A stretch of 64,000 bases of DNA from a virus (taxonomy: Duplodnaviria; Heunggongvirae; Uroviricota; Caudoviricetes). Positions 1 to 64,000 of the stretch are shown one piece after another. The notes under the pieces are model-generated. The model did no database searches. It worked only from the letters and a program-made list of their open reading frames with translations, and was not told where the DNA came from. The translations under genes and the position numbers were made by a program. Position 1 is the first letter of the stretch; every line of letters begins with the position of its first letter. Location of the stretch: IMG/VR virus record IMGVR_UViG_3300037461_000469, positions 29,752 to 93,751 of that record; one strand, 5' to 3'.

Positions 1-26
1 ATCGCTTATCGGACACGTTTTTGGTA

Positions 27-212
27 TCATCCTTCACCTTTAAATTTAGCAAGCGTAGCCTTACCATAATGACACAATCGACAAGCCCGTTTCGTTAGAT
101 AAAAACCGTCAATAATCCCATCGGCTTTATACGTTAATCCAAACGTACACCTATTGCTAAATATTACAATAAATTTTTGTTTATTGTTTATTGGACACTT
201 TTTCGGTATCAT
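27..212 (-). CDS. small Cys-rich protein, member 1 of MIPKxCP(L/I)NxKxK(L/F) paralog family (putative zinc ribbon)
   Basis: ORF; N-terminus MIPKKCPINNKQKF is shared with the next three ORFs and with two ORFs elsewhere (34794..35120, 48417..48767); 4-nt start/stop overlaps with the neighbouring gene. Confidence 0.55.
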   Translation of the reverse strand: MIPKKCPINNKQKFIVIFSNRCTFGLTYKADGIIDGFYLTKRACRLCHYGKATLAKFKGEG

Positions 213-420
213 CGTCTTTTAACCCCATCCACGTCAGCCATTGTTTCATTTCCTCTTTAAAATTCGCTGTAGAGTATTTTTGTTGTCTCTTCTTCTCTGC
301 GCTGTAGGGACATTCTTTGCAGAAGGATAATTTCTCGGAAACCTCTTCCAACAGGCACTCGGTTTTGAGTGTTGCTTGGAGTTTGCTCTTATCGTTCAGA
401 GGACAGTCTTTCGGTATCAT
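181..420 (-). CDS. paralog family member 2 (MIPKDCPLNDKSKL; CxxC...CxxC)
   Basis: ORF with conserved N-terminal motif and four Cys. Confidence 0.55.
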   Translation of the reverse strand: MIPKDCPLNDKSKLQATLKTECLLEEVSEKLSFCKECPYSAEKKRQQKYSTANFKEEMKQWLTWMGLKDDDTEKVSNKQ

Positions 421-691
421 AATAGTATGTGGGAATTCCCTGTTGTTTCATCATGTCCCTTTTAAATTCTTCTACCTTCCTCTTTCTTTCTAGTTCCTTT
501 TCTAGTTCCTCTCTCAATCGTGATATTCTTTCTCTCATTACTTCTTTCTCACGCTCCAGTTGCGCATCTTTCCCGTATTGGCAATCCTTGCAATCTTCAG
601 CACCTTTTGAGTACTCTTTAATGGCGCATATGTTTTGGAGCGTGGTTTGCAGTTTGTACTTGTTGTTCAGAGGACAGGTCTTGGGTATCAT
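389..691 (-). CDS. paralog family member 3 (start moved to internal MIPKTCPLNNKYKL)
   Basis: The family motif begins at an internal Met, 27 nt inside the ORF; coiled-coil-like E/R/K-rich C-terminus. Confidence 0.5.
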   Translation of the reverse strand: MIPKTCPLNNKYKLQTTLQNICAIKEYSKGAEDCKDCQYGKDAQLEREKEVMRERISRLREELEKELERKRKVEEFKRDMMKQQGIPTYYYDTERLSSER

Positions 692-891
692 TTCTCGTTC
701 CTGATATGACGGGGGCATTTTTCACAGGGTTTCATCTTGAACTCAAAATAAATAGTGTGATTAACCCCGCCACCAACACTATACATTACATCCCCCAATA
801 ATCTAGGTTTAACACCTTCACAAAAAACCTTGGGATTTAATGCCATTATAAACCTAGCCTTCAGAGGCAGAACGCACTTTCTCGGTATCAT
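688..891 (-). CDS. paralog family member 4 (MIPRKCVLPLKARF; C-terminal CEKCPRH)
   Basis: ORF in tandem with the three above. Confidence 0.5.
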   Translation of the reverse strand: MIPRKCVLPLKARFIMALNPKVFCEGVKPRLLGDVMYSVGGGVNHTIYFEFKMKPCEKCPRHIRNEK

Positions 892-1106
892 TTTCTATTC
901 TTTTTTAGGTGGGCGATTATTCTTTCTTCCACAGCGGGGGTCGTGTAATTTCCTTCTTTTAGGAACTCTCTACAGTTCTTGTAGCGTCCATCATCATCAA
1001 AAAATATGTACGCGCAGATGTTTGTTCCTAGGGATTTACGGCAATACTTACAATGCCATTCGTCAGGGTGCAGGGCTTTCCAAAGCGTGTACTTGTCAGG
1101 CTTCAT
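888..1106 (-). CDS. hypothetical Cys-rich protein
   Basis: ORF translationally coupled to its neighbours; CKYC and NC motifs. Confidence 0.45.
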   Translation of the reverse strand: MKPDKYTLWKALHPDEWHCKYCRKSLGTNICAYIFFDDDGRYKNCREFLKEGNYTTPAVEERIIAHLKKNRK

Positions 1107-1489
1107 CCCTTTGTTTCTGTTTCGATGAACTCGGCCTTGGTGATTTCCTTAAAATCAACATCAAGAGGTTCTTGTATAACAGTTCCTCTGGCGGCTTTCC
1201 CACCAATCCAATACCCCACATTCTTGCTCAGTAAACTATGTCCTTCTTTGATGACAATTGTTTGCCAAGTGGTCTTGTCTTTTTTATAAGCATCTTGTTG
1301 TGTTTTGCGGGAAATTTCCTTCGGGAACCTGAAAATTTTTACTTCCTTCGTTACTGGGTCTTTATGATGGATGTTGTAAAGAATGTAATGGATTTGGTAG
1401 TTAAGCCACAAGTCCCTAGCCTTTTCCAATTTTTCGATACGTTCTTCTTCCGCTTTTCTCTTCTTGGTTTTAAAAAACTCTGATATCAT
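1103..1489 (-). CDS. hypothetical protein
   Basis: ORF, tightly packed. Confidence 0.5.
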   Translation of the reverse strand: MISEFFKTKKRKAEEERIEKLEKARDLWLNYQIHYILYNIHHKDPVTKEVKIFRFPKEISRKTQQDAYKKDKTTWQTIVIKEGHSLLSKNVGYWIGGKAARGTVIQEPLDVDFKEITKAEFIETETKG

Positions 1490-1491
1490 TC

Positions 1492-1809
1492 TTATCTCTC
1501 CATCTTTACGATTGATAATCCTGCCCTGTCTAAGTTGGAAAATTTTCCCACCAAGTATTCCTGTCCGTTGTTCAGGTCTTTCACGATGTAATAGGTGATA
1601 TACCCTGCTTCTCCGACTTCGCTGATGCTGATGCGGTTCGACCTGACCTGTTCCTTGACTTCCTGAACGGGCATTGTGTACCCGTTGCGATTCTCCGCTC
1701 TACCCCTTCCTTTCGGATTTAATACAAACGGGACGAGAAGGGCTATGAGGATGCCAACAATGGCAACACAAATCAAGACCTCAATCAACGTAAATCCTTT
1801 CTTCTTCAT
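1492..1809 (-). CDS. type IV pilin/pseudopilin-like protein (prepilin-type N-terminus)
   Basis: N-terminus MKKKGFTLIEVLICVAIVGILIALL matches the class III signal peptide (G|FTLIE followed by a hydrophobic helix). Confidence 0.6.
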   Translation of the reverse strand: MKKKGFTLIEVLICVAIVGILIALLVPFVLNPKGRGRAENRNGYTMPVQEVKEQVRSNRISISEVGEAGYITYYIVKDLNNGQEYLVGKFSNLDRAGLSIVKMER

Positions 1810-1825
1810 TTTTAAACTCCTTTGT

Positions 1826-2104
1826 CTAATCTTTCTTTTCTTTTTTATTTTCTCGTGTTTTCCTGTACTCTTTGAATGGCGGGAGCAAATCAGGACGGCG
1901 TTCCTTTATCGACATCAGCACCTTGTCGATGCTCAGGTTGATAAGGAAGAACTGTACGGGAAAATTGGAAGTGTCCTTCAGATTTTCTAGGTTGATAAAT
2001 TCGATTTCGGATGCGTGTATCAAGTCCTCTCCGAAGTCGGATACTGCGGTGATGATACAATCACCCAACGATTTCTTTTCTCCCTTGTTTCTGTAAGTTG
2101 CCAT
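1826..2104 (-). CDS. hypothetical protein
   Basis: ORF. Confidence 0.45.
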   Translation of the reverse strand: MATYRNKGEKKSLGDCIITAVSDFGEDLIHASEIEFINLENLKDTSNFPVQFFLINLSIDKVLMSIKERRPDLLPPFKEYRKTRENKKEKKD

Positions 2105-2317
2105 TTATTCCTCTAGGTAAACTGCCACGACTTGTTTTTGGTGGATGTTGTTAGTTGGAATCAATTGCTTGAACTCCTTCTTGATTTCATCGCACCCCTT
2201 CTGAATCCCGATGGTTTTAAATTCCTTTTCGCAAGTGCATTTGTGCTTCATTAGGAAAAACTCGTAGGCATCGTAGTCTTCGATTTCCTCGTACAAAACG
2301 TGCCTGATAACCCTCAT
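2105..2317 (-). CDS. hypothetical protein
   Basis: ORF. Confidence 0.4.
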   Translation of the reverse strand: MRVIRHVLYEEIEDYDAYEFFLMKHKCTCEKEFKTIGIQKGCDEIKKEFKQLIPTNNIHQKQVVAVYLEE

Positions 2318-2320
2318 GTT

Positions 2321-2572
2321 CTATCCTATCACAACCCGTTTGGTTTTCTTCTTTTCCTTTTCCTCGTCAATCATTCTTGCGGCAAACCCAAATTTGGTAG
2401 CGGCGTGTTCGTTCAACTCCCGAATCAGCGTTGCAGGGCAAGTGTCCCCTTTTTGACGGTCTACGATTACCCGAACTTCAGCATTTTGGTTGTAGGTTTT
2501 TAGAACTTTAATTAACGCCTTTATCGTCATTGGCCCCTCCTTAACAATATTTATTCTTTGGGGAGTCGTCAT
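2321..2572 (-). CDS. hypothetical protein
   Basis: ORF. Confidence 0.45.
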   Translation of the reverse strand: MTTPQRINIVKEGPMTIKALIKVLKTYNQNAEVRVIVDRQKGDTCPATLIRELNEHAATKFGFAARMIDEEKEKKKTKRVVIG

Positions 2573-2838
2573 TTGTAAAGAACTTCCTTCTTGAAAGAGG
2601 CCTTCAAGTACTTGACTGTCTGCACGATAAAAACACCTGATACAGCGGCAAGAGCAACGATAATCAGAAGCCTTTTGGTAACTTCAGGAAAAGAATGTAG
2701 AGTGCCGTTGATGAAGCCGATGGATGAGCCGATGAAAAAGATGCGGCCTACGTGTTTCAGGTAGGACATATCTTTCATTCCCTGCGTAGTGTTACGCTTG
2801 ATTTTCCAAATCCGATATCGCCTGATTAATTCGTTCAT
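2569..2838 (-). CDS. small membrane protein
   Basis: ORF with a hydrophobic segment; coupled to the downstream gene. Confidence 0.45.
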   Translation of the reverse strand: MNELIRRYRIWKIKRNTTQGMKDMSYLKHVGRIFFIGSSIGFINGTLHSFPEVTKRLLIIVALAAVSGVFIVQTVKYLKASFKKEVLYK

Positions 2839-3860
2839 TCTTTCTCCTTCAAAAGAAATTCGTTGTTCAGCACCTTGAAACTGATACGGCTACGCATTTT
2901 CTCGGAAAAGTCTCCGTAGGTCGCACGAACCACGATGCCTTCCCTGTCGTTCTGCGTTCCGTTGTATTTACCCTTCGCCATTTCCAAGAGTTGCTCTTGG
3001 TCGTAGTGGAATCCTTCACCCATTTGCACTAACGGGACACGCTCTAGGCCGAACATTGTAACGACCTGAAACATCCTAGGAACGGACAGATACTTTCCAT
3101 CGTCAATGTCGTACACATCGAAAACGAAAAGCGAGTGTTCGGTCAATCCCAACTTGTTCTTTTGGATTCCTGGGCCGCAAATTTCGCCCTGAATGGCGAT
3201 GTTCGCACCCCACTCCCGCATCTTCTTTTCTAAGTCGTACTTACGAGCCATCTGCCAATAGACAGAGCCTTCGCTGTCCTTCTTTTCCATATTGCGTGAG
3301 CAGACCCCGAACTCGCCACGGTTAAAGTAAATCGTGCAACTCGTCCCATCACACTTTGTCGAGATGTAGTAGGACTTGCCACGCAATTCATTAAGAACTT
3401 TGGGGACGTTCTGAATCCGCTCTTCGTCCGTTTTCGGAAACAGCGGCGGGAAATTTCCCTTGGTATCACCTTGGTTAAAGCCGCCAGGAACGGGTTTCTC
3501 GTAGTGAGTAATCCCTAGAGTGCCTGAAACGTCCTGACCGACCTCGTATTCAAGATGGGTCAGCGGCGGCAGAATTGTCAGCGGGAAAACAATCCCCTGT
3601 GAAAGCGTTCCACGAAGTTTAATCGTTTTGATGCGGAACTTTTCCTTCGCAAGAAAGGCAAACTCAGGCTTGTCGGGAACGATGGTGTCGATTTGAATAT
3701 AGACCACCGCATCACCAACTTTAAACTCACCCTTCTTGACTACCACTTGCCACCCAAGCACGTAGGCCTTTTCGATGGCATCAGCGTTTTCAATCGGCTG
3801 AATGTCGATAATTTTTTGAATTGATGCTAACATTTTTAAATCTCCTTGACCTGAATCCAA
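2835..3860 (-). CDS. ATP-dependent RNA ligase-like nucleotidyltransferase with N-terminal OB-like domain
   Basis: KxDG adenylation motif (ISTKCDGTSCTIY) in the middle of the protein; N-terminal region looks like an OB/tRNA-binding fold, as in DraRnl-type ligases. Confidence 0.55.
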   Translation of the reverse strand: MDSGQGDLKMLASIQKIIDIQPIENADAIEKAYVLGWQVVVKKGEFKVGDAVVYIQIDTIVPDKPEFAFLAKEKFRIKTIKLRGTLSQGIVFPLTILPPLTHLEYEVGQDVSGTLGITHYEKPVPGGFNQGDTKGNFPPLFPKTDEERIQNVPKVLNELRGKSYYISTKCDGTSCTIYFNRGEFGVCSRNMEKKDSEGSVYWQMARKYDLEKKMREWGANIAIQGEICGPGIQKNKLGLTEHSLFVFDVYDIDDGKYLSVPRMFQVVTMFGLERVPLVQMGEGFHYDQEQLLEMAKGKYNGTQNDREGIVVRATYGDFSEKMRSRISFKVLNNEFLLKEKE

Positions 3861-4012
3861 AAGCCACCGTAGTAGCCGTTGTGTTCGTTGTGGGTCTCAA
3901 ACACGACAGTTTCATCTTCGGCGTGAATCCGAAGGAACTGAACCTCGTTCCCGCCTAACATTTGAATCATCACACCCAATCCTAATTGTGAACTGCTCAT
4001 TTTATTTCTCCT

Positions 4013-4234
4013 TTAACTTGCTTCCGTCCATTCCTTCAGCGTCTTTGCGAAAGAATGGAGTTGACTTTCAGAACCACGCAGAACAATATGGAAATCGCTT
4101 TCAAGCCATCCCTTGCTCTCGACCCATTCAAGGTCAAGTCCGAAGAGTTTCGCCTTTTCAAATTGACTGCGCACTTGCGGACAAGTCAACCTTCCCACCG
4201 TCAGCGTAGTTTTTAAAGTCCCTACCCGTTCCAT
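4013..4234 (-). CDS. hypothetical protein
   Basis: ORF. Confidence 0.4.
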   Translation of the reverse strand: MERVGTLKTTLTVGRLTCPQVRSQFEKAKLFGLDLEWVESKGWLESDFHIVLRGSESQLHSFAKTLKEWTEAS

Positions 4235-4236
4235 TT

Positions 4237-4488
4237 TTAATACCCCGTAATTCTGCGAATCGCTTCCTTCAGTTTGAAGGCAACCTCGCCCGAAATCTCG
4301 ACAGGCTTCATCAGCGTGGCCTCGCTCACGTAGGGGCGAAGCAACTCTAAGGCTTCATTTGTTTCCTGCAACCTTTCCTTGATATCTTTTTCGTGGCAAG
4401 GCTTGCAGATGATATCGTCCTCGTTGTCAACCGAATGACTGCAACGACTGCACCAAATATCAACATCAACATCGTAACTAATAGGCAT
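4237..4488 (-). CDS. hypothetical Cys-rich protein
   Basis: ORF; CSRCSH...CKPCHEKD. Confidence 0.45.
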   Translation of the reverse strand: MPISYDVDVDIWCSRCSHSVDNEDDIICKPCHEKDIKERLQETNEALELLRPYVSEATLMKPVEISGEVAFKLKEAIRRITGY

Positions 4489-4489
4489 T

Positions 4490-4726
4490 TTATTTCTCCT
4501 TTATTCCTCTAGCTGCCACAATCGTGTCGTACATTTCGTACATCTTGTCCCACAACACGTCAAAGTTTATAGACCTAGGCGCACTATTAGCGACCAAATC
4601 TTCCAACCACTTGTAGGCCTTTTCCCTATCTTCATCAGAAGGGAGCCTATCAGCGAAGGCGTAATACTGCTCGTGGAGAATCCCCACCTTTTTCTTAAAT
4701 AGACGCTTCTTCATTTTCTTAGCCAT
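4490..4726 (-). CDS. hypothetical protein
   Basis: ORF. Confidence 0.45.
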   Translation of the reverse strand: MAKKMKKRLFKKKVGILHEQYYAFADRLPSDEDREKAYKWLEDLVANSAPRSINFDVLWDKMYEMYDTIVAARGIKEK

Positions 4727-4729
4727 TTT

Positions 4730-6016
4730 TTACTCCTCTTCCTTCTCATCATTCCACATAATGATTTTTTCACCGAACGGGAAATCCATTTCCCTATTGC
4801 TCTTCTGCAAGACCCAAAAGGTCTGCCAATTGAACTTGCCCACGGCCTTTTCGATTTGGTTCTGGTCCCCGTAACCGTCCGTGAAATAGAACAGGGCTTT
4901 GATGTCCTTGTCCTTGTTCTTCGCCAAGTCTTCGAAAACGGGGATGAAGGACGTGCCGCCACCACCCGTCAGCACCTTGTTGATGTCGTTGCGGAAATTC
5001 TTCAAGCCCTTGATACGAGCCTTGCCGTGAATCATCGAGTCGCAACCGTACAGCACGACCTCTAGGAACGGCATCATCCTGAGCATCGATTTCAGTTCAC
5101 CGATGAATTCGATGATATCGTCCTGAGAGATTGAGCCTGACGTGTCAAGAGCGAGAGCGACCTTGGCCTTCGAACCCGTCTGCCCTGGCAGATACAGGCC
5201 GTAAGGAAGGTAGGCACGGTTGACCTTGGCGGTAGTGTACTGACCACGCCCGATTTCCTGAATCTTGCGCTTGATGAACCGCTTCCAATCGACATGACCT
5301 TCCAACTCTTCCATGTACTCGTCAATGAGCCTCTGCATTTCGGCGGGAACATCGCCCTTTTCCTTTGCACTCAGACCCGAAGCGGTCTTGAAGATTTTCT
5401 TGTCGATATCGTTCATTTGGTCTTGTAAACTTTTGCCCGTCTTTTTCTTGGTACTGGCAACGCCATCGCCCGTCATTTCCGAACTCGCACCGTGGTTGTC
5501 GAACTGACCGAAATCCCCTGCGTTACCCTGCATCCGCTGATTGGACTTGCTAGGGTTTTTCTTCTGCTCTTCTTTCAGCAGGGCAAGAATTTTCTCGGCG
5601 TTCATGCCCTTGAAGGCTTCATCATACAGGATTCCCTTCGGGAACTCCAACAGGTTGTCCTTGGTAGCCATTTCGTTGATGATGATGGAGTTGATAGCGT
5701 AGTCGAGAGCGAAGTTCAACTGCTTGCGGTCAGCCTCATTCTTGATGCTGTTGTGGATGTTAAAGCGCATAAAATGCTTGAACAGGATGTGCTGAAGTTC
5801 GTGCAGAAGGCACGTCATAACCTGATTCTTGTTTAACTTTTCAACGAAATCCTTGTTGTACATAATTTTTACGTTGTCGGTTGCCATCGTGTCGATGTCA
5901 GGGCGGGTGGTTTCCTCAATCGGGAACTCCAACAGAAGTCCACCGAACAGCCGATGCCGAATCAACAGACGGCACTTGGCGTACTTGATTTTCTCAGCCA
6001 CGGTCATATTAGCCAT
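4730..6016 (-). CDS. HExxH metallopeptidase-like N-domain + von Willebrand factor A (MIDAS) domain protein
   Basis: HELQH zinc-binding motif in the N-terminal part; DTSGSIS MIDAS motif followed by TDGYGD in the C-terminal part; driven by a consensus promoter at 6044..6072. Confidence 0.6.
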   Translation of the reverse strand: MANMTVAEKIKYAKCRLLIRHRLFGGLLLEFPIEETTRPDIDTMATDNVKIMYNKDFVEKLNKNQVMTCLLHELQHILFKHFMRFNIHNSIKNEADRKQLNFALDYAINSIIINEMATKDNLLEFPKGILYDEAFKGMNAEKILALLKEEQKKNPSKSNQRMQGNAGDFGQFDNHGASSEMTGDGVASTKKKTGKSLQDQMNDIDKKIFKTASGLSAKEKGDVPAEMQRLIDEYMEELEGHVDWKRFIKRKIQEIGRGQYTTAKVNRAYLPYGLYLPGQTGSKAKVALALDTSGSISQDDIIEFIGELKSMLRMMPFLEVVLYGCDSMIHGKARIKGLKNFRNDINKVLTGGGGTSFIPVFEDLAKNKDKDIKALFYFTDGYGDQNQIEKAVGKFNWQTFWVLQKSNREMDFPFGEKIIMWNDEKEEE

Positions 6017-6043
6017 TATTTCGTCTCCTTTATCATCATTAAT

Positions 6044-6072
6044 ATTATAGCAAATAAAACCCTATTTGTCAA
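6044..6072 (-). promoter_or_regulatory. sigma70-type promoter, TTGACA-N17-TATAAT
   Basis: The reverse complement reads TTGACAaatagggttttatttgcTATAAT, upstream of the VWA gene. Confidence 0.7.
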
Positions 6073-6116
6073 GGGTTTTTGTACCTAAATTATCCTTTGA
6101 TATCGGCTTTTCTTGC

Positions 6117-6554
6117 TTACTTATCATCTTTTTTCCAAACGAATTTGTCGCAAACCTCAGTAGGCAGGGATTCGTGAAATAATTCGTTAGATTCAAACGT
6201 AATATTTTTCTCGTAGTTTTCGTTGTCGAACGGGCAGGGCTTCGAATCGAGGCGAAGGCCGTCCCAATTGACGCACTTTTCGCACATCGGCAGGTCGTGC
6301 TTTAACTTGGATTGTAAGCGAATTTTTTCCTTCAACGGGAAGAGTTTCCGCTCACGGTCAGCCAACTCTTTAATGTCGTTGTAGATTTCAAGGCCAAACA
6401 TTTCACGGAAACGCTTGACCCCGATTCTGTGCATTTCTTTGATTAGGTCGTTGATTTCCTTGTCCTTGTGAAAGGTCTTTTCCCTGCGCTTTTCCAAGTC
6501 TTCGATATCTTCCGAACCCCAAACTCCGTGCGGATTAAAAATACTGTTAGCCAT
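6117..6554 (-). CDS. hypothetical protein
   Basis: ORF. Confidence 0.5.
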   Translation of the reverse strand: MANSIFNPHGVWGSEDIEDLEKRREKTFHKDKEINDLIKEMHRIGVKRFREMFGLEIYNDIKELADRERKLFPLKEKIRLQSKLKHDLPMCEKCVNWDGLRLDSKPCPFDNENYEKNITFESNELFHESLPTEVCDKFVWKKDDK

Positions 6555-7012
6555 TATTTACTCCTAGGAGCCGATTCGAACCTACGGCAGACGGAATAAC
6601 GCCACCTAGTTCCTGAGCGTCTCAGCACGAGCGTGTCTTTGCACCCTTCGGGCGGGTCAGTCGTGAACGTGCCATCGGGAAGCCATCTGCCACCCTGCCG
6701 AATTTCTTTCCCGTTCGCATCAAGCCTGACCACGTTAAATCTCAGGTAGGCGTGGTAGGGAACTCCTTTGTACTTGAAACAGTACCAACGCCATTTCTCA
6801 GGCGCAGGGGCGGGATTCAGATTACCGCCACTAATAAATTGCTGATGGGTAGGCCTTCCACCCACGATATTTCTCCAACAGAATTTGCAATTGTCGCAAC
6901 TGAGAAAATCCGATTTAAAAGACTTACCCTGTAATTTCAGGGAAAGTTCAATCTTCCTCAATGCTTCTGATTCGCCTAATAATCTTTTACTCATAATTCT
7001 ATGATAGCACAT
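6554..7012 (-). CDS. hypothetical protein
   Basis: ORF. Confidence 0.5.
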   Translation of the reverse strand: MCYHRIMSKRLLGESEALRKIELSLKLQGKSFKSDFLSCDNCKFCWRNIVGGRPTHQQFISGGNLNPAPAPEKWRWYCFKYKGVPYHAYLRFNVVRLDANGKEIRQGGRWLPDGTFTTDPPEGCKDTLVLRRSGTRWRYSVCRRFESAPRSK

Positions 7013-7092
7013 TTTTTCGTGTTTGTCAAGCCCTGTCTATATTATACCACATCTTGAAGCAAAACAATAAATACTAGTAGGAGTTCAGAACT

Positions 7093-7407
7093 ATGTTAAA
7101 AGCAAAGATATTGAGAGAAGCAAATGCCCCTGCACCGGCCGCACCCGCTCAGGCCGCACCCGCCCAACAAGCCCCTGCACAGTCCGCTCCCGCACCCGCC
7201 CAACAAGCCCCTGCACAGGCAGACCCAAAACAGGCACAGGCGATGGTGGATTTAATCGTTAAAATCATAACGCCAATTATCCAAAAGACGATTCAAGATG
7301 CTTTGAAACAGGCACAGCCAAAAGCCCCTGCCGCTCCTGCCAAGCAACCCGCCCCTGCTCAAAAACCCGCTCAGGCTCCTGCACAGAAACAACCCGCCGC
7401 TAAATAA
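7093..7407 (+). CDS. low-complexity Ala/Pro/Gln-repeat protein (APAQ repeats)
   Basis: Plus-strand ORF with RBS AGGAG 6 nt upstream; sequence dominated by repeated APAQ/AQAP units flanking a central helical segment. Confidence 0.5.
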   Translation: MLKAKILREANAPAPAAPAQAAPAQQAPAQSAPAPAQQAPAQADPKQAQAMVDLIVKIITPIIQKTIQDALKQAQPKAPAAPAKQPAPAQKPAQAPAQKQPAAK

Positions 7408-7408
7408 T

Positions 7409-7942
7409 TTACCTTTTAACGACAACTAGTTGTGTTTTGATTTTCGGACTTTCCAACGATTTAACGGCTTCAATATTTCTTTCGCTATCATCGTAAAACC
7501 GCACATCATCGTAATCATCCAATCGGGACAGAATTGCGTTCTTTTTCAGTCTCGCTAGTTCCTCGCCTGTTGCTCCCTTTTTACCCCCCACGATTATCAG
7601 GCGGTCAGGGTCAACCCACTTCGACAGGAACTCGCGCAAGCCGCTTGTGTTCGGCCTAGCGGTTAAAATCATAATATCCGAATCACCGCCCACTATTTTG
7701 CGGAAGGCGGTCTTCAGAAAATTGGTAGGTTTCGGATTAATCAATCCCCCTTGCTCAAAATCAGAAAGGTCGATTTTATCGTCAGGTTCGACTTTGTAAT
7801 CGGCAAATTCCTGTGTCGATAAGGATAGGCCTTTGTTCGGGATTCTGATTTTAGCATCGGTGGTTGCCAGGCAATCATCGAAATCAAATACACGGAGTTT
7901 TCTTTTTATTTTTTTAAATTTCATATTATTAAATCTCTCCAA
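7409..7942 (-). CDS. HAD-superfamily hydrolase (possible polynucleotide phosphatase)
   Basis: HAD motif I VFDFDDCLA (DxD), with later ILTARP and GGDSD motifs. Confidence 0.5.
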   Translation of the reverse strand: MERFNNMKFKKIKRKLRVFDFDDCLATTDAKIRIPNKGLSLSTQEFADYKVEPDDKIDLSDFEQGGLINPKPTNFLKTAFRKIVGGDSDIMILTARPNTSGLREFLSKWVDPDRLIIVGGKKGATGEELARLKKNAILSRLDDYDDVRFYDDSERNIEAVKSLESPKIKTQLVVVKR

Positions 7943-8613
7943 CTTTCATTATTTTTTATTCTGTAAAATTGTTTTTTAGAAATATTAAAATAACTAAAAA
8001 TTTCTTTTCTAGGAATTTTATTTTCGTTTATCAATTTCCTAATTTCGATTACGTTTTCTTTTGTTAGTTTAGCATTGGGATTGGTTTCCCCTTTCAATTT
8101 TTCTTTTACTTTTGGGTATTCTTGTAAAAATATTCTTCTTTTTTCTGATTGTAATTTTTTGGTTTTTTCAAGATGTTTTTTCCCCCAAAAAGGATGTTGT
8201 TTTCCTCTCATTTCTTTAGGGTGTTCTTTTAAATATTTTTTCCTTTTTTCCTTCATTAGATTTTTAGTTTCTTGTGATGGTGTCCAACCTAAACTACCTT
8301 CTCCACCTTCTGTTAAATTCCAACCTATTTTTTGTTTAGGGTCATAAGTATTTCTATTTTTAATTTGAAATTTTTCTCTAAGAAAAAGTAATTTTTCAAA
8401 TTCTTTTTCATTTCCTGTGTTTTTATGAACTTCTAAAATTTTGAAACAATTTTTATCAATTGGGAAATATTTTCTTAATGCATTATGGAAATATTTATTA
8501 GAATTTTTTACATTAAAATGGTCTTTAAATCGTTGTTTTAAATCAAAAGTAATCCCTACATATTCTTTATTACAAATTTTGAAAACATAAATAAATCCCC
8601 AATTAATCATCAC
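7921..8613 (-). CDS. GIY-YIG homing endonuclease
   Basis: GFIYVF...YVGIT...R...H GIY-YIG module; repeated NUMOD3-like basic motifs; AT-rich island. Confidence 0.75.
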   Translation of the reverse strand: MMINWGFIYVFKICNKEYVGITFDLKQRFKDHFNVKNSNKYFHNALRKYFPIDKNCFKILEVHKNTGNEKEFEKLLFLREKFQIKNRNTYDPKQKIGWNLTEGGEGSLGWTPSQETKNLMKEKRKKYLKEHPKEMRGKQHPFWGKKHLEKTKKLQSEKRRIFLQEYPKVKEKLKGETNPNAKLTKENVIEIRKLINENKIPRKEIFSYFNISKKQFYRIKNNESWRDLII

Positions 8614-8622
8614 TTGTATTTA

Positions 8623-9216
8623 TCAGAACGGGTCATCGTACTTATTTTTTTCGGACGGTTCCCAAGTGTTGTAATTGCTTTTTAACTTTTCCTGCCAAGC
8701 CTTGCGTCTCTCCATCAGTTTGTCTTTTAAAGACCACCCAAAGGGTACTTCTTCAGTCTCAGCCTTGTAAATTTCATCCGCAACTTTTTGGGCTTCATCC
8801 AAGTCCTCTTCGATTGTCGCATTAGTGTTGTCTATTTTCCCTTTCATGGCCTCTAAGGATGTTTCGGCCTTGCGCTTGTTTCCGTTCAGCGTCCGTTCCA
8901 ACTTTTCCTTTAAGAACTTGCTCTTGGTTTTCTCCGCTTTCTTGATGGAATCGTCCGTAATCTTTTTAAACGTTTCTTCTAGGACGCTTCGCAGATTGTC
9001 GGTGTTGCGTACCATCTGCTTGTTGTCCACCCTAGTCTGCAATTGCGGTTCGGTCAGCGTGGTAATCACGCCCGTTGTTGCCTGTTTCATTTCGTAGACT
9101 ATCTTGTGGCCTACGGCTGAGGCCAGGATGTTGTTGATAGACCAAACAGTAACGTTTCCCGCCCTGCTGACGGCGTAGAAAACATCGTCTAAGTTAAACT
9201 GCGTTGTCAGTTCCAT
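8623..9216 (-). CDS. hypothetical protein
   Basis: ORF. Confidence 0.5.
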   Translation of the reverse strand: MELTTQFNLDDVFYAVSRAGNVTVWSINNILASAVGHKIVYEMKQATTGVITTLTEPQLQTRVDNKQMVRNTDNLRSVLEETFKKITDDSIKKAEKTKSKFLKEKLERTLNGNKRKAETSLEAMKGKIDNTNATIEEDLDEAQKVADEIYKAETEEVPFGWSLKDKLMERRKAWQEKLKSNYNTWEPSEKNKYDDPF

Positions 9217-9835
9217 CGTCCTTCACTTTCTTGGTCGGCGGGACGAACCGCTTGGGTTGCGGAAGGCCAAGGCGATTGTAAACCTCAGTCTCAATCTCGT
9301 CAATCTTCGCTCTTACGGGCTTGTAGGCCGTCTCTTCGATGTTGTCGAGAGCCTTCTGCATAATGTCGGGAAGGTTGACGCTGAAAGGCTTGCCCTTGTT
9401 CTCAGGAAGGTTGGCAATCTCGTTCAGTTTCTTTTCCAACATTTTCTTGACCGTCCGTTCGTTCGTGAACGGGTCGAGTTTTGTTTTCCACTCCCGCTTC
9501 ATATTCGGGATGATGCCCCTGTCCTTGTCTAGCCAAGAATCCTTGGTCGGCGGGGTCTGCATTTTCTTGACTTGGGTGAGCGTATCGTCCACCCGCTTCA
9601 CGAACCGATTAACGTCCTTAATCTCGTCCGTGTCCTCGTAGGCCTTCCAAAAGTCGTAGGGGACATCAAGGGCTGGCGGGGTCGGACGCAAAGAGAGCGT
9701 TTCGGCAAGTTCCTGCGCTCGTTGTTCTCTCTGCTCAGGCAGGAGGCTGTCGTAATCGAGTTCTTTAAAACTGTTCCACACAGTCCGCTTCTGCTCTTCC
9801 AACTCTTGCTCTATCGTTTTGTCATTTTCGTCCAT
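9194..9835 (-). CDS. hypothetical protein
   Basis: ORF downstream of consensus promoter 9852..9880. Confidence 0.5.
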   Translation of the reverse strand: MDENDKTIEQELEEQKRTVWNSFKELDYDSLLPEQREQRAQELAETLSLRPTPPALDVPYDFWKAYEDTDEIKDVNRFVKRVDDTLTQVKKMQTPPTKDSWLDKDRGIIPNMKREWKTKLDPFTNERTVKKMLEKKLNEIANLPENKGKPFSVNLPDIMQKALDNIEETAYKPVRAKIDEIETEVYNRLGLPQPKRFVPPTKKVKDDGTDNAV

Positions 9836-9851
9836 TTTTTACCTATAGTTT

Positions 9852-9880
9852 AGTATATCATAAAATGATAGACTTGTCAA
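9852..9880 (-). promoter_or_regulatory. sigma70-type promoter, TTGACA-N17-TATACT
   Basis: Reverse complement CTTGACAagtctatcattttatgaTATACT. Confidence 0.6.
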
Positions 9881-10071
9881 GCGTTGTTGGCTTCGCCTTC
9901 GCCAAAAATTTCCTTGGAAAGAAGCGATACTCGCTCCTTTTCGAACGTCCGAATTTCATCGTACAGGGCATCCATATCCCTCTGCGTCCTGTTCTTATCG
10001 GCAAAGAGAGCCTGAACCTTTTTAAGAAGTTCGGTCTGCTTCTCTTCGATTTCCTTCAACGACATTATCAT
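9877..10071 (-). CDS. hypothetical protein
   Basis: ORF. Confidence 0.4.
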   Translation of the reverse strand: MIMSLKEIEEKQTELLKKVQALFADKNRTQRDMDALYDEIRTFEKERVSLLSKEIFGEGEANNA

Positions 10072-10391
10072 TTGCGTCTCCTATTAACTTTTCTTTGCTT
10101 CCTAGCGACCTTCGCCGCCTTCGCCCTCTTCGCCGCTTTCTTTTGGAGTTGCTGATTCCGCAGATTGGCCTTGAAGCGAATCTTCATCACCCTCTCTTCG
10201 TAAAGAGCCTTCATCTTTTCAAGTTGCTCCTTCTGAGCGGGAGACATCTTCGACAGGACGGTTTCTTCGTCTATCGGCTGTTTAACCTTTTCTTTGTTCT
10301 TTTTTTTGGGTACGGTATAGGGGATTATATCCTCTGCAAGTTCTTTAAGTTTTTTTTCTTTCTCTTCGAGAGTTCTAGTATCGTCTTCCAT
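10068..10391 (-). CDS. Lys-rich basic protein
   Basis: ORF; very basic C-terminus. Confidence 0.45.
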   Translation of the reverse strand: MEDDTRTLEEKEKKLKELAEDIIPYTVPKKKNKEKVKQPIDEETVLSKMSPAQKEQLEKMKALYEERVMKIRFKANLRNQQLQKKAAKRAKAAKVARKQRKVNRRRK

Positions 10392-10392
10392 T

Positions 10393-10560
10393 TACTCGTT
10401 CTCCTTGTTCAGTTCTTCCTTGGCCTCTTCGGTGTATTCCTTCACCAAGTCTTTGTACTCCGACTTGGGGCAGTACTTCCATCCCTCAGCTGCCACCATC
10501 TTGACAGCGGCCTTGTCCTTCACTCGCTTGACGTTCTTGCCCTTTTTAACGGTTTTCATT
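10393..10560 (-). CDS. small hypothetical protein (55 aa)
   Basis: Hand-translated ORF MKTVKKGKNVKRVKDK..., below the 60-aa cutoff of the ORF track. Confidence 0.35.
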
Positions 10561-10584
10561 TATTCTTCTCCTGTTCTTATTATA

Positions 10585-11535
10585 TCACACCCCGTAACCG
10601 AAATGCTCTTTCAGCATTTCAACCACTAGGCTATTAACCTCTTCGTAGCGGGGCTTGGAAGGAAGCGGCGATTTCTCGCTCATCTTTTCCACCCACTTTT
10701 CCAATTCCTCTCCGAGTTTCAAAACCTCGTTGAGTTTCCACTTGCCTTCCTTGACCTCTAGGACGAGTTGCCTGTCCTTCAACGGGAATTGCAAATCGCC
10801 CGTTTCAAGCAGTTCCATCCCTTCCATCAGAAGCCGAAGAAAATGCGAAGCGAACTTGGTATCGTAGCCTTTGCTCAGGTAGAGTTCCTTGCGGTTCCCT
10901 ACTTTCTCTAAGCGTTCGCTTATCTTTTTAACAACCCACCTGAGTTGACGGGTCAGTTCGAAGTCCAAGTCTCCGATAGTTACGTGCTTTTGCTTGAACA
11001 TCATAAACGGCAGATTTTTGTCCTTCAACTCCACCATGTAAGTCTCAGGCTTGTTAAACTCCACCATCCAATCAAGAGCATTTTTCAGTTCGTAGAACTT
11101 GTCAGTCCTGATTACCATTTTGTGTTTTTGCGAAAAGCCGTAGCCCAAAAACTTGTGCATCAAGCCCCGATGCAAAAACAGATGGCGGTTGTCCAAAAGT
11201 TTGAGACCCATTTCGTTCAGGAACAACACGTTCGGCTCGTTCACGAACAGTTGCTCCACCACGTTCGGGTTGTTCTCTAGGGACAGCCGCACGAACTTGC
11301 GGAACTCGTAGAGTTTGCGGTCAACAGCGTCAGGGTTGTTCTTGCCGTCCTTGCCCTTCGACACAACGGAAAGGTCAACCTCTTCGACAGCGTTCAGCCC
11401 AAGGTAGTACTCTTCGGGAGCCACGAACACGCCGCTGAAGTCCTCGTCAGAGGTCGGGGTGTTAGTGCCGTACAGATGGGAGCCTACCCTGTATTCAAGG
11501 ATTCTTCCCTTTTCAGCAAAAAGTCTTTCGTTCAT
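10585..11535 (-). CDS. Pol-beta superfamily nucleotidyltransferase (RNA-repair-associated type)
   Basis: N-terminal GS...D.D motif (RVGSHLYGTNTPTSDEDFSGVFV) typical of minimal nucleotidyltransferases. Confidence 0.5.
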   Translation of the reverse strand: MNERLFAEKGRILEYRVGSHLYGTNTPTSDEDFSGVFVAPEEYYLGLNAVEEVDLSVVSKGKDGKNNPDAVDRKLYEFRKFVRLSLENNPNVVEQLFVNEPNVLFLNEMGLKLLDNRHLFLHRGLMHKFLGYGFSQKHKMVIRTDKFYELKNALDWMVEFNKPETYMVELKDKNLPFMMFKQKHVTIGDLDFELTRQLRWVVKKISERLEKVGNRKELYLSKGYDTKFASHFLRLLMEGMELLETGDLQFPLKDRQLVLEVKEGKWKLNEVLKLGEELEKWVEKMSEKSPLPSKPRYEEVNSLVVEMLKEHFGYGV

Positions 11536-11541
11536 GTTTTA

Positions 11542-11570
11542 ATTATATCACAATTTTAGTGATTTGTCAA
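11542..11570 (-). promoter_or_regulatory. sigma70-type promoter, TTGACA-N17-TGtgaTATAAT
   Basis: Consensus -35 and extended -10. Confidence 0.65.
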
Positions 11571-12922
11571 TAGGGGCGGTTGCGGGTTCGATATTCCCAA
11601 CCGTCATAATCATAAGCATTGCCCCACGCCTTTAAACCACAGCCGATTAGGAATCCTAGGATAAGAGCCACCGCAATCCACAGAATTAACAAACCCACCC
11701 TGAAGGTGTTGTGGTTGATTCCGTGCGGGAAATTGCGGTCATACATTTTCTCTGACATCGAAATGATTTCCCGCCGAAGAGAATTTTTGCTACCCTTTCT
11801 ACCTTCTAATACCACGGCGATGTATTCCTCAATCTTGCTTTTCAAAATTGGCAGTTCGCCTCTTGTGGTTTGGAGTGAGAAAACAAGTTGGTTGATGGCC
11901 TGAATGACCCTGTTCGCCAAGTCCCTGATATTCTCAACGGACTGATATTCTTTGGGGCCAGGGTCGCTAGAGGAGCCTGTACTGTAAGAATCATCGTGTG
12001 CCGTGTCCTTGTCCTTTTCCCACACTTTTATCAGCCCGTACATCCCGTTGTAGGCTAGGATATCGTCCCTGAGATTGTTGTAGAGTGAACCCGTGTTCCA
12101 CATCGTTGCAATTTCCATCAGGGAAGCCCTGTCGTGTCGCTCCACTCTGCGGCTCTTGTCGGCGGCGTATTCGCCTTCGGCGTTTGTTCTAGAAGGCCGC
12201 ATTAAATTTCCTGGCCAATCCAAGCGGTAGAAATATTTTAACATCCGTATGCCGCTCTGATAGGCTCTCTCGCCCTGCGGCTTGTGATACCAATAGGAAT
12301 GGTCGGTGTGGTCGTAAACCTGTCGGGTGTGCATTTCGGTGTGCGTATTCCCGTTGGAATCGGTTGATGTCGTGAAATAAATTTCCGTCCTGTACTCATC
12401 ATCGTGTTCTTCGTCCCATGCCTCGCCAAACTGAACCTCTACGCTTCGCAGGGTAGGGGTCAGGGCGATGTACTTTTTCAACGTGGCAAGCACCTTGTCA
12501 ATCGTTGTCGGTAGGGTGTCGAACAGGTCGAACTCGTACTTGTAAATCTTGTTCTTCCTAGCGTCCAATTCCCTAGCGAACGCTTCGTTAGTCCCGATTA
12601 AACCAAAGTCGAGAGAGGTGTTCCAACACTCAAAAACCTTGTTGGTCGCATCGCTCAACTTGGCGTAGTATTCGGTGATGGGGTCAACAGGCTTGTGTTT
12701 GCGCTCCGCATCAAGTTCAATCTGCTCAATTTCGGAAAAGCCGAGCGGAATCAACTTGGCGTGTTTGATTTCCTTCGGGAGAAAGATGAACAGGGTTATC
12801 GTTAGAACTATAACGATTGCCGTTCCCACGACAAACTGTTCGTCCGTGTCCTGAATTAAATCCCTGAACCATTCCTTAGCCTTCAAGAAATATTGCACAA
12901 GTCTTTTGATTACCTGTTCCAT
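11567..12922 (-). CDS. membrane protein (TM segments at both the N- and C-terminus)
   Basis: ORF with hydrophobic segments. Confidence 0.5.
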   Translation of the reverse strand: MEQVIKRLVQYFLKAKEWFRDLIQDTDEQFVVGTAIVIVLTITLFIFLPKEIKHAKLIPLGFSEIEQIELDAERKHKPVDPITEYYAKLSDATNKVFECWNTSLDFGLIGTNEAFARELDARKNKIYKYEFDLFDTLPTTIDKVLATLKKYIALTPTLRSVEVQFGEAWDEEHDDEYRTEIYFTTSTDSNGNTHTEMHTRQVYDHTDHSYWYHKPQGERAYQSGIRMLKYFYRLDWPGNLMRPSRTNAEGEYAADKSRRVERHDRASLMEIATMWNTGSLYNNLRDDILAYNGMYGLIKVWEKDKDTAHDDSYSTGSSSDPGPKEYQSVENIRDLANRVIQAINQLVFSLQTTRGELPILKSKIEEYIAVVLEGRKGSKNSLRREIISMSEKMYDRNFPHGINHNTFRVGLLILWIAVALILGFLIGCGLKAWGNAYDYDGWEYRTRNRPY

Positions 12923-12924
12923 TT

Positions 12925-14145
12925 TTACCTGTCCTCTTTCGTACCCTTGAAAATCGGGAAGCGGAGCGAACTCTTATCGTCCGTAAGCCCCTGATATTTG
13001 ATTTCGGCCTTCAGGCCGACCATCTGCTTGCGATTTCTCCAAAATTCTTCTCTCTGTTCATCGCTGAAGCCTGAGCCGCACTCCGTTTCGACCTTGTGGC
13101 CTTCGACCTTACCCCTGCACAGGAACGCTCCTAGCATCCCCTTGTACTTGCCCGAACCTTCGATAGCGTCCACGATTTCCAAGTCCTCTTCCTTGAAGGA
13201 TTTAAACTTGACAAGCGCATCGCTACGCTTCCAATCGTAAACAACGTCCATCGAACGGAGCATCACGCCTTCGTAGCCTTCAGCCACCCACAGTTTATCC
13301 AAGGCCTTGATTTTCTCAAAGTCGTTTTTGATGATTCGGTACTCCACGAAGCGAAGATATTTGTATTTTTTTGAGTGTTCACGTAAAGCATCAAGTAGGT
13401 TGACCATCGTGGGGGTGTCAATATCACTATCCCCATCGTTGCCAAGGATGGCGAAAATGTTGTAGAAGATTTTCTTTTTGTCCTCTTCCACGACATTTTT
13501 CTTCCGCATCACGTAGCCTTGAATTTCCTGAAACGGAATTTCGGGGCTGTACAGTTCGCCGTCAATCAGGTCATACGTTCCTAGGCTGTTCAGTTCGTCC
13601 ACGATGTGTTCGAAGCCGACAACCTCTTTCCCGTTGCGGGTGTACAGTTTGCCGTTCTTCAGGACGCAACGAAGGCCATCCATCTTGCGGCTAGCCGCCC
13701 ACTTGGTGTTCTTGTACTTTTTCTTGGGGTCGTACTTGTTCGCAAGTTGAACCTTGAACTCCGGTATGAGTTTCGGGAAAACCTTGTTCACGATACTGTC
13801 GCTGACGTTGCAACGCAAATCCCTGAACAGGATGCGCTTGGCAAGGTCTTGGGCTTCGGGGGTACAGATTTCAAACATTCCCACCGTATTGCGGACGGCT
13901 TCGTGGCCTGTGTATTCCCGTTCATTCAGGGCTTGTAACAGGTGCATAATCTGAGGCCACATACATTCAAACTTGCCAATACCCGTTTTCATTTCGGGCA
14001 GTTTCTTGATGTAGTAGTTAAATTCGGGGTTGAGCGTGTAGAACAGGACTTCCTTCAACAGAGCCTTGTTCTTGAACTGTTTGAGCAGTTCCGCTTTCTT
14101 GATGGTGCTACCGTTATTTTCCAAATCTTTTATTAACTTTATCAT
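12925..14145 (-). CDS. ATP-dependent DNA ligase
   Basis: KxDG motif I (SRKMDGLRCVL), EGVMLR, an OB-domain region, and LRFPIF motif VI. Confidence 0.8.
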   Translation of the reverse strand: MIKLIKDLENNGSTIKKAELLKQFKNKALLKEVLFYTLNPEFNYYIKKLPEMKTGIGKFECMWPQIMHLLQALNEREYTGHEAVRNTVGMFEICTPEAQDLAKRILFRDLRCNVSDSIVNKVFPKLIPEFKVQLANKYDPKKKYKNTKWAASRKMDGLRCVLKNGKLYTRNGKEVVGFEHIVDELNSLGTYDLIDGELYSPEIPFQEIQGYVMRKKNVVEEDKKKIFYNIFAILGNDGDSDIDTPTMVNLLDALREHSKKYKYLRFVEYRIIKNDFEKIKALDKLWVAEGYEGVMLRSMDVVYDWKRSDALVKFKSFKEEDLEIVDAIEGSGKYKGMLGAFLCRGKVEGHKVETECGSGFSDEQREEFWRNRKQMVGLKAEIKYQGLTDDKSSLRFPIFKGTKEDR

Positions 14146-14152
14146 ACTCTTA

Positions 14153-14181
14153 TTATACCAAATAAAAAGGGGCTTGTCAAG
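14153..14181 (-). promoter_or_regulatory. sigma70-type promoter, TTGACA-N17-TATAAT
   Basis: Reverse complement CTTGACAagcccctttttatttggTATAAT, upstream of the DNA ligase gene. Confidence 0.7.
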
Positions 14182-14196
14182 GGCTAAAACCCCTGA

Positions 14197-14784
14197 TTAA
14201 TCGGCAACTCCCATGTGCGTACTGCGATATTTGTCAACCTCAGCGGCCTTCTTCACAACTTCGTCCTTGCTCATTACCTTGTATTCGTTGTTCGCACCCG
14301 CAAGATTCTTGACAAAGCGGCTGTAAGAAACCGTGCTAGGCTCGTTGTCGCAATCGCCAAGCACCGCCACTAGGACGTAGCCTTCTTCCTTGCCGAAGAA
14401 TTTCTTCAACTGCCGAGCCTCGTCCTTAGTGAAATCGGGGTCTTTTCTGTAAGCGTCCGTGGTGTACACAACGCAACGCACCCGAACACTCTTCATTTCA
14501 GGATGGCGTTTCAGGTACATTCCGACCTCGCCCCGATACTGCCGAAGCACGTAATCTTTCGGGTCTTTGCTACCACGCTTCCAAGTCCCTGCGGACACCC
14601 AATCGTTGACCTTTTTGGGAAGGTCTATAACGGCCTGTCCTTTGACCAAGCCCGTTGAAAAGTCGTGCTTCTCAATCGCCCCACTCAATTCAAAGAAAAA
14701 TTCCCCTCTGAAATTAAGAAAAACTTTACTGCCGACAGTCTTAGAGTTGAACGCTTCGCAGATATCCGAAACCATTACTTTCAT
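14197..14784 (-). CDS. hypothetical protein
   Basis: ORF downstream of consensus promoter 14804..14832. Confidence 0.5.
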   Translation of the reverse strand: MKVMVSDICEAFNSKTVGSKVFLNFRGEFFFELSGAIEKHDFSTGLVKGQAVIDLPKKVNDWVSAGTWKRGSKDPKDYVLRQYRGEVGMYLKRHPEMKSVRVRCVVYTTDAYRKDPDFTKDEARQLKKFFGKEEGYVLVAVLGDCDNEPSTVSYSRFVKNLAGANNEYKVMSKDEVVKKAAEVDKYRSTHMGVAD

Positions 14785-14803
14785 TCTTACCTCACTACCC
14801 CTT

Positions 14804-14832
14804 ATTATACTCTATTTTTTCGCTTTTGTCAA
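14804..14832 (-). promoter_or_regulatory. sigma70-type promoter, TTGACA-N17-TATAAT
   Basis: Reverse complement CTTGACAaaagcgaaaaaatagagTATAAT. Confidence 0.7.
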
Positions 14833-14927
14833 GTCGGCCAGGCTTCATTTGCCTGTTTTTTCTGCCGCACCTAGGGCATTTTTTGCCAACTGCTACGATG
14901 GCTCCATCACAGCAGTCGCACCACCAC

Positions 14928-15221
14928 TTAGCCCTTTTTAGTGTCTTTAATTTCATCAGGGGTTTCTTGTTCACACCCTATCATTGTGCGGCAAACGTGC
15001 CACAGCCTGAACAGGTTGAAATATCCCGTGGCAAAAATAATCACTAGGATGATGGGGATGAGATTGTTCGTGATGTTGAAAAAGGATACCATCCCCTGCA
15101 CCGAAAGAAGTGTGGCAATTGCCGTGTCAAAAAGGGTGAAGAGGTTAATTTTCACCTTGTCCGAATTGTCGGCCTTTTCGTTAAACTGCTTGACCAAATA
15201 CTGTCCGAAACTCATCATCAT
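14928..15221 (-). CDS. small membrane protein
   Basis: ORF; start moved to internal MMMSFG so that it couples to the upstream gene. Confidence 0.4.
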   Translation of the reverse strand: MMMSFGQYLVKQFNEKADNSDKVKINLFTLFDTAIATLLSVQGMVSFFNITNNLIPIILVIIFATGYFNLFRLWHVCRTMIGCEQETPDEIKDTKKG

Positions 15222-16138
15222 ACGTCCCACCCCTTCACGTGTCCGCACGTAACAACCGAGCCGTTATCGCCATCGTTGAACTCAATCTTGAAATACTCAG
15301 GCGTGTTCTCAATGACCTTGATGTTGGTCGGGTGAAGGCCACGCTCCACGAGTTTCTTGACGTAGCGGTTTAATTCCACCTTCGACAGTTTCGGCGGCTT
15401 GGCAGTCTTGCCGTTCGCAATCCTTTCCTCAATCTCCTGAGCCTTCTTCAAATCATCGACCCTGGCGAAACTCGTAATCTCGCCCTGCTTCTTGTCAACA
15501 AACTCCACCGTCCACATTGTCGGGGTTTTCTCGACAACCTTGAACGTGGACTCTTTCCACGTGTATCCCTTTTCTTTCAGGCCGCTCTTGATTCTATCCA
15601 AGACAGGAACGACAGGGATTTCATCCACGTTCTCTTTCCTGTCCGAAAAGCCGCTGATGCCGACAGGTGGTTGATTCGGCGCAGCCGCAATCGGGCTGTA
15701 CTTGCTGTAGTCGATTCCTTGTCTGCTAGAAACCGATTCACCGTGGGAAGCACCGTTGCCGATGCTGTTCTTGCGCCGCATTTTCTTGTTGATTTTTGCC
15801 ATCGCCATCTCTTCCACCGCCTTCTTATATTTACGCTTTCCGAGTTTCGCAATCTTGTGCATTTTTTCCCGCTTGGTTTCCTTCACGACCTTCTCGACCT
15901 TACGGGGTCTGCCTCTTTTCTTCGGGGCAACAGAGACCTTTTCCTTGCGGGGACGACCCCTCTTGCGCTTCGGTGCTTCGATTTGGGACAGCATTTCCTT
16001 TTCAATTTTTTTCTGAGAGTTAGGAGTGCCGAGCCGTTGCTCATCTTTCCGGGGCCGACCTCTCTTCTTCGGGGCAACCGCAACGAGTTTCTTGGTCTTG
16101 ATTTTCTTGGCTTTCTTAGCCTTTTTAATTTTCTTCAT
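15218..16138 (-). CDS. AT-hook DNA-binding protein (3 x KKRGRPRK)
   Basis: Three canonical AT-hook cores PKKRGRPRK in a Lys-rich N-terminal half. Confidence 0.65.
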   Translation of the reverse strand: MKKIKKAKKAKKIKTKKLVAVAPKKRGRPRKDEQRLGTPNSQKKIEKEMLSQIEAPKRKRGRPRKEKVSVAPKKRGRPRKVEKVVKETKREKMHKIAKLGKRKYKKAVEEMAMAKINKKMRRKNSIGNGASHGESVSSRQGIDYSKYSPIAAAPNQPPVGISGFSDRKENVDEIPVVPVLDRIKSGLKEKGYTWKESTFKVVEKTPTMWTVEFVDKKQGEITSFARVDDLKKAQEIEERIANGKTAKPPKLSKVELNRYVKKLVERGLHPTNIKVIENTPEYFKIEFNDGDNGSVVTCGHVKGWDV

Positions 16139-16158
16139 TGGACACTCCTTGTCCTAGT

Positions 16159-16187
16159 ATCTTATCACATTTTTTCCCAATTGTCAA
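16159..16187 (-). promoter_or_regulatory. sigma70-type promoter, TTGACA-N17-TAAGAT
   Basis: Upstream of the AT-hook gene. Confidence 0.5.
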
Positions 16188-16968
16188 GCCACCAAAGCGT
16201 TTGTAGCATCGACAACGTGGCAATCGGCGGTAATTTCCGTTTAAATTCGGACTTCTTCACACGGTTTAAGACCTTGACGATGGTTGCTCTTGGGAAACTT
16301 CCTACTTCTTCGATTTCGTCTAGCGAAAATCCTTTTTCGTCCCACAGGTGCAAAATCTTGTCTATCTCTTTGTAGGTAACGCCGATTTCGCCTTCGTCCG
16401 TCTGTCCTTCCCAAAGGTCGGCAGAGGGCTTCTTGTTGATAATCACGTCAGGAACACCCAAGTATCGGGCGAACTCAAAGACCTGAGTTTTGTATAGGTC
16501 GGCAATCGGTTCAAAAGCCGCCGCATCGTCCCCGTGCTGAGTGCAATAGCCAATCAGGTACTCGCTCTTGTTGGACGTTCCCGCCACGAGTGCGCTCTTG
16601 CGAACGGAGAAATCGTACAGGACGCTCATCCTTTCTCTTGCGCACTTGTTCGGAATCTGCAAGTGATGTTCGGCGGGGTAGCGGTTAAAGTAAGCGTACA
16701 CCGAAGGCGAAATGTCGATGGTTTCGTGTGCAATCCCTAGAGTCTCGCAAACCAACTTGCCGTGTTCAAGGCTTTCAGGAGAAGAGGTACGGAAAGGCAT
16801 CATCAGACTGTAGACGTGTTCAGCCCCTAGCGCACGGACGCACAAGGTTGCAACCACGGCTGAATCCAAACCGCCTGAAACCCCGATAACCACGTTCTTG
16901 AACCCGCTCTGATAAACGTAGTTCTTGATGAATGTAGTCGTGTATTTTTCAACTAATTCCCAATTCAT
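16165..16968 (-). CDS. nadE: NH3-dependent NAD+ synthetase
   Basis: PP-loop SGGLDS motif and overall NadE-like length and sequence. Confidence 0.75.
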   Translation of the reverse strand: MNWELVEKYTTTFIKNYVYQSGFKNVVIGVSGGLDSAVVATLCVRALGAEHVYSLMMPFRTSSPESLEHGKLVCETLGIAHETIDISPSVYAYFNRYPAEHHLQIPNKCARERMSVLYDFSVRKSALVAGTSNKSEYLIGYCTQHGDDAAAFEPIADLYKTQVFEFARYLGVPDVIINKKPSADLWEGQTDEGEIGVTYKEIDKILHLWDEKGFSLDEIEEVGSFPRATIVKVLNRVKKSEFKRKLPPIATLSMLQTLWWLDNWEKM

Positions 16969-17183
16969 TTTTTATCTCCCTTTAATTGCATACTGATGAT
17001 TTTGATGGCATCGTCCCAAGTGGGGGCTTTAAAAGGCCTGACCACGGTTATCACGAACGGGTTGCCCTCGCAATCACGTGTGTAATCATCGTGGTCTCCG
17101 AGCCACCGCTTCAGTTGAATCGTCCCGTTGCTGTGGAGATAACCCCACCACCACGTTCCTTGTAAATTCTTTTCAATGTTCAT
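16965..17183 (-). CDS. hypothetical protein
   Basis: ORF coupled to nadE. Confidence 0.4.
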   Translation of the reverse strand: MNIEKNLQGTWWWGYLHSNGTIQLKRWLGDHDDYTRDCEGNPFVITVVRPFKAPTWDDAIKIISMQLKGDKK

Positions 17184-17332
17184 TTGTTCTCCTTTTTGAT
17201 AGTTTTTCCTTTTTCAAAAACTTCTTGTAAAATGGCGATAATATCTCTTTCACACCAAAAATTAGTACACATTGGTTTAAAAACTTCGTAAACTTTTTTG
17301 GCTTTATTTTTGATATATCTTTTTTCGTTCAT

Positions 17333-18499
17333 TTATCCTCTCCTGATGATGCTCTTCAGCATCTTCAAATAGTTTTCGTCCTCGCACATCCCCTTGCCGC
17401 TGTTGTCCGAAATCTTCGCAACGGGCTGGCCGTTACAATGCGTCATTTTGATGACGATGTTCAGCGGCTCACGCTCCAAGTCGTTCGTCAGGTTCGTGCC
17501 GATGCCGAACGAAACCTTGATGCGCTTGTGGAAATACTCGTACAGGCCAATGGCCTTGATGATGTCAAGACTGTCGCTGAAAACGATGGTTTTGGTCTTG
17601 GGGTCGATGTGGAGTTTCTCGTAGTGCTTGATGATTTTCTCACCCGCTTCGATAGGGTCGCCGCTGTCGTGGCGAACGCCGTCAAACAACTTGGCAAAGT
17701 AACTGTCGAAATCCCGAAGGAAAACGTCAAGTCCTAGCGTGTCGCTCAGGGCAATCCCCAACTCGCCCCTGTATTCGTCTGCCCATTTCTGAAGCATGAA
17801 TTTCTGACTGTCCTTGATGTTGGTCAAGGCCTGACCCGCCTGAATCCACTCGTGCGCCATCGTGCCGATTGGCTTGATGCCGTGCTTGTAGGCAAAGTAC
17901 ACGTTGGAAGTCCCGACAAAGTTCTGCGGCAACTCCCCTTTCAGCGTCCCGACAACGGTGTTCTGCCAACTGCGGGAAAATCTGCGCCGTGCGCCGAAAT
18001 CGCTGAATTTGAAATCGGGGTCTCCGAAGGATAATACCGAATGGATTTTCTTGTACAACTTATTGGAACCCGTGATGGTCTCCGATAAAGTGTCCTTGTC
18101 GGTCAGGTTGAAATAGACCTCGTTCACAATCGAAAGCACAGGCGTTTCGAACAGAATCGTGTGAACCCACGGCCCTTTGATGGTGATATCCAACACGCCA
18201 TCGACGAGGCCGATTTTAATGTACTCTTTGCGCAACCTGAAATTACGCAAAAAGTCGATGTAGTCGGGCTTCAAAAAGTAAATCGTGCTGAGGTACTTTA
18301 ACTCTTCGGTATCGAAATGGAGTTCGCAAAGGTGCAAAATCTGCCGATTAATCTCGTCAAACTGTTCCTTCGTGAATTTAACTCCCTCGTTGCGGCACTT
18401 GAACTTGAACCTAGCATCCGTGCTAGGGAACTGATGGAGTACGGCCTGTTGCTGAGAAAATTTGTATAAATCCGTGTCCAATAATGATTCAATAATCAT
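17333..18499 (-). CDS. pncB: nicotinate phosphoribosyltransferase
   Basis: N-terminus LLDTDLYKFSQQQA matches the conserved NAPRTase start; length ~390 aa. Confidence 0.75.
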   Translation of the reverse strand: MIIESLLDTDLYKFSQQQAVLHQFPSTDARFKFKCRNEGVKFTKEQFDEINRQILHLCELHFDTEELKYLSTIYFLKPDYIDFLRNFRLRKEYIKIGLVDGVLDITIKGPWVHTILFETPVLSIVNEVYFNLTDKDTLSETITGSNKLYKKIHSVLSFGDPDFKFSDFGARRRFSRSWQNTVVGTLKGELPQNFVGTSNVYFAYKHGIKPIGTMAHEWIQAGQALTNIKDSQKFMLQKWADEYRGELGIALSDTLGLDVFLRDFDSYFAKLFDGVRHDSGDPIEAGEKIIKHYEKLHIDPKTKTIVFSDSLDIIKAIGLYEYFHKRIKVSFGIGTNLTNDLEREPLNIVIKMTHCNGQPVAKISDNSGKGMCEDENYLKMLKSIIRRG

Positions 18500-19137
18500 T
18501 CTTCTCTCCTTATTTTATATCCTTTAGTATTATCTCGTTCTTTCCTTAAAACTTTATATAAATTTCCGTGTTGAATATCGTGTTCTCGGCAAAATTGGCT
18601 AATATTATCAGTATGATATTCCATTCCATTTGGGTCAATAATAATATATTTGACATATTTTCTATTTTTACCCAACATAGATTTTCTCATTTTTTCTAAT
18701 GTTTCGGGTTTTGTTATTCTTTTTTTTCTAGCAATACTCAAATTCTTTTTGTGTTTTTTAGTGAATTTCATTCCTATTCTTGATTTACTAATTTTATTTC
18801 TACATTCTAATGTTCTCTTTTGACCTATATGTTTTTGTCTGATTTTTTCTATAGTTTCGGGTGTTATTCCCGAAAACCCATCACCACCATAAGAACGATT
18901 ATAACCAATATTTTTATCAGTAGAATTATTAACCTCAATCCAATATTTTTCCCTCTCGTTTAGAGTTTGGTAATCGGAACAATTTTCTAAAATTTCCTTT
19001 TTGAAGTTTTCTTTGCCGTACTTTTTGATTGCCTGTCTAATAACTATTCCTGACCCGTAATATCTTTTTCTGTTTTTCGTGTCTTTCCCCACGTATATCT
19101 TGCCGTTAATCAGGTTAGTTATTTTGTAGATGTTCAT
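18496..19137 (-). CDS. GIY-YIG homing endonuclease inserted between pncB and pncA
   Basis: NIYKITNLINGKIYVGKD...YYGSG GIY-YIG module (start at internal Met); NUMOD3-like repeats; AT-rich. Confidence 0.7.
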   Translation of the reverse strand: MNIYKITNLINGKIYVGKDTKNRKRYYGSGIVIRQAIKKYGKENFKKEILENCSDYQTLNEREKYWIEVNNSTDKNIGYNRSYGGDGFSGITPETIEKIRQKHIGQKRTLECRNKISKSRIGMKFTKKHKKNLSIARKKRITKPETLEKMRKSMLGKNRKYVKYIIIDPNGMEYHTDNISQFCREHDIQHGNLYKVLRKERDNTKGYKIRREE

Positions 19138-19175
19138 ACCTTTATTTATCGTTTTTGTATAAGTCAGTATCCAAA

Positions 19176-19847
19176 TTACGCTCCTAACATCTTGGCAAAG
19201 TTTTTCAGGTCTCTCAGCCAACTTTCGACAGAAGCCGTCCCGCCGTAAATCGTGCGGATGCCCAACTTGCTCATTTCCACGTCAGCCACCATCTGAGTTT
19301 CGGTGCTGATGGCACGGGTGGCGATGTCGTTGACAACAACGATGAATCCCGCCTTGCGCAACTGAATTGCCGTGGTCTTGACGCAGTAATCGTAGGCGAG
19401 ACCGCCGACAATCACCACCTTGACATCCTTGCTCTTCAGCCACTCAATCACGCCCGTGGAGAGTGTATCTCCCATATCGTGATAGCAAGCCCCGTAAGGG
19501 TGAAGGTCAGGCTCAATTCCCTTGAAAACGAAGTAGTCGTAGTCAACTACCTTCGGCAGACCGTCAAGCAGTTCGTTTCCCTTCGTGCCGACAACACAAT
19601 GGGCGTTCCAATGAATGTCCACGTTTGTGCCGCCGTCCTTCACAGGGGTGAACTGAGGATGCTCCGCATCGGCAGTCCACAACGCCTTCGGCGGGTGGCA
19701 ATCCTTCGACCCCACTCTGTAGTCAGCGAGAGCGGCCTGAGCGTTCAGTTCCCCGACAATCTCATCCCCACCCTTCACGGGCAGTTCATCAGGACGCAGG
19801 GGCGTAAAACCCTTCTGTGCGTCCACATCAAAACTTGCAATCTTCAT
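19176..19847 (-). CDS. pncA: nicotinamidase/isochorismatase-family hydrolase
   Basis: FDVDAQKGF motif; catalytic Cys in VIVGGLAYDYCV. Confidence 0.7.
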   Translation of the reverse strand: MKIASFDVDAQKGFTPLRPDELPVKGGDEIVGELNAQAALADYRVGSKDCHPPKALWTADAEHPQFTPVKDGGTNVDIHWNAHCVVGTKGNELLDGLPKVVDYDYFVFKGIEPDLHPYGACYHDMGDTLSTGVIEWLKSKDVKVVIVGGLAYDYCVKTTAIQLRKAGFIVVVNDIATRAISTETQMVADVEMSKLGIRTIYGGTASVESWLRDLKNFAKMLGA

Positions 19848-19850
19848 TTT

Positions 19851-20102
19851 TTATCTCCTTTCAAAACAGGTATAGACTTCAAAAATTCGTCCAATCCCTG
19901 TTCGTTTGTCAATCTGATTAAACCTGATAATTTGGCTATGGTCAACCTCTTCCTGCCCTGAGAAGCGAGTATAAAACCCACCTTTCCCACGGCAAGCGTA
20001 ATTGTTGCAATTGGTGCAGTAATATTTTTCAACTTCGGATTCATCGATGTTAGGGTGGATTTTCCTGATGAATTTTAGGCGGTTAATTTCTCTAGGGGTC
20101 AT
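19851..20102 (-). CDS. hypothetical Cys-rich protein
   Basis: ORF with 4-nt overlaps on both sides; CTNCNNYAC. Confidence 0.45.
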   Translation of the reverse strand: MTPREINRLKFIRKIHPNIDESEVEKYYCTNCNNYACRGKGGFYTRFSGQEEVDHSQIIRFNQIDKRTGIGRIFEVYTCFERR

Positions 20103-20368
20103 TTGATATCGCCTGTGTCCCTGAGCATATCAATGTGCTTGCAAGAGTGGCTTCTCCACGACCATTTTTGGTAAGAAGGGCAAGTACAAGTCCAAATTTT
20201 GTACGTTTTGCCCGATTTTTTGAATAAAACGTCCTTTTTTGCTACGATATAGGCCAATTTCCTCTCAAAATTGAAGATTTTAAAGGCAAACTCGCCTATT
20301 TTGGTAATTTTATAAGTCGGGAGTAAGAAAAATTTATTTTTTTTCTTATTTAATTCTTTCATATTCAT
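20099..20368 (-). CDS. SWIM-type zinc-finger protein
   Basis: CxCx(n)CxH signature (WTCTCPSYQ...SHSCKHI). Confidence 0.5.
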   Translation of the reverse strand: MNMKELNKKKNKFFLLPTYKITKIGEFAFKIFNFERKLAYIVAKKDVLFKKSGKTYKIWTCTCPSYQKWSWRSHSCKHIDMLRDTGDIK

Positions 20369-20397
20369 ATTTTAACATATTTTTTAGTGTTTGTCAA
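20369..20397 (-). promoter_or_regulatory. sigma70-type promoter, TTGACA-N17-TAAAAT
   Basis: Upstream of the SWIM protein gene. Confidence 0.5.
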
Positions 20398-20917
20398 TAG
20401 ATTGTCGCAAATAAAATAAAGCAAGATTGTTTAATCTTTTATTTTCTAATTCCTTTTGTTTTTTTCTTCTTTTATGACTTATTTTTAATTTTTTAGCGTG
20501 AATTTCTTTCGCTTGGGGATTATTTTGAAAGTAATTTTTTATTGTTCTTTTGATTTTCTCTTTGTGTTCTTCTGAGAGGGGTTTACCCAATAACGCTTTT
20601 TTTATTTTTTGCTTTGTCAATTCGTGAACTGTTTTATTCGTTTCTCCTCCGCTGTTTAAATTATATCCGTAAGGCACTAAAGTATTTAATTCTTTAATTA
20701 AAAAATTTTCAGCCCAATCTAAATTTTCTACAGGATAATCAAAATGAATCCATTTGAAATTCATAATCCCATATTTTTCTATGGCTCTATGAAAATACTT
20801 ACAACCATTACATCTAATATGTGCGCTTTTTCTTTTGTTTAGTGGTTGAATAGTTTGACCGATATATTGTTTTTTATTAATTAGATTGGTAGCAATATAA
20901 ATTATTCCTTTCTCCAT
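20384..20917 (-). CDS. GIY-YIG homing endonuclease
   Basis: GIIYIATNLINKKQYIGQT...R...H GIY-YIG module, NUMOD3-like motifs; AT-rich; start assumed at internal Met. Confidence 0.65.
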   Translation of the reverse strand: MEKGIIYIATNLINKKQYIGQTIQPLNKRKSAHIRCNGCKYFHRAIEKYGIMNFKWIHFDYPVENLDWAENFLIKELNTLVPYGYNLNSGGETNKTVHELTKQKIKKALLGKPLSEEHKEKIKRTIKNYFQNNPQAKEIHAKKLKISHKRRKKQKELENKRLNNLALFYLRQSIDKH

Positions 20918-20948
20918 CTCCCTTATTATACCACACTTTGTAACGAAA

Positions 20949-21659
20949 TTATCTTTTTTTTCTTGCGGAGCCGCCTTCATCCTTTTTTACGGGCGGCGGC
21001 GGTGTTAAATGGCGGTAAGGGGTAATTGTGGGTCTGTGGGGGACCACTGTACCCTGATATTCCCGTCTAGAAGGGTTAAAACTGCGTGGGAAATCGCTTC
21101 TAGGCACGAATTTGCGCTCATTTCGGGGAATCACCCTCATCCCGTCCCTGCGTGGCTGTACGGGCATCTGACGGCGATACCCGTCAGGCCGTTTCAGGCT
21201 ATCCCTGCGGATGATAAAAGGCCGATTTTGTCCGCTGTTCCTGTGCTGATAGTAGTAATCAAAGTGCGGCCTCCAATGCGGACGATAGTGCCGATGATAC
21301 CAATGGCTCCACAGGCTGTTGTAGTAGCCGTATCCCCAAGAATTGCAGAACCAATCGTAGGAACGCCAAATAATGCGCCCTCTGAATCGTGGTACGATGT
21401 AGTGGTAAAAATAGTCGTAGGGGATGATGTAAATGCGGTTGCCGAGAATCACTAGGAACACCCTGTCGCTGTCGTAATAACTGTAGAGGATGTCGTAGTC
21501 AGCGACAGACCAATCTACCTGAGCGTAGTTGTCTAAGTATGCGTAGTCTTCGCTGTATTCCTCTTCGTAGTCGTACTGCGGTTGGGCGAACATCATCGAG
21601 CATCCTGTTGTCAGTAGTGCCGTTAATACAAGCACAATTGTGAAAAGAATCTTTTTCAT
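20949..21659 (-). CDS. secreted/lipoprotein-like Tyr/Trp/His/Arg-rich protein
   Basis: Signal peptide ending LLTTGCS (lipobox-like); extreme Y/W/H/R/P composition. Confidence 0.5.
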   Translation of the reverse strand: MKKILFTIVLVLTALLTTGCSMMFAQPQYDYEEEYSEDYAYLDNYAQVDWSVADYDILYSYYDSDRVFLVILGNRIYIIPYDYFYHYIVPRFRGRIIWRSYDWFCNSWGYGYYNSLWSHWYHRHYRPHWRPHFDYYYQHRNSGQNRPFIIRRDSLKRPDGYRRQMPVQPRRDGMRVIPRNERKFVPRSDFPRSFNPSRREYQGTVVPHRPTITPYRHLTPPPPVKKDEGGSARKKR

Positions 21660-21711
21660 CTTTCGCCTCCTACAAATATATAAGCAAGTTGAATGCCAAG
21701 ATTTTTAAGGG

Positions 21712-21873
21712 TTAAATGTCCTGATTCTTGGATAAATTTTGTTTTTCATACTTGCGGCGGTAGTCTTTCTTGGTATTGGGTTTGACTTTTTGAACCATTT
21801 TGACGTTGTATTTGTAGAGGCGTGGAGTGCGTTTGATTACAATATTTCTGGTTAATGTTTGGTGTTTTGCCAT
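21712..21873 (-). CDS. small basic protein
   Basis: ORF; start moved so that it does not run through the promoter motif. Confidence 0.35.
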   Translation of the reverse strand: MAKHQTLTRNIVIKRTPRLYKYNVKMVQKVKPNTKKDYRRKYEKQNLSKNQDI

Positions 21874-21940
21874 AATCCCTCTATATTTATTATACCACAA
21901 GTTATAATAACAATAAATATGTGTAGGAGTGGTCTGAAAA

Positions 21941-23491
21941 ATGTTTCAAAGCCTATTTGAATATTCCAACAACGGGATTGTGATTACAACCCCTGTTGAT
22001 AACGGAAATAACTTTGTTATCAAAGACATCAACCCCGAAGCCGAAAAAATAGAAAAAATAAAGAAGGAAGATGCTGTCGGTAAACTGATAACAGAGATTT
22101 GGCCCGGAATAGAAAGTTTTAGTCTGCTTACCACGATGCGAAATGTGTACAAAACGGGGAAGGGTGAACAACACCCTACTTCATTTTATCAGGACGAACG
22201 CATTTCAGGCTGGCGTGAGAACTTTGTTTACAAGGCCAAGACAGGCGAAATCGTCAATATCTATTATGACCGCACGGAAGAGAAAACGATAGAGATTAAA
22301 AACGCTTCCATCATCAAGGCACTTCCTGATTTATTTTTCAGATTCAGCGAAGATGGTACATATTTGGATTGTTGGACTAGCAATCCAAAACTTCTTATTC
22401 AACCAAAGGAAGATTTTATCGGCAAGAAACTAGAGGAAGTCCTACCGAAAGATATTGCTGATGGAGCGTATAAATTAATCAGGGAAGTTGTTGAAACAAA
22501 AGAACCTAGAAGTTTTGAGTACGAATTGGTTTTGTATGGCGGCAAGAGATATTTTGAATCACGATTGGTTTTCGATTCCGACCATACGGTGATGGCAATT
22601 GTAAGGGATGTTACCGACAAGATAGAGATGGTCGGTAAGTTGACGGAGAGCGAACAAAAATTCCGAAAGATTTTCAAGACAAGTCCTGATGCCATTCTGC
22701 TCACTTCTGTTGTGGATGGAAAAATTCTTGATGTCAACGAAGCGGGGGTGGCACTCACGGGATATACGTTGGATGAAATGTTAGGAAAGACAACAATTGA
22801 AATGGAATTTTGGTTTGATATAGAAGAAAGAAGTAAATATATTCAAAAATTATTGACAGAAAAACAAATTAATAACTACGAAGCAAAATTCAGGACAAAA
22901 CATGGAATAATTGATACTATGATTTCTGGAGAAATCATGGAAATTAATGGACAAAATTATTTCGTTTCTATTATTCGCAACGTTAGTGATTTGAGAAAAA
23001 TAAACAGGGAACTAAAATTCAGTCAGGAAAAGTTTAAGGATATTGTTGAAAACATTTCTGAAATTGTTGTTGAAATGGATAAAGATTACACGGTTACTTT
23101 TGTGAATAGTGGAATATATCATGTTACAGGATATACACCCGAAGAAATAATTGGTAAAGATTGGACACATTTCTTTACTGAAGAAACTCGTACTAAATGC
23201 CAAAGTCTTCATAAAGAAATGGTAAGAAGGAAAAATAGTTCGATATACAATTGTATTGCCGATTTCATAACAAAGACAGATGAAATTAAAATTTTAAGTG
23301 TCCAATTCAGAATTGCATTTATGAATGGTAGTGGGACAAAGACATATATGGTTGCCCGGGATGTTACCGAAGAGGAGATGGAAAAAAGAGAGAAAAAATT
23401 AGTTGAAGATAAATTGAAAGATGAGTTCCGAGAAACCTTATCCCGCATTGGTGCGGACTTAAAAAATATGACAAGTAGAGGAGAAAGATAA
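21941..23491 (+). CDS. multi-PAS-domain protein (about 4 tandem PAS folds, no output domain)
   Basis: Repeated PAS-like segments; good RBS AGGAG upstream. Confidence 0.6.
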   Translation: MFQSLFEYSNNGIVITTPVDNGNNFVIKDINPEAEKIEKIKKEDAVGKLITEIWPGIESFSLLTTMRNVYKTGKGEQHPTSFYQDERISGWRENFVYKAKTGEIVNIYYDRTEEKTIEIKNASIIKALPDLFFRFSEDGTYLDCWTSNPKLLIQPKEDFIGKKLEEVLPKDIADGAYKLIREVVETKEPRSFEYELVLYGGKRYFESRLVFDSDHTVMAIVRDVTDKIEMVGKLTESEQKFRKIFKTSPDAILLTSVVDGKILDVNEAGVALTGYTLDEMLGKTTIEMEFWFDIEERSKYIQKLLTEKQINNYEAKFRTKHGIIDTMISGEIMEINGQNYFVSIIRNVSDLRKINRELKFSQEKFKDIVENISEIVVEMDKDYTVTFVNSGIYHVTGYTPEEIIGKDWTHFFTEETRTKCQSLHKEMVRRKNSSIYNCIADFITKTDEIKILSVQFRIAFMNGSGTKTYMVARDVTEEEMEKREKKLVEDKLKDEFRETLSRIGADLKNMTSRGER

Positions 23492-23850
23492 TGCCTATCG
23501 TTGACCCTGCAACTGTTGGTACTGCCACGCAAGCCGTCCAAACTATGAATTGGCCTGGACTTATCTTTTTAGCCTCCATTATCATCGCAGGATTTGGATT
23601 GATTTGGCTTTGGTTAAGAAAAGAAAGTAAAAAGGAACCTGAGCCTGTAAAGATTGAACTTCCATTTGATAAGGAAACCTTTGAAGATATTCAAAGAAAA
23701 ATAAGTCAATGTAAAACGTCATTGGAAGAATTAAAATCCGAAATGCTGACGGTTAAGGCCACAGAAGCAAGAATAGAGGCCGATATGGTCAGAGTTTCCA
23801 ATCACTTGCGAGACCTTGTTGATAAGATGTCTTATTTTGCTATCAAGTAG
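23491..23850 (+). CDS. membrane protein with coiled-coil C-terminus
   Basis: ORF with a TM segment (LIFLASIIIAGFGLIWLWL). Confidence 0.5.
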   Translation: MPIVDPATVGTATQAVQTMNWPGLIFLASIIIAGFGLIWLWLRKESKKEPEPVKIELPFDKETFEDIQRKISQCKTSLEELKSEMLTVKATEARIEADMVRVSNHLRDLVDKMSYFAIK

Positions 23851-23858
23851 GAGACACA

Positions 23859-24560
23859 ATGCCTTTTGAAAACCGTCCTGATTCGTTCGACACCGAGAAG
23901 CCGTTAGATATGGATTATTTCCATATCAACGAAAATGTCGATACGAAAACCATGATTAGTTTTCTCCAAGAGTACAATAAAATCGGCGGTCTCTTCGTTT
24001 ATTGGTACAGGCTCCAAGACGCTGAAATGGGAATGGACCCTGTTTTCTTGGAGAAGGCAAACAAGAAGTGGTGCAGACCTATCGCAATCAAGGCCGTGTT
24101 CCAATACCTAGAGGAAATGATTGAGAACCAAAGATACGGTACTCAAATCATCGATGAAGTCAACCTGATTATCGAGAAGACGTATTGGAAGGATACTACG
24201 AAAACTCTATCCCCTTCCATCGGAGACCTCTTCTACATCGAACACGTCAAGTTGATGTTCGAAGTTGTGAACCTCGTTGACAGCGATGCAAACTTTTGGG
24301 GCAACAAGTTGACTTGGAAATTGACGGCAAAGATTTGGCAAGACAGCGGCGAAGACGAGAGAGTTACGGAAGATATCACCGAGCCTGGCTGGGCTCCTGA
24401 CGAGCAGGGCTTGCCCGTACAGGCCATCCCGGGCGAACCGAATCCGCCAGGTGCAACTGATGCTAACGGCAATCCTGCGGGTATAACTGCGGGTATCGAA
24501 CAGAAGTGTGAGGAACAACACACCTACACTCCGGGCGATAACCCATTCGGAAATTACTAA
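23859..24560 (+). CDS. hypothetical protein
   Basis: ORF. Confidence 0.5.
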   Translation: MPFENRPDSFDTEKPLDMDYFHINENVDTKTMISFLQEYNKIGGLFVYWYRLQDAEMGMDPVFLEKANKKWCRPIAIKAVFQYLEEMIENQRYGTQIIDEVNLIIEKTYWKDTTKTLSPSIGDLFYIEHVKLMFEVVNLVDSDANFWGNKLTWKLTAKIWQDSGEDERVTEDITEPGWAPDEQGLPVQAIPGEPNPPGATDANGNPAGITAGIEQKCEEQHTYTPGDNPFGNY

Positions 24561-24561
24561 G

Positions 24562-24696
24562 ATGAAGAAACTAAACATCCACATCGGAGACTTACGTTGT
24601 CAGATTAGCGTAGGAACGATAATCTTTTACGTTCTACTTTTTGCAGGCTTGGGGACTTTGTTGTACTTCAGCGTGTGGGAAGCCATGCATCATTAA
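24562..24696 (+). CDS. small membrane protein (44 aa)
   Basis: Hand-adjusted start MKKLNIHIG; single TM segment. Confidence 0.35.
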   Translation: MKKLNIHIGDLRCQISVGTIIFYVLLFAGLGTLLYFSVWEAMHH

Positions 24697-24706
24697 GGAG
24701 AGGGAA

Positions 24707-25099
24707 ATGAAATTCACACTAACAGAAAAAGAAATCAAACAGGATAATGTTTACGAAGACCCGCAATCTTCAGGTACGGAAAGTTATCATCGTGTCTCTG
24801 CGCTATTCAGAACCTTCGTAGCCACAGACGGCGTTGCGGAGATGTGCCAAAAGTTAAAATGCTTTTGGGTGATGGACGTTGTTGCATCGTATCTTCCTAG
24901 ACTGAGGAATAGGGATTCCTTCTTCACCGTCAAGGTTACAAGAGACGAGAAAGGTGGCTGTCAATTCACAATCGATAACGGCAGCGGCAAAATTTACGTT
25001 ACCCAAGATATCCCCTATACGGATTTGACCTACGACCTAAAACTTTTCCTGTCTTACGATGGTGAATTGTGGGTGATTATGTTACCGAGTGAATATTAG
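24707..25099 (+). CDS. hypothetical protein
   Basis: Start at MKFTLTEK with RBS GGAGAGGG. Confidence 0.5.
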   Translation: MKFTLTEKEIKQDNVYEDPQSSGTESYHRVSALFRTFVATDGVAEMCQKLKCFWVMDVVASYLPRLRNRDSFFTVKVTRDEKGGCQFTIDNGSGKIYVTQDIPYTDLTYDLKLFLSYDGELWVIMLPSEY

Positions 25100-25108
25100 G
25101 AGACTAAA

Positions 25109-25492
25109 ATGAAATTTAAAATTGCTGAAGATTTATCCACGTTCAACTTTGGGAATGACTTTGCCAACGCAGGGCGTTCCTACGAAAAGAAGGTAACGGA
25201 AAAAGACGTAGATGCCGAACAGTTGGAAATGGGAATCAACACGGAAATGGAACACACGGTGAACAAGGATATTGCCAAGAAGATTGCTCTTGACCACCTT
25301 GCCGAAATCAAGGACTACTACACCCGCCTGAAGAAAATGGAAGACAAGGCCAAAAAGGACGGTGAAAAGGATGCCGAAGATAGCAAAGAGGAAAAAGAAG
25401 AAGAGGGCGATGAAAAGGATGAAAAGGAAGATAAGGACGAAGAAAAAGACGAAGACGAAAAGGAAGATAAAGAAGAATCTATGAAGGTGTAA
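25109..25492 (+). CDS. acidic-tailed hypothetical protein
   Basis: ORF with RBS; poly-E/D/K C-terminus. Confidence 0.5.
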   Translation: MKFKIAEDLSTFNFGNDFANAGRSYEKKVTEKDVDAEQLEMGINTEMEHTVNKDIAKKIALDHLAEIKDYYTRLKKMEDKAKKDGEKDAEDSKEEKEEEGDEKDEKEDKDEEKDEDEKEDKEESMKV

Positions 25493-25493
25493 A

Positions 25494-25829
25494 ATGAAAT
25501 CAGTTCAGGAAAAGATTGACGAGAAACGAAAAACGCTAGACGAGATAAACGACACCCTTACCAAGTCGATGACGTTGTACGACATCACCACGTCTGAGTT
25601 CGGGGCGTTGTTTAAGGCTAACAATGGGAAAATAGATGGCAAGCAGACCCTTTCAGGAATTGCCCAACTGCTCTCCAAAATCAACGAGATGCTCACGACC
25701 CGTAACATGATTGAAAACGAAATTAACTCCCTGTTGGAATTGGAAGACGAGCAGAACAATACAAAGACAGACCAGTTCAAGGGGTCGAAAGAATCAATCC
25801 TTAAATTGTTGGAAGGGGCTAAGAAGTGA
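25494..25829 (+). CDS. hypothetical protein
   Basis: ORF. Confidence 0.5.
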   Translation: MKSVQEKIDEKRKTLDEINDTLTKSMTLYDITTSEFGALFKANNGKIDGKQTLSGIAQLLSKINEMLTTRNMIENEINSLLELEDEQNNTKTDQFKGSKESILKLLEGAKK

Positions 25830-26569
25830 AATTCACAGTAGTAGAAGATGCCGAACAGGATAAGTCCTTTCGCCAAGAGGCTCTTAATATTTGGCATAAA
25901 ATCTTGGCCGCCCCTAGAACCAAATGGGGACACTATTCTGATGGAAAGGGTTTAGAACTTGGAAAAATAGATAAAAAATATTCAGATTTGGCTTTATTAG
26001 TTGTAGAAGCGGAAAATGAGGAACAAGAAGAAACAGGTTCTTTTGGATTTGACTTGGATAATCCTAAAGATAATGGTATCGAAATTTATCTTAAAAAATC
26101 CGACTTGCCAAAAGCACTATCCCTGCTAAAGAGAAAAAAGAATTTAGAAACTACGTTTATTCACGAGTTCATACATTACTTAGATAGAGTAAGATACAAA
26201 GACCAAGAAGCATATAAAAAAATAAGAATGAGTTATGATACAGCCACAGGTGATTATGTAAAATATTTTAACGGCCCCCTAGAATTTAATGCATACGCCC
26301 AACAATTCATAAAAGAAATAGAAGATTGGTTGGATGGGCAACGGAAGATATATGATAAAATGGGTCGAAAAGAAAAATTCGCTAAGGATGTTCTAGAAAA
26401 TATATTATCATCCTTTGATAGATTTTGGAAATCTTTCCCGTACATCGCCGCGCCCAATTTTTTATTCTTTTTTAAACATTTATCTCCGAAAAATAAAAAG
26501 AAAATACAACGCCGTATGTACGGTTTCTATCTAAAATTAAAAAGCGATTTAGAAAAGGAAGTCGAATAA
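25826..26569 (+). CDS. putative HExxH metallopeptidase-like protein
   Basis: HEFIHYLD motif. Confidence 0.4.
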   Translation: MKFTVVEDAEQDKSFRQEALNIWHKILAAPRTKWGHYSDGKGLELGKIDKKYSDLALLVVEAENEEQEETGSFGFDLDNPKDNGIEIYLKKSDLPKALSLLKRKKNLETTFIHEFIHYLDRVRYKDQEAYKKIRMSYDTATGDYVKYFNGPLEFNAYAQQFIKEIEDWLDGQRKIYDKMGRKEKFAKDVLENILSSFDRFWKSFPYIAAPNFLFFFKHLSPKNKKKIQRRMYGFYLKLKSDLEKEVE

Positions 26570-26570
26570 A

Positions 26571-28493
26571 ATGGCTAAAATAGCAACAAAAGTTCGCGCA
26601 CCTTTGCCGACATTGACCGCCGATGAACTGAAAACTTTCTACGAGTGTTCTCAGGACATTTTGAAGTTCATCGAACACGTTAAAATCTACAACCCTGCAA
26701 GGGGAACATTACTCCTGTCCGATGTCATCTACCCGAAGCAGAAAAAGATACTTGTGGACTTGCAGAATAATTGGAAGAACAAGTACGTTGTCTTGCTCTC
26801 CCCTCGTCAGTCTTCGAAGACCACGCTCGTTCTAGTGTTCATCCTGTGGCTCATTACCTTCACGTCCTCATCCAACATCGGCATCCTTGCGAACAAGAAG
26901 GATAACGCAAGAAAGATATTCCGCAGATTCAGCGGGATGTACGAGAAACTTCCTGATATGTTCAGGCTGTCAAGTTCGACAAGCGACAGCAAGTTCGAAT
27001 TGGAGTTGGAAGACGGAACCATCGTGTTCTGCGCCGCAACGAGCAAGTCGGGCTTGCGTTCGGAATCCTTGACGCTCCTGTACTTGGACGAATTTGCGTG
27101 GTTGCCTACGCCTGAATTGCAGAGCGAGTTTTGGACTTCGAACTACCCCATCATGCAATCGATGGACGGCGGCTTGATTGTCAGTTCGACCCCGAACGGC
27201 AAAGAACTCTTCTACGACCTGTGGCGCAAGACGCAGAAAACTCTCAAAGGTGAACCGAATCCGGCCTACGACCCGAAGTGGATTTTGGAGCAGATTCATT
27301 GGAAGGACGTTGACCCTAGAGGCAAGGGTAGGGATGCCAAGTGGAAAGAGCAAACCATCCGAGACCTTGCCGTTGGCGGCAAGAACGGAGAGGAACGCTT
27401 CGCTCAGGAATTTGACAACTCGTTTGAGATTCAGGCGGGTGTTGCCCGATTCTTCAATCCTGACGTAATCGCTAGGTTCCAATACCAACCGCCTCTGTTC
27501 GAATGGGTTCCTAACAAGAACTACACAGGCGAACCGATGAAGATTTACGATACTGTCGGGGACCAGTCGTTTTTGGTCGGCATTGACATTTCCGAAGGCA
27601 AGGGGCTTAACTTTTCTACCGTGATAGGCCTATCCGTGCGCAAGGTAAAACTTCAGGGAGAGACAAGCCTAGAGACGTTCGCAGTTAAGCAAGCATTTCA
27701 GTTTATGCACGCGAACACCTTGCCCGATGACTTCTTTAACTTCCTGTTCATCTTCTTACTGACCCAATTGAATGACAAGTGGTTCCTGATTTTTGAATTG
27801 AACGATGTCGGACGCACGTTCTCAGTCCGTTTCGAAAACTTGATTGAGGAAATCACCACTAACGAGTTTTCCAAGAAGAACGATATGTTCAAGCAGTTCT
27901 TGGTGGATAAGTTTTCAGGGGACAACGAGAAGATGGTCAACTACCTAGTGAGACGGGTATTTCGTTCTCTAGGTGGTGCGAAGAGACGTGGTTATATCCC
28001 GTGGGGATTTAAGTCCGACAGGAAGAACAATATCGACCTAAAGAACAACTTGAAGACAGTTGTAGATAAGGGGATGGTGTCTGTCGTGGACGAGTTCTTG
28101 CTTGAAGAGATGCGGTTGTTTGAAGATAAGAAAGGCAAGGAGAATATCACCCACTCACGCTACGATGGCACGAGCCACTTTGACCTGATTACGGCCTTGA
28201 AGTTCGCAACGTGGATGATGTCGGACAGGAGCCGAATGAAGGATGTCATGGCTATCTCCCCTCTTATCGATTCTAACCAATCTAGGGAACAGCAGTACTT
28301 GGAAGCCGTCCTAGGGGCAAACATTTCCAGGAACGCCCATGAATCCTTCCGTAAGCAGATGCAGAGAGAAAATATGGAACAGTTGAAGACAGAAGGAGAG
28401 GTTCCTCTTTCGTACAACGAAATCAGCATCAAGGATATGGGAGATGTTACTTCGATGTGGAAACCCTTCGGACGCATCACTAGAAAACGATAA
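26571..28493 (+). CDS. terL: terminase large subunit
   Basis: Walker A LLSPRQSSKTT, Walker B LLYLDEFAW, and a C-terminal nuclease-like region. Confidence 0.75.
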   Translation: MAKIATKVRAPLPTLTADELKTFYECSQDILKFIEHVKIYNPARGTLLLSDVIYPKQKKILVDLQNNWKNKYVVLLSPRQSSKTTLVLVFILWLITFTSSSNIGILANKKDNARKIFRRFSGMYEKLPDMFRLSSSTSDSKFELELEDGTIVFCAATSKSGLRSESLTLLYLDEFAWLPTPELQSEFWTSNYPIMQSMDGGLIVSSTPNGKELFYDLWRKTQKTLKGEPNPAYDPKWILEQIHWKDVDPRGKGRDAKWKEQTIRDLAVGGKNGEERFAQEFDNSFEIQAGVARFFNPDVIARFQYQPPLFEWVPNKNYTGEPMKIYDTVGDQSFLVGIDISEGKGLNFSTVIGLSVRKVKLQGETSLETFAVKQAFQFMHANTLPDDFFNFLFIFLLTQLNDKWFLIFELNDVGRTFSVRFENLIEEITTNEFSKKNDMFKQFLVDKFSGDNEKMVNYLVRRVFRSLGGAKRRGYIPWGFKSDRKNNIDLKNNLKTVVDKGMVSVVDEFLLEEMRLFEDKKGKENITHSRYDGTSHFDLITALKFATWMMSDRSRMKDVMAISPLIDSNQSREQQYLEAVLGANISRNAHESFRKQMQRENMEQLKTEGEVPLSYNEISIKDMGDVTSMWKPFGRITRKR

Positions 28494-28499
28494 ATACTA

Positions 28500-29195
28500 G
28501 TGATGAAGTTCAAAATTAGGGATGCTCAGGAAATTCAGGATGATGTCATTAATTTGGCGGCAGACATCTACGAAAAATACAAAATAACGATGTGGATGGA
28601 ATACGATGATTGGGAAAAGCAACTCGTAATCGACAAGATAGAAAAACGGGACAAGCAAAAAGACAGCCGGGGCTATTGGGCTTTGAAGGAAGTCGTGAAA
28701 TTCGCTGACGATAACCACATCAAAATTAACATCATCGCCTCACCATCCTACGGTACTTCGTTGGATAAATTACTAGACTTGTATCAGAGTTTCGGGTTTA
28801 AGAAAGTAGGGGATATCCCTGGCGGTGATGTGTTGATGATAAGGGAGCCGAAAAATATAGTGGAGGGTGTTAATATGAAACTTACTAGAGAAGATATTTA
28901 TAAGTATGGCACGAAAGAAGAAATTCAATTTCTTTTGGAGGCCATTATGCCAGGCAATTTTGTCAAGTCGATGATGAACTTTAAAAATTATTTAGATTCG
29001 CCGCAAGGCAAAGAGGCCAAGGCTCAATATCAGAATTTACTCAATCAGATAATCGAACTACAAAAAAAAGGTAGTACGGGAATCGTGCAATATATCAGGG
29101 ACAACCAAAAGCCTGTAGGGGATTTTATAACCTTTGTCGATTTACTACTGAAGGGGAAAAGACCGCCTGAACCTGTTCTTATCCCTTTACCTTGA
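28500..29195 (+). CDS. hypothetical protein
   Basis: ORF. Confidence 0.5.
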   Translation: MMKFKIRDAQEIQDDVINLAADIYEKYKITMWMEYDDWEKQLVIDKIEKRDKQKDSRGYWALKEVVKFADDNHIKINIIASPSYGTSLDKLLDLYQSFGFKKVGDIPGGDVLMIREPKNIVEGVNMKLTREDIYKYGTKEEIQFLLEAIMPGNFVKSMMNFKNYLDSPQGKEAKAQYQNLLNQIIELQKKGSTGIVQYIRDNQKPVGDFITFVDLLLKGKRPPEPVLIPLP

Positions 29196-29358
29196 ACATA
29201 TCATCGGCTAGTAGATTAGCACCCGCAATAGCCGTTCGGAAAGAGCGGACAATCATCCAATCCTGAATTTTTCTATTTTCAATACGGTTCAGTAAAAATT
29301 CCCAAATTAAGGCCTCGCCCATCAGCGACCAGCCCCAAACAAAATTGATAACTTTCAT
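29188..29358 (-). CDS. small hypothetical protein (56 aa)
   Basis: Hand-translated ORF immediately downstream of consensus promoter 29364..29392. Confidence 0.35.
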
Positions 29359-29363
29359 GTCTT

Positions 29364-29392
29364 AATTATATCACAAAAAACTACATTTGTAA
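29364..29392 (-). promoter_or_regulatory. sigma70-type promoter, TTTACA-N17-TGtgaTATAAT
   Basis: Embedded in the 3' end of the radical SAM gene. Confidence 0.55.
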
Positions 29393-30556
29393 AGCCCTTG
29401 GCGGTGGGCAATTTTTCTTCTCTAGTCGGAACTTTTTAACGGTTGCAAACTTTCTTGCGTTGTCTAGAAATTCTTCCTTGGTGTGTCCAATCCAATTAAA
29501 AATGTTGTGGCTCGTGGTTACAGGCAGAAAGCCGTGCATGAAGGTGTAGAGGCGCACCATTCCCGTTACCAAGTCCTTGTCCCACTTTGACCCGATGTAG
29601 TTGTTACGGGTCAGAGCATCTAGCGGTTCGAACCTCTGCGGGAACAGGAATATCGTGCGCCCTACCTTGTCCGTCATTTCCTGAGCCATCACAATACGCT
29701 TCCAAAAATCATCAGGGCTGTCAACCCAATTGAAAAGCATATAACAGAAGAATCCCGCCTTGATTTGGTGCTTCTCAGCGAGTTTCAAAGCCCTCAGAAT
29801 GTGTGCCTGATATCCCACGAAATCGAACGAAAATCTCATGTAGGCCGTTCCTGCCTCGTGCTGTGCGCCCCACTTCAATCGGGCGAACCTTTCGGCCTGA
29901 TGGTCGGTGAAGGATGAAACGTGAAGGCCGTGAATGTCAATCGGCAAGCCGTACTCTTCCAATTCATCGCAGATTTTGTCGAAGTACTGATGCTCCGTGA
30001 AGTTGTTGTCGTAGAGGACAATGCCTGACGGGTCTTTGATTTCCTTCAATCCGTTGTCGAGCATCGGCCTGATGGACGGGAACGAGCGCATACACCCCTC
30101 TAGTTTTGAAACGGCGCAGTACTTGCAAGCGTTCGTGCAACCACGGCTTGCGTAGCCGACAATCTTCTTCGACCACGGTGCGATGGAGTACTTCAGCGGC
30201 AAGTCTTCAATTTCGGGATAGATGCCCTCGTGGATTTCGGCAAAAGATAAATTCTCCTTGAACCACTGGGGATTCAGGGTTGGAAATGCGCCGCCTACTA
30301 GGAACCGAGCCTTGGGAAAAAGGTTCTTGTAGTGAACTAGGGTTTCCCGATACTCCTTGCTGTAGAACGAGAAAATGCAACTCATTACAACAAGGTCGGG
30401 AGTTATTTTCGGATTAATCCGCTTGCCGTTTTCGTCCTTCCATCCCGTGATGTACCTGAAGGTGTGATGATGCTTCTCAGCCCATGTAGCGAACTTTAAC
30501 ATCGCTAGATTCGGGGCGATACGCTTCACATCGGCTTCAACTAGTAGAATGTGCAT
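29381..30556 (-). CDS. radical SAM domain protein
   Basis: CxxxCxxC motif GCTNACKYCA. Confidence 0.6.
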   Translation of the reverse strand: MHILLVEADVKRIAPNLAMLKFATWAEKHHHTFRYITGWKDENGKRINPKITPDLVVMSCIFSFYSKEYRETLVHYKNLFPKARFLVGGAFPTLNPQWFKENLSFAEIHEGIYPEIEDLPLKYSIAPWSKKIVGYASRGCTNACKYCAVSKLEGCMRSFPSIRPMLDNGLKEIKDPSGIVLYDNNFTEHQYFDKICDELEEYGLPIDIHGLHVSSFTDHQAERFARLKWGAQHEAGTAYMRFSFDFVGYQAHILRALKLAEKHQIKAGFFCYMLFNWVDSPDDFWKRIVMAQEMTDKVGRTIFLFPQRFEPLDALTRNNYIGSKWDKDLVTGMVRLYTFMHGFLPVTTSHNIFNWIGHTKEEFLDNARKFATVKKFRLEKKNCPPPRALQM

Positions 30557-30578
30557 ACCTTAATTATACCACAGTTCG

Positions 30579-31124
30579 TTACTGATTCGTGGCTGACCAA
30601 ATCTTAGCGAGTGAGACGAATTTATCTCCCCACGCATTATTAGGGATGATGAAGTGAAAAAGGTCATTCCTGTTGACGTTGCCGTTGCAAGCCGTCCTTT
30701 TCTTCTGACCACCCGCCCAAATGATTTGCTTGGGATGTTGTGAAGCGAACGACATGAAATCTTTCTTGGAAATCTGCCGAATATCGATGTATTCGGGATA
30801 GATGCAGACAAACACTAAGGTGTCGTAGTCTTGTGTTTGGCGAATTTGGAAGAACGTCAGCGAGAAATTTCCCTGCTTGTTCTTGTTCGTCCTTGTTGCC
30901 ATCTTGACTTCGACCCGTTGCCTTCCGACCTTGACATCGTAATCGGTAGAGTCCGATTTTTGATGTTTGATACCTTGGTCATCTAGGAAGGCGATGTAGG
31001 TTCTCTCTCCGAACACCCCTTTTTTCTTCGGGGTCATTGTCCGCACAGGGAGAAATTCCGACTTCGCCCAATCGCCGCCGAGTTTGCTCAACCCATCCAT
31101 AATTTCCATTATTTTTTCTTTCAT
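30579..31124 (-). CDS. hypothetical protein (possible PD-(D/E)xK nuclease fold)
   Basis: D...EVK arrangement (DYDVKVGRQRVEVKMA); weak call. Confidence 0.35.
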   Translation of the reverse strand: MKEKIMEIMDGLSKLGGDWAKSEFLPVRTMTPKKKGVFGERTYIAFLDDQGIKHQKSDSTDYDVKVGRQRVEVKMATRTNKNKQGNFSLTFFQIRQTQDYDTLVFVCIYPEYIDIRQISKKDFMSFASQHPKQIIWAGGQKKRTACNGNVNRNDLFHFIIPNNAWGDKFVSLAKIWSATNQ

Positions 31125-31130
31125 GCTTGT

Positions 31131-31159
31131 CTTATACCATAAAAATTTTCATTTGTCAA
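31131..31159 (-). promoter_or_regulatory. sigma70-type promoter, TTGACA-N17-TATAAG
   Basis: Consensus -35 and near-consensus -10. Confidence 0.55.
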
Positions 31160-31460
31160 GTGTTTCTAATTTATCGGGGTACATCCAACCAAAACAAACG
31201 TAAGGATGAATTGACGGTAAAACAAATTCACTTTGACACCATACTTCAGTTGCCCCTGTTTGTTTACACAAATGGTGATTTTTACACTTCAAGTAAACAC
31301 AGGATTTATTTTTAATTTCTTCTTCGATATCTTCATTGTGCAACGTTGCCCACAATGTAACCTTGCGCAAAAGTTTGTCCCTCTGCGCATCTGTTAGGGG
31401 TTTAAAAAGCAAAGGGGCTTCCGAATTGGAAGCCCCCTGCGAAATCTTTTTTTGGCTCAC
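31149..31460 (-). CDS. hypothetical protein
   Basis: ORF. Confidence 0.45.
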   Translation of the reverse strand: MSQKKISQGASNSEAPLLFKPLTDAQRDKLLRKVTLWATLHNEDIEEEIKNKSCVYLKCKNHHLCKQTGATEVWCQSEFVLPSIHPYVCFGWMYPDKLETLDK

Positions 31461-31463
31461 GCC

Positions 31464-32426
31464 TTACTTCTGAAAATCCTTCAACGAATAAACCATCGGC
31501 ATCCCGACTTGACTTGAACTTGTCGGCACGAAGACGAAGGTGGAGTTCTTGGAGTGAGCAACGTCCTTCATCATCTGAATGGCCTCAAACTGCAAGTACT
31601 GCGGGGTCAAGGTCTGATGAATAATGTCCTGAGCCTTCGCAATACCTTCGGCGTTCTTAATACGAATCTTGGCATCCATTTCGGACTTTTTCAACTCGTA
31701 CTCCTTGGCCTGAAGTTGCTGTTGCTGTTCAAGTTTCATACCGATAGCGGCAGTAACCCTTTGGTCTTCGGGAACTACGTTCCGAATCATAACCGTGTCG
31801 ATGACTACACCCTTGTCGTGTGTCAGTTTAATCAGGATTTCGTCAATCTTTTTTGTCAATTCGGTACGACCTTTTACAGACGTAATCTCTTCAAAGGTGT
31901 AATAAACCGAAGCGTCCCTGACGGCTGAACGAATTGCGGGGAACGTAATCATATCGTCAATATCGCTCTCCGTTGCGGAAATATCACGCCGAATCATCTT
32001 CACTTGATTTTTAAGAATCTTCCACCAAATCGTAGCGTCAACCTTGACCGCCAACTTGTCGGAAGTCAATGCCTGAAGATAGTTGCCGTCCTTAATATCC
32101 ATCGTGGTCTCCCGCAACTGCACATTGTACGTAACGGTGGACGCAAACGGACTCTTAAAGTTGATACCCTCTGTCAGCACATTATCGAGTACCTTACCGA
32201 ACATGATTTGGACTTTAACCTCACTCGCATCGACTGTAGTGATACAGCGAGACAGAAAACCAAGCCCAAATACAATGAGCATACACAGACCAACGAAAGA
32301 CCCTATGCGTCCCGCATTGGCTGATTCCTCATCATGCCCCTTGATTGCCACGGCGCGAACGCCCTTGCCAATCCACATAACAACAAGACCTATGACCGCT
32401 AAGGCCAATACAACAATACCGCCCAT
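31464..32426 (-). CDS. SPFH/Band-7 (prohibitin/HflC-like) membrane protein
   Basis: N-terminal TM segment, SPFH core, and a coiled-coil (QQQQLQAKEYELKK...). Confidence 0.6.
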   Translation of the reverse strand: MGGIVVLALAVIGLVVMWIGKGVRAVAIKGHDEESANAGRIGSFVGLCMLIVFGLGFLSRCITTVDASEVKVQIMFGKVLDNVLTEGINFKSPFASTVTYNVQLRETTMDIKDGNYLQALTSDKLAVKVDATIWWKILKNQVKMIRRDISATESDIDDMITFPAIRSAVRDASVYYTFEEITSVKGRTELTKKIDEILIKLTHDKGVVIDTVMIRNVVPEDQRVTAAIGMKLEQQQQLQAKEYELKKSEMDAKIRIKNAEGIAKAQDIIHQTLTPQYLQFEAIQMMKDVAHSKNSTFVFVPTSSSQVGMPMVYSLKDFQK

Positions 32427-32502
32427 TCTTTGAGCCTCCTTCGCTCTTACTTTAATTATACCACAGGGTGTTGCATTTTTGGTTTTGTGGCACGAAAAAC
32501 AA

Positions 32503-32578
32503 TGGCGGGCCAGGAGGGAGTTGAACCCCCAGTCTCAGATTTGGAGTCTGATGGTTTATCCAATTAACCGACTGACCC
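32503..32578 (-). tRNA. tRNA-Trp(CCA)
   Basis: Hand-folded cloverleaf: acceptor GGGTCAG/CTGGCCC, anticodon loop CTCCAAA, T-loop TTCAACT, CCA encoded. Confidence 0.75.
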
Positions 32579-32579
32579 G

Positions 32580-32666
32580 TGGTGCTAAGGGTGGGATTCG
32601 AACCCACAATCCGTTGCCGGCTACGGCTTTTGAGACCGCATTGAATACCAGTTCCAGCACCTTAGC
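32580..32666 (-). tRNA. tRNA-Leu(CAA), type II
   Basis: Acceptor GCTAAGG/CCTTAGC, AC loop CTCAAAA, long variable arm, T-loop TTCGAAT, CCA encoded. Confidence 0.75.
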
Positions 32667-32667
32667 A

Positions 32668-33450
32668 TTATTTCATTTCAGCAGTAGCCTGTATCACACA
32701 ATTATTAAGAAACTCTCTATCTTGGGTAAAAGTAGGAGCGTGTGCAGTTGCCCATTTGCTACGGCTTACATCATTGATAAGGGTGTGAACTTTGATAATC
32801 ATTCTACCCCTCTTGTACTTGGGGGCGTAGTCGTTCCAATTCTGCCCCTTCTGAAAAATCATTTCCTGAAGTTCTGTCGTGTTCTTGCCGTTCATTTCCT
32901 TGTGCGAGTAGAGAGATTGTGCAACCGAAAGGATACTGTTGCGAACACAGTCCTGTTGTCTCCAAATGAAGTAGTTTTGTACCTCGTCCCACTCAGGGAT
33001 TTGAAATACCCTGCTGTCGAACTCACCCCACTTCATGTTACGAGTGCAGGACTCAATTGTGTGTGGGCCTTCCTCGTAAGCAAACCTTTTCAGCCTAGCC
33101 TCATTGAATGCCCTCGTTGCCATACTTGCCGACACGCTTGCCATCTTCTGAATGTTGTTGTCGAACCAAGCATCCGTTGTGAGTTTGTCGAAGTCCATGA
33201 GAAGAATAGAAATCTCATCGGACTGCACGTAGGCGAACTTGGCTCCCTGAATGTTCTTGCAGAGGTCGGCCGCAGTTGCGTCCATGTCCTCAATAAATCC
33301 ATCATCGAACGGACGAGTCAGCCCACGCGTGTACGTGTGGAAAGCCTTCCCGTCAATTCGGATAATGGTGTGCGTTCTACGGGGCAGACAAATTCGTGTT
33401 CTGTCCTCGTAGTTCGATTTCATCCTATTTCCGATGTCATCTTTCTTCAT
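32668..33450 (-). CDS. Thg1-like protein (tRNA-His guanylyltransferase family 3'-5' polymerase)
   Basis: IIRIDGKAFH...AYVQSDEISILL and WRQQDC motifs match the Thg1/TLP family; the gene sits between two tRNA-Leu genes. Confidence 0.7.
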   Translation of the reverse strand: MKKDDIGNRMKSNYEDRTRICLPRRTHTIIRIDGKAFHTYTRGLTRPFDDGFIEDMDATAADLCKNIQGAKFAYVQSDEISILLMDFDKLTTDAWFDNNIQKMASVSASMATRAFNEARLKRFAYEEGPHTIESCTRNMKWGEFDSRVFQIPEWDEVQNYFIWRQQDCVRNSILSVAQSLYSHKEMNGKNTTELQEMIFQKGQNWNDYAPKYKRGRMIIKVHTLINDVSRSKWATAHAPTFTQDREFLNNCVIQATAEMK

Positions 33451-33495
33451 TTTATCCTCACTAAAATTAAATACTTGGTGCTAGCGAAGGGATTC

Positions 33496-33582
33496 GAACC
33501 CCCAATCCTTTTCAGGCCGTGCGTTCTAAGCGCACGATGAATACCAGTTCCAACACGCTAGCAAATGGGGTGAATGGAGAGA
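33496..33582 (-). tRNA. tRNA-Leu(TAG), type II
   Basis: Acceptor GCTAGCG, AC stem GTGCG/CGCAC with loop CTTAGAA, CCA encoded. Confidence 0.75.
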
Positions 33583-33585
33583 TTC

Positions 33586-33663
33586 GAACTCTCGACTAGT
33601 GCGTTCACAGCGCACCGCCTTTGGCCTCTAGGCGACATCCACCATAAAAGTTAAAAATTGGGT
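33586..33663 (-). tRNA. tRNA-His(GTG) with genomically encoded G-1
   Basis: AC loop CTGTGAA; extra 5' G pairing with C73; CCA encoded. Confidence 0.75.
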
Positions 33664-33677
33664 GAGCGGGACTTGCA

Positions 33678-33749
33678 CCCGCAACTCGTAGTTTCCGATA
33701 CTACGCGTCTTCTATTGACTTACCACCCACTACAATTCAATGGTTGGGA
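33678..33749 (-). tRNA. tRNA-Pro(CGG), non-canonical subfamily (U1:A72, D-loop AATAGAA, T-loop TGCAAGT)
   Basis: AC stem GTAGT/ACTAC with loop ATCGGAA; T-stem GCGGG/CCCGC. Confidence 0.5.
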
Positions 33750-33760
33750 ATGGGAGATTC

Positions 33761-33836
33761 GAACTCCCAAATTCTTGCGTCCAAGGCAAGCGACTTAACC
33801 GTTAGTCTAATTCCCAATACAGCCGTTGATGGTACT
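33761..33836 (-). tRNA. tRNA-Pro(TGG) (U1:A72)
   Basis: AC CTTGC-CTTGGAC-GCAAG; T-loop TTCGAAT; CCA encoded. Confidence 0.7.
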
Positions 33837-33839
33837 GCC

Positions 33840-33910
33840 CCACCGCCTCACGGTTCAGAGCCGTGTGTAATGCTATTTTACTAAACGGCTAAAAGCACCC
33901 CTGAGAGGAA
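33840..33910 (-). tRNA. tRNA-Gln(CTG), compact non-canonical subfamily (T-loop GGCAGTA)
   Basis: AGCCGTT|TA|GTAA-AATAGCA-TTAC|A|CACGG-CTCTGAA-CCGTG|AGGC|GGTGG-GGCAGTA-CCATC|AACGGCT. Confidence 0.5.
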
Positions 33911-33915
33911 TTGAA

Positions 33916-33987
33916 CCTCTACTGTAGGTTTAGGAAACCTGTGCGCTATCCGTTACACCACAGGGGCTTAAAAACGACAGGTCATAC
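33916..33987 (-). tRNA. tRNA-Arg(CCT) (G1:U72, no CCA)
   Basis: AC CAGGT-TTCCTAA-ACCTA, T-loop TTCAATT. Confidence 0.65.
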
Positions 33988-33992
33988 GACAA

Positions 33993-34108
33993 GGTGAGAA
34001 CACTTCGGGTGCGACCCGACCATCGTAAAGTCTTTAAACTAACCACGTGAACTCGCATCTCACCATTAGGGGAAATTGCGTGTCTAGTTCCACGCCGCTG
34101 TCGTTAAA
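33993..34108 (-). ncRNA. structured RNA element S1 (tRNA-like 5' domain plus expanded body; unknown function)
   Basis: Termini AACGACAG / CTGTCGTT are complementary; the internal conserved block CCACGCCGCTG is shared with S2 and S3. Confidence 0.45.
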
Positions 34109-34116
34109 TAGTGCAG

Positions 34117-34186
34117 GGCTGCTCCGATTCGAACAGAGATAAATGGGTTCAAAGCCCATCACCCTAACCATTGGGTTACAGCCCTA
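34117..34186 (-). tRNA. tRNA-Gln(TTG) (A1:U72)
   Basis: D-stem ACCC/GGGT, AC ATGGG-CTTTGAA-CCCAT, T-loop TTCGAAT; short variable loop. Confidence 0.6.
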
Positions 34187-34190
34187 TACG

Positions 34191-34262
34191 CATCCCCGAA
34201 GGGAATTGAACCCCTACTAAGGGTTTAGAAGACCCTTGCGCTATCCGTTACACCACGGGGAC
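34191..34262 (-). tRNA. tRNA-Arg(TCT)
   Basis: AC AGGGT-CTTCTAA-ACCCT; paralog of the Arg(CCT) gene. Confidence 0.7.
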
Positions 34263-34300
34263 ATAAAATTGCTTGTAGAAGAAGGGAGCCTTTCGGCCCC

Positions 34301-34645
34301 CTATTCAACACCTAGAACGTTTTTCAGCCTTGCCTTGTTGATGAATAAACTGTAGTCGTGCCAATTTGCGAAAATGGTTGCTTCCTCTAACATCACCGCT
34401 TCCACCTCTCCGTCTGATAACCCTCTGTCTTCCCATTCATCGCAACCACTACAACTCCCGTAGGAGTAGTTGTAACTGAACACCCGGCCGTCCCCCAACA
34501 ATACGTCTACGTCTACGTGGCCTTGGTAGTCATCCTCGTAGTCTGCCCTCAACAATTTCATGGCTCCCAGTTTGTCCAACACACTTTGCAAGTTGTCTGC
34601 GTAACGTCCCATGTGGCTTACTTCTACTTTGTTTTGTTCTGACAT
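34301..34645 (-). CDS. hypothetical acidic protein
   Basis: ORF within the tRNA island. Confidence 0.45.
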   Translation of the reverse strand: MSEQNKVEVSHMGRYADNLQSVLDKLGAMKLLRADYEDDYQGHVDVDVLLGDGRVFSYNYSYGSCSGCDEWEDRGLSDGEVEAVMLEEATIFANWHDYSLFINKARLKNVLGVE

Positions 34646-34705
34646 TTTGCACCTCCAAATGCCTTAGTGATGCTTCTTCGTATCAGAACATTAAAATTGC
34701 TAAAT

Positions 34706-34793
34706 TGGCGATGGGTGAAGGAGTTGAACCTCCGCTACTGTTACGTAGGCTTCGGTTTAGCAAACCGACACATTACCGCTCTGTCAACCCACC
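34706..34793 (-). tRNA. tRNA-Ser(GCT), type II
   Basis: AC TCGGT-TTGCTAA-ACCGA; long variable arm; CCA encoded. Confidence 0.7.
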
Positions 34794-35120
34794 CTATTTT
34801 TTCTTAGTCCACACGAACCCTAAAAGCAAACGATGTATTTTCCTATGAAACCAATTGGGAATTTTTCCATTCGGGGGTTCAACAGTTATACAACCACCAA
34901 ATAAAGAACAATGCCAATCCCCTGGCGAAGTGGTTACTGTATAAATGGGCATATAAGGGGAGTTCAAGATTTTTTCATCAGAGGACTTGGTAAAATGACA
35001 CCCCTTACAACAATCAAAAACTTCTTGGTTAGAAAAATGAATATCATATTCGGGACAACTTGAATGTAAAATATTTTTCAATTTTGTTTTTTTAGTAAGA
35101 GGACACTTTTTACTAATCAT
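34794..35120 (-). CDS. MIPKxCPL paralog family member 5
   Basis: MISKKCPLTKKTKLKNILHSSC N-terminus; its stop abuts the 5' end of tRNA-Ser. Confidence 0.5.
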   Translation of the reverse strand: MISKKCPLTKKTKLKNILHSSCPEYDIHFSNQEVFDCCKGCHFTKSSDEKILNSPYMPIYTVTTSPGDWHCSLFGGCITVEPPNGKIPNWFHRKIHRLLLGFVWTKKK

Positions 35121-35158
35121 TTATTATCCTGTTTATATTATATCATATTTTGTTTTTT

Positions 35159-35241
35159 CGGAAAGAGCAAGATTCGAACTTGCGGGTCTTTCGACCTTCC
35201 GCTTTCCAAGCGGATGCAATAGACCGCTCTGCCATCTCTCC
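35159..35241 (-). tRNA. tRNA-Ser(GGA), type II
   Basis: AC TCCGC-TTGGAAA-GCGGA; T-arm GCAAG-TTCGAAT-CTTGC. Confidence 0.7.
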
Positions 35242-35244
35242 ATT

Positions 35245-35339
35245 TGGCGGGAAGAAAGGGATTCGAACCCCTGAAGGATGGTATTAGCACCCTTGTCTGC
35301 TTTCAAGGCAGATGCATTAAACCGCTCTGCCATCTTCCC
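35245..35339 (-). tRNA. tRNA-Ser(TGA), type II with very long variable arm
   Basis: AC TCTGC-CTTGAAA-GCAGA; CCA encoded. Confidence 0.65.
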
Positions 35340-35349
35340 GTAATAAAAA

Positions 35350-35420
35350 TGCCCAATGATGGTTACGCTCCACCGCCTCGTCTTTGTAGGAGACATATTC
35401 TACTATTAAACTAATCGGGC
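35350..35420 (-). tRNA. tRNA-Val(TAC), compact non-canonical subfamily (C33; T-loop AGCGTAA)
   Basis: GCCCGAT|TA|GTTT-AATAGTA-GAAT|A|TGTCT-CCTACAA-AGACG|AGGC|GGTGG-AGCGTAA-CCATC|ATTGGGC. Confidence 0.45.
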
Positions 35421-35427
35421 ATACAAG

Positions 35428-35499
35428 TACCCCCCAAGGGAATCGAACCCCTGTCTCCTCGTTCGTAGCAAGGTGTTCTATCCGTTGAACTAGGAGGGC
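35428..35499 (-). tRNA. tRNA-Arg(ACG)
   Basis: AC CCTTG-CTACGAA-CGAGG; G1:U72; T-loop TTCGATT. Confidence 0.7.
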
Positions 35500-36147
35500 T
35501 TATTTTTCGTAAAACATAGGACTAGGATAATGATGCAACATGAACTGATTCTGCACAGTCGAATGTGTCGGATAGTTGTAGCATATATGGGGGTTGATAC
35601 AATACACGTTCATTCCCTTTTGTAAGTCCCTGAGTAATGCATCGAACGGGGCAGGGAACCTGTCATACATAACGATAATTCTGTCGTAAATTCTCTTGTT
35701 GATGATTACGCCGTGTACGCCGAAAGCGGATATTACTTTGTACACGTTCTTACAGATTCGTACAGGCCTGTAGCCGTCTTGGTCTGTATGCGCACCCGCA
35801 AGATACAACATATCCCAATCCTTCGGAACTGCTTCTAGAAAGCCTTCCAAATGCTCGTTGAAATCATCCACGAGAATCAAATCATCTTCAAACAAGGCAA
35901 CTGCTCTAGAGTGATAATACTTGCGTATAATTCGCTTGTATGATTCCAAACACCCGAAGGCATTTAGGCCGTGGCGGGTGATGTCTTCGGCGGGATACAT
36001 ATGTTCTACGTCTTTCCCCGCAATTGCGGGAAAAAGTTCAGCCGTGATTCCCAACTTGTTAAATTGGATGTTCATATGATTTGTCTTGAACTCGTTTAGG
36101 CTGAGTAGAACAACGTTATCAACGATTGTGTGTAAAATGCTTTTCAT
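35500..36147 (-). CDS. glycosyltransferase family 25-like protein
   Basis: N-terminus VLLSLNEFKTNHMNIQFNKLGITAELFPAIAGKD resembles the GT25 start. Confidence 0.45.
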   Translation of the reverse strand: MKSILHTIVDNVVLLSLNEFKTNHMNIQFNKLGITAELFPAIAGKDVEHMYPAEDITRHGLNAFGCLESYKRIIRKYYHSRAVALFEDDLILVDDFNEHLEGFLEAVPKDWDMLYLAGAHTDQDGYRPVRICKNVYKVISAFGVHGVIINKRIYDRIIVMYDRFPAPFDALLRDLQKGMNVYCINPHICYNYPTHSTVQNQFMLHHYPSPMFYEK

Positions 36148-36176
36148 TCTTGCTCCCCTATTATTTAGGGGAAAAG

Positions 36177-36247
36177 TGGGTCTAGAGGGAATCGAACCCC
36201 CATCTTCAGGTTAAAGGCCTGCTCGTCTACCGTTGACATATAAACCC
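36177..36247 (-). tRNA. tRNA-Lys(TTT)-like with C32-C33 anticodon loop (CCTTTAA)
   Basis: Canonical D and T arms; AC stem CAGG/CCTG with a 27:43 mismatch. Confidence 0.5.
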
Positions 36248-36254
36248 ATAAAAG

Positions 36255-36325
36255 TGAAGCCGGAGGGAATCGAACCCACATAGATTGATTAAGAGTCAAC
36301 TATTCTTCCGTTGAATTACGGCTCC
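36255..36325 (-). tRNA. tRNA-Lys(CTT)
   Basis: AC GTTGA-CTCTTAA-TCAAT. Confidence 0.65.
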
Positions 36326-36329
36326 ATAA

Positions 36330-36480
36330 AACCGACAGGTTGAAATTTATATTTCAACTTTCCTACTTTTCCATCGTATCTTTACCTTCTAGATTAGGTG
36401 TAGGAATCGTCTATCTGTCTAGTATTCCTCTAGAAAACACGCAAACGATAGTGTGTACTCTATCCACACCGCTGTCGGTT
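36330..36480 (-). ncRNA. structured RNA element S2 (paralog of S1)
   Basis: Termini ACCGACAG / CTGTCGGT are complementary; conserved internal block; internal 8-bp hairpin GTTGAAAT/ATTTCAAC. Confidence 0.45.
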
Positions 36481-36494
36481 AAAATTGCAAAAAA

Positions 36495-36568
36495 TGGTGA
36501 GGCCGAGAAGAATCGAACTTCTATAGATTGATTAAAAGTCAACTATTCTGCCGTTGAATTACGACCCC
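36495..36568 (-). tRNA. tRNA-Lys(TTT)
   Basis: AC GTTGA-CTTTTAA-TCAAT; CCA encoded. Confidence 0.7.
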
Positions 36569-36575
36569 ACAAAAC

Positions 36576-36657
36576 TGCCTAGGGTGGGATTTGAACCCAC
36601 ATGAGCCGAAGCCCAACGGATTTTAAGTCCGCACGGTATACATTCCACCACCTAGGC
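36576..36657 (-). tRNA. tRNA-Leu(TAA), type II
   Basis: Acceptor GCCTAGG/CCTAGGC; AC GCGGA-CTTAAAA-TCCGT. Confidence 0.7.
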
Positions 36658-36670
36658 GTAATAATTCAAA

Positions 36671-36746
36671 TGGTGGCAAGGGGAGGAATCGAACCTCCAT
36701 TTCCCGCTCTTCAGGCGGGTGCTATGACCACGTAAGCGACCTTGCC
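36671..36746 (-). tRNA. tRNA-Phe(GAA)
   Basis: AC CCCGC-CTGAAGA-GCGGG; CCA encoded. Confidence 0.75.
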
Positions 36747-36748
36747 TT

Positions 36749-36834
36749 TGGTGTTGCTGAAAGGCATCGAACCTTCACCCCTTACGGGACAGGACTCTCA
36801 TTCCTGCGTGTCTACCAAGTTACACCACAGCAAC
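36749..36834 (-). tRNA. tRNA-Leu(GAG), type II
   Basis: AC CAGGA-ATGAGAG-TCCTG; CCA encoded. Confidence 0.65.
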
Positions 36835-36842
36835 ATAAAAAA

Positions 36843-36921
36843 TGGCGGGGGCGAAGAGATTCGAACTCCTAACTCACAGGGGTTAACGGCCCCCGGTTCT
36901 ACCGATTAGAACTACACCCCC
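36843..36921 (-). tRNA. tRNA-Asn(GTT) with C33 (loop CCGTTAA)
   Basis: AC GGGGG-CCGTTAA-CCCCT; CCA encoded; 7-nt variable region. Confidence 0.6.
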
Positions 36922-37176
36922 ACTCTAACATCATGCATATTGATGATGATTATTCTTCGTAAAAGTCCGAAGTCAAAATAAATTTCAAATCTGCGATTGT
37001 TTTTAGCAAAGGTCAAATGGGAGCCTAATTCAATACAGCCGTCAAAAGCCTTTGCCCAAGTAAAGTAAATTTTTTTGTGTCTAAAAAGTCTAAACTCTTT
37101 CTCCACTAAAAAAGGACTTCTGTTGTACTCACAATCATGTTCATCTTCTTTTTTCATTTTTACCTCTTGTTAATTT

Positions 37177-37250
37177 TGGAGCGGGTAGAGGTAGTCGAAA
37201 CCTCATCCTTTGGTTGGAAGCCAAATATTCTACCGTTGAACTACACCCGC
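37177..37250 (-). tRNA. tRNA-Gly(TCC) (U73)
   Basis: AC TTTGG-CTTCCAA-CCAAA; T-loop TTCGACT; CCA encoded. Confidence 0.75.
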
Positions 37251-37310
37251 AAGCGGACGAAAATATTAGAAATTTGAAATTCGAATTTCACAAAAACACT
37301 AAATATATGT

Positions 37311-37931
37311 ATGGGATTAATAAAAGGACATTGTAGCCATTGTGGAAAAAATTTTTCAAAAAAAGGGTCTATTGAAAACTATAACCGATGGAAAACTCAT
37401 TTTTGTTCGAAAGACTGTCAAGATAAATATAAAATGACAAAAATAAAAGTGATTTGTAAAAACTGCAATAAAGAATTTGAAAAACAACTGAAACGAATAG
37501 TAACTAATAATTTCTGTTCTTCTTCTTGTGCCGCTATTTATAATAACACTCACAAAACAAAAGGAACCCGAACATCAAAGTTAGAGGTTTGGCTTCAGGA
37601 ACAACTACGAACTCTGTATCCAAAAGAAGAAATTCTTTTCAACGATAAGACCGCTATTAACTCAGAGTTGGATATTTACTTCCCTCGTCTAAAATTAGCC
37701 TTTGAATTGAACGGTATTTTTCATTACGAACCAATTTACGGGAAAGAAAAACTTGAACAAATTCAAAACAACGACCAAAGAAAATTTCTTCTTTGTCAAC
37801 AAAAAGGAATCTCGCTTTGCGTGATTGATGCTTCGAAAGAAAATTATTTCAAAGAAGAACGAAGCAAAAAATATTTAGATATTGTTATTGATATTTTTCA
37901 AAAGGCGGCGAAGGGAGTCGCACCCATTTAG
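37311..37931 (+). CDS. putative homing endonuclease, Zn-ribbon + Vsr-like (DUF559/PD-(D/E)xK) nuclease domain, paralog 1
   Basis: N-terminal CxxC pairs; C-terminal LDIYFPRLKLAFELNGIFHY matches the Vsr core D-I-x-F-P..KLA...G.F.H; AT-rich; the 3' end overlaps tRNA-Cys. Confidence 0.5.
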   Translation: MGLIKGHCSHCGKNFSKKGSIENYNRWKTHFCSKDCQDKYKMTKIKVICKNCNKEFEKQLKRIVTNNFCSSSCAAIYNNTHKTKGTRTSKLEVWLQEQLRTLYPKEEILFNDKTAINSELDIYFPRLKLAFELNGIFHYEPIYGKEKLEQIQNNDQRKFLLCQQKGISLCVIDASKENYFKEERSKKYLDIVIDIFQKAAKGVAPI

Positions 37932-37973
37932 ACGGTTTTGCAGACCGCTGCCTAACTGTTCGGCCACGCCGTC
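37903..37973 (-). tRNA. tRNA-Cys(GCA)-like, non-canonical T-loop TGCGACT
   Basis: AC GCGGT-CTGCAAA-ACCGT; acceptor has one A:C mismatch; overlaps the 3' end of Vsr-like paralog 1. Confidence 0.4.
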
Positions 37974-37978
37974 CTACA

Positions 37979-38061
37979 CGGAGAGAGCAAGATTCGAACT
38001 TGCGCCCCTTTCGGGGAACGGCTTTCGAAACCGCCACGATAGACCACTCTGACATCTCTCC
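37979..38061 (-). tRNA. tRNA-Ser(CGA), type II
   Basis: AC GCGGT-TTCGAAA-GCCGT; paralog of the Ser(GGA) gene. Confidence 0.7.
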
Positions 38062-38065
38062 ACAA

Positions 38066-38136
38066 AGCGGATTATCGGCTCTGCCCCGATACTCCAACGT
38101 TGGCAACGTTGGGTGCTACTATTACACCAAACCCGC
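38066..38136 (-). tRNA. tRNA-Gly(GCC), compact non-canonical subfamily (U73; T-loop GGCAGAG)
   Basis: GCGGGTT|TG|GTGT-AATAGTA-GCAC|C|CAACG-TTGCCAA-CGTTG|GAGT|ATCGG-GGCAGAG-CCGAT|AATCCGC. Confidence 0.5.
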
Positions 38137-38145
38137 AGAAATTCG

Positions 38146-38217
38146 CACCCCTACTAGGATTCGAACCCAGTCTCAATCGTTCGAAGCGATTGTTGCTTTC
38201 CATTACATCATAGGGGC
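38146..38217 (-). tRNA. tRNA-Arg(TCG)
   Basis: AC AATCG-CTTCGAA-CGATT; G1:U72. Confidence 0.65.
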
Positions 38218-38222
38218 ATAAT

Positions 38223-38376
38223 ACCGCTAGGCGGGGCTTGATTCCCGCTGACCGTTATCTAGCCATTGTAGTTTAACCGTATCACTTGCCACCCTGGTCT
38301 TTCGGGCTACGGGTTCTGTCCAATTGAGGACATAGGCGTTCGCTACAATGCGGTGTCCTTCCACGCCGCTAGCGGT
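38223..38376 (-). ncRNA. structured RNA element S3 (paralog of S1/S2)
   Basis: Termini ACCGCTAG / CTAGCGGT pair; the two changed positions on one strand are matched by the complementary changes on the other (covariation relative to S1/S2); T-arm-like hairpin GCGGG...CCCGC next to the 3' strand. Confidence 0.45.
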
Positions 38377-38455
38377 TATCAGAAAGGACAACGCAAAGCG
38401 ATGTCCCAACTCTTTCTACACTTGATTACCACGGTAGATGAGATAGATGAAATTA

Positions 38456-38529
38456 TGGAGCCGCTGAATGGAATTGCACCAATATTTCTTGTTTACCGAA
38501 CAAGCGGTCTGCTATTGAACTACAGCGGC
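38456..38529 (-). tRNA. tRNA-Thr(GGT), non-canonical subfamily (D-loop AATAGCA, T-loop TGCAATT, C33)
   Basis: AC CTTGT-TCGGTAA-ACAAG; CCA encoded. Confidence 0.5.
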
Positions 38530-38701
38530 ATTTACGTAATGAAGCGTTGGATGCTACGATATGAAAACGGTTCAAAGCCACCTGACGAGAACGATTCGCC
38601 AAAACCCGCTTACGAAACGGGTATTTTGCCAATTAAATTAAGGTGGCATAAAAAAGAGCCATAAAAGAGATTCGAAAATGAGATTTTCACTAAATAGTAG
38701 T

Positions 38702-39364
38702 ATGAGTATAGAAAAAGATATTTTGTATTGTAATTATTGTCATAAAAAACTTGAAAGGGTTTGGGTGCGATATGGAAAAAGAGCAACCCAAAATCACTAT
38801 TGCTCTGCTGACTGTTTACATCAATTTAGAAATAAAGCACAATTAGTTTCTTGTAAAAATTGCGGAAAAGAATTTATGAAAAGATTAGACCAAATTAAAA
38901 AATTCCCTAATAATTTTTGTTCCCAATCTTGCGCCGCCATTTATAATAATGCTCACAAAACAAAAGGAACCCGAACTTCAAAACTTGAAGTTTGGTTACA
39001 GGGGCGATTACGAACCCTTTACCCTAACGAAGAAATTCTTTTCAACGATAAAACTGCTATCAACTCCGAATTAGATATTTACTTTCCTCGTTTGAAGTTG
39101 GCTTTTGAGTTGAATGGTATCTTCCATTACGAACCTATATACGGAAAAGAAAAACTTACACAAATTCAAAACAACGACCAAAGAAAGTTTTTACTTTGCC
39201 ATCAAAAAGGAATTTCGCTTTGTGTAATTGACACATCGAAACAGAAATACTTTAAAAAAGAACAAAGTGAAAAATATTTAAAAATCATAACAGATATAAT
39301 TCAGCCGCCGGAGGAAATTGCATCCCCAACATCCGCATTACAGGTGCGGCACTCTGCTAATTGA
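38702..39364 (+). CDS. Vsr-like homing endonuclease paralog 2
   Basis: About 75% identical to paralog 1 over the nuclease domain; start set at the MSIEKDILYC shared with paralog 3; C-terminal read-through into the tRNA-Thr gene. Confidence 0.5.
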   Translation: MSIEKDILYCNYCHKKLERVWVRYGKRATQNHYCSADCLHQFRNKAQLVSCKNCGKEFMKRLDQIKKFPNNFCSQSCAAIYNNAHKTKGTRTSKLEVWLQGRLRTLYPNEEILFNDKTAINSELDIYFPRLKLAFELNGIFHYEPIYGKEKLTQIQNNDQRKFLLCHQKGISLCVIDTSKQKYFKKEQSEKYLKIITDIIQPPEEIASPTSALQVRHSAN

Positions 39365-39375
39365 GTTACGGCGGC
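39303..39375 (-). tRNA. tRNA-Thr(TGT), non-canonical subfamily (T-loop TGCAATT, C33)
   Basis: Acceptor GCCGCCG/CGGCGGC; AC CCGCA-CCTGTAA-TGCGG; overlaps the 3' end of Vsr-like paralog 2. Confidence 0.5.
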
Positions 39376-39403
39376 ATCAAATATATTTAATTTAAAACCG
39401 AAA

Positions 39404-39476
39404 AATTTCTACGGGGAGTCGAACCCCGATTTTCTGGTTGCAGGCCAGATGTACGCCCGTTATACTATAGCCCCAT
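39404..39476 (-). tRNA. tRNA-Ala(TGC)-like with mismatched 5' acceptor strand (possible 5'-editing substrate or pseudogene)
   Basis: Canonical D, AC (TCTGG-CCTGCAA-CCAGA) and T arms, but 5' GGGGCTA against 3' TAGAAAT leaves G:A mismatches at positions 2-4. Confidence 0.35.
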
Positions 39477-39577
39477 AATAAAGGGTATGGTATTAAAGAA
39501 ATATTGCAAAATAACAGAGAGGGGAAATAATTCAAAACCTTATCTTGTCTAGAATGATAAGATTCTTTTTCTTTCAC

Positions 39578-39653
39578 GTGTGCCGTTGGGATTTGAACCC
39601 AAGCCTCCCGCCTTCTGCGGCGGGTGTGCTATCCAGCCTACACCATTAGCACA
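39578..39653 (-). tRNA. tRNA of undetermined specificity (palindromic anticodon arm CCCGCC-GCAGAA-GGCGGG)
   Basis: Canonical D-loop AGGCTGGATA and T-loop TTCAAAT; anticodon loop is 6 or 8 nt long, not 7. Confidence 0.4.
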
Positions 39654-39681
39654 ACTCCTCTCCGAACTTATAAGTTCAATG

Positions 39682-39753
39682 TTGTCGTGGGTGGGGTCGA
39701 ACCACCATTGAGCGATTATAAGTCGCCTCGCCTGCCAATTGGCGGACACGACA
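39682..39753 (-). tRNA. tRNA-Ile(TAT) (U1:A72)
   Basis: AC GGCGA-CTTATAA-TCGCT; T-loop TTCGACC. Confidence 0.65.
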
Positions 39754-39759
39754 ATATTC

Positions 39760-39799
39760 AAAATAAAATTAAATACTGCGGGGCGGGTGGTCCCGCCCC
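39760..39799 (-). terminator. intrinsic terminator (minus-strand direction)
   Basis: 8-bp GC stem GGGGCGGG/CCCGCCCC followed, in the minus sense, by a U-rich tract. Confidence 0.5.
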
Positions 39800-40387
39800 A
39801 AAAAGTTATAATGGATGACCGCCGACAGAGACTTGACGCATGAAGGCGGTACTTAGGCAGATGTAGGCTCGTATGATTGGCCCACTTCGCCTTAACCTAA
39901 GTCAATCTTGGTGCGGGGCTATTGGTAACACCGTGGTCAAACAGCATTACCAACAGCCTGACCTTCCGCACACTTTCCAAACACTCTAATTTGAACCTAC
40001 AGAAATCCACGAATGTCGCACCACCAACGAATTTCTGACGATTCTCTTTTACCATAATTACTGACCGCTAATGGAATTGTTCCGAATCTCTGTGCGATTG
40101 AGAATGGTTCCGCTAACTGTATTAAAAGCACCACCCCTGTCCCATCATAATCCAAAATCTAAATGATTTCGCAGGGTGGCTGACTTAAAATCGAATCTTA
40201 CTCAGGGGCTAACAGGTTCCACGACAACCCGTTGCCTCTGAGTTCCGTCTAATCTTTTTAATTTTAATTATGTCCGCTGACCTAAATCTCAGGCCTTGGT
40301 CGTGGAAAGGTCAAAGATTTATTTCTGCCAACGGATTCAAAGGTGGTGTCCTTATAAGGGACAACCTTCCAACCTAAGAACAAAATG

Positions 40388-40472
40388 TGCCGCGGGGTAG
40401 AATTGCACTACCAACGCCTTGCGGCGAACGGTTTTACAGACCGCTAGGCTCACTACGCTGCCCAACCACGGC
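40388..40472 (-). tRNA. tRNA-Tyr(GTA), type II, T-loop TGCAATT
   Basis: AC GCGGT-CTGTAAA-ACCGT; variable arm hairpin CGCC-GCAA-GGCG. Confidence 0.55.
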
Positions 40473-40478
40473 ATAAAG

Positions 40479-40549
40479 TCCCCAATGACGGTACTGCCCC
40501 GCCGTCTGACGATTATCGGTCGCCGGTTCTGCTATTGAACTAAATGGGG
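40479..40549 (-). tRNA. tRNA-Ile(GAT), compact non-canonical subfamily (C33; T-loop GGCAGTA)
   Basis: CCCCATT|TA|GTTC-AATAGCA-GAAC|C|GGCGA-CCGATAA-TCGTC|AGAC|GGCGG-GGCAGTA-CCGTC|ATTGGGG. Confidence 0.45.
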
Positions 40550-40612
40550 ATGTATTGCTGACGGGGATTGAAAATTTTATTCCGATTTCTTTCAAAAACA
40601 CTAAATAATAGT

Positions 40613-41224
40613 ATGAGTATTAGCAAAGAAATTTTGTATTGTGATTATTGCCACAAAAACTTCAATGGATGGGTTCGTAATAAAAATAGGGAAAAAGAAA
40701 AACACTACTGTTCCCGATATTGTTATCGTCAAGCCAAAATCACAAAACAAACCGTTTCCTGTAAAAATTGCGGAAAAGAATTTGAAAAAACATTAGGTGA
40801 AATTAAAAAATATTCAAATCATTTTTGTTCTCACTCTTGTCGTGCCATTTATCAAAACACCCACAAAACAAAAGGAACCCGAATATCGAAGTTGGAAATT
40901 TGGCTTCGGGAACAATTACGAACTCTTTACCCTGACGAAGAAATTCTTTTCAACGATAAAACCACCATCAACTCTGAATTGGATATTTATTTTCCAAACC
41001 GCAAATTGGCCTTCGAACTAAATGGAATTTTCCATTACGAACCAATTTACGGAAAAGAAAAACTTACACAAATTCAAAACAATGACCAACGTAAGTTTTT
41101 ACTTTGCCAACAAAAAAATATTTCTCTTTGTGTGATTGATGCTTCAAAAGAAAATTACTTTAAAGAAGAACGAAGTAAAAAATATTTGAATATTATTATC
41201 AATATTATTAATAATCAAAAGTAG
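40613..41224 (+). CDS. Vsr-like homing endonuclease paralog 3
   Basis: Same domain layout; its stop overlaps the 3' end of tRNA-Glu. Confidence 0.5.
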   Translation: MSISKEILYCDYCHKNFNGWVRNKNREKEKHYCSRYCYRQAKITKQTVSCKNCGKEFEKTLGEIKKYSNHFCSHSCRAIYQNTHKTKGTRISKLEIWLREQLRTLYPDEEILFNDKTTINSELDIYFPNRKLAFELNGIFHYEPIYGKEKLTQIQNNDQRKFLLCQQKNISLCVIDASKENYFKEERSKKYLNIIINIINNQK

Positions 41225-41293
41225 CCCTGCGGGTAATCGAAACCCGACCTAAAGATTGAGGGTCTTTCATCCTGACCGTTAGACGACAGGGCC
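41222..41293 (-). tRNA. tRNA-Glu(CTC) with C33 (loop CCCTCAA)
   Basis: AC AAAGA-CCCTCAA-TCTTT; T-loop TTCGATT. Confidence 0.6.
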
Positions 41294-41319
41294 AATTACT
41301 CTACAGTAACAAAAAATCT

Positions 41320-41390
41320 CCACCCTGTGATACTCAGGGATTGGCGGCAGATACGCCGCTGTCCTATTATGTTAGACGATGGAGAAAATA
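41320..41390 (-). pseudogene. degenerate tRNA-like element
   Basis: Has an acceptor-like stem and T-like hairpin CCCTG-AGTATCA-CAGGG, but the anticodon hairpin has a 6-nt loop. Confidence 0.25.
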
Positions 41391-41394
41391 TTTC

Positions 41395-41469
41395 TTGGTA
41401 GCCCCACGGAGAATTGAACTCCGACTCCGAGATTGAAAATCTCGTGTCCTGACCATTAGACGATGGAGC
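41395..41469 (-). tRNA. tRNA-Glu(TTC)
   Basis: AC CGAGA-TTTTCAA-TCTCG; T-loop TTCAATT; CCA encoded. Confidence 0.75.
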
Positions 41470-41481
41470 CATAAAATTGCT

Positions 41482-41557
41482 TTGGTCGCAGAGGAAAGAT
41501 TCGAACTTTCGGCTACAAGTTTATGAAACTCGTTCCTTAGCCACTAGGATACTCTGC
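41482..41557 (-). tRNA. tRNA-Met(CAT), elongator (or Ile2)
   Basis: Acceptor CGCAGAG/CTCTGCG fully paired; AC CGAGT-TTCATAA-ACTTG. Confidence 0.7.
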
Positions 41558-41562
41558 GAAAA

Positions 41563-41638
41563 ATGGTAGCGGGTCAGGGAATCGAACCCTGCTCAGGGGT
41601 GGTTATGAGCCACCTGAAACACCTTGCCTCCCACCCGC
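41563..41638 (-). tRNA. tRNA-Met(CAT), initiator-like (1:72 mismatch, A11:U24)
   Basis: U1:U72 mismatch; D-stem GAGG/TTTC gives A11:U24; AC GGTGG-CTCATAA-CCACC. Confidence 0.55.
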
Positions 41639-42281
41639 AATAAAAATACAAATGGAATAACCTTTGGTTACTTGATTTACATAAATCTAAACTTTCCACT
41701 TATCACTAAAAATGGTGATGAGTGGAAATAATAAAATATTTCACGCCGCAAGCAAGGCCACATCCAAGTACTCGTTGCCGAAATACAAAAATGGGGGCAA
41801 CCCCTGCTCCACGGCACTATTGCTAACCTCTTGTGGTTTTTTGAGTATAGGAACTAGGATACGACTTCCGAGTACCACTCCCCACGGCTCACCACTAACC
41901 TCAATAAAAATCTTTCTGACCGCCGAATTTCACGGGATACTTTGGGTCATACTAGATTTAAAATTGCTACTTCTTTTTTTACATCTTGGTGAAAAAGAAT
42001 ACGAAGAAAAAACACCATCTTATAAAAGTGCTAGAAGTCAGCCACCACTACGGAAGAGCGTTTTATACACGTCTGCGAACTGCCTTTAAACTTCAGCCGC
42101 CATTCGTCAATGGCGAACTCGTAGATACAGGGACGATATGCCCTGCGGTGGCTGACTTCAAAATTGCAAGAGTCGAACTAGCCCTCTACGGCGTGAACGC
42201 TGAACCCGCACGTCTGCAAGGCTACTCGTAGAGTGGAATGACGGCTCTCTGCCGTTGGCTAATCCGACTCATAAAAAAGCA

Positions 42282-42357
42282 TGGCGGGACCGACGGGTAC
42301 TGCCCCCGCATATTCCACGCTGACAACGTGGCGCGCCTACTTGTGTGCCACGGCCCC
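42282..42357 (-). tRNA. tRNA-Asp(GTC), non-canonical T-loop GGCAGTA (G73, CCA encoded)
   Basis: AC CCACG-TTGTCAG-CGTGG; acceptor GGGGCCG/CGGTCCC. Confidence 0.5.
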
Positions 42358-42519
42358 ATTAATTAAAAGGATATAATATTGCTTACAAAAACAAAAAGAA
42401 AGAAGCGGGGTTCCCCTCGCCGATTCGAAAATCGTCAAGAGGAACGCCCACTTCAAAAAGCCACAAAACCAAAAATGTCAAACACCCTAAGACTCATAGC
42501 CTACGAGTCAATACAACCC

Positions 42520-42548
42520 ATTATAACACAGGTTGTTGTATCTGTCAA
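42520..42548 (-). promoter_or_regulatory. sigma70-type promoter, TTGACA-N17-TGtgtTATAAT, directed into the non-coding region and tRNA-Asp
   Basis: Perfect consensus hexamers with 17-nt spacer. Confidence 0.65.
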
Positions 42549-42593
42549 GCCCTTTTGGAATTTTTTTTCAAAATCCAAAACAGTCTTACATTC

Positions 42594-42669
42594 TGGTCGG
42601 GGTGAGAGGGTTCGAACCTCCAACTTCTTGCTCCCAAAGCAAGCACGCTGCCAATTGCGCCACACCCCG
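42594..42669 (-). tRNA. tRNA-Pro(TGG) (G37, C1:G72)
   Basis: AC CTTGC-TTTGGGA-GCAAG; T-loop TTCGAAC; CCA encoded; driven by promoter 42687..42715. Confidence 0.7.
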
Positions 42670-42686
42670 AAAACTGATTCCAAATA

Positions 42687-42715
42687 ATTATATCACACCA
42701 CGTAACGTTTGTCAA
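42687..42715 (-). promoter_or_regulatory. sigma70-type promoter, TTGACA-N17-TGtgaTATAAT, driving tRNA-Pro and the tRNA island
   Basis: Consensus hexamers about 18 nt upstream of the 5' end of tRNA-Pro. Confidence 0.7.
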
Positions 42716-42764
42716 ATTTTTGTGTTCGTTCTTTCTTTCGTACTGCTATTTATGATTTTCCCGA

Positions 42765-43226
42765 TTAGGGCTTATTAAAATTCAATTTTACGAAGTAGTA
42801 CAGGTCGATTGCTCTGCGAATCCACCCACGCAGGAACTTAATATTGTTGCCTACGTTGGCAATTTCCGTGTACCGCTTGATGCGCTCGATGATGGCGGTG
42901 CAGGGGTCGTATCCTTTTAACTTCTCAGCAAAGATATGTCCCATGTTCACGCAAGTGTCCATCACGATTGCGTCTGTGCCTTTCTGTATTTGGTCGCAGT
43001 CGCACCTATTCCAATAATCCCGATGAAAAATCTTTTTGGCATATTCCTGTGAATCCTCTTTGGTCATGTTCCACATCAGTTCCACATCTTCGGGGTAATA
43101 TTTTTCTGCGATACCCCAAACTGTTCTGCCACCCGCATCATCAGGGTCATCGGACTTCCAACCTTCCCACTTAAACACAAACTCCATTATCTTGTCGAAA
43201 TTTTCGGTCATGGTAGTTACCCCCAC
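42765..43226 (-). CDS. glycoside hydrolase family 108 lysozyme-like protein (with PG-binding domain)
   Basis: FVFKWEGWKSDDPDDAGGRTVWGI matches the GH108 N-terminal signature. Confidence 0.6.
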   Translation of the reverse strand: MGVTTMTENFDKIMEFVFKWEGWKSDDPDDAGGRTVWGIAEKYYPEDVELMWNMTKEDSQEYAKKIFHRDYWNRCDCDQIQKGTDAIVMDTCVNMGHIFAEKLKGYDPCTAIIERIKRYTEIANVGNNIKFLRGWIRRAIDLYYFVKLNFNKP

Positions 43227-43228
43227 AA

Positions 43229-44752
43229 TTACTTGAACATCTTTAAAATCATTTCGGCTTCTTCATCCGACATATTTTTAATTCTGTCTGAATTTATAGC
43301 CTTACCAAAACCAAGCGGGTCTTTTTTGGAAAAATCGGGCTTCTTCAATTCCATTTCTTTTTTGACCTTGCGTAGTCTGTTCAAATATCTTTGATACAGT
43401 TTCCTTCTTTCCTTTTTTTCTTCACGATGCTTGCTAGGAATTGTCCACTTCTGAATGTACCACGTTACTCCATCCCTAGCCGATTGAAATTCAAATGTGG
43501 CATCTTTGATTTCCCGTGGAGACATTTTAGCAATCATTTTCTTCCATTCTTCCACATCACCATTACTTGCTTTGATAAAGTTCATGGCTCTTTGGTCAGC
43601 AACAGATTCTTTCAAAGATTTTTTTTCGATACTTTCTTCCCACGGCAAAAAACTATCTTTAGCAAAAGGCCGTTTCTTCATTTCTTGGGCAATCATATGA
43701 ACTTCATCCCAATAATACCCTGCATTATTTGGCACACCTTCTTTTTCCATTTGGTCATGTATTTTTGCAGTTTCGTATGCATCTTTTCGAGCAAACTCTA
43801 ATTCGGAGTATGTCATACTTTTTAGTTTTTTCTTATATGCCTCAAAATCCATATGCTTTTCACCAACCCATTCCTTCAGGAATTCTTTTTCATTATCAGT
43901 TGCAAATTTATCAATATCATCACCCCAAGGGTATCTATTCTTCCACGGCATTTCTGATAATTTATCGCTGACATAGCGATTGATGTCTTGGTAAAGGGTT
44001 TCTGTTTCACGGACAGCGGCAACTTCATCGTAGAGTTCAGGCCAATCATCAACGTTGAACCAAAGACTTCCACGCTTGATATCGTGATAATGCTCTTCGA
44101 TGAATCTATCTATAATTTTTTTCTGCTTGATGTAAAGGGGGATATATCCTCTTCGGCGTTCGGATAATTCCTTGGATTCTTTTACTTTGTGATATTCTTC
44201 GGGGTTAACACCACCTGAAATTAATGGGTTCGCATCCCATGCGGCTATAGGGGTATTATATCCCAATCTTTTTGCCAAATTATACATCGCATCATACGAT
44301 TCAAATTCATCAAAACTTGAATATACTTTTTGTAATCTTGCCGTCCATTTTTCCATCAATTGTTTTGATTCTTTTCTTAAAGAATTAGGCCCAGGTAAAT
44401 CTTCTTGTCCTTCGTAATTAACTGCCCAAGTCCAAAAGTCTTTAAGGAGTTCAGCCATTTTTCTTTCAATATTATGACCGCTGTACACCAAATCGTTCAT
44501 TTTCCATTTATCTTCCAAAGCACCAATAAGTTTATCAGCCCAATTACTCACACCCATCTCGTGCGCACCGTAACGCTTGTGGTGGGCGATGATTTTCTTT
44601 TTGGCTTTGGTAATATCCTGTTGTAATGCTTGTAGCCGATTTAATCCTTGTCTATCAATTGGGGTAGAACGAATTGGTATATCGTCTTCTTTTAAAATTT
44701 TCTTCTCGTCTTCCGTTGCGAATTTTTGGATATCTTCTTTGGATAGTTTCAT
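43229..44752 (-). CDS. hypothetical protein (507 aa)
   Basis: ORF. Confidence 0.55.
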   Translation of the reverse strand: MKLSKEDIQKFATEDEKKILKEDDIPIRSTPIDRQGLNRLQALQQDITKAKKKIIAHHKRYGAHEMGVSNWADKLIGALEDKWKMNDLVYSGHNIERKMAELLKDFWTWAVNYEGQEDLPGPNSLRKESKQLMEKWTARLQKVYSSFDEFESYDAMYNLAKRLGYNTPIAAWDANPLISGGVNPEEYHKVKESKELSERRRGYIPLYIKQKKIIDRFIEEHYHDIKRGSLWFNVDDWPELYDEVAAVRETETLYQDINRYVSDKLSEMPWKNRYPWGDDIDKFATDNEKEFLKEWVGEKHMDFEAYKKKLKSMTYSELEFARKDAYETAKIHDQMEKEGVPNNAGYYWDEVHMIAQEMKKRPFAKDSFLPWEESIEKKSLKESVADQRAMNFIKASNGDVEEWKKMIAKMSPREIKDATFEFQSARDGVTWYIQKWTIPSKHREEKKERRKLYQRYLNRLRKVKKEMELKKPDFSKKDPLGFGKAINSDRIKNMSDEEAEMILKMFK

Positions 44753-44795
44753 AGGCCACCTCTATGATTATTTATTGTTTTGTGGCTATGAAAAG

Positions 44796-45200
44796 TTATT
44801 TATTGAGTTGCTCCCAGAAACGTTTAGGTAAGTGAATATTCGAAATATCCTTTGCCTTTTCGAATAAAGGGGCAATTTGTTTGGGGGAGAACCTAGCCAA
44901 TCCACAACCGATTTCCGTAACAAGGAAAGTGAGTTGTGGGTTTTCTTTGGCACAAATAATGAACTTGCGAACATGGTGTTCAATTTCAGGGATACTCAAC
45001 ACATCCATATTACGCCCTTTAGTTGGAATTCCGTAAGATTTCCCTTGCAGTCCTGCCGCTTGCCCCCATTTAGCACCGAACTTGTGCAAGGCAGTCTTTG
45101 CCGCACCTTTGCCGTGTTTGCCGCTGAGATTACTACCAAATACGAACACTTCATTTTCATTCAAAGACACAATCTTCTCTGAAGTTGTTCTACCGTCCAT
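44796..45200 (-). CDS. Rossmann-fold SLOG/DprA-LOG-like nucleotide-binding protein
   Basis: VFVFGSNLSGKHGKGAAK...SYGIP motif. Confidence 0.4.
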   Translation of the reverse strand: MDGRTTSEKIVSLNENEVFVFGSNLSGKHGKGAAKTALHKFGAKWGQAAGLQGKSYGIPTKGRNMDVLSIPEIEHHVRKFIICAKENPQLTFLVTEIGCGLARFSPKQIAPLFEKAKDISNIHLPKRFWEQLNK

Positions 45201-45206
45201 TATTTT

Positions 45207-45443
45207 TTATTTCTCCTTTTTGGGCATTTCCAATCTTGCCCAATGTGTTATTTTACTTAAATCAAATGAAAAATTACGAAGAATCGAACCCCTAGTATAA
45301 CCCCAAATTAAACAGCCTGTGGGTTTTGTGTCAAGATAATATTCATCGACCAATGCGCAAAATTCGTAGTGCTTTCCGTCTGTAACTAGAACTTCTTCGT
45401 GTTTATTTGGTCTGTGTTTGTAATCGTACTTAATCCACTTCAT
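45207..45443 (-). CDS. hypothetical protein
   Basis: ORF. Confidence 0.45.
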   Translation of the reverse strand: MKWIKYDYKHRPNKHEEVLVTDGKHYEFCALVDEYYLDTKPTGCLIWGYTRGSILRNFSFDLSKITHWARLEMPKKEK

Positions 45444-45471
45444 TCTTTACTCCTACCTATATTATACCACA

Positions 45472-45972
45472 TTATGAGGGAATTGTTTGTACCTCATCGA
45501 ACTGTTTATCAATGTTTTGCAATCCGTTTTTAAACTGAGTGAGTTGTCGTGCGATTACTTCTTTCGGTACTGCGCTTCTGTCTTTGCCACTTGTTAAATC
45601 ACCCTGCACTCTGCCGTAGAGTTTGTCCACGATTTCCTCGTCTGTGCCTTGCGGCTGAAAGACGATGGCTACCTTGTGGACTCCTGCGGGAACGTTCTTC
45701 AGAAATTGGTTGCGTAGGGATGATTTGGTGTTGGTGGCATCCAAGACAGCCAAACCCATTTTATCAAGGTTGGCCTGTATTCTTTCTGCTGTTATTTTCC
45801 ACACCATAAAATCTCTGCTTTGGTCGCTGACCGAACCTGTGAGTTCCTTACGGATGGCATCAGGTTCCACGATTACTTCCCGTTCGAACACTTTGTCGAG
45901 AATGGTGGATTTGCCTGAACCACTAAGGCCGATTGCCATATAAAACGTAGGATGCATCACTTTAAATCTCAT
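45472..45972 (-). CDS. P-loop kinase (polynucleotide kinase-like)
   Basis: Walker A GLSGSGKST; short kinase-domain length; sits among RNA-repair genes. Confidence 0.55.
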   Translation of the reverse strand: MRFKVMHPTFYMAIGLSGSGKSTILDKVFEREVIVEPDAIRKELTGSVSDQSRDFMVWKITAERIQANLDKMGLAVLDATNTKSSLRNQFLKNVPAGVHKVAIVFQPQGTDEEIVDKLYGRVQGDLTSGKDRSAVPKEVIARQLTQFKNGLQNIDKQFDEVQTIPS

Positions 45973-47358
45973 CTACTTCTTATTTATTTCCTTTTCAATA
46001 CGCTTCCAATTATTTTGCGCCCAACGTTTCAGGAACTCCTTCTTGTTCTTCTCAGGGTTCATTATTACTAAATCAAGTAACCCTTTTAAAACTTTTCCTA
46101 TTATAATACCTGGCGGAATTCCAATTGATATTAAATCATCGCCATTAATAGCCAAATGAGAGATTTCATAGGGTTCTTTCTTGGCTAGGATATCGTCAAT
46201 CTGTGCGGCTCTAGACCCGTACTTCTCCATCCCCGCCTCAATCTTCTCAGGCTTATGCGCCCTGATATCTGCTAGCCGCATCGCCTTCCAATCTTCCAAG
46301 TAGTCTACGCCCAAGTTTCTGATGAAGTGCTTGATTTTGTTGCGCTTCTCAGGTTCGGCTTGGTGCAGGAAAATCAACCTGACGATTTTCGTGATTGCTT
46401 CGTTTTTGAATTTCAAACGGCGCAGAATAGGCTCTGCCAACTCTGCCGAAATCTTGTCGTGTCCGATGAACCTATCTCGTCCCGTTTCATCCCTGACCCT
46501 AGCCTTCTCCTTGCCGATATCGTGGAGCAGGGTTGCCCAACGAACGTCTAGACGTGCGGGCGCGCCGTCAATCACGTCCATCGTGTGTCCGAAGACGTTC
46601 TTGTGATGCCACGGGCTTTGCTGTGGAACGCTGTCGAGAACATCTACTTCGGGCAGAATGATTTTGAGCAGTCCAAGGTCGTGAAGCATTTGGATTCCTA
46701 CAGACGGCTTTGGGGTCAACAGGATTCCGTCAAGTTCGTCCTTGATTCTTTCAGACGAAACGTAGCGTAATCTTTCGGCGTTGCGTTTGATTGCCTTTTC
46801 CGTGTCAGTATCTAGTTTAAACCCGTAGCGGCTTGCAAAGCGAACCACTCGCATCAATCTGAGTGCGTCCTCGTGGAAGCGTTCTTCAGGACGGCCTACT
46901 GCTTTCAACGTGCCGCTTTCCAAATCTTCCTGACCGCCAAAGGGGTCAACAAGTTCACCTGTCAGCGGGTCGAAGGCCATTGAATTGATTGTCAAGTCCC
47001 TACGAGCCAAATCTTCCTTGATGTCTTTGGAGAACGATACGGCTTTCGGCCTACGGGCATCGGAGTAGTCTGCCTCTAGCCTGTAGGTGGTGATTTCAAA
47101 CTCTTCATCGTCTACGATAGCCGCCCACGTTCCATATTCTGCCCCCTTGTCGTAATTTTTTATCCCTGCATCAGTTAGAATTTTTTCTGTTTCTTTCGGA
47201 AGGGCATCAGTTGTGAAGTCCCAATCCTTCGGCTGTCTACCTAGCATGATGTCCCTGACACAACCACCTACAAGGTAGGCTTCGTGTCCTGCGTCATTAA
47301 AGAGTTGTGCAATTTCAAGGGCTTGCGGCGGGATGTCTCCAAAGTTTTTAAATTCCAT
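45973..47358 (-). CDS. cca: CCA-adding tRNA nucleotidyltransferase with HD domain
   Basis: AYLVGGCVRDIMLG...DWDF and RDLTINSMA motifs of class II tRNA nucleotidyltransferases; HD motif HTMDV...LLHDIGK. Confidence 0.8.
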   Translation of the reverse strand: MEFKNFGDIPPQALEIAQLFNDAGHEAYLVGGCVRDIMLGRQPKDWDFTTDALPKETEKILTDAGIKNYDKGAEYGTWAAIVDDEEFEITTYRLEADYSDARRPKAVSFSKDIKEDLARRDLTINSMAFDPLTGELVDPFGGQEDLESGTLKAVGRPEERFHEDALRLMRVVRFASRYGFKLDTDTEKAIKRNAERLRYVSSERIKDELDGILLTPKPSVGIQMLHDLGLLKIILPEVDVLDSVPQQSPWHHKNVFGHTMDVIDGAPARLDVRWATLLHDIGKEKARVRDETGRDRFIGHDKISAELAEPILRRLKFKNEAITKIVRLIFLHQAEPEKRNKIKHFIRNLGVDYLEDWKAMRLADIRAHKPEKIEAGMEKYGSRAAQIDDILAKKEPYEISHLAINGDDLISIGIPPGIIIGKVLKGLLDLVIMNPEKNKKEFLKRWAQNNWKRIEKEINKK

Positions 47359-47767
47359 TTCGTACCTTCTTCCAAAGATTAATCAATTCTTTTTCCGTGT
47401 AAATATTTTTGTTATCAAAAAGCATATAGTCGTTGTGTTCCCCTGCGGGAAGTTTGACCCCATCGTATCCCATCTGTATCAATTGGACTATCATGTATTT
47501 GTCGTACTCATTCCACCCTGCCCAATTTTTCCCTGTGAGATATCTCTCCATTATGTATTTCGTTCCCTGTGCGCCTGATTCGCCTCTGATGATTGTGTCC
47601 TTATCATCCGTGAACCAAATGGTTCCCTGCGCACCCTTCTTCGGGTTGAACTTTCGAAATTCGGTATTTGTGCCGTGATAGACTTTCGGAAAACTTTTTA
47701 CGAAGTCTTCAGGCGTATCAAATTGCAAGGCTTCCTGTTCCAAAGATTCCACGATTCTAAGTTTCAT
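47348..47767 (-). CDS. hypothetical protein with YHGT motif (possible Tpt1/ADP-ribosyltransferase-like fold)
   Basis: KVYHGTNTEF resembles the KptA/ART YHGT region; weak call. Confidence 0.3.
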   Translation of the reverse strand: MKLRIVESLEQEALQFDTPEDFVKSFPKVYHGTNTEFRKFNPKKGAQGTIWFTDDKDTIIRGESGAQGTKYIMERYLTGKNWAGWNEYDKYMIVQLIQMGYDGVKLPAGEHNDYMLFDNKNIYTEKELINLWKKVRNGI

Positions 47768-47774
47768 TCTACCT

Positions 47775-48041
47775 CTATTTATTATCCTTATTTAAAAATT
47801 CAATACAACTTCCAAAGTATATAAATTTAGGTTTGTGGGTTTCATCGTATACCCCATCGATTGTTCCTATTGTTTTACCACCATCGTGAGATTGATAATA
47901 AAAATATCTTCGGTATCCTTTAAAAAGGCATCGACCAAATTGAAAATGACGACAAGAGGTTTTTTGACAATCTGCTATAGTTCTGTTTCCGTGTAAAATG
48001 CTGTATAGTTTTAATTTCTTCAGCAATTTTTCATTTGTCAT
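47775..48041 (-). CDS. hypothetical protein
   Basis: ORF. Confidence 0.4.
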   Translation of the reverse strand: MTNEKLLKKLKLYSILHGNRTIADCQKTSCRHFQFGRCLFKGYRRYFYYQSHDGGKTIGTIDGVYDETHKPKFIYFGSCIEFLNKDNK

Positions 48042-48049
48042 CTGTTATC

Positions 48050-48082
48050 TTTAAAAAAGGGGGCGTCATTGGCAGACGCCCC
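48050..48082 (-). terminator. rho-independent terminator (minus-strand direction)
   Basis: 9-bp stem GGGGGCGTC/GACGCCCCC with a 7-nt loop, followed in the minus sense by UUUUUUAA. Confidence 0.75.
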
Positions 48083-48106
48083 CAGACCCAACCTAGGCTG
48101 TGAAGA

Positions 48107-48370
48107 TTACTGATTCTTCTTCAGCCACTTCACGAACTGCGGGTCAATCAGATACCTGTTGTCCTTCAGTTCGTAGGCAACTCCAGGATAATCCTGTGCC
48201 TTCTCACGAAGTCTGCGGGTGGCAGAATCTTCGGACTTCGAAAGGCCTAGAATCTCTGAGTGGTCAAGCACGTGCATCGTTCTGCGATTGACCTTTGCCT
48301 TCGGTGCGTTGACGATGGCCTCAACCACCTTGCTCGTAATCGTTTTTGTCATTTTTCTTTTACCCTCCAA
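48107..48370 (-). CDS. hypothetical protein
   Basis: ORF followed by a strong intrinsic terminator. Confidence 0.5.
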   Translation of the reverse strand: MEGKRKMTKTITSKVVEAIVNAPKAKVNRRTMHVLDHSEILGLSKSEDSATRRLREKAQDYPGVAYELKDNRYLIDPQFVKWLKKNQ

Positions 48371-48416
48371 GATAAAATTTACTTACACTAATATTATACC
48401 ACACGGCGTTTGTTTT

Positions 48417-48767
48417 TTAAAACACACGGCGCATATATCGCACCCAATTCTTGAATTTGTCAAGAACATTGGGCTTGCGATAGGCTTCCGCTGTACGGCC
48501 TGAATATCCTGACCAGCCTGAATATCCTGACCAGCCCGAATATCCCCACATCACATTCAAAGTACAATTTTTACAATCGGGAAAATTAAAATATTCTGAA
48601 TTGGGGTCTTTGTAATCCCAATTTTGGTTTACTTTAATTAAAGAAGTCGTTTTTTGAGTGTCGTTGTCATCCAACTGACTGCACATTTCGGCGTGTAAGA
48701 CAAGATACAGTTTGCGCTTGTTCGAAAGAGGGCAACCCTTGTGAAACATAAAATTCTTCTTTTCCAT
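48417..48767 (-). CDS. MIPKxCPL paralog family member 6 with GYSGWS tandem repeats
   Basis: FHKGCPLSNKRKLYLVLHAEMC N-terminus; three 15-nt tandem repeats encode (GYSGWS)n. Confidence 0.5.
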   Translation of the reverse strand: MEKKNFMFHKGCPLSNKRKLYLVLHAEMCSQLDDNDTQKTTSLIKVNQNWDYKDPNSEYFNFPDCKNCTLNVMWGYSGWSGYSGWSGYSGRTAEAYRKPNVLDKFKNWVRYMRRVF

Positions 48768-48931
48768 TTATTTCTCCTTTAAATGAATTATAGCACGATT
48801 TGCTACAGAATTGATATAGTGGAGGGGGTAGGGATAAAAACGCCACCACGGGCCTGAAAACCGCCAAAAAACCACCTTCTAGGGGTCAATCGCAGAGCGA
48901 TGAGCAGGATTATAGTTGGTAAGAAAAATCA

Positions 48932-50044
48932 TCACAAAGGTTGGTCTGTAAAACGATAAATTTTATTGTTCCAATTTTTAAAGATATATTCGTTGTTTTC
49001 TACCTTCTCAATATAAGTAGGTAGTAATGGTGTCTTCCCTCCACCATTCGGTAAGTCGCACACAAAATGAGGAATTGCGTAACCAGATATTTTCCCAATC
49101 AACTCCTTCATTATTTCTAAAGTTTTTAAAACAGGAACTCTAAAATGTGAACCACCTGGAACAAAATCCATATTGTATAAGTAGTAGGGTTTAACCCCCA
49201 CAGTTAAAAGTTGCTTGAACAACGTTCCCAGCACTTCGGGGCTGTCGTTTACGCCGTTTAAACAAACCGTCTGACTCCCTAGGAAAGCGTGGCCTTCGTG
49301 CGTGAGCATCCTACAGGCCTGTCTCGTCTCCACGGTCAGTTCGGCGGGGTGCGTAAAGTGGATGCTGATGTAGAGGGGGCTGTACCTAGACAGGATATCG
49401 ACAAGCCGTTTCGTGATTCTTTGCGGAAGCACGACAGGAACCTTCGTCCCAATCCTGACCATTTCCACGTGCTTGATTTCGTAGAGTTTTTCCAAAAGGT
49501 AAGTGAGTTGCGAATCGTTCAGGAGCAAGGGGTCGCCGCCTGAAAGCAGAACGTCCCTGATTTCGGGGTGGTTCTTGATGTACTCCAAACTCTCGCCCCA
49601 AGAGTGGCTGATGGAGTGGTCGCTGTTCTCTACAAGCCGACTGCGGGTGCAGTAGCGGCAGTTGCTAGCGCAGATGTTGGTAGTGAGGAAGAGAACCCTG
49701 TCGGGGTAGCGGTGGATGATGTGTTCAGTTTTTCTGTCCCTTTCTTCAGCCAAGGAGTCCTCTTGTTCGCAAAGGGAAATTTCCAATTCCCTTGCAGTCG
49801 GCACGATGCACTTTCGGATTGCGGGATTTAAAAGCAGTCGTGCGTAGTAAGGCGTGATTCGGAGTGGAAGATTACCTGACTTTCTTTCTTCGTCCGTCAG
49901 GGTAATATATTTTTCTAACTCTTCAAGAGTTGTTATAGAGTTCTTGATTTGCCAAGTCCAATCGTTCCAATCTTTAACAAGCGGCGGCTCGTCATCATTG
50001 ACGCAGCCCTCCTTCGTTTGTAGTGTGGTACTAAAAGTGTTCAA
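48932..50044 (-). CDS. KamA-family radical SAM aminomutase (lysine 2,3-aminomutase/EpmB-like)
   Basis: RITPYYA signature and CASNCRYC radical-SAM cluster motif. Confidence 0.65.
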   Translation of the reverse strand: MNTFSTTLQTKEGCVNDDEPPLVKDWNDWTWQIKNSITTLEELEKYITLTDEERKSGNLPLRITPYYARLLLNPAIRKCIVPTARELEISLCEQEDSLAEERDRKTEHIIHRYPDRVLFLTTNICASNCRYCTRSRLVENSDHSISHSWGESLEYIKNHPEIRDVLLSGGDPLLLNDSQLTYLLEKLYEIKHVEMVRIGTKVPVVLPQRITKRLVDILSRYSPLYISIHFTHPAELTVETRQACRMLTHEGHAFLGSQTVCLNGVNDSPEVLGTLFKQLLTVGVKPYYLYNMDFVPGGSHFRVPVLKTLEIMKELIGKISGYAIPHFVCDLPNGGGKTPLLPTYIEKVENNEYIFKNWNNKIYRFTDQPL

Positions 50045-50199
50045 TTTGAGTTTCTCCTTCGAAGTCTATTTATGATTTTCTATTTTATTTCTTTTTTTCG
50101 TCTTTATCAATTTTTTTATTTTCTCATCTGCAACTTTTTTGCCATATCTTTCCACCATCGAAGAGTACAGAATTTTGTAATCTGCTAGAGTTTTGGATT

Positions 50200-50499
50200 T
50201 CATTGTACAAAAATAAAAGGTAATGTATTATCAACAGCATATGCTCGATATTCAAAATCTTTTTTATAAATTTTTCCGTCTGGTTTTGATATGGGATGTA
50301 ATGTATATGACTGATGGGTATTTGGGTGATTATCTGGAAGATAATAACACCAATGAACCGAGGTGATGATATAATATCTTTCGTTTTTAAAACCATCACG
50401 ATTTCGTTCGGTTTCACCAATATATTGTAATATAGTCCCCTTTGTATATTTCGGTATATATTGTTTGTTATCTTTTTGTTCTACTATTTGGAATTTCAT
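50200..50499 (-). CDS. hypothetical protein
   Basis: ORF coupled to its neighbour. Confidence 0.45.
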   Translation of the reverse strand: MKFQIVEQKDNKQYIPKYTKGTILQYIGETERNRDGFKNERYYIITSVHWCYYLPDNHPNTHQSYTLHPISKPDGKIYKKDFEYRAYAVDNTLPFIFVQ

Positions 50500-50828
50500 T
50501 TTCCGTAAAGTGCCTCAACATCTTTAATAGTTTCAATAAATTGGCGTTCATCGGCATGAGACGAAAACCCACCAAAATCAATACCAAAATAAATTAAAGA
50601 TTGTCTCGGTTCAAACCCTGTCCAATATTCATACTCACCGCTTCCTGATTTTAGAGATATTGCCTCATTCCAAGTATCTAATTCAAGAAATTTCTCTCCT
50701 TCTAAATTTAATTTAACCCATTCCCCGTGTTTCTTTCTATAATGTTCGCCATATTTTAGAATTAATCTAACTAAACGGTCATGGTATTTTTTTAAATTTT
50801 CTTTTTCTTCAATAATTTTTAGTTTCAT
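50496..50828 (-). CDS. hypothetical protein
   Basis: ORF. Confidence 0.5.
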   Translation of the reverse strand: MKLKIIEEKENLKKYHDRLVRLILKYGEHYRKKHGEWVKLNLEGEKFLELDTWNEAISLKSGSGEYEYWTGFEPRQSLIYFGIDFGGFSSHADERQFIETIKDVEALYGK

Positions 50829-51082
50829 CTTGCCATCTCCTCTATCGCCCGAATTGCCCTGAGAAAAATAATGAGAGCATCAAAATCCATGATGGGAAAC
50901 TTGTTGCTTCCCCTGATTTTCCCGCCGTTTTTGGTTTCTGCGCTAAACCAATATAGAAAACTAGCGGTAGCCCATACAAATTCATCATAATCTTTTTCAA
51001 CCTTAGTCCATTTGTCATTATCTTCATTGTAAGAGAATCCAAGTGCTTGCAAACGCTTCTGTTTGTCAGGGGTCCAGACCAC
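50825..51082 (-). CDS. hypothetical protein
   Basis: ORF. Confidence 0.45.
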   Translation of the reverse strand: MVWTPDKQKRLQALGFSYNEDNDKWTKVEKDYDEFVWATASFLYWFSAETKNGGKIRGSNKFPIMDFDALIIFLRAIRAIEEMAR

Positions 51083-51096
51083 CTACCGCCCTCCAT

Positions 51097-52323
51097 TTAC
51101 CACTCTCCCTTTCCAATCCCTATCGCAGAGAGTAGCCTATCAGTTTGAGTTTCCATTACGTACTTGTAAATGAACTTGTCAATCTCTCTTTCACCTCTTG
51201 TAAATGCATCTAAGGCCTTGAACATCGCTCCTGAGTTTGTCGTTTTCTTTGCGACCTCTGCGAACTCCTTTCGGGATTTAAAATCAGGGCCGAAAGCAGA
51301 GTACAAATCTTTCCAATCTTCTTGAATGGCTTTGATGTACTCGTTAATTTTGGTGCGTAATTCTTCTACTCTTTCCGTGTACTCAGGGAACGCCGACAGG
51401 AACTCGTCCGTCTCGTTCGCCTGTATCATTTCGACAAACTTTTTAGGCCCAGTATCGCCGTTGCCTTTCAAATAATGCATCTTTAGATAGAGCGACCCTT
51501 TGACCTTCACCCTCTTAAACTCAGGGTCTCTGACAACGTAGCCCTCTTCGTTCGCACCTAAAATTTCAGCCGCCGCCAGCATATCCTCTTGTGAGGAAAA
51601 AGAAAAGGTTTTTGGCCTGTTGATTCCTAGCGAAGTGATTTTCTTAACCTCTTTGTTGCTTTCGTCAAACGTGTCGATTTCCCTCATCGTCTTGTTCTCA
51701 CGGATGCCGATTAAATACACGCCAGGCTTCTCGTATTTGACAACTACACGAGTGATGGGGTGAACGAGTTCGAAGATGTAGGTCAGGCCCGGGGTTAGAT
51801 TTGCGGTCAGTTCGGGAAAGGTTACTCCCTGCTCTTCCAAGCCTTCGTGGAACAGGTCGTAAAAGTTGTGCTTCTTTCCCGTCAACGGGTCGGTGGCTTC
51901 AGCATCCTTTGCGTCTATCGTTCCGTTCGTGGCGATTCGCCATGCTTTCTCGTAGTAGTAAACCTTGATGATGGAGCCGTCCACCTTCTCCTGAATTGAA
52001 GACGTTGCGAAGTCCACTTTTTCGGCGTGAGTTTCCTGAATGTTGAAGAACTTATTAAATCCATATGCTATTGTCTTATTTGTGTCCTTTTCTAAAATAA
52101 TCCCCCTACATTGCCTAACTATTTTATATGAGAAATCTGAGTCTATTTGACTATATTTTAAAATATATAGATTCCCTTTGTCTTGGGCTTTTATATTGAA
52201 CGGGTCTTTTGATAATTTTTCTTTTATGAAATCATAGGAATTACCATCAAGGAAATCGAATAAATCGGTATCTTTTTCAATGGGAATATCTATGGTTTCA
52301 ATAATATTAAACCTCATACTCAT
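51097..52323 (-). CDS. RNA ligase, T4 Rnl1 (RnlA) family
   Basis: CRGII...KFFNI...EKVDGS aligns with T4 Rnl1 ECRGIMF...KFFNL...KEDGS motif I. Confidence 0.7.
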   Translation of the reverse strand: MSMRFNIIETIDIPIEKDTDLFDFLDGNSYDFIKEKLSKDPFNIKAQDKGNLYILKYSQIDSDFSYKIVRQCRGIILEKDTNKTIAYGFNKFFNIQETHAEKVDFATSSIQEKVDGSIIKVYYYEKAWRIATNGTIDAKDAEATDPLTGKKHNFYDLFHEGLEEQGVTFPELTANLTPGLTYIFELVHPITRVVVKYEKPGVYLIGIRENKTMREIDTFDESNKEVKKITSLGINRPKTFSFSSQEDMLAAAEILGANEEGYVVRDPEFKRVKVKGSLYLKMHYLKGNGDTGPKKFVEMIQANETDEFLSAFPEYTERVEELRTKINEYIKAIQEDWKDLYSAFGPDFKSRKEFAEVAKKTTNSGAMFKALDAFTRGEREIDKFIYKYVMETQTDRLLSAIGIGKGEW

Positions 52324-52325
52324 AT

Positions 52326-53015
52326 TTATTTATCTCCATATGTTTTCAGATAGGTTTTAAAAATTTTATATTTTTTTCCTTTATAAACTTCATTTTGGTA
52401 TAACATTTTCCCAAATTTGACTGCGTTTTTCCCCACCCAACGCATTTGAAATCCTTTTTTTTGTTTATAAAATTTACAATCAATGCCTAAATTTTTTATT
52501 GATTTTGCTACGATGGTTGTTATGAATTTTTCATTGCCATATAAGGTGATTAAAAGTCTAGGTTTATTTTTATGTCCTATATAATAAGACCCCACACAAC
52601 CATCCCCATCAATATATCCCCTTAAAAAATCTAAAAAAAATTCATCAGGTAAAATTTCAGGATAAGAATATGAAAAACTTTTGTTTTGTGTGATATTATA
52701 TTTTTCGAAATCTTTTGCCATAGGGGTAGAAGTCCAATCGAAACTATATACAATTCTACCAAATGGTTTTCCATTTTTCATTGGTTGGGTTGAACGAATA
52801 ATACCGTTACTACTAATTAATTTTTTAGTATAATTTATAAGTCTTCTCCCCTCATTTCCCGATTGAGATATATGGATATATGATTTTTTTATATATCCAT
52901 CAGCCGCCATCAATCCCAAAAACCACGCCTTTGTGGGGTCTAATTTTTTTAGAAAGTCATCATTAAGGATGTACTTCCGTTCAAATTGCCCATTTTCTTT
53001 ATTTCTCTTTTCCAT
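52326..53015 (-). CDS. LAGLIDADG homing endonuclease
   Basis: Two LAGLIDADG motifs (FLGLMAADGYI, LRGYIDGDGCV); AT-rich; immediately upstream of the rnl1-like gene. Confidence 0.7.
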   Translation of the reverse strand: MEKRNKENGQFERKYILNDDFLKKLDPTKAWFLGLMAADGYIKKSYIHISQSGNEGRRLINYTKKLISSNGIIRSTQPMKNGKPFGRIVYSFDWTSTPMAKDFEKYNITQNKSFSYSYPEILPDEFFLDFLRGYIDGDGCVGSYYIGHKNKPRLLITLYGNEKFITTIVAKSIKNLGIDCKFYKQKKGFQMRWVGKNAVKFGKMLYQNEVYKGKKYKIFKTYLKTYGDK

Positions 53016-53064
53016 ATTTATATTTATTGTTTTTCAAAAAAGTTGTATTCGTTTTTGAATGGGT

Positions 53065-53769
53065 TTATTCTTCTTCAGGAATTCCGTTTTTATCGTTGTA
53101 CCACTTGATGAAACTCTTTTTCCTCTGCATATAGCGAAGGCGGTCAGGGAGAGTAAGATTCTCAATTTCACGGGCATTAGCCTGTTCCTTATAGAAGTAC
53201 TCTTTGTCCTCTCCTTCAACTTCCTGACGAAGAAGGCTGTCTACCAAGTCCCATTGTTTCTTGCTCAGGTAGCCTTTCGAACGGAACTGATTCAGGACGG
53301 ACGGGATGAAGGTCTTTTTGAAATTGGAACGCCACGTGTCCTTCTTCTTGTCGTAAACTCTGCTCAGGGCGTGAATCATCTGCAACTGCTGTGCGTACTT
53401 GCGGCCTACGGCGTCCCAAATCCGACCACGCAGGGTTATCTTGACCGTGAGCGGGTCGCTAGGAAGAAAGACCTGTTTGAACATCTTCTTGTACTCGTTG
53501 AACTGTCCTTCGGTGATGGTGGTCTTGTCTGACTTTTCGTACTCAGAGGTGAAACGAAAATCGAAATCGTGCATCCCGAAGCGGTCTCGCTGTTCTTCAG
53601 GAAGGCCGTTCTGCGTATCCTGATAATACTTAGTCCAACAATGGTAGTCGGAGTGAATGATGATGTCCTTTTTGACTACCACGACTGAGGAAGTTTTGAT
53701 AAACTTCCTATCGCAGACGGGGCAGACCACGGCGGGAATCGCCAACTTTTTAATTATAACAGTTTTCAT
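53065..53769 (-). CDS. hypothetical protein
   Basis: ORF; N-terminal CPVC. Confidence 0.5.
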   Translation of the reverse strand: MKTVIIKKLAIPAVVCPVCDRKFIKTSSVVVVKKDIIIHSDYHCWTKYYQDTQNGLPEEQRDRFGMHDFDFRFTSEYEKSDKTTITEGQFNEYKKMFKQVFLPSDPLTVKITLRGRIWDAVGRKYAQQLQMIHALSRVYDKKKDTWRSNFKKTFIPSVLNQFRSKGYLSKKQWDLVDSLLRQEVEGEDKEYFYKEQANAREIENLTLPDRLRYMQRKKSFIKWYNDKNGIPEEE

Positions 53770-54140
53770 TATTTTCCTCCACTCAGAACATCGGACAATT
53801 TTTCCTTGTTGACCTCTTTCACGACTTTTTGGAAAGAGTCCGTATACAAGAACAGCAAACTTTCCAAAAGTTTGGTCAAGAAATGATGAAGCGTTTGTAA
53901 TTCTTCTTCAGTTCTATCAATTGACCGCTTGATGATTTTATTATCCCCTTTGGAATATTCCATCGTGGTGTAAACTATTTGCTTTCTATCGATTGAGATT
54001 TTAGTAATGACGGCTACGGTGGGAACCTGAGTGAAGATTCCTACAGTATCACGTTCGCCGTTGTCGAATACTATTTCGGTGTGGGGTAAACTATACGACA
54101 TAAAAAACGTATCACCAATCTTAAACTTCGGTTCCCTCAT
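53769..54140 (-). CDS. hypothetical protein
   Basis: ORF downstream of promoter 54157..54186. Confidence 0.5.
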   Translation of the reverse strand: MREPKFKIGDTFFMSYSLPHTEIVFDNGERDTVGIFTQVPTVAVITKISIDRKQIVYTTMEYSKGDNKIIKRSIDRTEEELQTLHHFLTKLLESLLFLYTDSFQKVVKEVNKEKLSDVLSGGK

Positions 54141-54156
54141 TATTTCCTCACAATAG

Positions 54157-54186
54157 TATTATACCACAATTGGGAGTGGTTTGTCA
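54157..54186 (-). promoter_or_regulatory. sigma70-type promoter, TTGACA-N18-TGtggTATAAT
   Basis: Consensus hexamers. Confidence 0.55.
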
Positions 54187-54201
54187 AGGATTGGAAAAGG
54201 C

Positions 54202-54921
54202 CTATACGTGAGGCTTATCTGCCCCGTAAGGTTTGCCTTTGTAGTGATATTCGTCCTGAGCCTTTACGGTTTGCCTGTAGGACTTGCCTTTTTGCATCGC
54301 TAGGTCGCTGTCAGGGATTGATTTTTGCACCTTCGGGGCTTTGGGTTTGCGGCGTTTCTTCCAATCGTAGGAAGGGTTGGTCAGGACTTTAAACTTGGTA
54401 GATTCCATCGACAATTGAGGCCATCCCCACGCACTTTTAACTTGGGGTTCGACCCCTGCGATGTGCCTCTCGTAGCGGTACTCGTCCACGGGGCTGATAT
54501 CTGCGGAGCGCATCAAGGCCTTGATAACGTTTGTGTTCAGGCGGTTGCCGCCGATTTTCTTCCACATTCTTTCCAAGCGGGGAGAAATCTCAATCCACGC
54601 CCTGCGGAGTTTTGGGTTTTGGTCTTCAGCCATTATCCCCATCAGGGCTTCGATACCGATGAAAGTTCCGTTCGAACCTAGGCCTACGCACTTGCGTCCG
54701 AACTTATCCCGATACACCGCAGCCGCTACAATCTCTCCATTTTTCTTTGCAAGTTTCCAAACGCTCGTGAGTTGAATCAACTCTTCAGGGTTTTTATGCG
54801 TCCAAAAGCCACCGATATCCTTGTAGGATTTTTGCAGAATATCCCACACGACATCTTTGTACTTTTCTTTCTGGTCGGGAGCAATCAAAGTAATGTAGCG
54901 TTCTACCAAGAGGAACTTCAT
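54202..54921 (-). CDS. hypothetical protein
   Basis: ORF. Confidence 0.5.
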   Translation of the reverse strand: MKFLLVERYITLIAPDQKEKYKDVVWDILQKSYKDIGGFWTHKNPEELIQLTSVWKLAKKNGEIVAAAVYRDKFGRKCVGLGSNGTFIGIEALMGIMAEDQNPKLRRAWIEISPRLERMWKKIGGNRLNTNVIKALMRSADISPVDEYRYERHIAGVEPQVKSAWGWPQLSMESTKFKVLTNPSYDWKKRRKPKAPKVQKSIPDSDLAMQKGKSYRQTVKAQDEYHYKGKPYGADKPHV

Positions 54922-54925
54922 ACTA

Positions 54926-55510
54926 TTATTTAGTTAAAAGTTCTTTTAGATTTGTGATTACAATGACGGCATTTCCGTGAGGGTAAGGCTGTCCGTATTT
55001 AAAGTCAAATTTTCTAGGATTCGTAACTTTCCAATTGTTGTGGTCATCTCGGTTGAGAGTAAGAATATTTTTGTCGTTTAATCTTGTAACCACGGTGGTA
55101 GCGTAGTGGTCAAGAAGCAAATTATAGCCGATAGGCCAAGTAATCAGGTACGTCTTTGCCTCTAGCATCTTATTCAGGGTTGTGATTGCCCGATAAGGCG
55201 AAGTGGCACGAAGGCCGTATTCTGCTTTGCCGATGTGTTCAATCGTTGAAACCGACATCACGTTCTTGCCAACGTAATCCAAATTTTCGGCAAACTCTTT
55301 TGTTGCCGCATCATCCGTGGGGTCGAAAATTTGATGATAGGTCAGCAAGTACTTACAAGATACCGCCCCTACCTCAATAAATTCCTCTTTGTCGGTGCGT
55401 TGGATGAAATGGGCTAACAGGGGAACTTCGAACCGCCTTTCCGTGCTAGGGTCAGGCTCCAAGTAATTCAGTTCCATCCCACCAATTTTGAAAGTCTTAT
55501 TTTGGGGCAT
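54926..55510 (-). CDS. hypothetical protein
   Basis: ORF. Confidence 0.5.
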   Translation of the reverse strand: MPQNKTFKIGGMELNYLEPDPSTERRFEVPLLAHFIQRTDKEEFIEVGAVSCKYLLTYHQIFDPTDDAATKEFAENLDYVGKNVMSVSTIEHIGKAEYGLRATSPYRAITTLNKMLEAKTYLITWPIGYNLLLDHYATTVVTRLNDKNILTLNRDDHNNWKVTNPRKFDFKYGQPYPHGNAVIVITNLKELLTK

Positions 55511-56564
55511 CTAAAATCCTCTTGTAAAGATTGAAGAAAAACTCGTTGTGCCATTTTTGAAAGTCGAGCATTTCCACGGCAATTTCACGGCTACGATTAG
55601 CCATTTTTTGTCTGATTTTTTCGTTGTTTAAAAGGTAAAGGACTACGAGTTTGAACTCGCCCTCGCTGTCCACTAAAAATGCATTTTCGCCGTCAAGCAC
55701 GAAATTGGATTTTTGAAACGTCTTGTTGAACCCGACAATCGGCAAGCCACAAGCAACGGCTTCTGCGACTGAGCGGTTTGTCAGGGTGATTGGGTTCTCG
55801 TAGGATTCGTGCGCCCCCCACAGGAAGATTTTGGCCTTGTTGTAAATCAGCGGCAGTTCTGTCGGGTGTACGAAATCCACAAAGTCCACAGTCAACTTGT
55901 CTTTTGTCTGTTCGTAAAGTTGCTTGGTGTATAGGTACTCGTCCGTGTAAATTCCTTCGTTGGACTTTTGCGCCCCGATGAACAGGAGACGCACAGGTTC
56001 TTTTGCGAAGGTTCTCACGAGTACGTCTTGCCCCTTGCGACAGTAAAAGCCGCCGACCTGAACGCCATCGTAGACTTTTTCCACTTCGGGCATCGGCCTG
56101 TAGATATTCAGGTCAGAGCAAATTCTAGCAACTACTCTTTTTTCGGGCGGGATGTGTTGAAAGGCGGGGACGTGAACATCGTCAATCACAACGTAGTCCA
56201 CGAAGTCTCCACCGTATCCGTCAGGGTAAGCCCCTGCGTAACGTTGGATAATCTTGCATCGTCCGTGGAAATCTTGGACGAATCGCCTTGCCTCTCCAAG
56301 AAACAAAGGTCCGAAAAGTTGGATGATATCGGGGCTGAATCTTTCGATTTCGCCCCGCATCTCCTCATACGGCGTGTTCCTGTTAAACGCCTTGATACTA
56401 AACCCCGCTCGCTTCTTGACGAAGGTGGGGCTTAACGTCTTGACGATAAACAGGATGTCGAAGTACTCACTAAGCCAATCCTTGTTGTGGACGTGGCACA
56501 TTTGTTCAAGTGCCAAATCATCGTAGATATGGTCTATCAGATAAACAAGTTTTGGCTTTTGCAA
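55497..56564 (-). CDS. GT4-family (group 1) glycosyltransferase
   Basis: C-terminal domain carries the E-x7-E-like sugar-donor motif (ESYENPITLTNRSVAEAVACGLPIV). Confidence 0.55.
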   Translation of the reverse strand: MQKPKLVYLIDHIYDDLALEQMCHVHNKDWLSEYFDILFIVKTLSPTFVKKRAGFSIKAFNRNTPYEEMRGEIERFSPDIIQLFGPLFLGEARRFVQDFHGRCKIIQRYAGAYPDGYGGDFVDYVVIDDVHVPAFQHIPPEKRVVARICSDLNIYRPMPEVEKVYDGVQVGGFYCRKGQDVLVRTFAKEPVRLLFIGAQKSNEGIYTDEYLYTKQLYEQTKDKLTVDFVDFVHPTELPLIYNKAKIFLWGAHESYENPITLTNRSVAEAVACGLPIVGFNKTFQKSNFVLDGENAFLVDSEGEFKLVVLYLLNNEKIRQKMANRSREIAVEMLDFQKWHNEFFFNLYKRILDAPK

Positions 56565-56566
56565 GT

Positions 56567-56944
56567 TTACTTTTTACCGAAGAGTTTTCTCGGAATGATT
56601 TCGTGTGTGAAATCACTCAAAAGGTGAGAAACGATTTTCTTCTCGTACTCAGGCGTAAGGTCTTTTACAACCTCACCAATGTCCACGAGCATGAACGGCT
56701 TTTCGTTTCCAAGGTGGCGAAGAACTTCCTCACGACCTTCCTTACGGCTGAACCTGTCCAACTTCGGGTGAGTGATTGCCACTTCGAAACGGGCAACCTT
56801 CTTCACCTTGTCGTAGTACACTAGTGTAGTGTACTCTCTCATTTCTGAGCAGTTCGCAATACAACCGTACTTCTTCTGAAGTTTTTGTTTTGATACGTGG
56901 ATAAGTTTCTGGAAAAATTCCACGTTGTCGGTGTAGATATTCAT
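56567..56944 (-). CDS. hypothetical protein
   Basis: ORF. Confidence 0.45.
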   Translation of the reverse strand: MNIYTDNVEFFQKLIHVSKQKLQKKYGCIANCSEMREYTTLVYYDKVKKVARFEVAITHPKLDRFSRKEGREEVLRHLGNEKPFMLVDIGEVVKDLTPEYEKKIVSHLLSDFTHEIIPRKLFGKK

Positions 56945-57004
56945 TTTCTTTCCTCCAATATCTATTATAACACAAGGTGTTACAAAAACTATTTATGGTT
57001 TTGC

Positions 57005-58027
57005 CTACAGGAAGTTTTCGTGTTCTATTTTCTTCGTCAGGACATCCAACAGGATATTGTAGTTTTCGTAGTAGCAAACCTCGCAAGCAGAGCCGTCAAA
57101 ATGCTTCTGTTTATCGATGATGGCGGGAAGGTTTGTGAAGTGTCCCATGCTCATGTAATCGGGCAAGTCTAGTGGCTGTTCCAACTTGGCATACTGCGCC
57201 CCACAGCAAGGATATACGATTCCGTCTGCTCCAATCACAGGCTTCAACAGGCTGATGAGGCAATTCTTCCGACCCCTATTGTACTGCTGACGGTCTTGGT
57301 AAATCATTAGTGAGTCGTTGATTCCCGCCTCGACCATTACCCTGCGCACGTCTTCCATCGGGTAGGCGTTCGGGATATCGATTAAGTCGGATACAGCACG
57401 GACGTGGGTGAAACCGTGAGCATTGGCAAACTTAACATATTTGATGAAATTATCGGCGTTGAAGTCTTTACTCACTACATAACTGAACGCCCAATCAATA
57501 CCTTCCTCGGATTTATTAAGCGCATCCAATAGAACACCCTGAGCATCGTTGTCGAAATCTCTTGTGTCGCTAGCAGAGACTCTGCACCAAGTCAACCGCC
57601 TCAATGCGCTAGGGTATAATTCGTTCAGCAAGAGGCCATTGGTAACTAGGCCGATATCGATGCTCATGCGTTTCGTCTCGTAAAGCATCTCGTTGATATC
57701 GGGATGGAGCAGGGGTTCGCCCCCGCCCGTGATGGTGTATGCTTTACACCCTAATTGGGTACTGATTTCCAACAGGTGCTTGTAGTCAAAGATACTCATT
57801 TCTGTCTGTTTATTTCTAGCCTTGCAGGAGCAGAAAGAGCAATCTAGATTGCATCGATTTGTAGGAATCACCTGAATGTGAATAGGTAGAATCTTTTTAG
57901 TCTCTTTCACACTTTCCATAAAATCCGAATGGAAACACACTTTCAGCGGCATCGAACTTGCCGAAGTATAACTGATGGCTTTACTTTTGTTCATTCTTCT
58001 TCCCCACGAACCAACAATCTGGCCCAA
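57005..58027 (-). CDS. radical SAM protein
   Basis: IPTNRCNLDCSFCS CxxxCxxC motif; GGGEPLL; start is probably an internal Met near 57994. Confidence 0.6.
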   Translation of the reverse strand: MGQIVGSWGRRMNKSKAISYTSASSMPLKVCFHSDFMESVKETKKILPIHIQVIPTNRCNLDCSFCSCKARNKQTEMSIFDYKHLLEISTQLGCKAYTITGGGEPLLHPDINEMLYETKRMSIDIGLVTNGLLLNELYPSALRRLTWCRVSASDTRDFDNDAQGVLLDALNKSEEGIDWAFSYVVSKDFNADNFIKYVKFANAHGFTHVRAVSDLIDIPNAYPMEDVRRVMVEAGINDSLMIYQDRQQYNRGRKNCLISLLKPVIGADGIVYPCCGAQYAKLEQPLDLPDYMSMGHFTNLPAIIDKQKHFDGSACEVCYYENYNILLDVLTKKIEHENFL

Positions 58028-58475
58028 CTAGGTAGGACGTGATACAGGTAACGAGAGGCTCAGGGAAGAGCAGTTTCATCCCGTCAGGAAGGAATCGCCA
58101 ACAGTCGATAGGGTAGCGATGTTCGTGGACGCTGAAGGGAGCGGTGATAAAAAGCAATCCTTCGGGCTTGGCTATCCTGATGATTTCGGCGGCTAGTTTG
58201 AAGGGGTTGGTACAATGCTCTAGGCATTGTCCGCTCAGGACGATATCGGCGGTGTTGTCAGGTAGTCCTGTGTCGAACTCCCCTGGCATTATCGCATCCA
58301 CATTCTTTCCCGCCTGAACATCAAAGCCGTTATAACGCCACCGTGGTTCAACGATTGGTTTGTAACTGCCGTTGATATCCTGTGAGCCTATGTCGGCTAC
58401 GTAAGACCCAAGTGGCACGTTGGAAGCATACTTGTTCAAATTATGAATCATATTTTCCATACTTAGTGGATGCAT
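57981..58475 (-). CDS. class I SAM-dependent methyltransferase
   Basis: VADIGSQ motif I, LEHCTNP, PEGLLFIT. Confidence 0.55.
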   Translation of the reverse strand: MHPLSMENMIHNLNKYASNVPLGSYVADIGSQDINGSYKPIVEPRWRYNGFDVQAGKNVDAIMPGEFDTGLPDNTADIVLSGQCLEHCTNPFKLAAEIIRIAKPEGLLFITAPFSVHEHRYPIDCWRFLPDGMKLLFPEPLVTCITSYLVGPDCWFVGKKNEQK

Positions 58476-59840
58476 TTATACCTCTTTATTCCAGCCAAAA
58501 CTTCTGTTCAAATATTCTTCTAGGGCTTCATTATGGGGTTTGTAAAATTTGTAAAGCCATTCCTCAATATCTTTTGGAATCGGGGGATACCCCACTTTAT
58601 CTTTGATTTCTTTCCACGGGTCTCGTTTTGATATTTCCATAGGCGGTTCATAATCCACACCAAGAAACTTATCAACCGTTTTAATCGTGTCTAGTTCATT
58701 TGCAAAATAATCTTCACTTCGGATGATTAGTAAATTTTCCTTTGGAAAATATTCATGCCACTTTTTTATTTGATACAAATAAATTCCTCTATTGATGACG
58801 GATGAATTTGGGTCTGTTAAAATAGAAAGTGGATAATTGTAAGGTGGTAAAGCATATCGAGGGACATAATGGCTCCACGCTCTTGTTACGGGATTTCTTA
58901 ACATCAAAATTGCTTTTATATCTGGAATTAAACCTTTGATTCTTTCATGGCAAGGTGCAAATATGGTAAGGGTTGAACCCTCAAATCTCAAATTTTCTTT
59001 GGGTGTATCTTTCCACAAGTTAATGTACCAATTGATACCGATTCTATAATGGCGTTGTCCTGCAAAAAAGTTTGGTTCTTTCAGAGATGCTAAAGAGAGT
59101 TTAGAGTGTTGGTCTAAATTATCGCATAAACTAGTCGTGCCACACTTGGCTGCTCCTATTATAAGAAATTTTGGAAGTGCATTTATTATTTCTTGGGTCA
59201 GGGTTTCCCTGTTAATCTTACAGGGAAACTGTCGGCTTAAATTTGGTCTTGATAACATAATAAACTCCTTTACTAATATCGCTATGGGTTCTTTGTCGAT
59301 GATGTGTACGGTATCATCTGTTTTATCCAAAGGTAACATTCCTTCTTCGTCAACGTAATAGGAATATATATCTAGATAGAGCCATTTCCTCGTTTCACAT
59401 TCTCTCTTCAAATATTGATTCATTGTTTTGGTGTACAATGCCCGTTCTTTTCCACTCCCGCCTACAGGCCACTTGAATGAGCCGGGTTTCACTTTTCTGC
59501 TCGGCGGCACGATGCTCATTATTACTATCCCTGCATTATTCAAATCAAGAAGCGAAATACGGTGGCAATAATTCTTTGCCCAAGTTTCTAACAAGCCATC
59601 TAAAGTGATAGACTTTCTGTGTTCTACTGTTGGTTTGACATAACACCTGATATCAATTTCACCGAAACAAAAAATGACAAAATCATCTTTGGTCAATTTC
59701 ATCTTTTTGATAATTGGAGGAATGACCGTATCTTCTACTTGACTAGCCCTGCCTAGCGTGAGTTGGTTGGTACTCCACATTCGGCAATTTGGTACTTTTT
59801 CGAAAGACCCCGCATGGCTATCCCCGATGGCGTGTATCAT
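58476..59840 (-). CDS. sulfotransferase-domain protein with N-terminal extra domain
   Basis: 5'-PSB-like KCGTTSL and 3'-PB-like RNPVTRAWS motifs in the C-terminal half. Confidence 0.5.
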   Translation of the reverse strand: MIHAIGDSHAGSFEKVPNCRMWSTNQLTLGRASQVEDTVIPPIIKKMKLTKDDFVIFCFGEIDIRCYVKPTVEHRKSITLDGLLETWAKNYCHRISLLDLNNAGIVIMSIVPPSRKVKPGSFKWPVGGSGKERALYTKTMNQYLKRECETRKWLYLDIYSYYVDEEGMLPLDKTDDTVHIIDKEPIAILVKEFIMLSRPNLSRQFPCKINRETLTQEIINALPKFLIIGAAKCGTTSLCDNLDQHSKLSLASLKEPNFFAGQRHYRIGINWYINLWKDTPKENLRFEGSTLTIFAPCHERIKGLIPDIKAILMLRNPVTRAWSHYVPRYALPPYNYPLSILTDPNSSVINRGIYLYQIKKWHEYFPKENLLIIRSEDYFANELDTIKTVDKFLGVDYEPPMEISKRDPWKEIKDKVGYPPIPKDIEEWLYKFYKPHNEALEEYLNRSFGWNKEV

Positions 59841-60379
59841 TTGGTTATTGTGATGTAGAAAAATATACCTTTAGATATTACTTCTCTATTATATTTTGCG
59901 AAAAGGTCATAAAGAGATTCCAAGGTGTGAAGTCGGAGATGGCCGGGGTCGCCTACCTCTTTGTTGGGGGTGGTGAATATCACTTTTTGTTTTGCAATTT
60001 CGATAACCTTTTCGATGAATAGTCTATCATCAGGAATGTGTTCAATTACCTCAGAACACACTACGGAATCATACTGCCCTACCATCTCTTTGTAGTTATA
60101 ATCGGGGGAGTAGTAAAAATGGATATCGGGAAAATTCTGCTTGGCTTTCTCAATAACGGGTTCGTAAAAATCCAAACCCGACCATTCCCCATCCTTGAAT
60201 TGTTTAAGCATATTTGTGGAATGACCGCAGGCGCAGCCTACGTCTATAAATTTTGTACCCACTAAACTGCTAGCACAATTCTTAAACCTTTCGTAGTGGT
60301 GGTTTTTGTTGTTGACATTGTAATCGTAAATCTGTGGCTTTTTGAGCCAATGACCTTCTAAATATTCTTCTGCTGTCAT
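59837..60379 (-). CDS. SAM-dependent methyltransferase
   Basis: IDVGCACGHS motif I; acidic motif II VVCSEVIEHIPDD. Confidence 0.55.
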   Translation of the reverse strand: MTAEEYLEGHWLKKPQIYDYNVNNKNHHYERFKNCASSLVGTKFIDVGCACGHSTNMLKQFKDGEWSGLDFYEPVIEKAKQNFPDIHFYYSPDYNYKEMVGQYDSVVCSEVIEHIPDDRLFIEKVIEIAKQKVIFTTPNKEVGDPGHLRLHTLESLYDLFAKYNREVISKGIFFYITITK

Positions 60380-60380
60380 T

Positions 60381-61316
60381 TTATTCTCCTGATTCTATTT
60401 CTTTAACCAAATATTTTACTCGTTCGGCGTAGGTGTGTTCTGTAAGGGTTCTTATTCTGCCTGCTAATCCTATCGAATTGCGCAACTCAGGGGATGCAAG
60501 TAATCTCCTGACACAATCCATTAACTCATCATCGGAATTGTAAAAGAGGACTTCCTTATTGTTTTCAAAATGTTTTTCTAATCCCTTGACATATCCGACT
60601 ACACATGGCGTCCCTGTTGCGGTTGCCACGTAGACCCTATTCGACCAATAATTATTTGACATTTCTGCTGATGGAGCAGGAACAAATCCTATTTTTGCCT
60701 TTTGATATGCTTCAAAAAAATTACGACCATATACACGAGTACTTGCTGGTATACCATATACGTCTACTGAAAAGTTTAATTTCAAAAGTTCTAACTGTCT
60801 CATTCTTTCTAGGAATTTGTGATTAAATGCTCCTGTAAATACTACTTCACTTTTTCTAAGTTCAGCAGGCTGAATATCGTAATCAAAATCATTGGGTTCA
60901 ACTCCCTGCATTAAATGTCGATAGTTTTGGATGTGGTTTTCCCAAGGATAAGAATGGTCTGTTGTAAAAAGCCAATCCACATACGGCAACGACCTTTTTA
61001 TGGTTTCAAATTTTCTAGAATCGTAGTTCGGATTACACAAGTCAAAATACCACAAGGCTAAGTGGGAATTAACGGATTTATTATCAAATAGTATTTTTGC
61101 TTGTTGAAGATTGGTAGGAGCGAATAACGTAGCAAAGGAAAGTATCAGGTCAAAATTTTTAATTGGCTCAACAGCAAACTCGGAGTGATTCATAAAAGTG
61201 GCTTCATATCCTAGGAATTGAAATGCTTTATAAATACGGAAAGCGTTGGGAATTTCTCTTCGTTTTCTAGATTTTAGTTCCGATAAAATCAATACTTTAT
61301 TTACTTTCATATCCAA
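60381..61316 (-). CDS. hypothetical protein (possible glycosyltransferase-like)
   Basis: ORF. Confidence 0.4.
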   Translation of the reverse strand: MDMKVNKVLILSELKSRKRREIPNAFRIYKAFQFLGYEATFMNHSEFAVEPIKNFDLILSFATLFAPTNLQQAKILFDNKSVNSHLALWYFDLCNPNYDSRKFETIKRSLPYVDWLFTTDHSYPWENHIQNYRHLMQGVEPNDFDYDIQPAELRKSEVVFTGAFNHKFLERMRQLELLKLNFSVDVYGIPASTRVYGRNFFEAYQKAKIGFVPAPSAEMSNNYWSNRVYVATATGTPCVVGYVKGLEKHFENNKEVLFYNSDDELMDCVRRLLASPELRNSIGLAGRIRTLTEHTYAERVKYLVKEIESGE

Positions 61317-62025
61317 ATCTCTCTTTCAAAATATTCACGTCCTTTTCTTCTTTTCTTAGAATATATCTCATCCCAATACGGCTTGATGTATTGATATCGT
61401 GAATCGAAACACAGAAATTATTATCAGGTAATTGTTGTGGTTTAAAGTTGATGACAGCGGGATGTGTAGGATGGCGTTTTTCCCTGTCAAAATGCTTCAT
61501 ATTTTTGGGGTCAAAGCGATGGGCGAAAAATGGCCCAGAGCCTATCGTGTCGTAGCCATATAATTTTTTGTTTAGGATATCGTAGGCATATCCGTATTTA
61601 AAATACATCCATTCACTATTATTTTCAGCCATCATTATTTCGCCGGCATCGATGGAGTACATATCATCTGAATCGATTAAGGCATAGATGATTTCATCAT
61701 ATGATTTCAGTTTATCCAATGCTTCGCCGTCTTCGTACACGTAGAGGACACGGGAATCCTCTTTCGGCATCAACCCGTCAACCTTTTCTTTCGATTTCGG
61801 GTCCATTAGGATAATGTAAAGAAAATCATCGTACTTCTGCTGTAGGATACTTGGTAAGTTGAACCGTTTAAACAGGGCAATTCGGGAATTAATCCAAATA
61901 TCTGTTGTACAGGGATGCGGAGTTCCTTCGGGTTTCCCTCGTAAAAGTTTTGAGGATTGGTATGAGTTAAACGCTGTCCAAAAGACTAATTTCCTGTTCA
62001 TTTTTTGTAGAACCTCTCGTAACAT
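61297..62025 (-). CDS. hypothetical protein
   Basis: ORF. Confidence 0.45.
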   Translation of the reverse strand: MLREVLQKMNRKLVFWTAFNSYQSSKLLRGKPEGTPHPCTTDIWINSRIALFKRFNLPSILQQKYDDFLYIILMDPKSKEKVDGLMPKEDSRVLYVYEDGEALDKLKSYDEIIYALIDSDDMYSIDAGEIMMAENNSEWMYFKYGYAYDILNKKLYGYDTIGSGPFFAHRFDPKNMKHFDREKRHPTHPAVINFKPQQLPDNNFCVSIHDINTSSRIGMRYILRKEEKDVNILKERFGYESK

Positions 62026-62657
62026 TTTTTGTAAAACGCTCTTCGAACTACACGAGCCTCTGGATTACCGCAAAGCCGTTGCGGGTCTTTGCTCGACTGT
62101 AATTTGGTGTACTTGGTGGTCGAGATGATATATTTCGCCGCAGTTGGGTATGCCCAATTGTGCCAAAACAAATCTTCCACAGGAGACTCACATCCTTTCA
62201 AATCCATCGCCAAATATTTGCGTGGGGTACAGGTGATGATGCCTAGAAAATCAACTCGGATAGGTGGTTGGCCAGGAAGAGGGCGATGAACCAATTTGGT
62301 TTGCCTGTAATAATCCTCGCCGTTGAACATTCGTGCGTGGATGCCTGTAATGCCGTCAACTTGCTGATGGGCTTGGATAAAGTCAGCGACAATCCCTGGC
62401 TGTGGGACGATATCATCATCTGCTTTGATAACCAAGTCCCCGTCAGTCATCATCGCAACGGCGTGTCGGATTTTACTCCCTGGGTCGGGGATTGCCCTGA
62501 TGATTTTTACGGGAAGGTTCGTCTTGAATCCTTCCTTGCTACAGTCGCAAAGCCACACATCAGGAGTTTCCTTTAGCCAACTGCTAAGAATCAATTCCAT
62601 GTCTTGCAAGCGGCGATATGTTACAACGACTACTGATACGTTCATTTTGTCTCCCAT
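61998..62657 (-). CDS. GT2-family glycosyltransferase (GT-A fold)
   Basis: VSVVVVTYRR N-terminus and DDD motif (KADDDIVP). Confidence 0.55.
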   Translation of the reverse strand: MGDKMNVSVVVVTYRRLQDMELILSSWLKETPDVWLCDCSKEGFKTNLPVKIIRAIPDPGSKIRHAVAMMTDGDLVIKADDDIVPQPGIVADFIQAHQQVDGITGIHARMFNGEDYYRQTKLVHRPLPGQPPIRVDFLGIITCTPRKYLAMDLKGCESPVEDLFWHNWAYPTAAKYIISTTKYTKLQSSKDPQRLCGNPEARVVRRAFYKKCYERFYKK

Positions 62658-63985
62658 CTCAGAGTCGTGCCAAATCCCACTTCCTTGCGGAAGCGTCTCG
62701 ATGCCTGAAAATGCTCGATTATCGGTTTTTTTTTTGTGGGGTAGGAGTAGTCGAAAACATAAGTGTATTCAAATGGCATCCGACAAATCCTTACTTCAGT
62801 CCCGCTGTCTTGCAGTTGCTCTATTGCCATTCTCAGGCATTGTTGGTGTCTAATGTCTTCTCTCTGTAAGCCAACTTCGTGCCATTTCCTAACTAGATTT
62901 CTTCCCCGTTCGTTGTTAGGGAACCACAACGTCCCCGACAGTAATTCGTTGGCATCCCCTGAACGTGGTGAGTATTTTCGGAACGATGCGGCTACGTCAA
63001 AATATTTTTGGCGGGAAAGGACATCGAACAGGATTGGATACTGCCGCATAATTCCATCCGCATCAATGAAAACGATATCCTGATTTGGGAACATATCGAA
63101 GGCCTTCAGAATACATTTTGATTTGTAGTTCAGATTTTTTCGCCACGTTCCCTGCGGGGTGGATGGGAAGAAGTGGTAGTCCACTCCGAACTCTTCCAAG
63201 GATTCTCTTAACTTTTCGATTTCCTGTTCGTAACTTGTCCCCTTCGTATAAAACGAGACAACGACCCATTTTTTCGTGTACTCGTTTTTGTTAAGTTCGG
63301 GAAGGTCCCCGAACTCAAAACACTCTAGAGCGGAGTCTTTGTTTAAGTTGATGATTTGGATGCCTCTTTCCTTTGCCTGTTTTGCCAAGTCGGGAAATTT
63401 TTTTGCGAACATTTCAAGTTGCTTCTCGACTTGGGGCTTGGGATAGCCGCCGTGGAAATGGGAGTTTCCTTCCTTGTCGTGCTTCATGTCGTATCCCAAA
63501 AGATAAATCGGGTTTGCTCCTAGAGTAATGGCAAGATTGATTGCGGCATAACCTGAATTGGAGCCGTCAAAAACTCCTTCTTCTAAAGACTGACTGATTC
63601 CTTCGTGGCCGGCCAGGTTGACGAACTCAATATCGCTTTGGTAAATCTCTCCAGGGACTTTGAGCCACACTTTGTGTCCTTCGAACTCAGGCCACATTTT
63701 CTGAGCCTCTTCCATTACTGGCCCACCCTTATCAGGATTTGTTACCCAATCTTGGAACTGCCTATCGATGGCAAAGGCTATTTCGGCAAAGGGAGCGGCT
63801 ACGAAAGACTTGTTGATGGCGATGACTTTCTCGTAGTGGAGTTGTGAAAAATCGAAACCTGTCAGGGATGGCCCTCCACCGATAATGAAACATCGTTGGC
63901 CTTTCCAACTCCCTGTAGGCATAGATTCCTGTAGAAATCGTTCTGAAAAGAATTGGGGCATTTGCCTTATCATTTCCCTGCGCAC
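62642..63985 (-). CDS. Maf/DUF115 (MptE-like) family protein
   Basis: IIGGGPSL...LGYDMK core resembles motility-associated-factor glycosyltransferases. Confidence 0.4.
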   Translation of the reverse strand: MRREMIRQMPQFFSERFLQESMPTGSWKGQRCFIIGGGPSLTGFDFSQLHYEKVIAINKSFVAAPFAEIAFAIDRQFQDWVTNPDKGGPVMEEAQKMWPEFEGHKVWLKVPGEIYQSDIEFVNLAGHEGISQSLEEGVFDGSNSGYAAINLAITLGANPIYLLGYDMKHDKEGNSHFHGGYPKPQVEKQLEMFAKKFPDLAKQAKERGIQIINLNKDSALECFEFGDLPELNKNEYTKKWVVVSFYTKGTSYEQEIEKLRESLEEFGVDYHFFPSTPQGTWRKNLNYKSKCILKAFDMFPNQDIVFIDADGIMRQYPILFDVLSRQKYFDVAASFRKYSPRSGDANELLSGTLWFPNNERGRNLVRKWHEVGLQREDIRHQQCLRMAIEQLQDSGTEVRICRMPFEYTYVFDYSYPTKKKPIIEHFQASRRFRKEVGFGTTLRWETK

Positions 63986-64000
63986 GAGGTCATCGATACT

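What the first reader, a model, noticed from the sequence alone, without database searches (positions are those of the whole stretch)
33993..38376. Three paralogous ~120-150 nt structured RNA elements (S1-S3) interleaved with tRNAs, with a terminal helix that changes in step on both strands
The three elements are:
- S1, 33993..34108
- S2, 36330..36480
- S3, 38223..38376
Each is bounded by 8-nt complementary ends: AACGACAG/CTGTCGTT, ACCGACAG/CTGTCGGT and ACCGCTAG/CTAGCGGT. In S3 the two changed positions (AC to CT) are matched by compensating changes in the partner strand (GT to AG), which is classic evidence for a real helix. Read in the minus sense they start with a conserved tRNA-like 5' half, acceptor strand + CG + D-arm hairpin, roughly GCGGYGTGGA...ACAC. 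They end with a hairpin next to the 3' acceptor-like strand, which in S3 looks like a T-arm (GCGGG-AATCAAGC-CCCGC). The 70-110 nt interiors diverge. They sit exactly where tRNAs sit, on the same strand, with no ORF. They could be tRNAs with large insertions or introns, or tmRNA-like or regulatory RNAs. Phage T4 carries small stable RNAs of unknown function in its tRNA cluster (RNA C, RNA D), which may be an analogue.
Basis: seen in the sequence. Interest (0 to 1): 0.75.

Follow-up and report, generated by a model that had tools for sequence, protein, structure and literature searches.

The report
Phage tRNA-shaped RNAs with swappable inserts
The three elements are real members of a large phage RNA family that I could not find in Rfam or the literature; it keeps the acceptor, D and T parts of a tRNA but carries a fast-changing 40-220 nt insert where the anticodon arm should be, and its job is unknown.

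Summary

They are not isolated paralogues. A short motif from them led to more than 150 distinct elements in IMG/VR viral contigs, prophage-like contigs and six cultured phages. The shared plan is:
- an 8-bp terminal helix that differs in almost every phage
- a C-R linker
- a 5-bp D-like hairpin with loop GAWGGA
- a hypervariable insert of 43-216 nt
- an invariant A
- a 5-bp T-like hairpin with loop U-AUCAAGC or U-UUCGAGU, directly abutting the 3' strand

All three helices covary strongly (about 98% paired; shuffled and slid controls are far lower). S3 is canonical. S1 and S2 keep the terminal helix and D-like hairpin but have lost the T-loop and the GAWGGA loop.

Rfam 15, ARAGORN (with introns allowed) and tmRNA detection give nothing. 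There is no anticodon arm, no encoded CCA and no conserved neighbouring protein. Where tRNA genes are present, the elements sit among them on the same strand.

Most likely these are tRNA-shaped RNAs matured by the tRNA-processing machinery, with the insert as a phage-specific payload. The function is not shown.

The parts
33973..34105 (-). S1, a divergent family member (133 nt). It lies 7 nt after tRNA-Gln(ttg) and 5 nt before tRNA-Arg(cct).
   Evidence: Model R1 gives 29.6 bits, E 7e-5, full length. Sequence, tRNA positions.
34098..34105 (-). S1 5' strand of the terminal helix (AACGACAG)
   Evidence: Perfect 8-bp complement of 33973-33980.
34078..34095 (-). S1 D-like hairpin, GCGUG-GAACUAGA-CACGC. 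The loop is not the family's GAWGGA.
33981..33990 (-). S1 short 3'-proximal hairpin, GUC-GUAU-GAC. It stands in place of the T-like arm and has no T-loop.
   Evidence: Model R1 skips the T-arm positions here.
33973..33980 (-). S1 3' strand of the terminal helix (CUGUCGUU)
36331..36479 (-). S2, a divergent family member (149 nt). It lies 15 nt after tRNA-Lys(ttt) and 5 nt before tRNA-Lys(ctt).
   Evidence: Model R1 gives 26.1 bits, E 4e-4. It is 97% identical to L079:7327-7475. Folding z = -5.4.
36472..36479 (-). S2 5' strand of the terminal helix (ACCGACAG)
   Evidence: Perfect complement of 36331-36338.
36451..36469 (-). S2 D-like hairpin, GUGUG-GAUAGAGUA-CACAC. Relative to S1 and S3 the C-G pair has become U-A.
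36339..36358 (-). S2 3'-proximal hairpin, GUUGAAAU-AUAA-AUUUCAAC (8 bp, tetraloop), in place of the T-like arm
36331..36338 (-). S2 3' strand of the terminal helix (CUGUCGGU)
38223..38376 (-). S3, a canonical family member (154 nt). It lies 79 nt after tRNA-Thr(ggt) and 5 nt before tRNA-Arg(tcg).
   Evidence: It carries the family 18-mer AGCGGCGTGGAAGGACAC and the consensus T-like arm. Model R1 gives 80.8 bits, but S3 is in the seed. Its insert is 95% identical in L079 and 87% in L195.
38369..38376 (-). S3 5' strand of the terminal helix (ACCGCUAG)
   Evidence: Perfect complement of 38223-38230.
38350..38366 (-). S3 D-like hairpin, GCGUG-GAAGGA-CAC(C)GC. It has the consensus loop and one bulged C.
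38250..38349 (-). S3 variable insert. It ends with the family's invariant A at 38249 (just outside this range).
   Evidence: Alignment A3. Insert comparison.
38231..38248 (-). S3 T-like hairpin, GCGGG-AAUCAAGC-CCCGC. It abuts the 3' strand with no spacer.
38223..38230 (-). S3 3' strand of the terminal helix (CUAGCGGU)

Best explanation
S1-S3 are genes for small non-coding RNAs of a widespread phage family that has the upper body of a tRNA.

The tRNA-like parts are:
- an 8-bp acceptor-like helix formed by the two ends
- two linker nucleotides (C-R) where a tRNA has positions 8 and 9
- a D-like hairpin whose loop GAWGGA carries a GG pair
- an invariant A
- a 5-bp T-like hairpin whose loop holds a U-C-R-A T-loop core, stacked directly on the 3' strand of the acceptor-like helix

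The anticodon arm and variable loop are replaced by an insert of 43-216 nt that differs in nearly every phage.

Proposed mechanism, which is inferred and not shown:
- In this jumbo phage the elements are transcribed with the tRNA array.
- RNase P cuts them out at the 5' side.
- Cleavage of the tRNA 5 nt downstream, followed by exonuclease trimming, makes the 3' end.
- The phage's own CCA-adding enzyme (45976-47358) may then add CCA.
- The tRNA-shaped core gives processing, stability and access to proteins that read the tRNA elbow and acceptor.
- The exchangeable insert carries a phage-specific activity that is still unknown.

S3 has the complete core. S1 and S2 keep the terminal helix and the D-like stem but have lost the loop pair that would form the elbow.

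My confidence in each step is about 0.95 that this is a real structured RNA family with this architecture, about 0.6 that it is matured by tRNA-processing enzymes, and about 0.35 that the insert is the effector.
For: Family and structure:
- The 18-mer AGCGGYGTGGAAGGACAC hits 62 IMG/VR stretches where about 3 are expected by my own estimate. Nearly all of them carry the same 3' module and a perfect terminal helix.
Of 100 such loci scanned, 97 give a full-length model match.
- Covariation in the set chosen by the 5' motif: terminal helix 7 of 8 pairs, T-like stem 5 of 5 pairs, score 0.559 against 0.126 shuffled.
- Covariation in the set chosen by the 3' motif: D-like stem 5 of 5 pairs, terminal helix 7 of 8 pairs, score 0.584 against 0.127.
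- G.U cells outnumber A.C cells 39 to 13, which fits an RNA of this sense.

Behaves like a tRNA gene:
- In the window the elements sit inside the tRNA array, on the same strand, 5 nt from the next tRNA.
- Across the family, 27 elements have a tRNA elsewhere in the fetched locus. Of these, 37% lie within 20 nt of it, against 2.4% for random placement, and 26 of 27 are on its strand.
- The phage encodes a CCA-adding enzyme, a Thg1-like enzyme and RNA ligases.

The insert probably matters:
- No member has an insert shorter than 43 nt.
- Genomes can hold 2-4 copies with different inserts: three in the window, four in L080 and tandem pairs in L291, L313 and L288.
- Elements at the same genomic position in three related phages have unrelated inserts.
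- The same terminal helix occurs with unrelated inserts, and the same insert occurs with a different helix.
Against: - No transcript, processing site or binding partner has been observed. Everything about maturation is inferred from shape and position.
- CCA is not encoded, and the 3' flank is not conserved.
- In about 10 of 61 members the helix runs 4-10 bp past the 8-bp core. That is unlike a free acceptor end.
- The T-like loop has 8 nt rather than 7.
- The inserts fold no better than dinucleotide shuffles (mean z = -0.29). They share no motif and 140 of 152 are singletons.
- The inserts show no excess complementarity to flanking phage DNA.
- These insert results are also what a merely tolerated spacer would look like.
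- Most members (126 of 153) have no tRNA in the fetched locus.
- Few members have their own terminator (5 of 58 by a strict scan).
Confidence: 0.55

Rival explanations
1. The core is the effector and the insert is tolerated filler. On this reading the RNA is a tRNA-shaped decoy or sponge. It would occupy a host protein that reads the tRNA elbow and acceptor, such as a processing or modification enzyme or a tRNA-targeting defence nuclease or transferase. It could not enter translation because it has no anticodon arm.
For: - The core is extremely conserved across phages of very different hosts.
- The inserts are unconstrained in sequence, share no motif and fold no better than shuffles.
- Whole tRNAs or tRNA-like modules can sit in the insert position without disturbing the core: L171, L200, L169 and Pan3.
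- The phage carries a tRNA repair and maturation gene set, which is typical of phages facing attack on tRNAs.
Against: - If only the core mattered, deletions should have produced members with minimal inserts, yet none is shorter than 43 nt.
- Several copies with different inserts in one genome would be redundant.
- S1 and S2 have lost the elbow loops but remain 97% conserved (S2) in a related phage.
- No defence system or enzyme is tied to the element by gene neighbourhood.
Confidence: 0.2
2. It is a cis-acting processing signal, a punctuation mark like the t-elements of plant mitochondria. RNase P and RNase Z would cut polycistronic phage transcripts at the tRNA-shaped fold, and the excised RNA itself would do nothing.
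For: - Most members lie between genes of the same orientation and have no terminator of their own.
- Several are followed within about 10-20 nt by a Shine-Dalgarno-like sequence (3' flanks).
- No conserved partner gene was found.
Against: - In this window the elements sit 5-15 nt from true tRNAs, which already supply cleavage sites.
- In Komagataeibacter phiKX1 and Caulobacter DMCA (sequence) and in L216 (terminator scan) the element is followed by a terminator-like hairpin, as a stand-alone small RNA gene would be.
- A punctuation signal needs neither a 43-216 nt insert nor the sequence-level conservation seen in both loops.
Confidence: 0.15
3. They are decoding tRNAs interrupted by an intron or carrying a giant variable arm. 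These are the first two options offered by the first reader.
For: - The acceptor-like, D-like and T-like parts are in tRNA order.
- The 8-bp plus 5-bp arrangement recalls tRNA-Sec and the allo-tRNAs described in PMC5389517.
- Ala and Asp tRNAs are not among the tRNAs found in the window.
Against: - No anticodon stem-loop follows the D-like arm in any member.
S1 and S2 were not in that test.
- The Rfam tRNA and tRNA-Sec models are silent even at E<=10.
- The acceptor-like helix has no conserved identity positions.
- The inserts are unrelated between positional orthologues, which is incompatible with a spliced tRNA body.
Confidence: 0.03
4. It is a DNA-level element, such as a recombination or attachment site, a single-strand origin or a homing-endonuclease target, whose inverted repeats only look like an RNA helix.
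For: - In Caulobacter phage DMCA the element lies between a transposase gene and an integrase gene.
- The array in the window is full of homing-endonuclease genes.
Against: - Three nested helices covary independently.
- Wobble pairs favour one strand, 39 G.U against 13 A.C.
- The orientation always follows the neighbouring tRNAs (26 of 27).
- There is no recurrent integrase or nuclease neighbour.
Confidence: 0.03

Closest known systems
tRNA-like domain of tmRNA (SsrA)
   Same: The 5' and 3' ends pair into an acceptor-type helix that stacks on a T arm. A large foreign domain occupies the place of the anticodon arm. tmRNA is matured by RNase P (established knowledge; PMC3985003).
   Different: tmRNA has G3.U70, an encoded or added CCA, a D-loop without a stem, pseudoknots and a tag reading frame. 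None of these is present here. ARAGORN and Rfam find no tmRNA.
Phage T4 species 1 and 2 RNAs (rnaC, rnaD)
   Same: They are small stable RNAs of unknown function encoded inside a phage tRNA array and made from the same precursor transcript as the tRNAs (PMC2330249). rnaC has a T arm next to a 3' strand that can pair with its 5' end.
   Different: There is no sequence or model similarity (best 9 bits). T4 rnaC has a canonical 7-nt TUCGAAU-type loop and no GAWGGA hairpin.
P1 C4 and P4 CI antisense RNAs (Rfam C4 family)
   Same: They are phage small RNAs with a tRNA-like terminal stem, cut out by RNase P, in which a conserved scaffold carries phage-specific variable loops. This description rests on my own knowledge.
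   Different: They are much smaller (about 70-80 nt), have no D-like or T-like hairpins, and have known antisense targets next to the gene. There is no Rfam match here and no local complementarity of the inserts.
Bacterial Y RNA YrlA
   Same: It is a non-coding RNA that mimics the tRNA D and T arm elbow without decoding, and it is also found in phages (PMC4201824).
   Different: In YrlA, from my own knowledge, the RNA ends lie in the Rsr-binding stem at the position of the anticodon stem, and the acceptor-like stem is closed. Here the ends form the acceptor-like helix. There is no Rfam match.
Bacterial tRNA-Sec and allo-tRNAs (8/5, 8/4 and 9/3 acceptor/T arrangements)
   Same: An 8-bp acceptor-type helix stacks on a 5-bp T-type stem, the D stem is extended, and there is extra material between the D and T arms (PMC5389517).
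   Different: Those are decoding tRNAs with an anticodon arm and CCA. The family here has neither.
Engineered tRNA scaffolds and plant mitochondrial t-elements
   Same: A tRNA body can be used as a processing and stability chassis for an inserted RNA, or as a cleavage signal in polycistronic transcripts. This description rests on my own knowledge.
   Different: The first is artificial and the second has no conserved sequence core. Neither is known as a natural phage family with swappable inserts.

Membership tests
New phage family defined here (model R1) | Terminal helix of at least 7-8 bp formed by the two ends, ending in an invariant G-C pair | tested here: met
   S1, S2 and S3 each have a perfect 8-bp helix ending in G-C.
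New phage family defined here (model R1) | C-R linker followed by a 5-bp hairpin | tested here: met
   All three elements have CG followed by GYGUG...CACRC. Across the family the C is present in 98 of 98 sequences and the R is G in 87 and A in 11.
New phage family defined here (model R1) | D-like loop GAWGGA | tested here: inconclusive
   S3 has GAAGGA and meets the feature. S1 (GAACUAGA) and S2 (GAUAGAGUA) do not.
New phage family defined here (model R1) | Invariant A, then a 5-bp hairpin with an 8-nt loop N-NUCRANN, abutting the 3' strand | tested here: inconclusive
   S3 has A + GCGGG-AAUCAAGC-CCCGC and meets the feature. S1 has a 3-bp hairpin and S2 an 8-bp tetraloop hairpin, and neither has a T-loop.
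New phage family defined here (model R1) | Significant full-length score with the covariance model | tested here: met
   S3 80.8 bits (in the seed), S1 29.6 bits (E 7e-5), S2 26.1 bits (E 4e-4). There is no other hit in the window.
Canonical tRNA (Rfam RF00005) | Score at or above the gathering threshold of the tRNA model | tested here: not met
   There is no tRNA match on S1-S3 even at E<=10, nor on canonical members.
Canonical tRNA (Rfam RF00005) | Anticodon stem-loop (5 bp, 7-nt loop) after the D arm | tested here: not met
   Constrained folds show irregular inserts, mostly with two hairpins. ARAGORN finds none.
Canonical tRNA (Rfam RF00005) | Acceptor helix stacked on a T arm, and a D loop with GG | tested here: met
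   The arrangement is 8 bp + 5 bp with no spacer, and GG lies in the D-like loop. The T-like loop has 8 nt rather than 7.
Intron-containing tRNA | A tRNA is recovered once an intron is allowed in the anticodon loop | tested here: not met
   ARAGORN with introns of 0-250 nt was run on 58 canonical members, including S3. It found only tRNAs nested inside two inserts and never the element itself. S1 and S2 were not in this set.
tmRNA (RF00023 and relatives) | Detection by ARAGORN or Rfam, the G3.U70 pair, and a tag reading frame | tested here: not met
   No tmRNA call was made. Position 3:70 is G-C, U-A, A-U or C-G, with G.U in only 1 of 54 sequences.
T4 rnaC/rnaD stable RNAs | Sequence and structure similarity to T4 species 1 and 2 RNAs | tested here: not met
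   Model R1 run on the T4 tRNA region with filters off gives a best score of 9 bits over 22 nt.
T4 rnaC/rnaD stable RNAs | Small RNA gene embedded in and co-oriented with a phage tRNA array | tested here: met
C4 antisense RNA, YrlA and other curated phage RNA families | Match to any of the 4227 Rfam 15 models | tested here: not met
   Only noise-level hits appear at E<=10 on S1-S3 and at E<=5 on canonical members. Only tRNAs reach the gathering threshold in 20 loci.
RNase P substrate (functional class) | Cleavage by RNase P at the 5' edge of the acceptor-like helix | not testable with these tools
   This needs an in vitro cleavage assay or 5'-end mapping.

The most novel reading that the evidence does not exclude
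Phages maintain a natural tRNA-scaffold cassette system. A conserved tRNA-shaped chassis would be processed and stabilised by the host tRNA machinery. Unrelated RNA payloads, including whole tRNAs, would be swapped into it by recombination at the conserved D-like and T-like arms. That would give each phage its own set of trans-acting RNAs, for example anti-defence or host-takeover RNAs, in an arms-race-like turnover.
Probability: 0.3. Interest if true: 0.88.

Novelty: new variant of a known kind. Interest (0 to 1): 0.75.

Why it matters
tRNA mimicry by non-coding RNAs is known from tmRNA, YrlA, viral 3' tRNA-like structures and mascRNA. I found no description of a large phage-wide family with a near-invariant tRNA-shaped core and a freely exchangeable insert. 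It is absent from Rfam 15 and is unannotated in the five cultured phage records whose annotation I inspected.

If these RNAs are matured like tRNAs, three things follow:
- They would be an overlooked class of abundant phage small RNAs.
- They would be a natural counterpart of the engineered tRNA scaffold.
- They could be a route by which phages display variable RNA payloads to the host.

The finding also matters for annotation. Elements of this kind sit in tRNA arrays and intergenic gaps of many phage genomes and are currently left blank. Several cultured phages that carry the element make the question directly testable.

Tried and rejected
- Rfam 15 was run at gathering and at permissive thresholds on S1-S3 and on canonical members. 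Only tRNAs and noise came back.
- Megablast of the region against cultured phages found no match. The three inserts queried against cultured phages also found nothing.
- A purely structural scan (any 8-bp ends plus two hairpins) of 62 jumbo-phage loci was too noisy, with 67 hits against 43 in shuffles. I dropped it in favour of sequence motifs. One apparent hit, L079:2618-2771, was an ordinary tRNA-Met preceded by a partial repeat of its 5' end.
- Conserved neighbouring proteins: all-against-all BLAST of 392 flanking ORFs gave no cluster larger than three. Pfam and PHROGs scans of 73 immediate neighbours gave no family with more than two members.
- Antisense targets: the longest complementary match of each insert to its locus equals the shuffled expectation, 9.6 against 9.6 nt. 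A duplex-energy scan of the window timed out and gave no result.
- CsrA-type GGA motifs in the inserts are depleted rather than enriched. The apparent AGC enrichment is an artefact of my insert boundary, which includes the A-GC at the start of the T-like arm.
- The retron idea (terminal repeats plus an AGC next to the helix) has nothing to support it. No reverse transcriptase appears among the top 25 of 55 Pfam families shown for the window's ORFs (list cut at 25), and the T-like arm is conserved, unlike a retron's msd.
- The genome-contig scan mostly returned chance matches. About 11 of 41 hits are real, and those lie on prophage-like or metagenome-bin contigs.
- There are no members in 5,426 E. 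coli genomes.
- The literature held no sequence match and no description. The 2023 catalogue of 10,006 viral candidate RNAs (PMC10690425) could not be checked because its supplements are not held.

Full report
**1. What is in the window**

The window carries a minus-strand tRNA array from about 32.5 to 42.7 kb. ARAGORN tRNAs and the Rfam tRNA model finds several more. The array is interspersed with homing-endonuclease-like ORFs. A tRNA toolkit is also encoded nearby:
- a Thg1-like enzyme at 32668-33450
- a CCA-adding enzyme at 45976-47358
- an Rnl1-like RNA ligase at 51100-52323
- a further RNA ligase and an RlaP protein

A large terminase subunit and many phage families place the window in a jumbo phage. 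The closest relative found is the 223-kb IMG/VR contig 3300037851_000345.

Read on the minus strand, the three elements are:

| Element | Coordinates | Length |
|---|---|---|
| S1 | 33973-34105 | 133 nt |
| S2 | 36331-36479 | 149 nt |
| S3 | 38223-38376 | 154 nt |

Each element begins with an 8-nt strand that is perfectly complementary to its last 8 nt. After that come CG and a GYGUG...CACRC hairpin. The motif AGCGGYGTGGA occurs three times in 64 kb, only at these sites. Each element ends exactly 5 nt before the next tRNA. Only short chance ORFs overlap them.

**2. They belong to a large family**

Rfam 15 has nothing on the three elements, even at E<=10.

A search of IMG/VR with the 18-mer AGCGGYGTGGAAGGACAC returned 62 stretches. 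I estimate about three would be expected by chance. Almost all of them share one plan:
- N6-AG, then CG, then GCGUG-GAAGGA-CACGC
- a variable stretch
- A, then GCCGG-UAUCAAGC-CCGGC, then CU-N6'
- the N6 differs from contig to contig and is always matched by its complement

Of 100 such loci scanned, 97 gave a full-length match to a covariance model built from the first set.

Members also occur in these places:
- prophage-like contigs of Alpha- and Betaproteobacteria, Chloroflexota and Parcubacteria
- two plasmids
- the cultured phages Acidovorax AP1, Caulobacter DMCA, Komagataeibacter phiKX1 and phiKX2 (phiKX2 by BLAST match only), Pseudanabaena Pan3 and Alcaligenes QDWS595

In the five of these records whose annotation I inspected, the site is unannotated. 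None was found in 5,426 E. coli genomes.

Applied to the window, the model finds S3 (80.8 bits, in the seed), S1 (29.6 bits, E 7e-5) and S2 (26.1 bits, E 4e-4), at exactly the ends given above and nowhere else.

**3. Structure**

I used two alignments that were selected on opposite ends of the molecule, so each gives an unbiased view of the other end.

| Measure | Set chosen by the 5' motif (54 sequences) | Set chosen by the 3' motif (97 distinct sequences) |
|---|---|---|
| Terminal helix, pairs changed on both sides | 7 of 8 | 7 of 8 |
| T-like stem, pairs changed on both sides | 5 of 5 | 1 of 5 (stem largely fixed by the search pattern) |
| D-like stem, pairs changed on both sides | 1 of 5 (stem fixed by the search pattern) | 5 of 5 |
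| Cells paired | 97.5% | 97.9% |
| Covariation score, observed against shuffled | 0.559 against 0.126 | 0.584 against 0.127 |
| Covariation score, slid partners | 0.05-0.10 | 0.02-0.07 |

Examples of D-like stem variants are GCGUG/CACGC, GCGUU/AACGC, GCGCU/AGCGC and GCACG/CGUGC. Only the last pair of the terminal helix (G-C) never varies.

Wobble pairs favour this strand, with 39 G.U cells against 13 A.C cells. The structure is therefore an RNA of the minus sense in the window.

The invariant or nearly invariant nucleotides are:
- the closing G-C pair of the terminal helix
- the C-R linker
- the loop GAWGGA
- the A before the T-like stem
- the loop core N-U-C-R-A

**4. How tRNA-like it is**

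The order and spacing are those of a tRNA body:
- an acceptor-type helix
- two nucleotides
- a D-type hairpin with GG in its loop
- a T-type hairpin whose closing pair is G-C and whose loop contains U-C-R-A (the 55-58 core of a T-loop) after one extra nucleotide
- that hairpin abuts the 3' strand of the acceptor-type helix with no spacer

The stack is 8 + 5 bp, as in bacterial tRNA-Sec. The GG of the D-like loop and the UC of the T-like loop are where a tRNA forms its elbow. That these loops interact here is my inference and is not shown.

What is missing is everything needed for decoding:
- No anticodon stem-loop follows the D-like arm. Folds with the core constrained mostly give two irregular hairpins.
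- No position of the acceptor-type helix is conserved as an identity element.
- CCA is not encoded.

In roughly 10 of 61 members the helix continues for 4-10 more base pairs into the flanks.

**5. The insert**

Inserts are 43-216 nt long, with a median of 86 nt. Of 152 inserts, 140 have no detectable relative among the others. They have no enriched motif beyond a boundary artefact. Their folding energies are no better than those of dinucleotide shuffles, with a mean z of -0.29. They show no excess complementarity to the surrounding phage DNA and no match in cultured phages.

Four observations still suggest the insert is more than filler:
- No member has a short insert.
- Several genomes carry 2-4 copies with different inserts: three in the window, four in L080 and tandem pairs elsewhere.
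- Among close relatives the parts behave as modules:

| Comparison | Terminal helix | Insert |
|---|---|---|
| S2 and L080 element a | same | unrelated |
| S3 and L080 element b | same | unrelated |
| S3 and the L195 element | different | 87% identical |
| S1, L079 element c and L080 element d (same genomic position) | similar | unrelated |

- A few inserts are themselves tRNAs or tRNA-like modules: tRNA-Arg(CCG) in L171, plus L200, L169 and Pan3.

**6. Genomic context**

No protein family recurs next to the element. Most members are single and lie between genes of the same orientation. Few have their own terminator by a strict scan. The copies in phiKX1, DMCA and L216 are each followed by a terminator-like hairpin.

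When a tRNA is present in the fetched locus (27 of 153 elements), the element is within 20 nt of it in 37% of cases, against 2.4% for random placement. It is on the same strand in 26 of 27 cases.

Among 62 jumbo-phage loci that share the Thg1-like gene, only the two closest relatives of this window carry members.

**7. Interpretation**

The firm conclusion is that S1-S3 are members of a widespread phage family of structured RNAs with a tRNA-shaped core and an exchangeable insert. I found no prior description of it. S3 is canonical. S1 and S2 have lost the two loops that would form the elbow but keep the helix and the D-like stem.

The most likely mechanism is maturation by the tRNA machinery:
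- RNase P at the 5' side
- cleavage of the next tRNA plus trimming at the 3' side
- possibly CCA addition by the phage enzyme

This would yield a stable RNA whose core gives processing, stability and access to proteins that read the elbow and acceptor, and whose insert carries a phage-specific activity. The argument for this rests on shape, on tRNA-like placement and on the behaviour of the inserts. Nothing has been observed directly.

The main rivals are that the core itself is a decoy for a tRNA-binding factor, or that the element is merely a cleavage signal in polycistronic transcripts. Decoding tRNAs, tmRNA, retron RNA and DNA-level sites are contradicted by the tests above.

**8. Comparison with what is known**

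The closest functional analogues are:
- the tRNA-like domain of tmRNA
- T4 species 1 and 2 RNAs
- the RNase P-processed C4 and CI RNAs of P1 and P4
- YrlA
- engineered tRNA scaffolds

None is a relative. Rfam and ARAGORN are negative. Model R1 scores at most 9 bits on the T4 tRNA region, although T4 rnaC does show a T arm next to its 3' strand.

Literature searches by topic and by sequence string found no description. A 2023 catalogue of viral candidate RNAs (PMC10690425) may contain fragments of the family but could not be checked.

Noticed in passing
window 39754-40386 (minus strand): A 633-nt ORF-free stretch lies inside the tRNA array, between tRNA-Tyr and tRNA-Ile(tat). It folds far better than shuffles (-213 against -174.7 kcal/mol, z = -8.5). 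It is 88% identical over about 610 nt in the relative L079:3365-3973. It has no Rfam match at E<=1 and ends in a GGGGCGGG...CCCGCCCC hairpin. It may be a large structured RNA of an undescribed kind.
   Followed up: partly
window 35350-35420, 38066-38136, 39409-39470; by eye also 33817-33894, 40480-40560, 42280-42355: The first three are tRNAs that ARAGORN misses but the Rfam tRNA model finds. By eye the first two read as Val-UAC and Gly-GCC. The other three sites are tRNA-like by eye only. Five of the six share unusual T-loops (GGCAGUA or AGCGUAA) in place of the usual T-loop sequence, read by eye; 39409-39470 has an ordinary UUCGACU loop.
   Followed up: partly
window 39578-39653; L024:21-96 and L024:1194-1266: One tRNA has an 8-nt anticodon loop (ARAGORN anticodon 'caga'). 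In the related phage, its counterpart and the counterpart of tRNA-Arg(tcg) both read UCA. These are opal-suppressor-type tRNAs and hint at stop-codon recoding or frameshift suppression in this phage group.
   Followed up: no
window 32668-33450, 45976-47358, 51100-52323 (all minus strand): The window encodes a tRNA maturation and repair gene set. It includes a Thg1-like 3'-5' nucleotidyltransferase, a CCA-adding enzyme with an HD domain and an Rnl1-type RNA ligase. A further RNA ligase and an RlaP protein are present elsewhere in the window.
   Followed up: partly
window 37311-37931, 38678-39364, 40568-41224 (plus strand): Three paralogous homing-endonuclease-like ORFs with zinc-ribbon N-termini sit inside the tRNA array on the opposite strand. 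The relative L024 has different endonuclease ORFs at other positions in the array.
   Followed up: no
L171 (element 10661-10857), L200:3980-4135, L169:2023-2157, L247:1365-1527: Some family members carry a complete tRNA or a tRNA-like module nested in the insert position. L171 holds tRNA-Arg(CCG), and a second tRNA-Arg(CCG) lies 6 nt away.
   Followed up: partly
L243 about 2690-2715; L244:340-366: A second small hairpin motif, GC(G/A)GG-UGGAAG-CCC(C/U)GC, lies close to the element in both Acidovorax phage AP1 and Komagataeibacter phage phiKX1. Whether the two are linked is unknown.
   Followed up: no
window 31464-32426; L245:476-1309: An SPFH/prohibitin-family gene lies next to the tRNA and element region in this window. 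One also lies directly upstream of the element in Alcaligenes phage QDWS595. This may be coincidence.
   Followed up: no

Follow-up and report, generated by a model that had tools for sequence, protein, structure and literature searches.

A tRNA array with C at position 33

The window, a 64-kb stretch of DNA (64,000 nucleotides) from a large uncultivated phage, contains a minus-strand tRNA array of about 10 kb. The array comprises 40 tRNA or tRNA-like genes, 35 called by ARAGORN and 5 by the covariance model alone. Position 33 of the anticodon loop is C in eight of these, U in 31 and G in one, the G33 lying in an 8-nt loop. The initial annotation had quoted eight C33 loops, and all were found in place on the minus strand. 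The array, its C33 genes and the U33 twin of one of them are as follows.

32503..42669 (-): entire tRNA array; 35 ARAGORN genes plus covariance-model-only genes
35350..35420 (-): tRNA-Val(UAC), C33, loop CCTACAA at 35384-35390; Rfam RF00005, 44.7 bits, full-length alignment
36176..36247 (-): tRNA-Lys(UUU) paralog B, C33, loop CCTTTAA; ARAGORN; Rfam 58.0 bits
36495..36568 (-): tRNA-Lys(UUU) paralog A, U33, loop CTTTTAA; ARAGORN
36843..36921 (-): tRNA-Asn(GUU), C33, loop CCGTTAA, CCA encoded; ARAGORN; Rfam 45.5 bits
38456..38529 (-): tRNA-Thr(GGU), U32 C33, loop TCGGTAA, CCA encoded; ARAGORN; Rfam 53.4 bits
39303..39375 (-): tRNA-Thr(UGU), C33, loop CCTGTAA; ARAGORN; Rfam 55.3 bits
39409..39470 (-): "Ala-like" tRNA-like element, C33, loop CCTGCAA; Rfam model positions 5-66 only, 41.1 bits
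40479..40549 (-): tRNA-Ile(GAU), C33, loop CCGATAA at 40513-40519; Rfam RF00005, 36.3 bits, full-length alignment
41221..41293 (-): tRNA-Glu(CUC), C33, loop CCCTCAA; ARAGORN; Rfam 54.5 bits

For most of the C33 tRNAs the phage has no second gene with that anticodon, and the array has no Asn tRNA other than the one listed. Both Met-CAU tRNAs of the phage have U33. Lys-UUU paralog A is the canonical counterpart of paralog B, the C33 copy, to which it is 58% identical, and it shares 99% identity with its copy in the related locus L002. In Val-UAC both the T-loop (AGCGTAA) and the D-loop (AATAGTA) are non-canonical. Ile-GAU has a non-canonical T-loop (GGCAGTA), and its acceptor stem contains a single U-U mismatch. 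The array is loosened in other features as well, namely non-canonical T-loops, the defective Ala-like gene and one 8-nt loop. The CC-NNN-AA frame, which had been singled out as special, is not; C32, A37 and A38 are also the commonest nucleotides in the U33 tRNAs of this phage.

The phage also encodes an RNA-repair toolkit of unusual size, with two ligases, a kinase, a CCA enzyme, Thg1 and RlaP.

2835..3860 (-): second RNA ligase, PF09414 with PHA02142 OB domain; Pfam
10585..11535 (-): RlaP, RNA-repair-pathway nucleotidyltransferase; PF10127, E = 3e-21
32668..33450 (-): Thg1-like tRNA-His guanylyltransferase, within the array; phrog_4717, E = 4e-83
45472..47358 (-): P-loop kinase (AAA_33, 45472-45972), then CCA-adding tRNA nucleotidyltransferase (45973-47358); Pfam; PHROGs phrog_2244, E = 3e-78
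51097..52323 (-): T4 Rnl1-family RNA ligase; PF09511, E = 2e-22

Authenticity of the C33 loops

Algorithmic refolding had been proposed as a check. ARAGORN calls five of the C33 genes and the Rfam tRNA model adds two, Val-UAC and Ile-GAU, which ARAGORN missed and RF00005 recovered. Against the tRNA covariance model, whose gathering score is 29, these seven reach 36-58 bits. Seven of the eight loops lie in called tRNA genes, and the Ala-like element that holds the eighth is not a proven tRNA. The Ala-like element has normal D, anticodon and T arms (anticodon arm TCTGG-CCTGCAA-CCAGA), but its 3' acceptor strand TAGAAAT does not pair with the 5' strand GGGGCTA. Since the acceptor strands are unpaired and the match covers only positions 5-66 of the model, it is a tRNA-like element or pseudogene, whose RNA, if it is not a pseudogene, probably does not decode. 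A second copy of CCGATAA, at 38072, was rejected as the Ile loop because it sits in a T-stem/acceptor region; the true loop is at 40513-40519.

Two scenarios had been named that could undo the observation, an alternative stem register giving U33 and sequencing error. For Lys-UUU, Asn-GUU, Thr-GGU and Thr-UGU (Glu-CUC was left out), the 7-nt loop was moved from -3 to +3. The 5-bp anticodon stem then falls from 4-5 pairs to 0-3, and the single shifted register that keeps 4 pairs still has no U at 33. The alternative register therefore fails in all four genes tested, because shifting costs stem pairs and never yields U33 at 4 pairs. Sequencing error is excluded because the same C33 loops occur in independent metagenome assemblies.

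When 206 C33, 2948 U33 and 20 A33 or G33 genes were compared, the C33 genes equalled the U33 genes in acceptor and anticodon-stem pairing, T-loop, U8, GG and R37, while the rare A33/G33 genes (n=20) appeared aberrant. It is extremely unlikely that the C33 genes are pseudogenes, assembly errors or artefacts of tRNA finders. The unpaired acceptor end of the Ala-like element, its faster divergence (90% identity between the window and L002, which has the same defective end, where neighbours show 99-100%) and the two genes overlooked by ARAGORN would fit such an explanation. However, artefacts should not favour C33 over A33 and G33, and the excess of C (206 vs 20) means that these are not false-positive tRNA calls. 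The scores above the gathering score, the identical loops in independent assemblies, the compensatory stem changes and the otherwise canonical tRNA features also argue against it. The artefact explanation is refuted for the seven genes and holds for the Ala-like element alone. The C33 observation is confirmed, with genes that are otherwise canonical, and seven of the eight look like working elongator tRNAs with C as the U-turn nucleotide.

Distribution and inheritance of C33

Homologous arrays were fetched with the Thg1-like gene as anchor, which gave 62 + 80 related loci. A comparison with orthologous tRNAs in related phages had been suggested, and it showed C33 shared across diverged orthologs; in the closest relatives the C33 loops are identical and the stems have diverged with compensation. 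The Val-UAC loop CCTACAA is invariant in the window and in L001, L003 and L063 (58-82% identity), where the stems have fully turned over with compensation. L003 also has C33 in its orthologs of Lys-UUU paralog B (89% identity), Thr-GGU (85%, identical loop) and Thr-UGU (70%), and L002 has it in Asn-GUU, with a different stem, and in a Glu-CUC that is 100% identical to the window copy. Elsewhere the state at 33 is U: in Thr-UGU of L002 (70% identity), in Ile-GAU of L003, in the Glu-CUC of L003, which is a different gene, and in the L003 counterpart of the Ala-like element, a normal Ala-UGC with G3:U70. In a set of 149 Val-UAC genes from viruses, 113 have a nearest neighbour with the same state at 33, against 75 +/- 7 expected, and no C33/U33 pair exceeds 84% identity. 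Orthologs have kept C33 by descent as they diverged.

C33 is found in 14/138 tRNAs of the clade vs 1/133 in more distant relatives, and across the clade ten or more isoacceptors have it. It falls on different tRNA subsets in close relatives, so any single C33 allele is dispensable. A Gly-UCC of L066 that is 94% identical to that of the window differs from it at position 33.

The initial annotation spoke of recurrence in one genome, which is too narrow, as C33 is clade-wide and is present in many unrelated phage tRNA arrays. Scans of viral contigs gave at least 68 tRNA-Val(UAC) and at least 38 tRNA-Lys(UUU) genes with C33. The C33 Val genes have a mean identity of only 55% and so come from very diverse phages. 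Phage Ile-GAU has C33 in 17/73 genes among the matches listed. In cellular tRNA-Ile, by contrast, C33 is almost missing; the canonical bacterial GAU arm has a C33 version in only 5/185,579 species. The idea of a shared genome-level cause gained support: other tRNAs have C33 in 57/956 cases (6.0%) in arrays with C33-Val and in 13/939 (1.4%) in arrays with U33-Val (odds ratio 4.5, p = 7e-8). By position 35, C33 is found in 7.6% of tRNAs with a purine (R35) vs 2.2% with a pyrimidine (Y35; p = 9e-8), and in 5.9% of R35 family boxes vs about 2% elsewhere; it favours purine-35 family-box tRNAs and Ile-GAU. Against the 1.4% background of phage arrays (13/939), 8/40 in the window gives a binomial P = 8e-8 and 7/39 gives P = 1e-6, but all these rates are rough and the p-values optimistic, because the viral contigs were sampled by way of C33 genes and include relatives that do not count as independent. 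The view that C33 is systematic and non-random is supported.

Possible reasons for the maintenance of C33

It is quite possible, if somewhat short of probable, that C33 is kept because the loops escape host or competitor enzymes that read U33. From structural knowledge, C33 should stay a stackable pyrimidine and should retain the 2'-OH(33)-N7(R35) and O2(33)-Y36 contacts of the U-turn, the sole loss being the hydrogen bond from N3-H to phosphate-36. Since most contacts would be kept, decoding would be expected to survive at some cost, which would be least with a purine at 35. The U33 contacts are tabulated in PMC5041475 and the R35 enrichment of C33 matches them. Biochemistry in model systems suggests that C33 would alter how host anticodon-loop enzymes view the tRNA. 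For t6A37 formation by E. coli TsaBCDE, C33 is an anti-determinant (PMC8887486), and a block would touch both Thr tRNAs as well as Lys-UUU, Asn-GUU and Ile-GAU. Bacterial TGT recognises U33-G34-U35 (PMC5699537), an element whose loss would touch Asn-GUU. These publications lend indirect support to the modification peculiarity suggested in the initial annotation. Val-UAC, Glu-CUC and Ala-UGC are neither t6A nor Q substrates, so no single known enzyme covers the set. Such unreadable loops may evade an enzyme that damages or marks U33-type loops, for example a nuclease that cuts at 32/33 or 33/34, or a modification-dependent one. PrrC/RloC cleave between U33 and 34 (PMC2610378) and CdiA-CT EC536 between C32 and U33 (PMC11724271). 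The C33 tRNAs would work beside the tRNA repair enzymes of the phage.

A context of conflict was counted for escape. It includes the repair genes, and Lys-UUU, Thr-UGU and Asn-GUU, the three targets of PARIS AriB (PMC12409363), each have a C33 gene here. The AriB site UAAUCA, at positions 36-41, is present in the U33 Lys copy, and the C33 copy, with UAACCU, differs from it at 39 and 41. Several points were counted against escape, and the tactic against anticodon nucleases raised in the initial annotation is still hypothetical. Colicin E5 (PMC1635277) and gamma-toxin (PMC2275089), the only nucleases tested for U33C, cut C33 substrates as well as U33 ones. A TsaBD-tRNA structure has no base-specific contact to U33, and its authors hold U33 to be unrelated to t6A (PMC13276492). 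The isoacceptor bias tracks structural tolerance (R35, family boxes) and not known nuclease target lists, and individual C33 alleles are dispensable, with subsets differing among close relatives.

Nearly as likely as escape is that C33 is tolerated, near-neutral variation without benefit. Phage tRNAs merely supplement the host pool and would therefore be under weaker purifying selection, and U-to-C, as the least harmful U-turn change at 33, would drift to percent-level frequency and last longest where purine 35 and family-box decoding render it harmless. The frequency of C33 does follow tolerance in the R35 and family-box comparisons, the distribution is mosaic in close relatives, down to the Gly-UCC pair, and the array is loosened elsewhere. 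The cutting of U33C substrates by the two nucleases fits this too, and a nearest-neighbour signal is expected of any heritable character, neutral included. However, general relaxation predicts more degenerate tRNAs, and the C33 tRNAs are no more degenerate than the U33 ones elsewhere. The clustering by genome demands an extra lineage-level factor. Three of the C33 tRNAs in the window, Lys-UUU, Asn-GUU and Glu-CUC, serve Y35 split boxes, where C33 is tolerated least (about 2%). In four lineages with complete stem turnover the Val-UAC loop has stayed unchanged, and 20% C33 here far exceeds the background.

A specialisation of decoding, in which C33 loosens or reshapes the loop and so alters how widely the tRNA wobbles, how fast it reads or how well it keeps the frame on phage mRNAs (for example broader reading in four-fold boxes), is unlikely. 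The enrichment in R35 family-box tRNAs and Ile-GAU, the sole-copy status of most C33 tRNAs and the odd tRNAs nearby (the 8-nt loop of the window and, in L002, a UCA suppressor), which suggest that these phages try out altered decoding, would agree with it, but Lys-UUU, Asn-GUU and Glu-CUC read split boxes, in which a looser reading would produce errors, and C33 and U33 alleles are freely swapped among relatives. It is very improbable that C-to-U or C-to-pseudouridine editing after transcription restores U33 and leaves the genomic C silent. Vibrio cholerae TrcP reportedly turns C32 of a bacterial tRNA into pseudouridine, and clustering by genome would suit a lineage-specific enzyme. We know of no case of editing at position 33, though, no deaminase domain was detected among the ORFs scanned in the window, which were most of those with at least about 100 aa, and the occurrence of C33 in such diverse phages would need a widespread enzyme.

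The escape reading has parallels in phage tRNAs that resist anticodon nucleases through anticodon stem-loop substitutions; T5 tRNA-Lys/Thr/Asn withstand PARIS AriB in this way, and the tRNAs of mycobacteriophages withstand VapC/MazF (van den Berg et al. 2023). Those arrays likewise hold host-type variants altered in the anticodon stem-loop, lineage-specific and accompanied by tRNA repair genes, and in T5 the same Lys-UUU, Thr-UGU and Asn-GUU are concerned. Here, in contrast, the change is at the universally conserved U33 and not at nuclease-specific nucleotides (39 and 41 for AriB), at least ten isoacceptors are involved clade-wide, and U33C did not stop cleavage by colicin E5 or gamma-toxin. 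Position 33 is not mentioned in any of the phage-tRNA papers that were retrieved. The eukaryotic cytoplasmic initiator tRNA-Met of plants and animals is also a natural functional tRNA with C33. It is not encoded by a phage, enters the P site directly and has the anticodon CAU, whereas the phage tRNAs are elongators with seven different anticodons and the Met-CAU tRNAs of the phage are U33. The initiator C33 is a t6A anti-determinant for the bacterial and yeast enzymes (PMC8887486). C33 is otherwise known mainly from eukaryotic initiators. Grosjean & Westhof call deviations from U33 in elongator tRNAs exceptional (PMC5041475). Candida tRNA-Ser(CAG), an elongator naturally off U33, has G33, which affects loop geometry and decoding (PMC5041475); it is one tRNA with a purine at 33, tied to a change of the genetic code, whereas the phage set has many tRNAs, a pyrimidine throughout and no sign of reassignment. 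The C33 tRNAs resemble the canonical bacterial elongator (RF00005) in cloverleaf, 7-nt loop, A37 and pairing of the anticodon and acceptor stems, and five of the seven have canonical T and D loops; they differ in C33 itself and in the non-canonical T-loop/D-loop pair of Val-UAC and Ile-GAU.

A fifth of the tRNA genes of this phage have C in place of the near-invariant U33 of cellular elongator tRNAs. C33 forms an inherited class of alleles, characteristic of the tRNA arrays of phages and hardly found outside them. Because it is inherited in relatives and recurs in unrelated arrays, it seems to mark working tRNAs of a kind specific to phages.

C33 loops in the tRNA array

Few nucleotides in biology are as conserved as the uridine at position 33 of the tRNA anticodon loop (U33), which textbooks regard as needed for the anticodon U-turn. 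Eight anticodon loops with a cytosine at this position (C33) had been quoted in the initial annotation. All eight were found, each as a 7-nt loop on a 5-bp anticodon stem, and recomputation of the folds with ARAGORN and a covariance model left the loop boundaries in place with C33 in every one. ARAGORN finds 35 tRNA genes in the array, the Rfam tRNA covariance model adds 33820-33890, 35350-35420, 38066-38136 and 39409-39470, and a focused covariance-model search adds 40479-40549 as the fifth. The tally of 40 comprises 8 genes with C33, 31 with U33, among them both Met-CAU genes, and one with G33 in an 8-nt loop. The array and seven of the C33 genes are listed here; the eighth loop, CCTGCAA, belongs to a tRNA-like element with the anticodon UGC (39409-39470, minus strand), called the Ala-like element below.

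32503-42669, minus strand, tRNA array (all tRNA genes on the minus strand)
35350-35420, minus strand, tRNA-Val(UAC), C33, covariance model only, 44.7 bits
36176-36247, minus strand, tRNA-Lys(UUU), C33, ARAGORN
36843-36921, minus strand, tRNA-Asn(GUU), C33, ARAGORN
38456-38529, minus strand, tRNA-Thr(GGU), C33, ARAGORN
39303-39375, minus strand, tRNA-Thr(UGU), C33, ARAGORN
40479-40549, minus strand, tRNA-Ile(GAU), C33, covariance model only, 36.3 bits
41221-41293, minus strand, tRNA-Glu(CUC), C33, ARAGORN

For these seven genes the scores are 36.3-58.0 bits across model positions 1-71 (RF00005, gathering score 29), and both Val-UAC and Ile-GAU give full-length covariance alignments with C at position 33. 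A37 is present in all eight loops and the anticodon stems have 4-5 standard pairs. When the loop was moved by up to three bases each way in Lys-UUU, Asn-GUU, Thr-GGU and Thr-UGU (Glu-CUC was dropped by de-duplication), the stems went from 4-5 pairs to 0-3, with a single exception at 4 in which U was not at position 33. The slid registers lose stem pairs, therefore an alternative register that puts U at 33 does not hold for these four ARAGORN genes. A copy of CCGATAA at 38072 was rejected as the Ile loop; that site belongs to the T-stem/acceptor of tRNA-Gly(GCC) and the real loop is at 40513. The initial annotation had described a CC-NNN-AA loop, of which C33 itself stands but the surrounding frame does not, as positions 32, 37 and 38 are not enriched over background in the wider sample.

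The traits of a pseudogene (broken stems, low score and faster divergence) are absent in the seven C33 genes and present in the Ala-like element. Compensatory stem evolution and canonical features suggest, indirectly, that the seven may be aminoacylated and used by the ribosome. The Ala-like element has normal D, anticodon and T arms and matches model positions 5-66 only. Its acceptor strands, 5' GGGGCTA and 3' TAGAAAT, form Watson-Crick pairs at 3/7 positions plus a terminal G·U; with this unpaired acceptor and partial model match it is therefore counted as a tRNA-like element or pseudogene. The copy in L002, the homologous array of a related phage (4487-4557), has the same acceptor defect and one compensatory anticodon-stem change, and is 90% identical to the window element, whereas the neighbouring tRNAs are 99-100% identical. 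L003, another related array, has in its place a normal tRNA-Ala(UGC) with G3:U70 and U33. The element may be a pseudogene, or it may act as a decoy or as a processing signal. An artefact or pseudogene is an extremely improbable explanation of C33 and would concern this element only.

The tRNA with G33 (39578-39653, minus strand) has the 8-nt loop CGCAGAAG. Its ortholog in L002 (4166-4241) has a near-identical body with the 7-nt loop CGTCAAA and the anticodon UCA, which would read UGA, and the syntenic tRNA in L003 (1975-2046) has the loop CGCATTG. The kept body and the fast-changing anticodon loop suggest a possible suppressor or frameshift tRNA. The L002 ortholog of the window tRNA-Arg(UCG), at 5339-5411, keeps the stem AATCG/CGATT with the anticodon UCA (loop CTTCAAA) and is a candidate opal (UGA) suppressor via one anticodon change. 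A conserved class of tRNA genes with a non-canonical T-loop is found in the window (33820-33890, 35350-35420, 38066-38136 and 40479-40549, minus strand), in L002 (2787, 4061, 4662, 5668 and 8431) and in L003 (844, 928, 1315, 3413 and 5228). Positions 54-60 are GGCAGTA, AGCGTAA or AGCATAA, not TTCRANY, always paired with a short D-loop AATAGYA without GG; these genes are missed by ARAGORN and score 36-50 bits with Rfam. For Val-UAC the window gene has AATAGTA and AGCGTAA, whereas its 77%-identical ortholog in the related array L001 has AACGGTA and TTCGATT. The two loops switch together (T54-A58 to A54-T58 and G18/psi55 to A18/G55), and this coupled switch looks like covariation of the tRNA elbow.

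Distribution and inheritance of C33

The window includes genes for a large terminase (26571-28493) and a neck protein, along with many accessory genes. Its terminase matches T4-like phages at <27% identity only, a megablast search with the array found no match among 50,697 phage records, and the related viral contigs are 220-360 kb long, those of L002 and L003 measuring 223 kb and 239 kb. The Thg1-like gene at 32668-33450, within the array, served as anchor for fetching homologous arrays, which gave 62 viral and 80 metagenomic loci, all scanned with ARAGORN. Among these anchored loci C33 is confined to the closest relatives (Thg1 identity 74-84%), with identical loops. The C33 tRNAs of these related arrays are:

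L001: Val-UAC
L063: Val-UAC
L002: Glu-CUC, Asn-GUU, Ala-like element
L003: Thr-UGU, Thr-GGU, Lys-UUU, Val-UAC
L066: Ser-CGA, Gly-UCC

Counted on unique sequences, C33 is present in 14/138 in this clade vs 1/133 in more distant relatives. Independent assemblies share identical C33 loops, and sequencing error is therefore excluded. Comparison of orthologs showed C33 to be common to close relatives, stable in some genes and changing in others. In the C33 Val-UAC lineage the loop CCTACAA is unchanged across four phages, with overall identity down to 58% and with acceptor and anticodon stems swapped for compensated pairs; L002 and L066 have another Val-UAC gene, with U33. The window has both types of Lys-UUU. 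Type A has U33, and the window copy (36495-36568) is 99% identical to that of L002; type B, 89% identical between the window and L003, has C33 in both of them and U33 in L066. The Gly-UCC genes of L066 (C33) and of the window (U33) are 94% identical. In a set of 149 unique viral Val-UAC genes the C33 subset is as diverse as the whole (mean identity 55%), no C33/U33 pair is more than 84% identical, and the nearest neighbour has the same state in 113 cases vs 75 +/- 7 by permutation. The nearest-neighbour result means that C33 is heritable and excludes rapid toggling and error.

The initial annotation had placed the recurring loop in one genome, which proved too narrow. Scans of the whole viral-contig collection for CC-NNN-AA loops with a canonical T-arm downstream gave at least 38 Lys-UUU and at least 68 Val-UAC genes with C33, ARAGORN-confirmed in different contigs. 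A matched scan for U33 Val-UAC gave 96 genes as a control. The other tRNAs have C33 in 13/939 cases (1.4%) in the U33-Val arrays and in 57/956 (6.0%) in the C33-Val arrays (odds ratio 4.5, p = 7e-8); here and elsewhere in this sample the C33 rates are approximate and the p-values optimistic, as the loci are ascertained and related contigs are non-independent. C33 in phage arrays therefore has a percent-level background and clusters by genome. Against the 1.4% background the 8/40 of the window array has P = 8e-8, again an optimistic value for ascertained loci, and some unrelated arrays rival it, such as L322 with 8/27 and L262 with 6/23. A33 and G33 are below 1% and such genes look aberrant. 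C33 and U33 genes are alike in acceptor and anticodon-stem pairing, T-loop, U8, GG and the purine at position 37. Loops outside the window were mostly defined by ARAGORN, and an Rfam spot check was consistent. Nine CCTACAA matches among loci L262-L381 are called tRNA-Cys(ACA) by ARAGORN with the loop CTACAAA, one base out of register. An ACA anticodon is implausible, so these matches may represent additional tRNA-Val(UAC) genes with C33 whose stems are ambiguous.

In cells C33 is very rare. A highly specific probe for the C33 form of the canonical tRNA-Ile(GAU) anticodon arm of bacteria had 5 matches in 185,579 species, one genome each, a cellular denominator that is only implied, and all five are in MAGs. 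Two are in complete rRNA operons (L502 and L506), one adjoins a partial 16S and one is alone. At L503, an 8-kb locus of the Acidobacteriota chromosome OY969418.1, the C33 tRNA-Ile lies among >20 tRNA genes in 5 kb, which could belong to a prophage or form a chromosomal tRNA array. Set against 17/73 for phage Ile-GAU, the contrast is still very large, with the cellular denominator implied. The C33 tRNAs also differ from eukaryote-type initiator tRNA. Their anticodons are UAC, GAU, UUU, GUU, UGU, GGU, UGC and CUC, not CAU, and the three G:C pairs 29-31/39-41 of the initiator are present only in Asn (GGGGG/CCCCT); Val (TGTCT/AGACG), Lys (GCAGG/CCTGA), Thr-GGU (CTTGT/ACAAG) and Glu (AAAGA/TCTTT) are without them.

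Isoacceptor distribution and neighbouring genes

The spread of C33 over isoacceptors is far from uniform:

Val-GAC: C33 in 7/12
Leu-GAG: C33 in 6/17
Ile-GAU: C33 in 17/73 (sampled phage arrays)
Asp, Gln-UUG, Trp, Tyr, Phe, His, Cys: C33 in 0 of 43-64 each
Lys-CUU, Arg-ACG, Leu-UAA: C33 in 0 of 43-64 each

The rate of C33 is 7.6% with a purine at position 35 vs 2.2% with a pyrimidine (3.6-fold, p = 9e-8). The enrichment resides in the purine-35 family boxes (5.9%) and Ile-GAU, and all else is at about 2%. Grosjean and Westhof described U-turn contacts from the 2'-OH of residue 33 to N7 of purine 35 and from O2 of residue 33 to pyrimidine 36 (PMC5041475). Cytosine at 33 would keep both contacts and lose the N3-H to phosphate-36 bond alone, and the purine-35 enrichment fits these contacts. 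A rule that all C33 tRNAs have pyrimidine 36 (8/20 vs 0/19 in the window, p = 0.003) was rejected; Ser-CGA with C33 in L066 breaks it, and the association is weak in the wider sample. The closing pair 31-39 had no clear effect in that sample. The window is unusual even beside the general isoacceptor distribution because three of its C33 tRNAs, Lys-UUU, Asn-GUU and Glu-CUC, fall in the least C33-tolerant class.

The set of genes for RNA repair and tRNA maturation in the window is unusually complete:

2835-3860, minus strand, RNA ligase, PF09414 type (Pfam)
10585-11535, minus strand, RlaP nucleotidyltransferase
32668-33450, minus strand, Thg1-like enzyme
45472-47358, minus strand, P-loop kinase and CCA-adding enzyme
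51097-52323, minus strand, Rnl1-type (T4) RNA ligase

A LAGLIDADG endonuclease (52326-53015) adjoins the Rnl1 gene. A repair-rich window says that tRNA damage matters to the phage, and it ties C33 to no enzyme. In a case-control comparison of repair genes near C33 arrays, Rnl1 was found at 2/68 vs 0/96 loci and the others at none, which are too few hits. Three paralogous ORFs, 67-75% identical (37311-37931, 38678-39364 and 40568-41224, plus strand), fill gaps of the array opposite the tRNAs. Zinc fingers are present at their N-termini, their PHROG matches are homing/HNH endonucleases (phrog_559, 3339 and 9084), and copies are present at other positions in the L001 and L066 arrays. Mobile endonucleases inside arrays may drive mosaic exchange of tRNA alleles between relatives.

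Other genes of the window were also observed. A module for NAD+ salvage/synthesis (16165-19847, minus strand) includes NAD synthase (16165-16968), nicotinate phosphoribosyltransferase (17333-18499) and an isochorismatase/nicotinamidase-like protein (19176-19847), is interrupted by a GIY-YIG endonuclease (18496-19221), and may counter NAD-depleting defences. A small ADP-ribosyltransferase (47348-47767, minus strand; ART-PolyVal, at the Pfam threshold) directly adjoins the CCA-adding enzyme, and a tRNA-directed ART toxin was recently described (PMC13617354). A 516-aa protein of several PAS sensor domains without a recognisable output domain (21941-23491, plus strand) is unusual in a phage. A lysine-2,3-aminomutase-like radical SAM enzyme (48932-50044, minus strand) and a cluster of glycosyltransferases, methyltransferases, a sulfotransferase and another radical SAM enzyme (55497-63985, minus strand) may form a glycan or protein modification pathway.

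Enzymes that read the loop and the meaning of C33

C33 is confirmed as a real, inherited trait of otherwise canonical phage tRNAs, concentrated in certain lineages and isoacceptors. The highest-ranked explanation, still a tentative one, is that C33 tRNAs would escape host enzymes that read U33, either modification enzymes or loop-directed nucleases. U33C initiator tRNA is not modified by E. coli TsaBCDE, making C33 an anti-determinant of t6A37, and yeast KEOPS leaves U33C tRNA-Thr(UGU) unmodified (PMC8887486). However, in the TsaBD-tRNA structure U33 is without base-specific contact and is regarded as unrelated to t6A (PMC13276492). The evidence on C33 and t6A is mixed because these two studies differ. 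ANN codons are decoded by 5/8 of the window C33 tRNAs. Avoidance of t6A was rejected as the sole cause; without Ile-GAU, the ANN-decoders show no significant enrichment in the wider sample, and Val, Glu and Ala are non-substrates of t6A. Bacterial TGT recognises U33-G34-U35 (PMC5699537), so that by analogy the C33 tRNA-Asn(GUU) of the window should escape the enzyme and be free of queuosine.

For nucleases, PrrC and RloC cleave at the 33/34 junction (PMC2610378) and CdiA-CT EC536 at 32/33 (PMC11724271), and C33 adjoins these cut sites. In the two published direct tests of the U33C change, it gave no protection against colicin E5 (PMC1635277) or gamma-toxin (PMC2275089). PARIS AriB targets Lys-UUU, Thr-UGU and Asn-GUU, cuts at 40/41 and reads positions 39 and 41 (PMC12409363). 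All three E. coli targets have C33 in the window, whereas the five other C33 tRNAs are non-targets, and the AriB determinants are positions 39 and 41, not 33. The U33 Lys copy of the window has the E. coli AriB site UAAUCA and the C33 copy has UAACCU, which differs at 39 and 41. The target overlap may serve as a lead. Phage tRNAs with deviant anticodon loops are of a known kind (PMC10264068); no earlier description of C33 in phage or viral tRNAs was found in the searchable literature.

Alternatively, and with almost equal probability, C33 may be tolerated, near-neutral variation under relaxed selection. The nearest-neighbour test was rejected as proof of selection and is mute on selection vs neutrality, because a neutral heritable trait would look alike and sampling was by state. 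A specialisation in decoding is improbable. Editing of C33 back to U is very improbable, and no deaminase domain was found with Pfam and PHROGs among the window ORFs scanned, the window being part of a genome of probably >200 kb. Escape from U33-reading enzymes also has a more specific form, itself somewhat unlikely, in which C33 tRNAs are phage-specific 'stealth' elongator tRNAs, selected because U33/U-turn-dependent host enzymes cannot process them. Such tRNAs would decode normally enough for phage translation, would evade t6A/queuosine modification enzymes, toxins and immune nucleases that are loop-directed or depend on a modification, and would work together with phage RNA-repair genes.

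C33 is found in 1/5 of the tRNAs of this phage, in >100 viral tRNA genes and in about 1/4 of phage tRNA-Ile(GAU) in the sampled arrays. As evidence from nature, these sequences suggest that elongation in bacteria-infecting systems can work with C33, and they give a map of C33 tolerance in purine-35 and family-box tRNAs. It is predicted that t6A37 and Q34 are missing from C33 tRNAs and that C33 and U33 tRNAs may differ in sensitivity to PrrC/RloC-, CdiA- or AriB-type nucleases. The tolerance map further predicts that C33 costs decoding little with a purine at position 35 and more with a pyrimidine there. If C33 is neutral, it recalibrates how 'invariant' U33 is and would account for the under-calling of phage tRNAs by tRNA finders as well. 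If it is adaptive, C33 would be a general and easily recognised signature of anti-defence tRNAs in viromes and would provide design rules for orthogonal or nuclease-resistant tRNAs. If true, the stealth class would mean that the arms race over tRNAs between phages and their hosts has a further arm, widespread but unrecognised until now.
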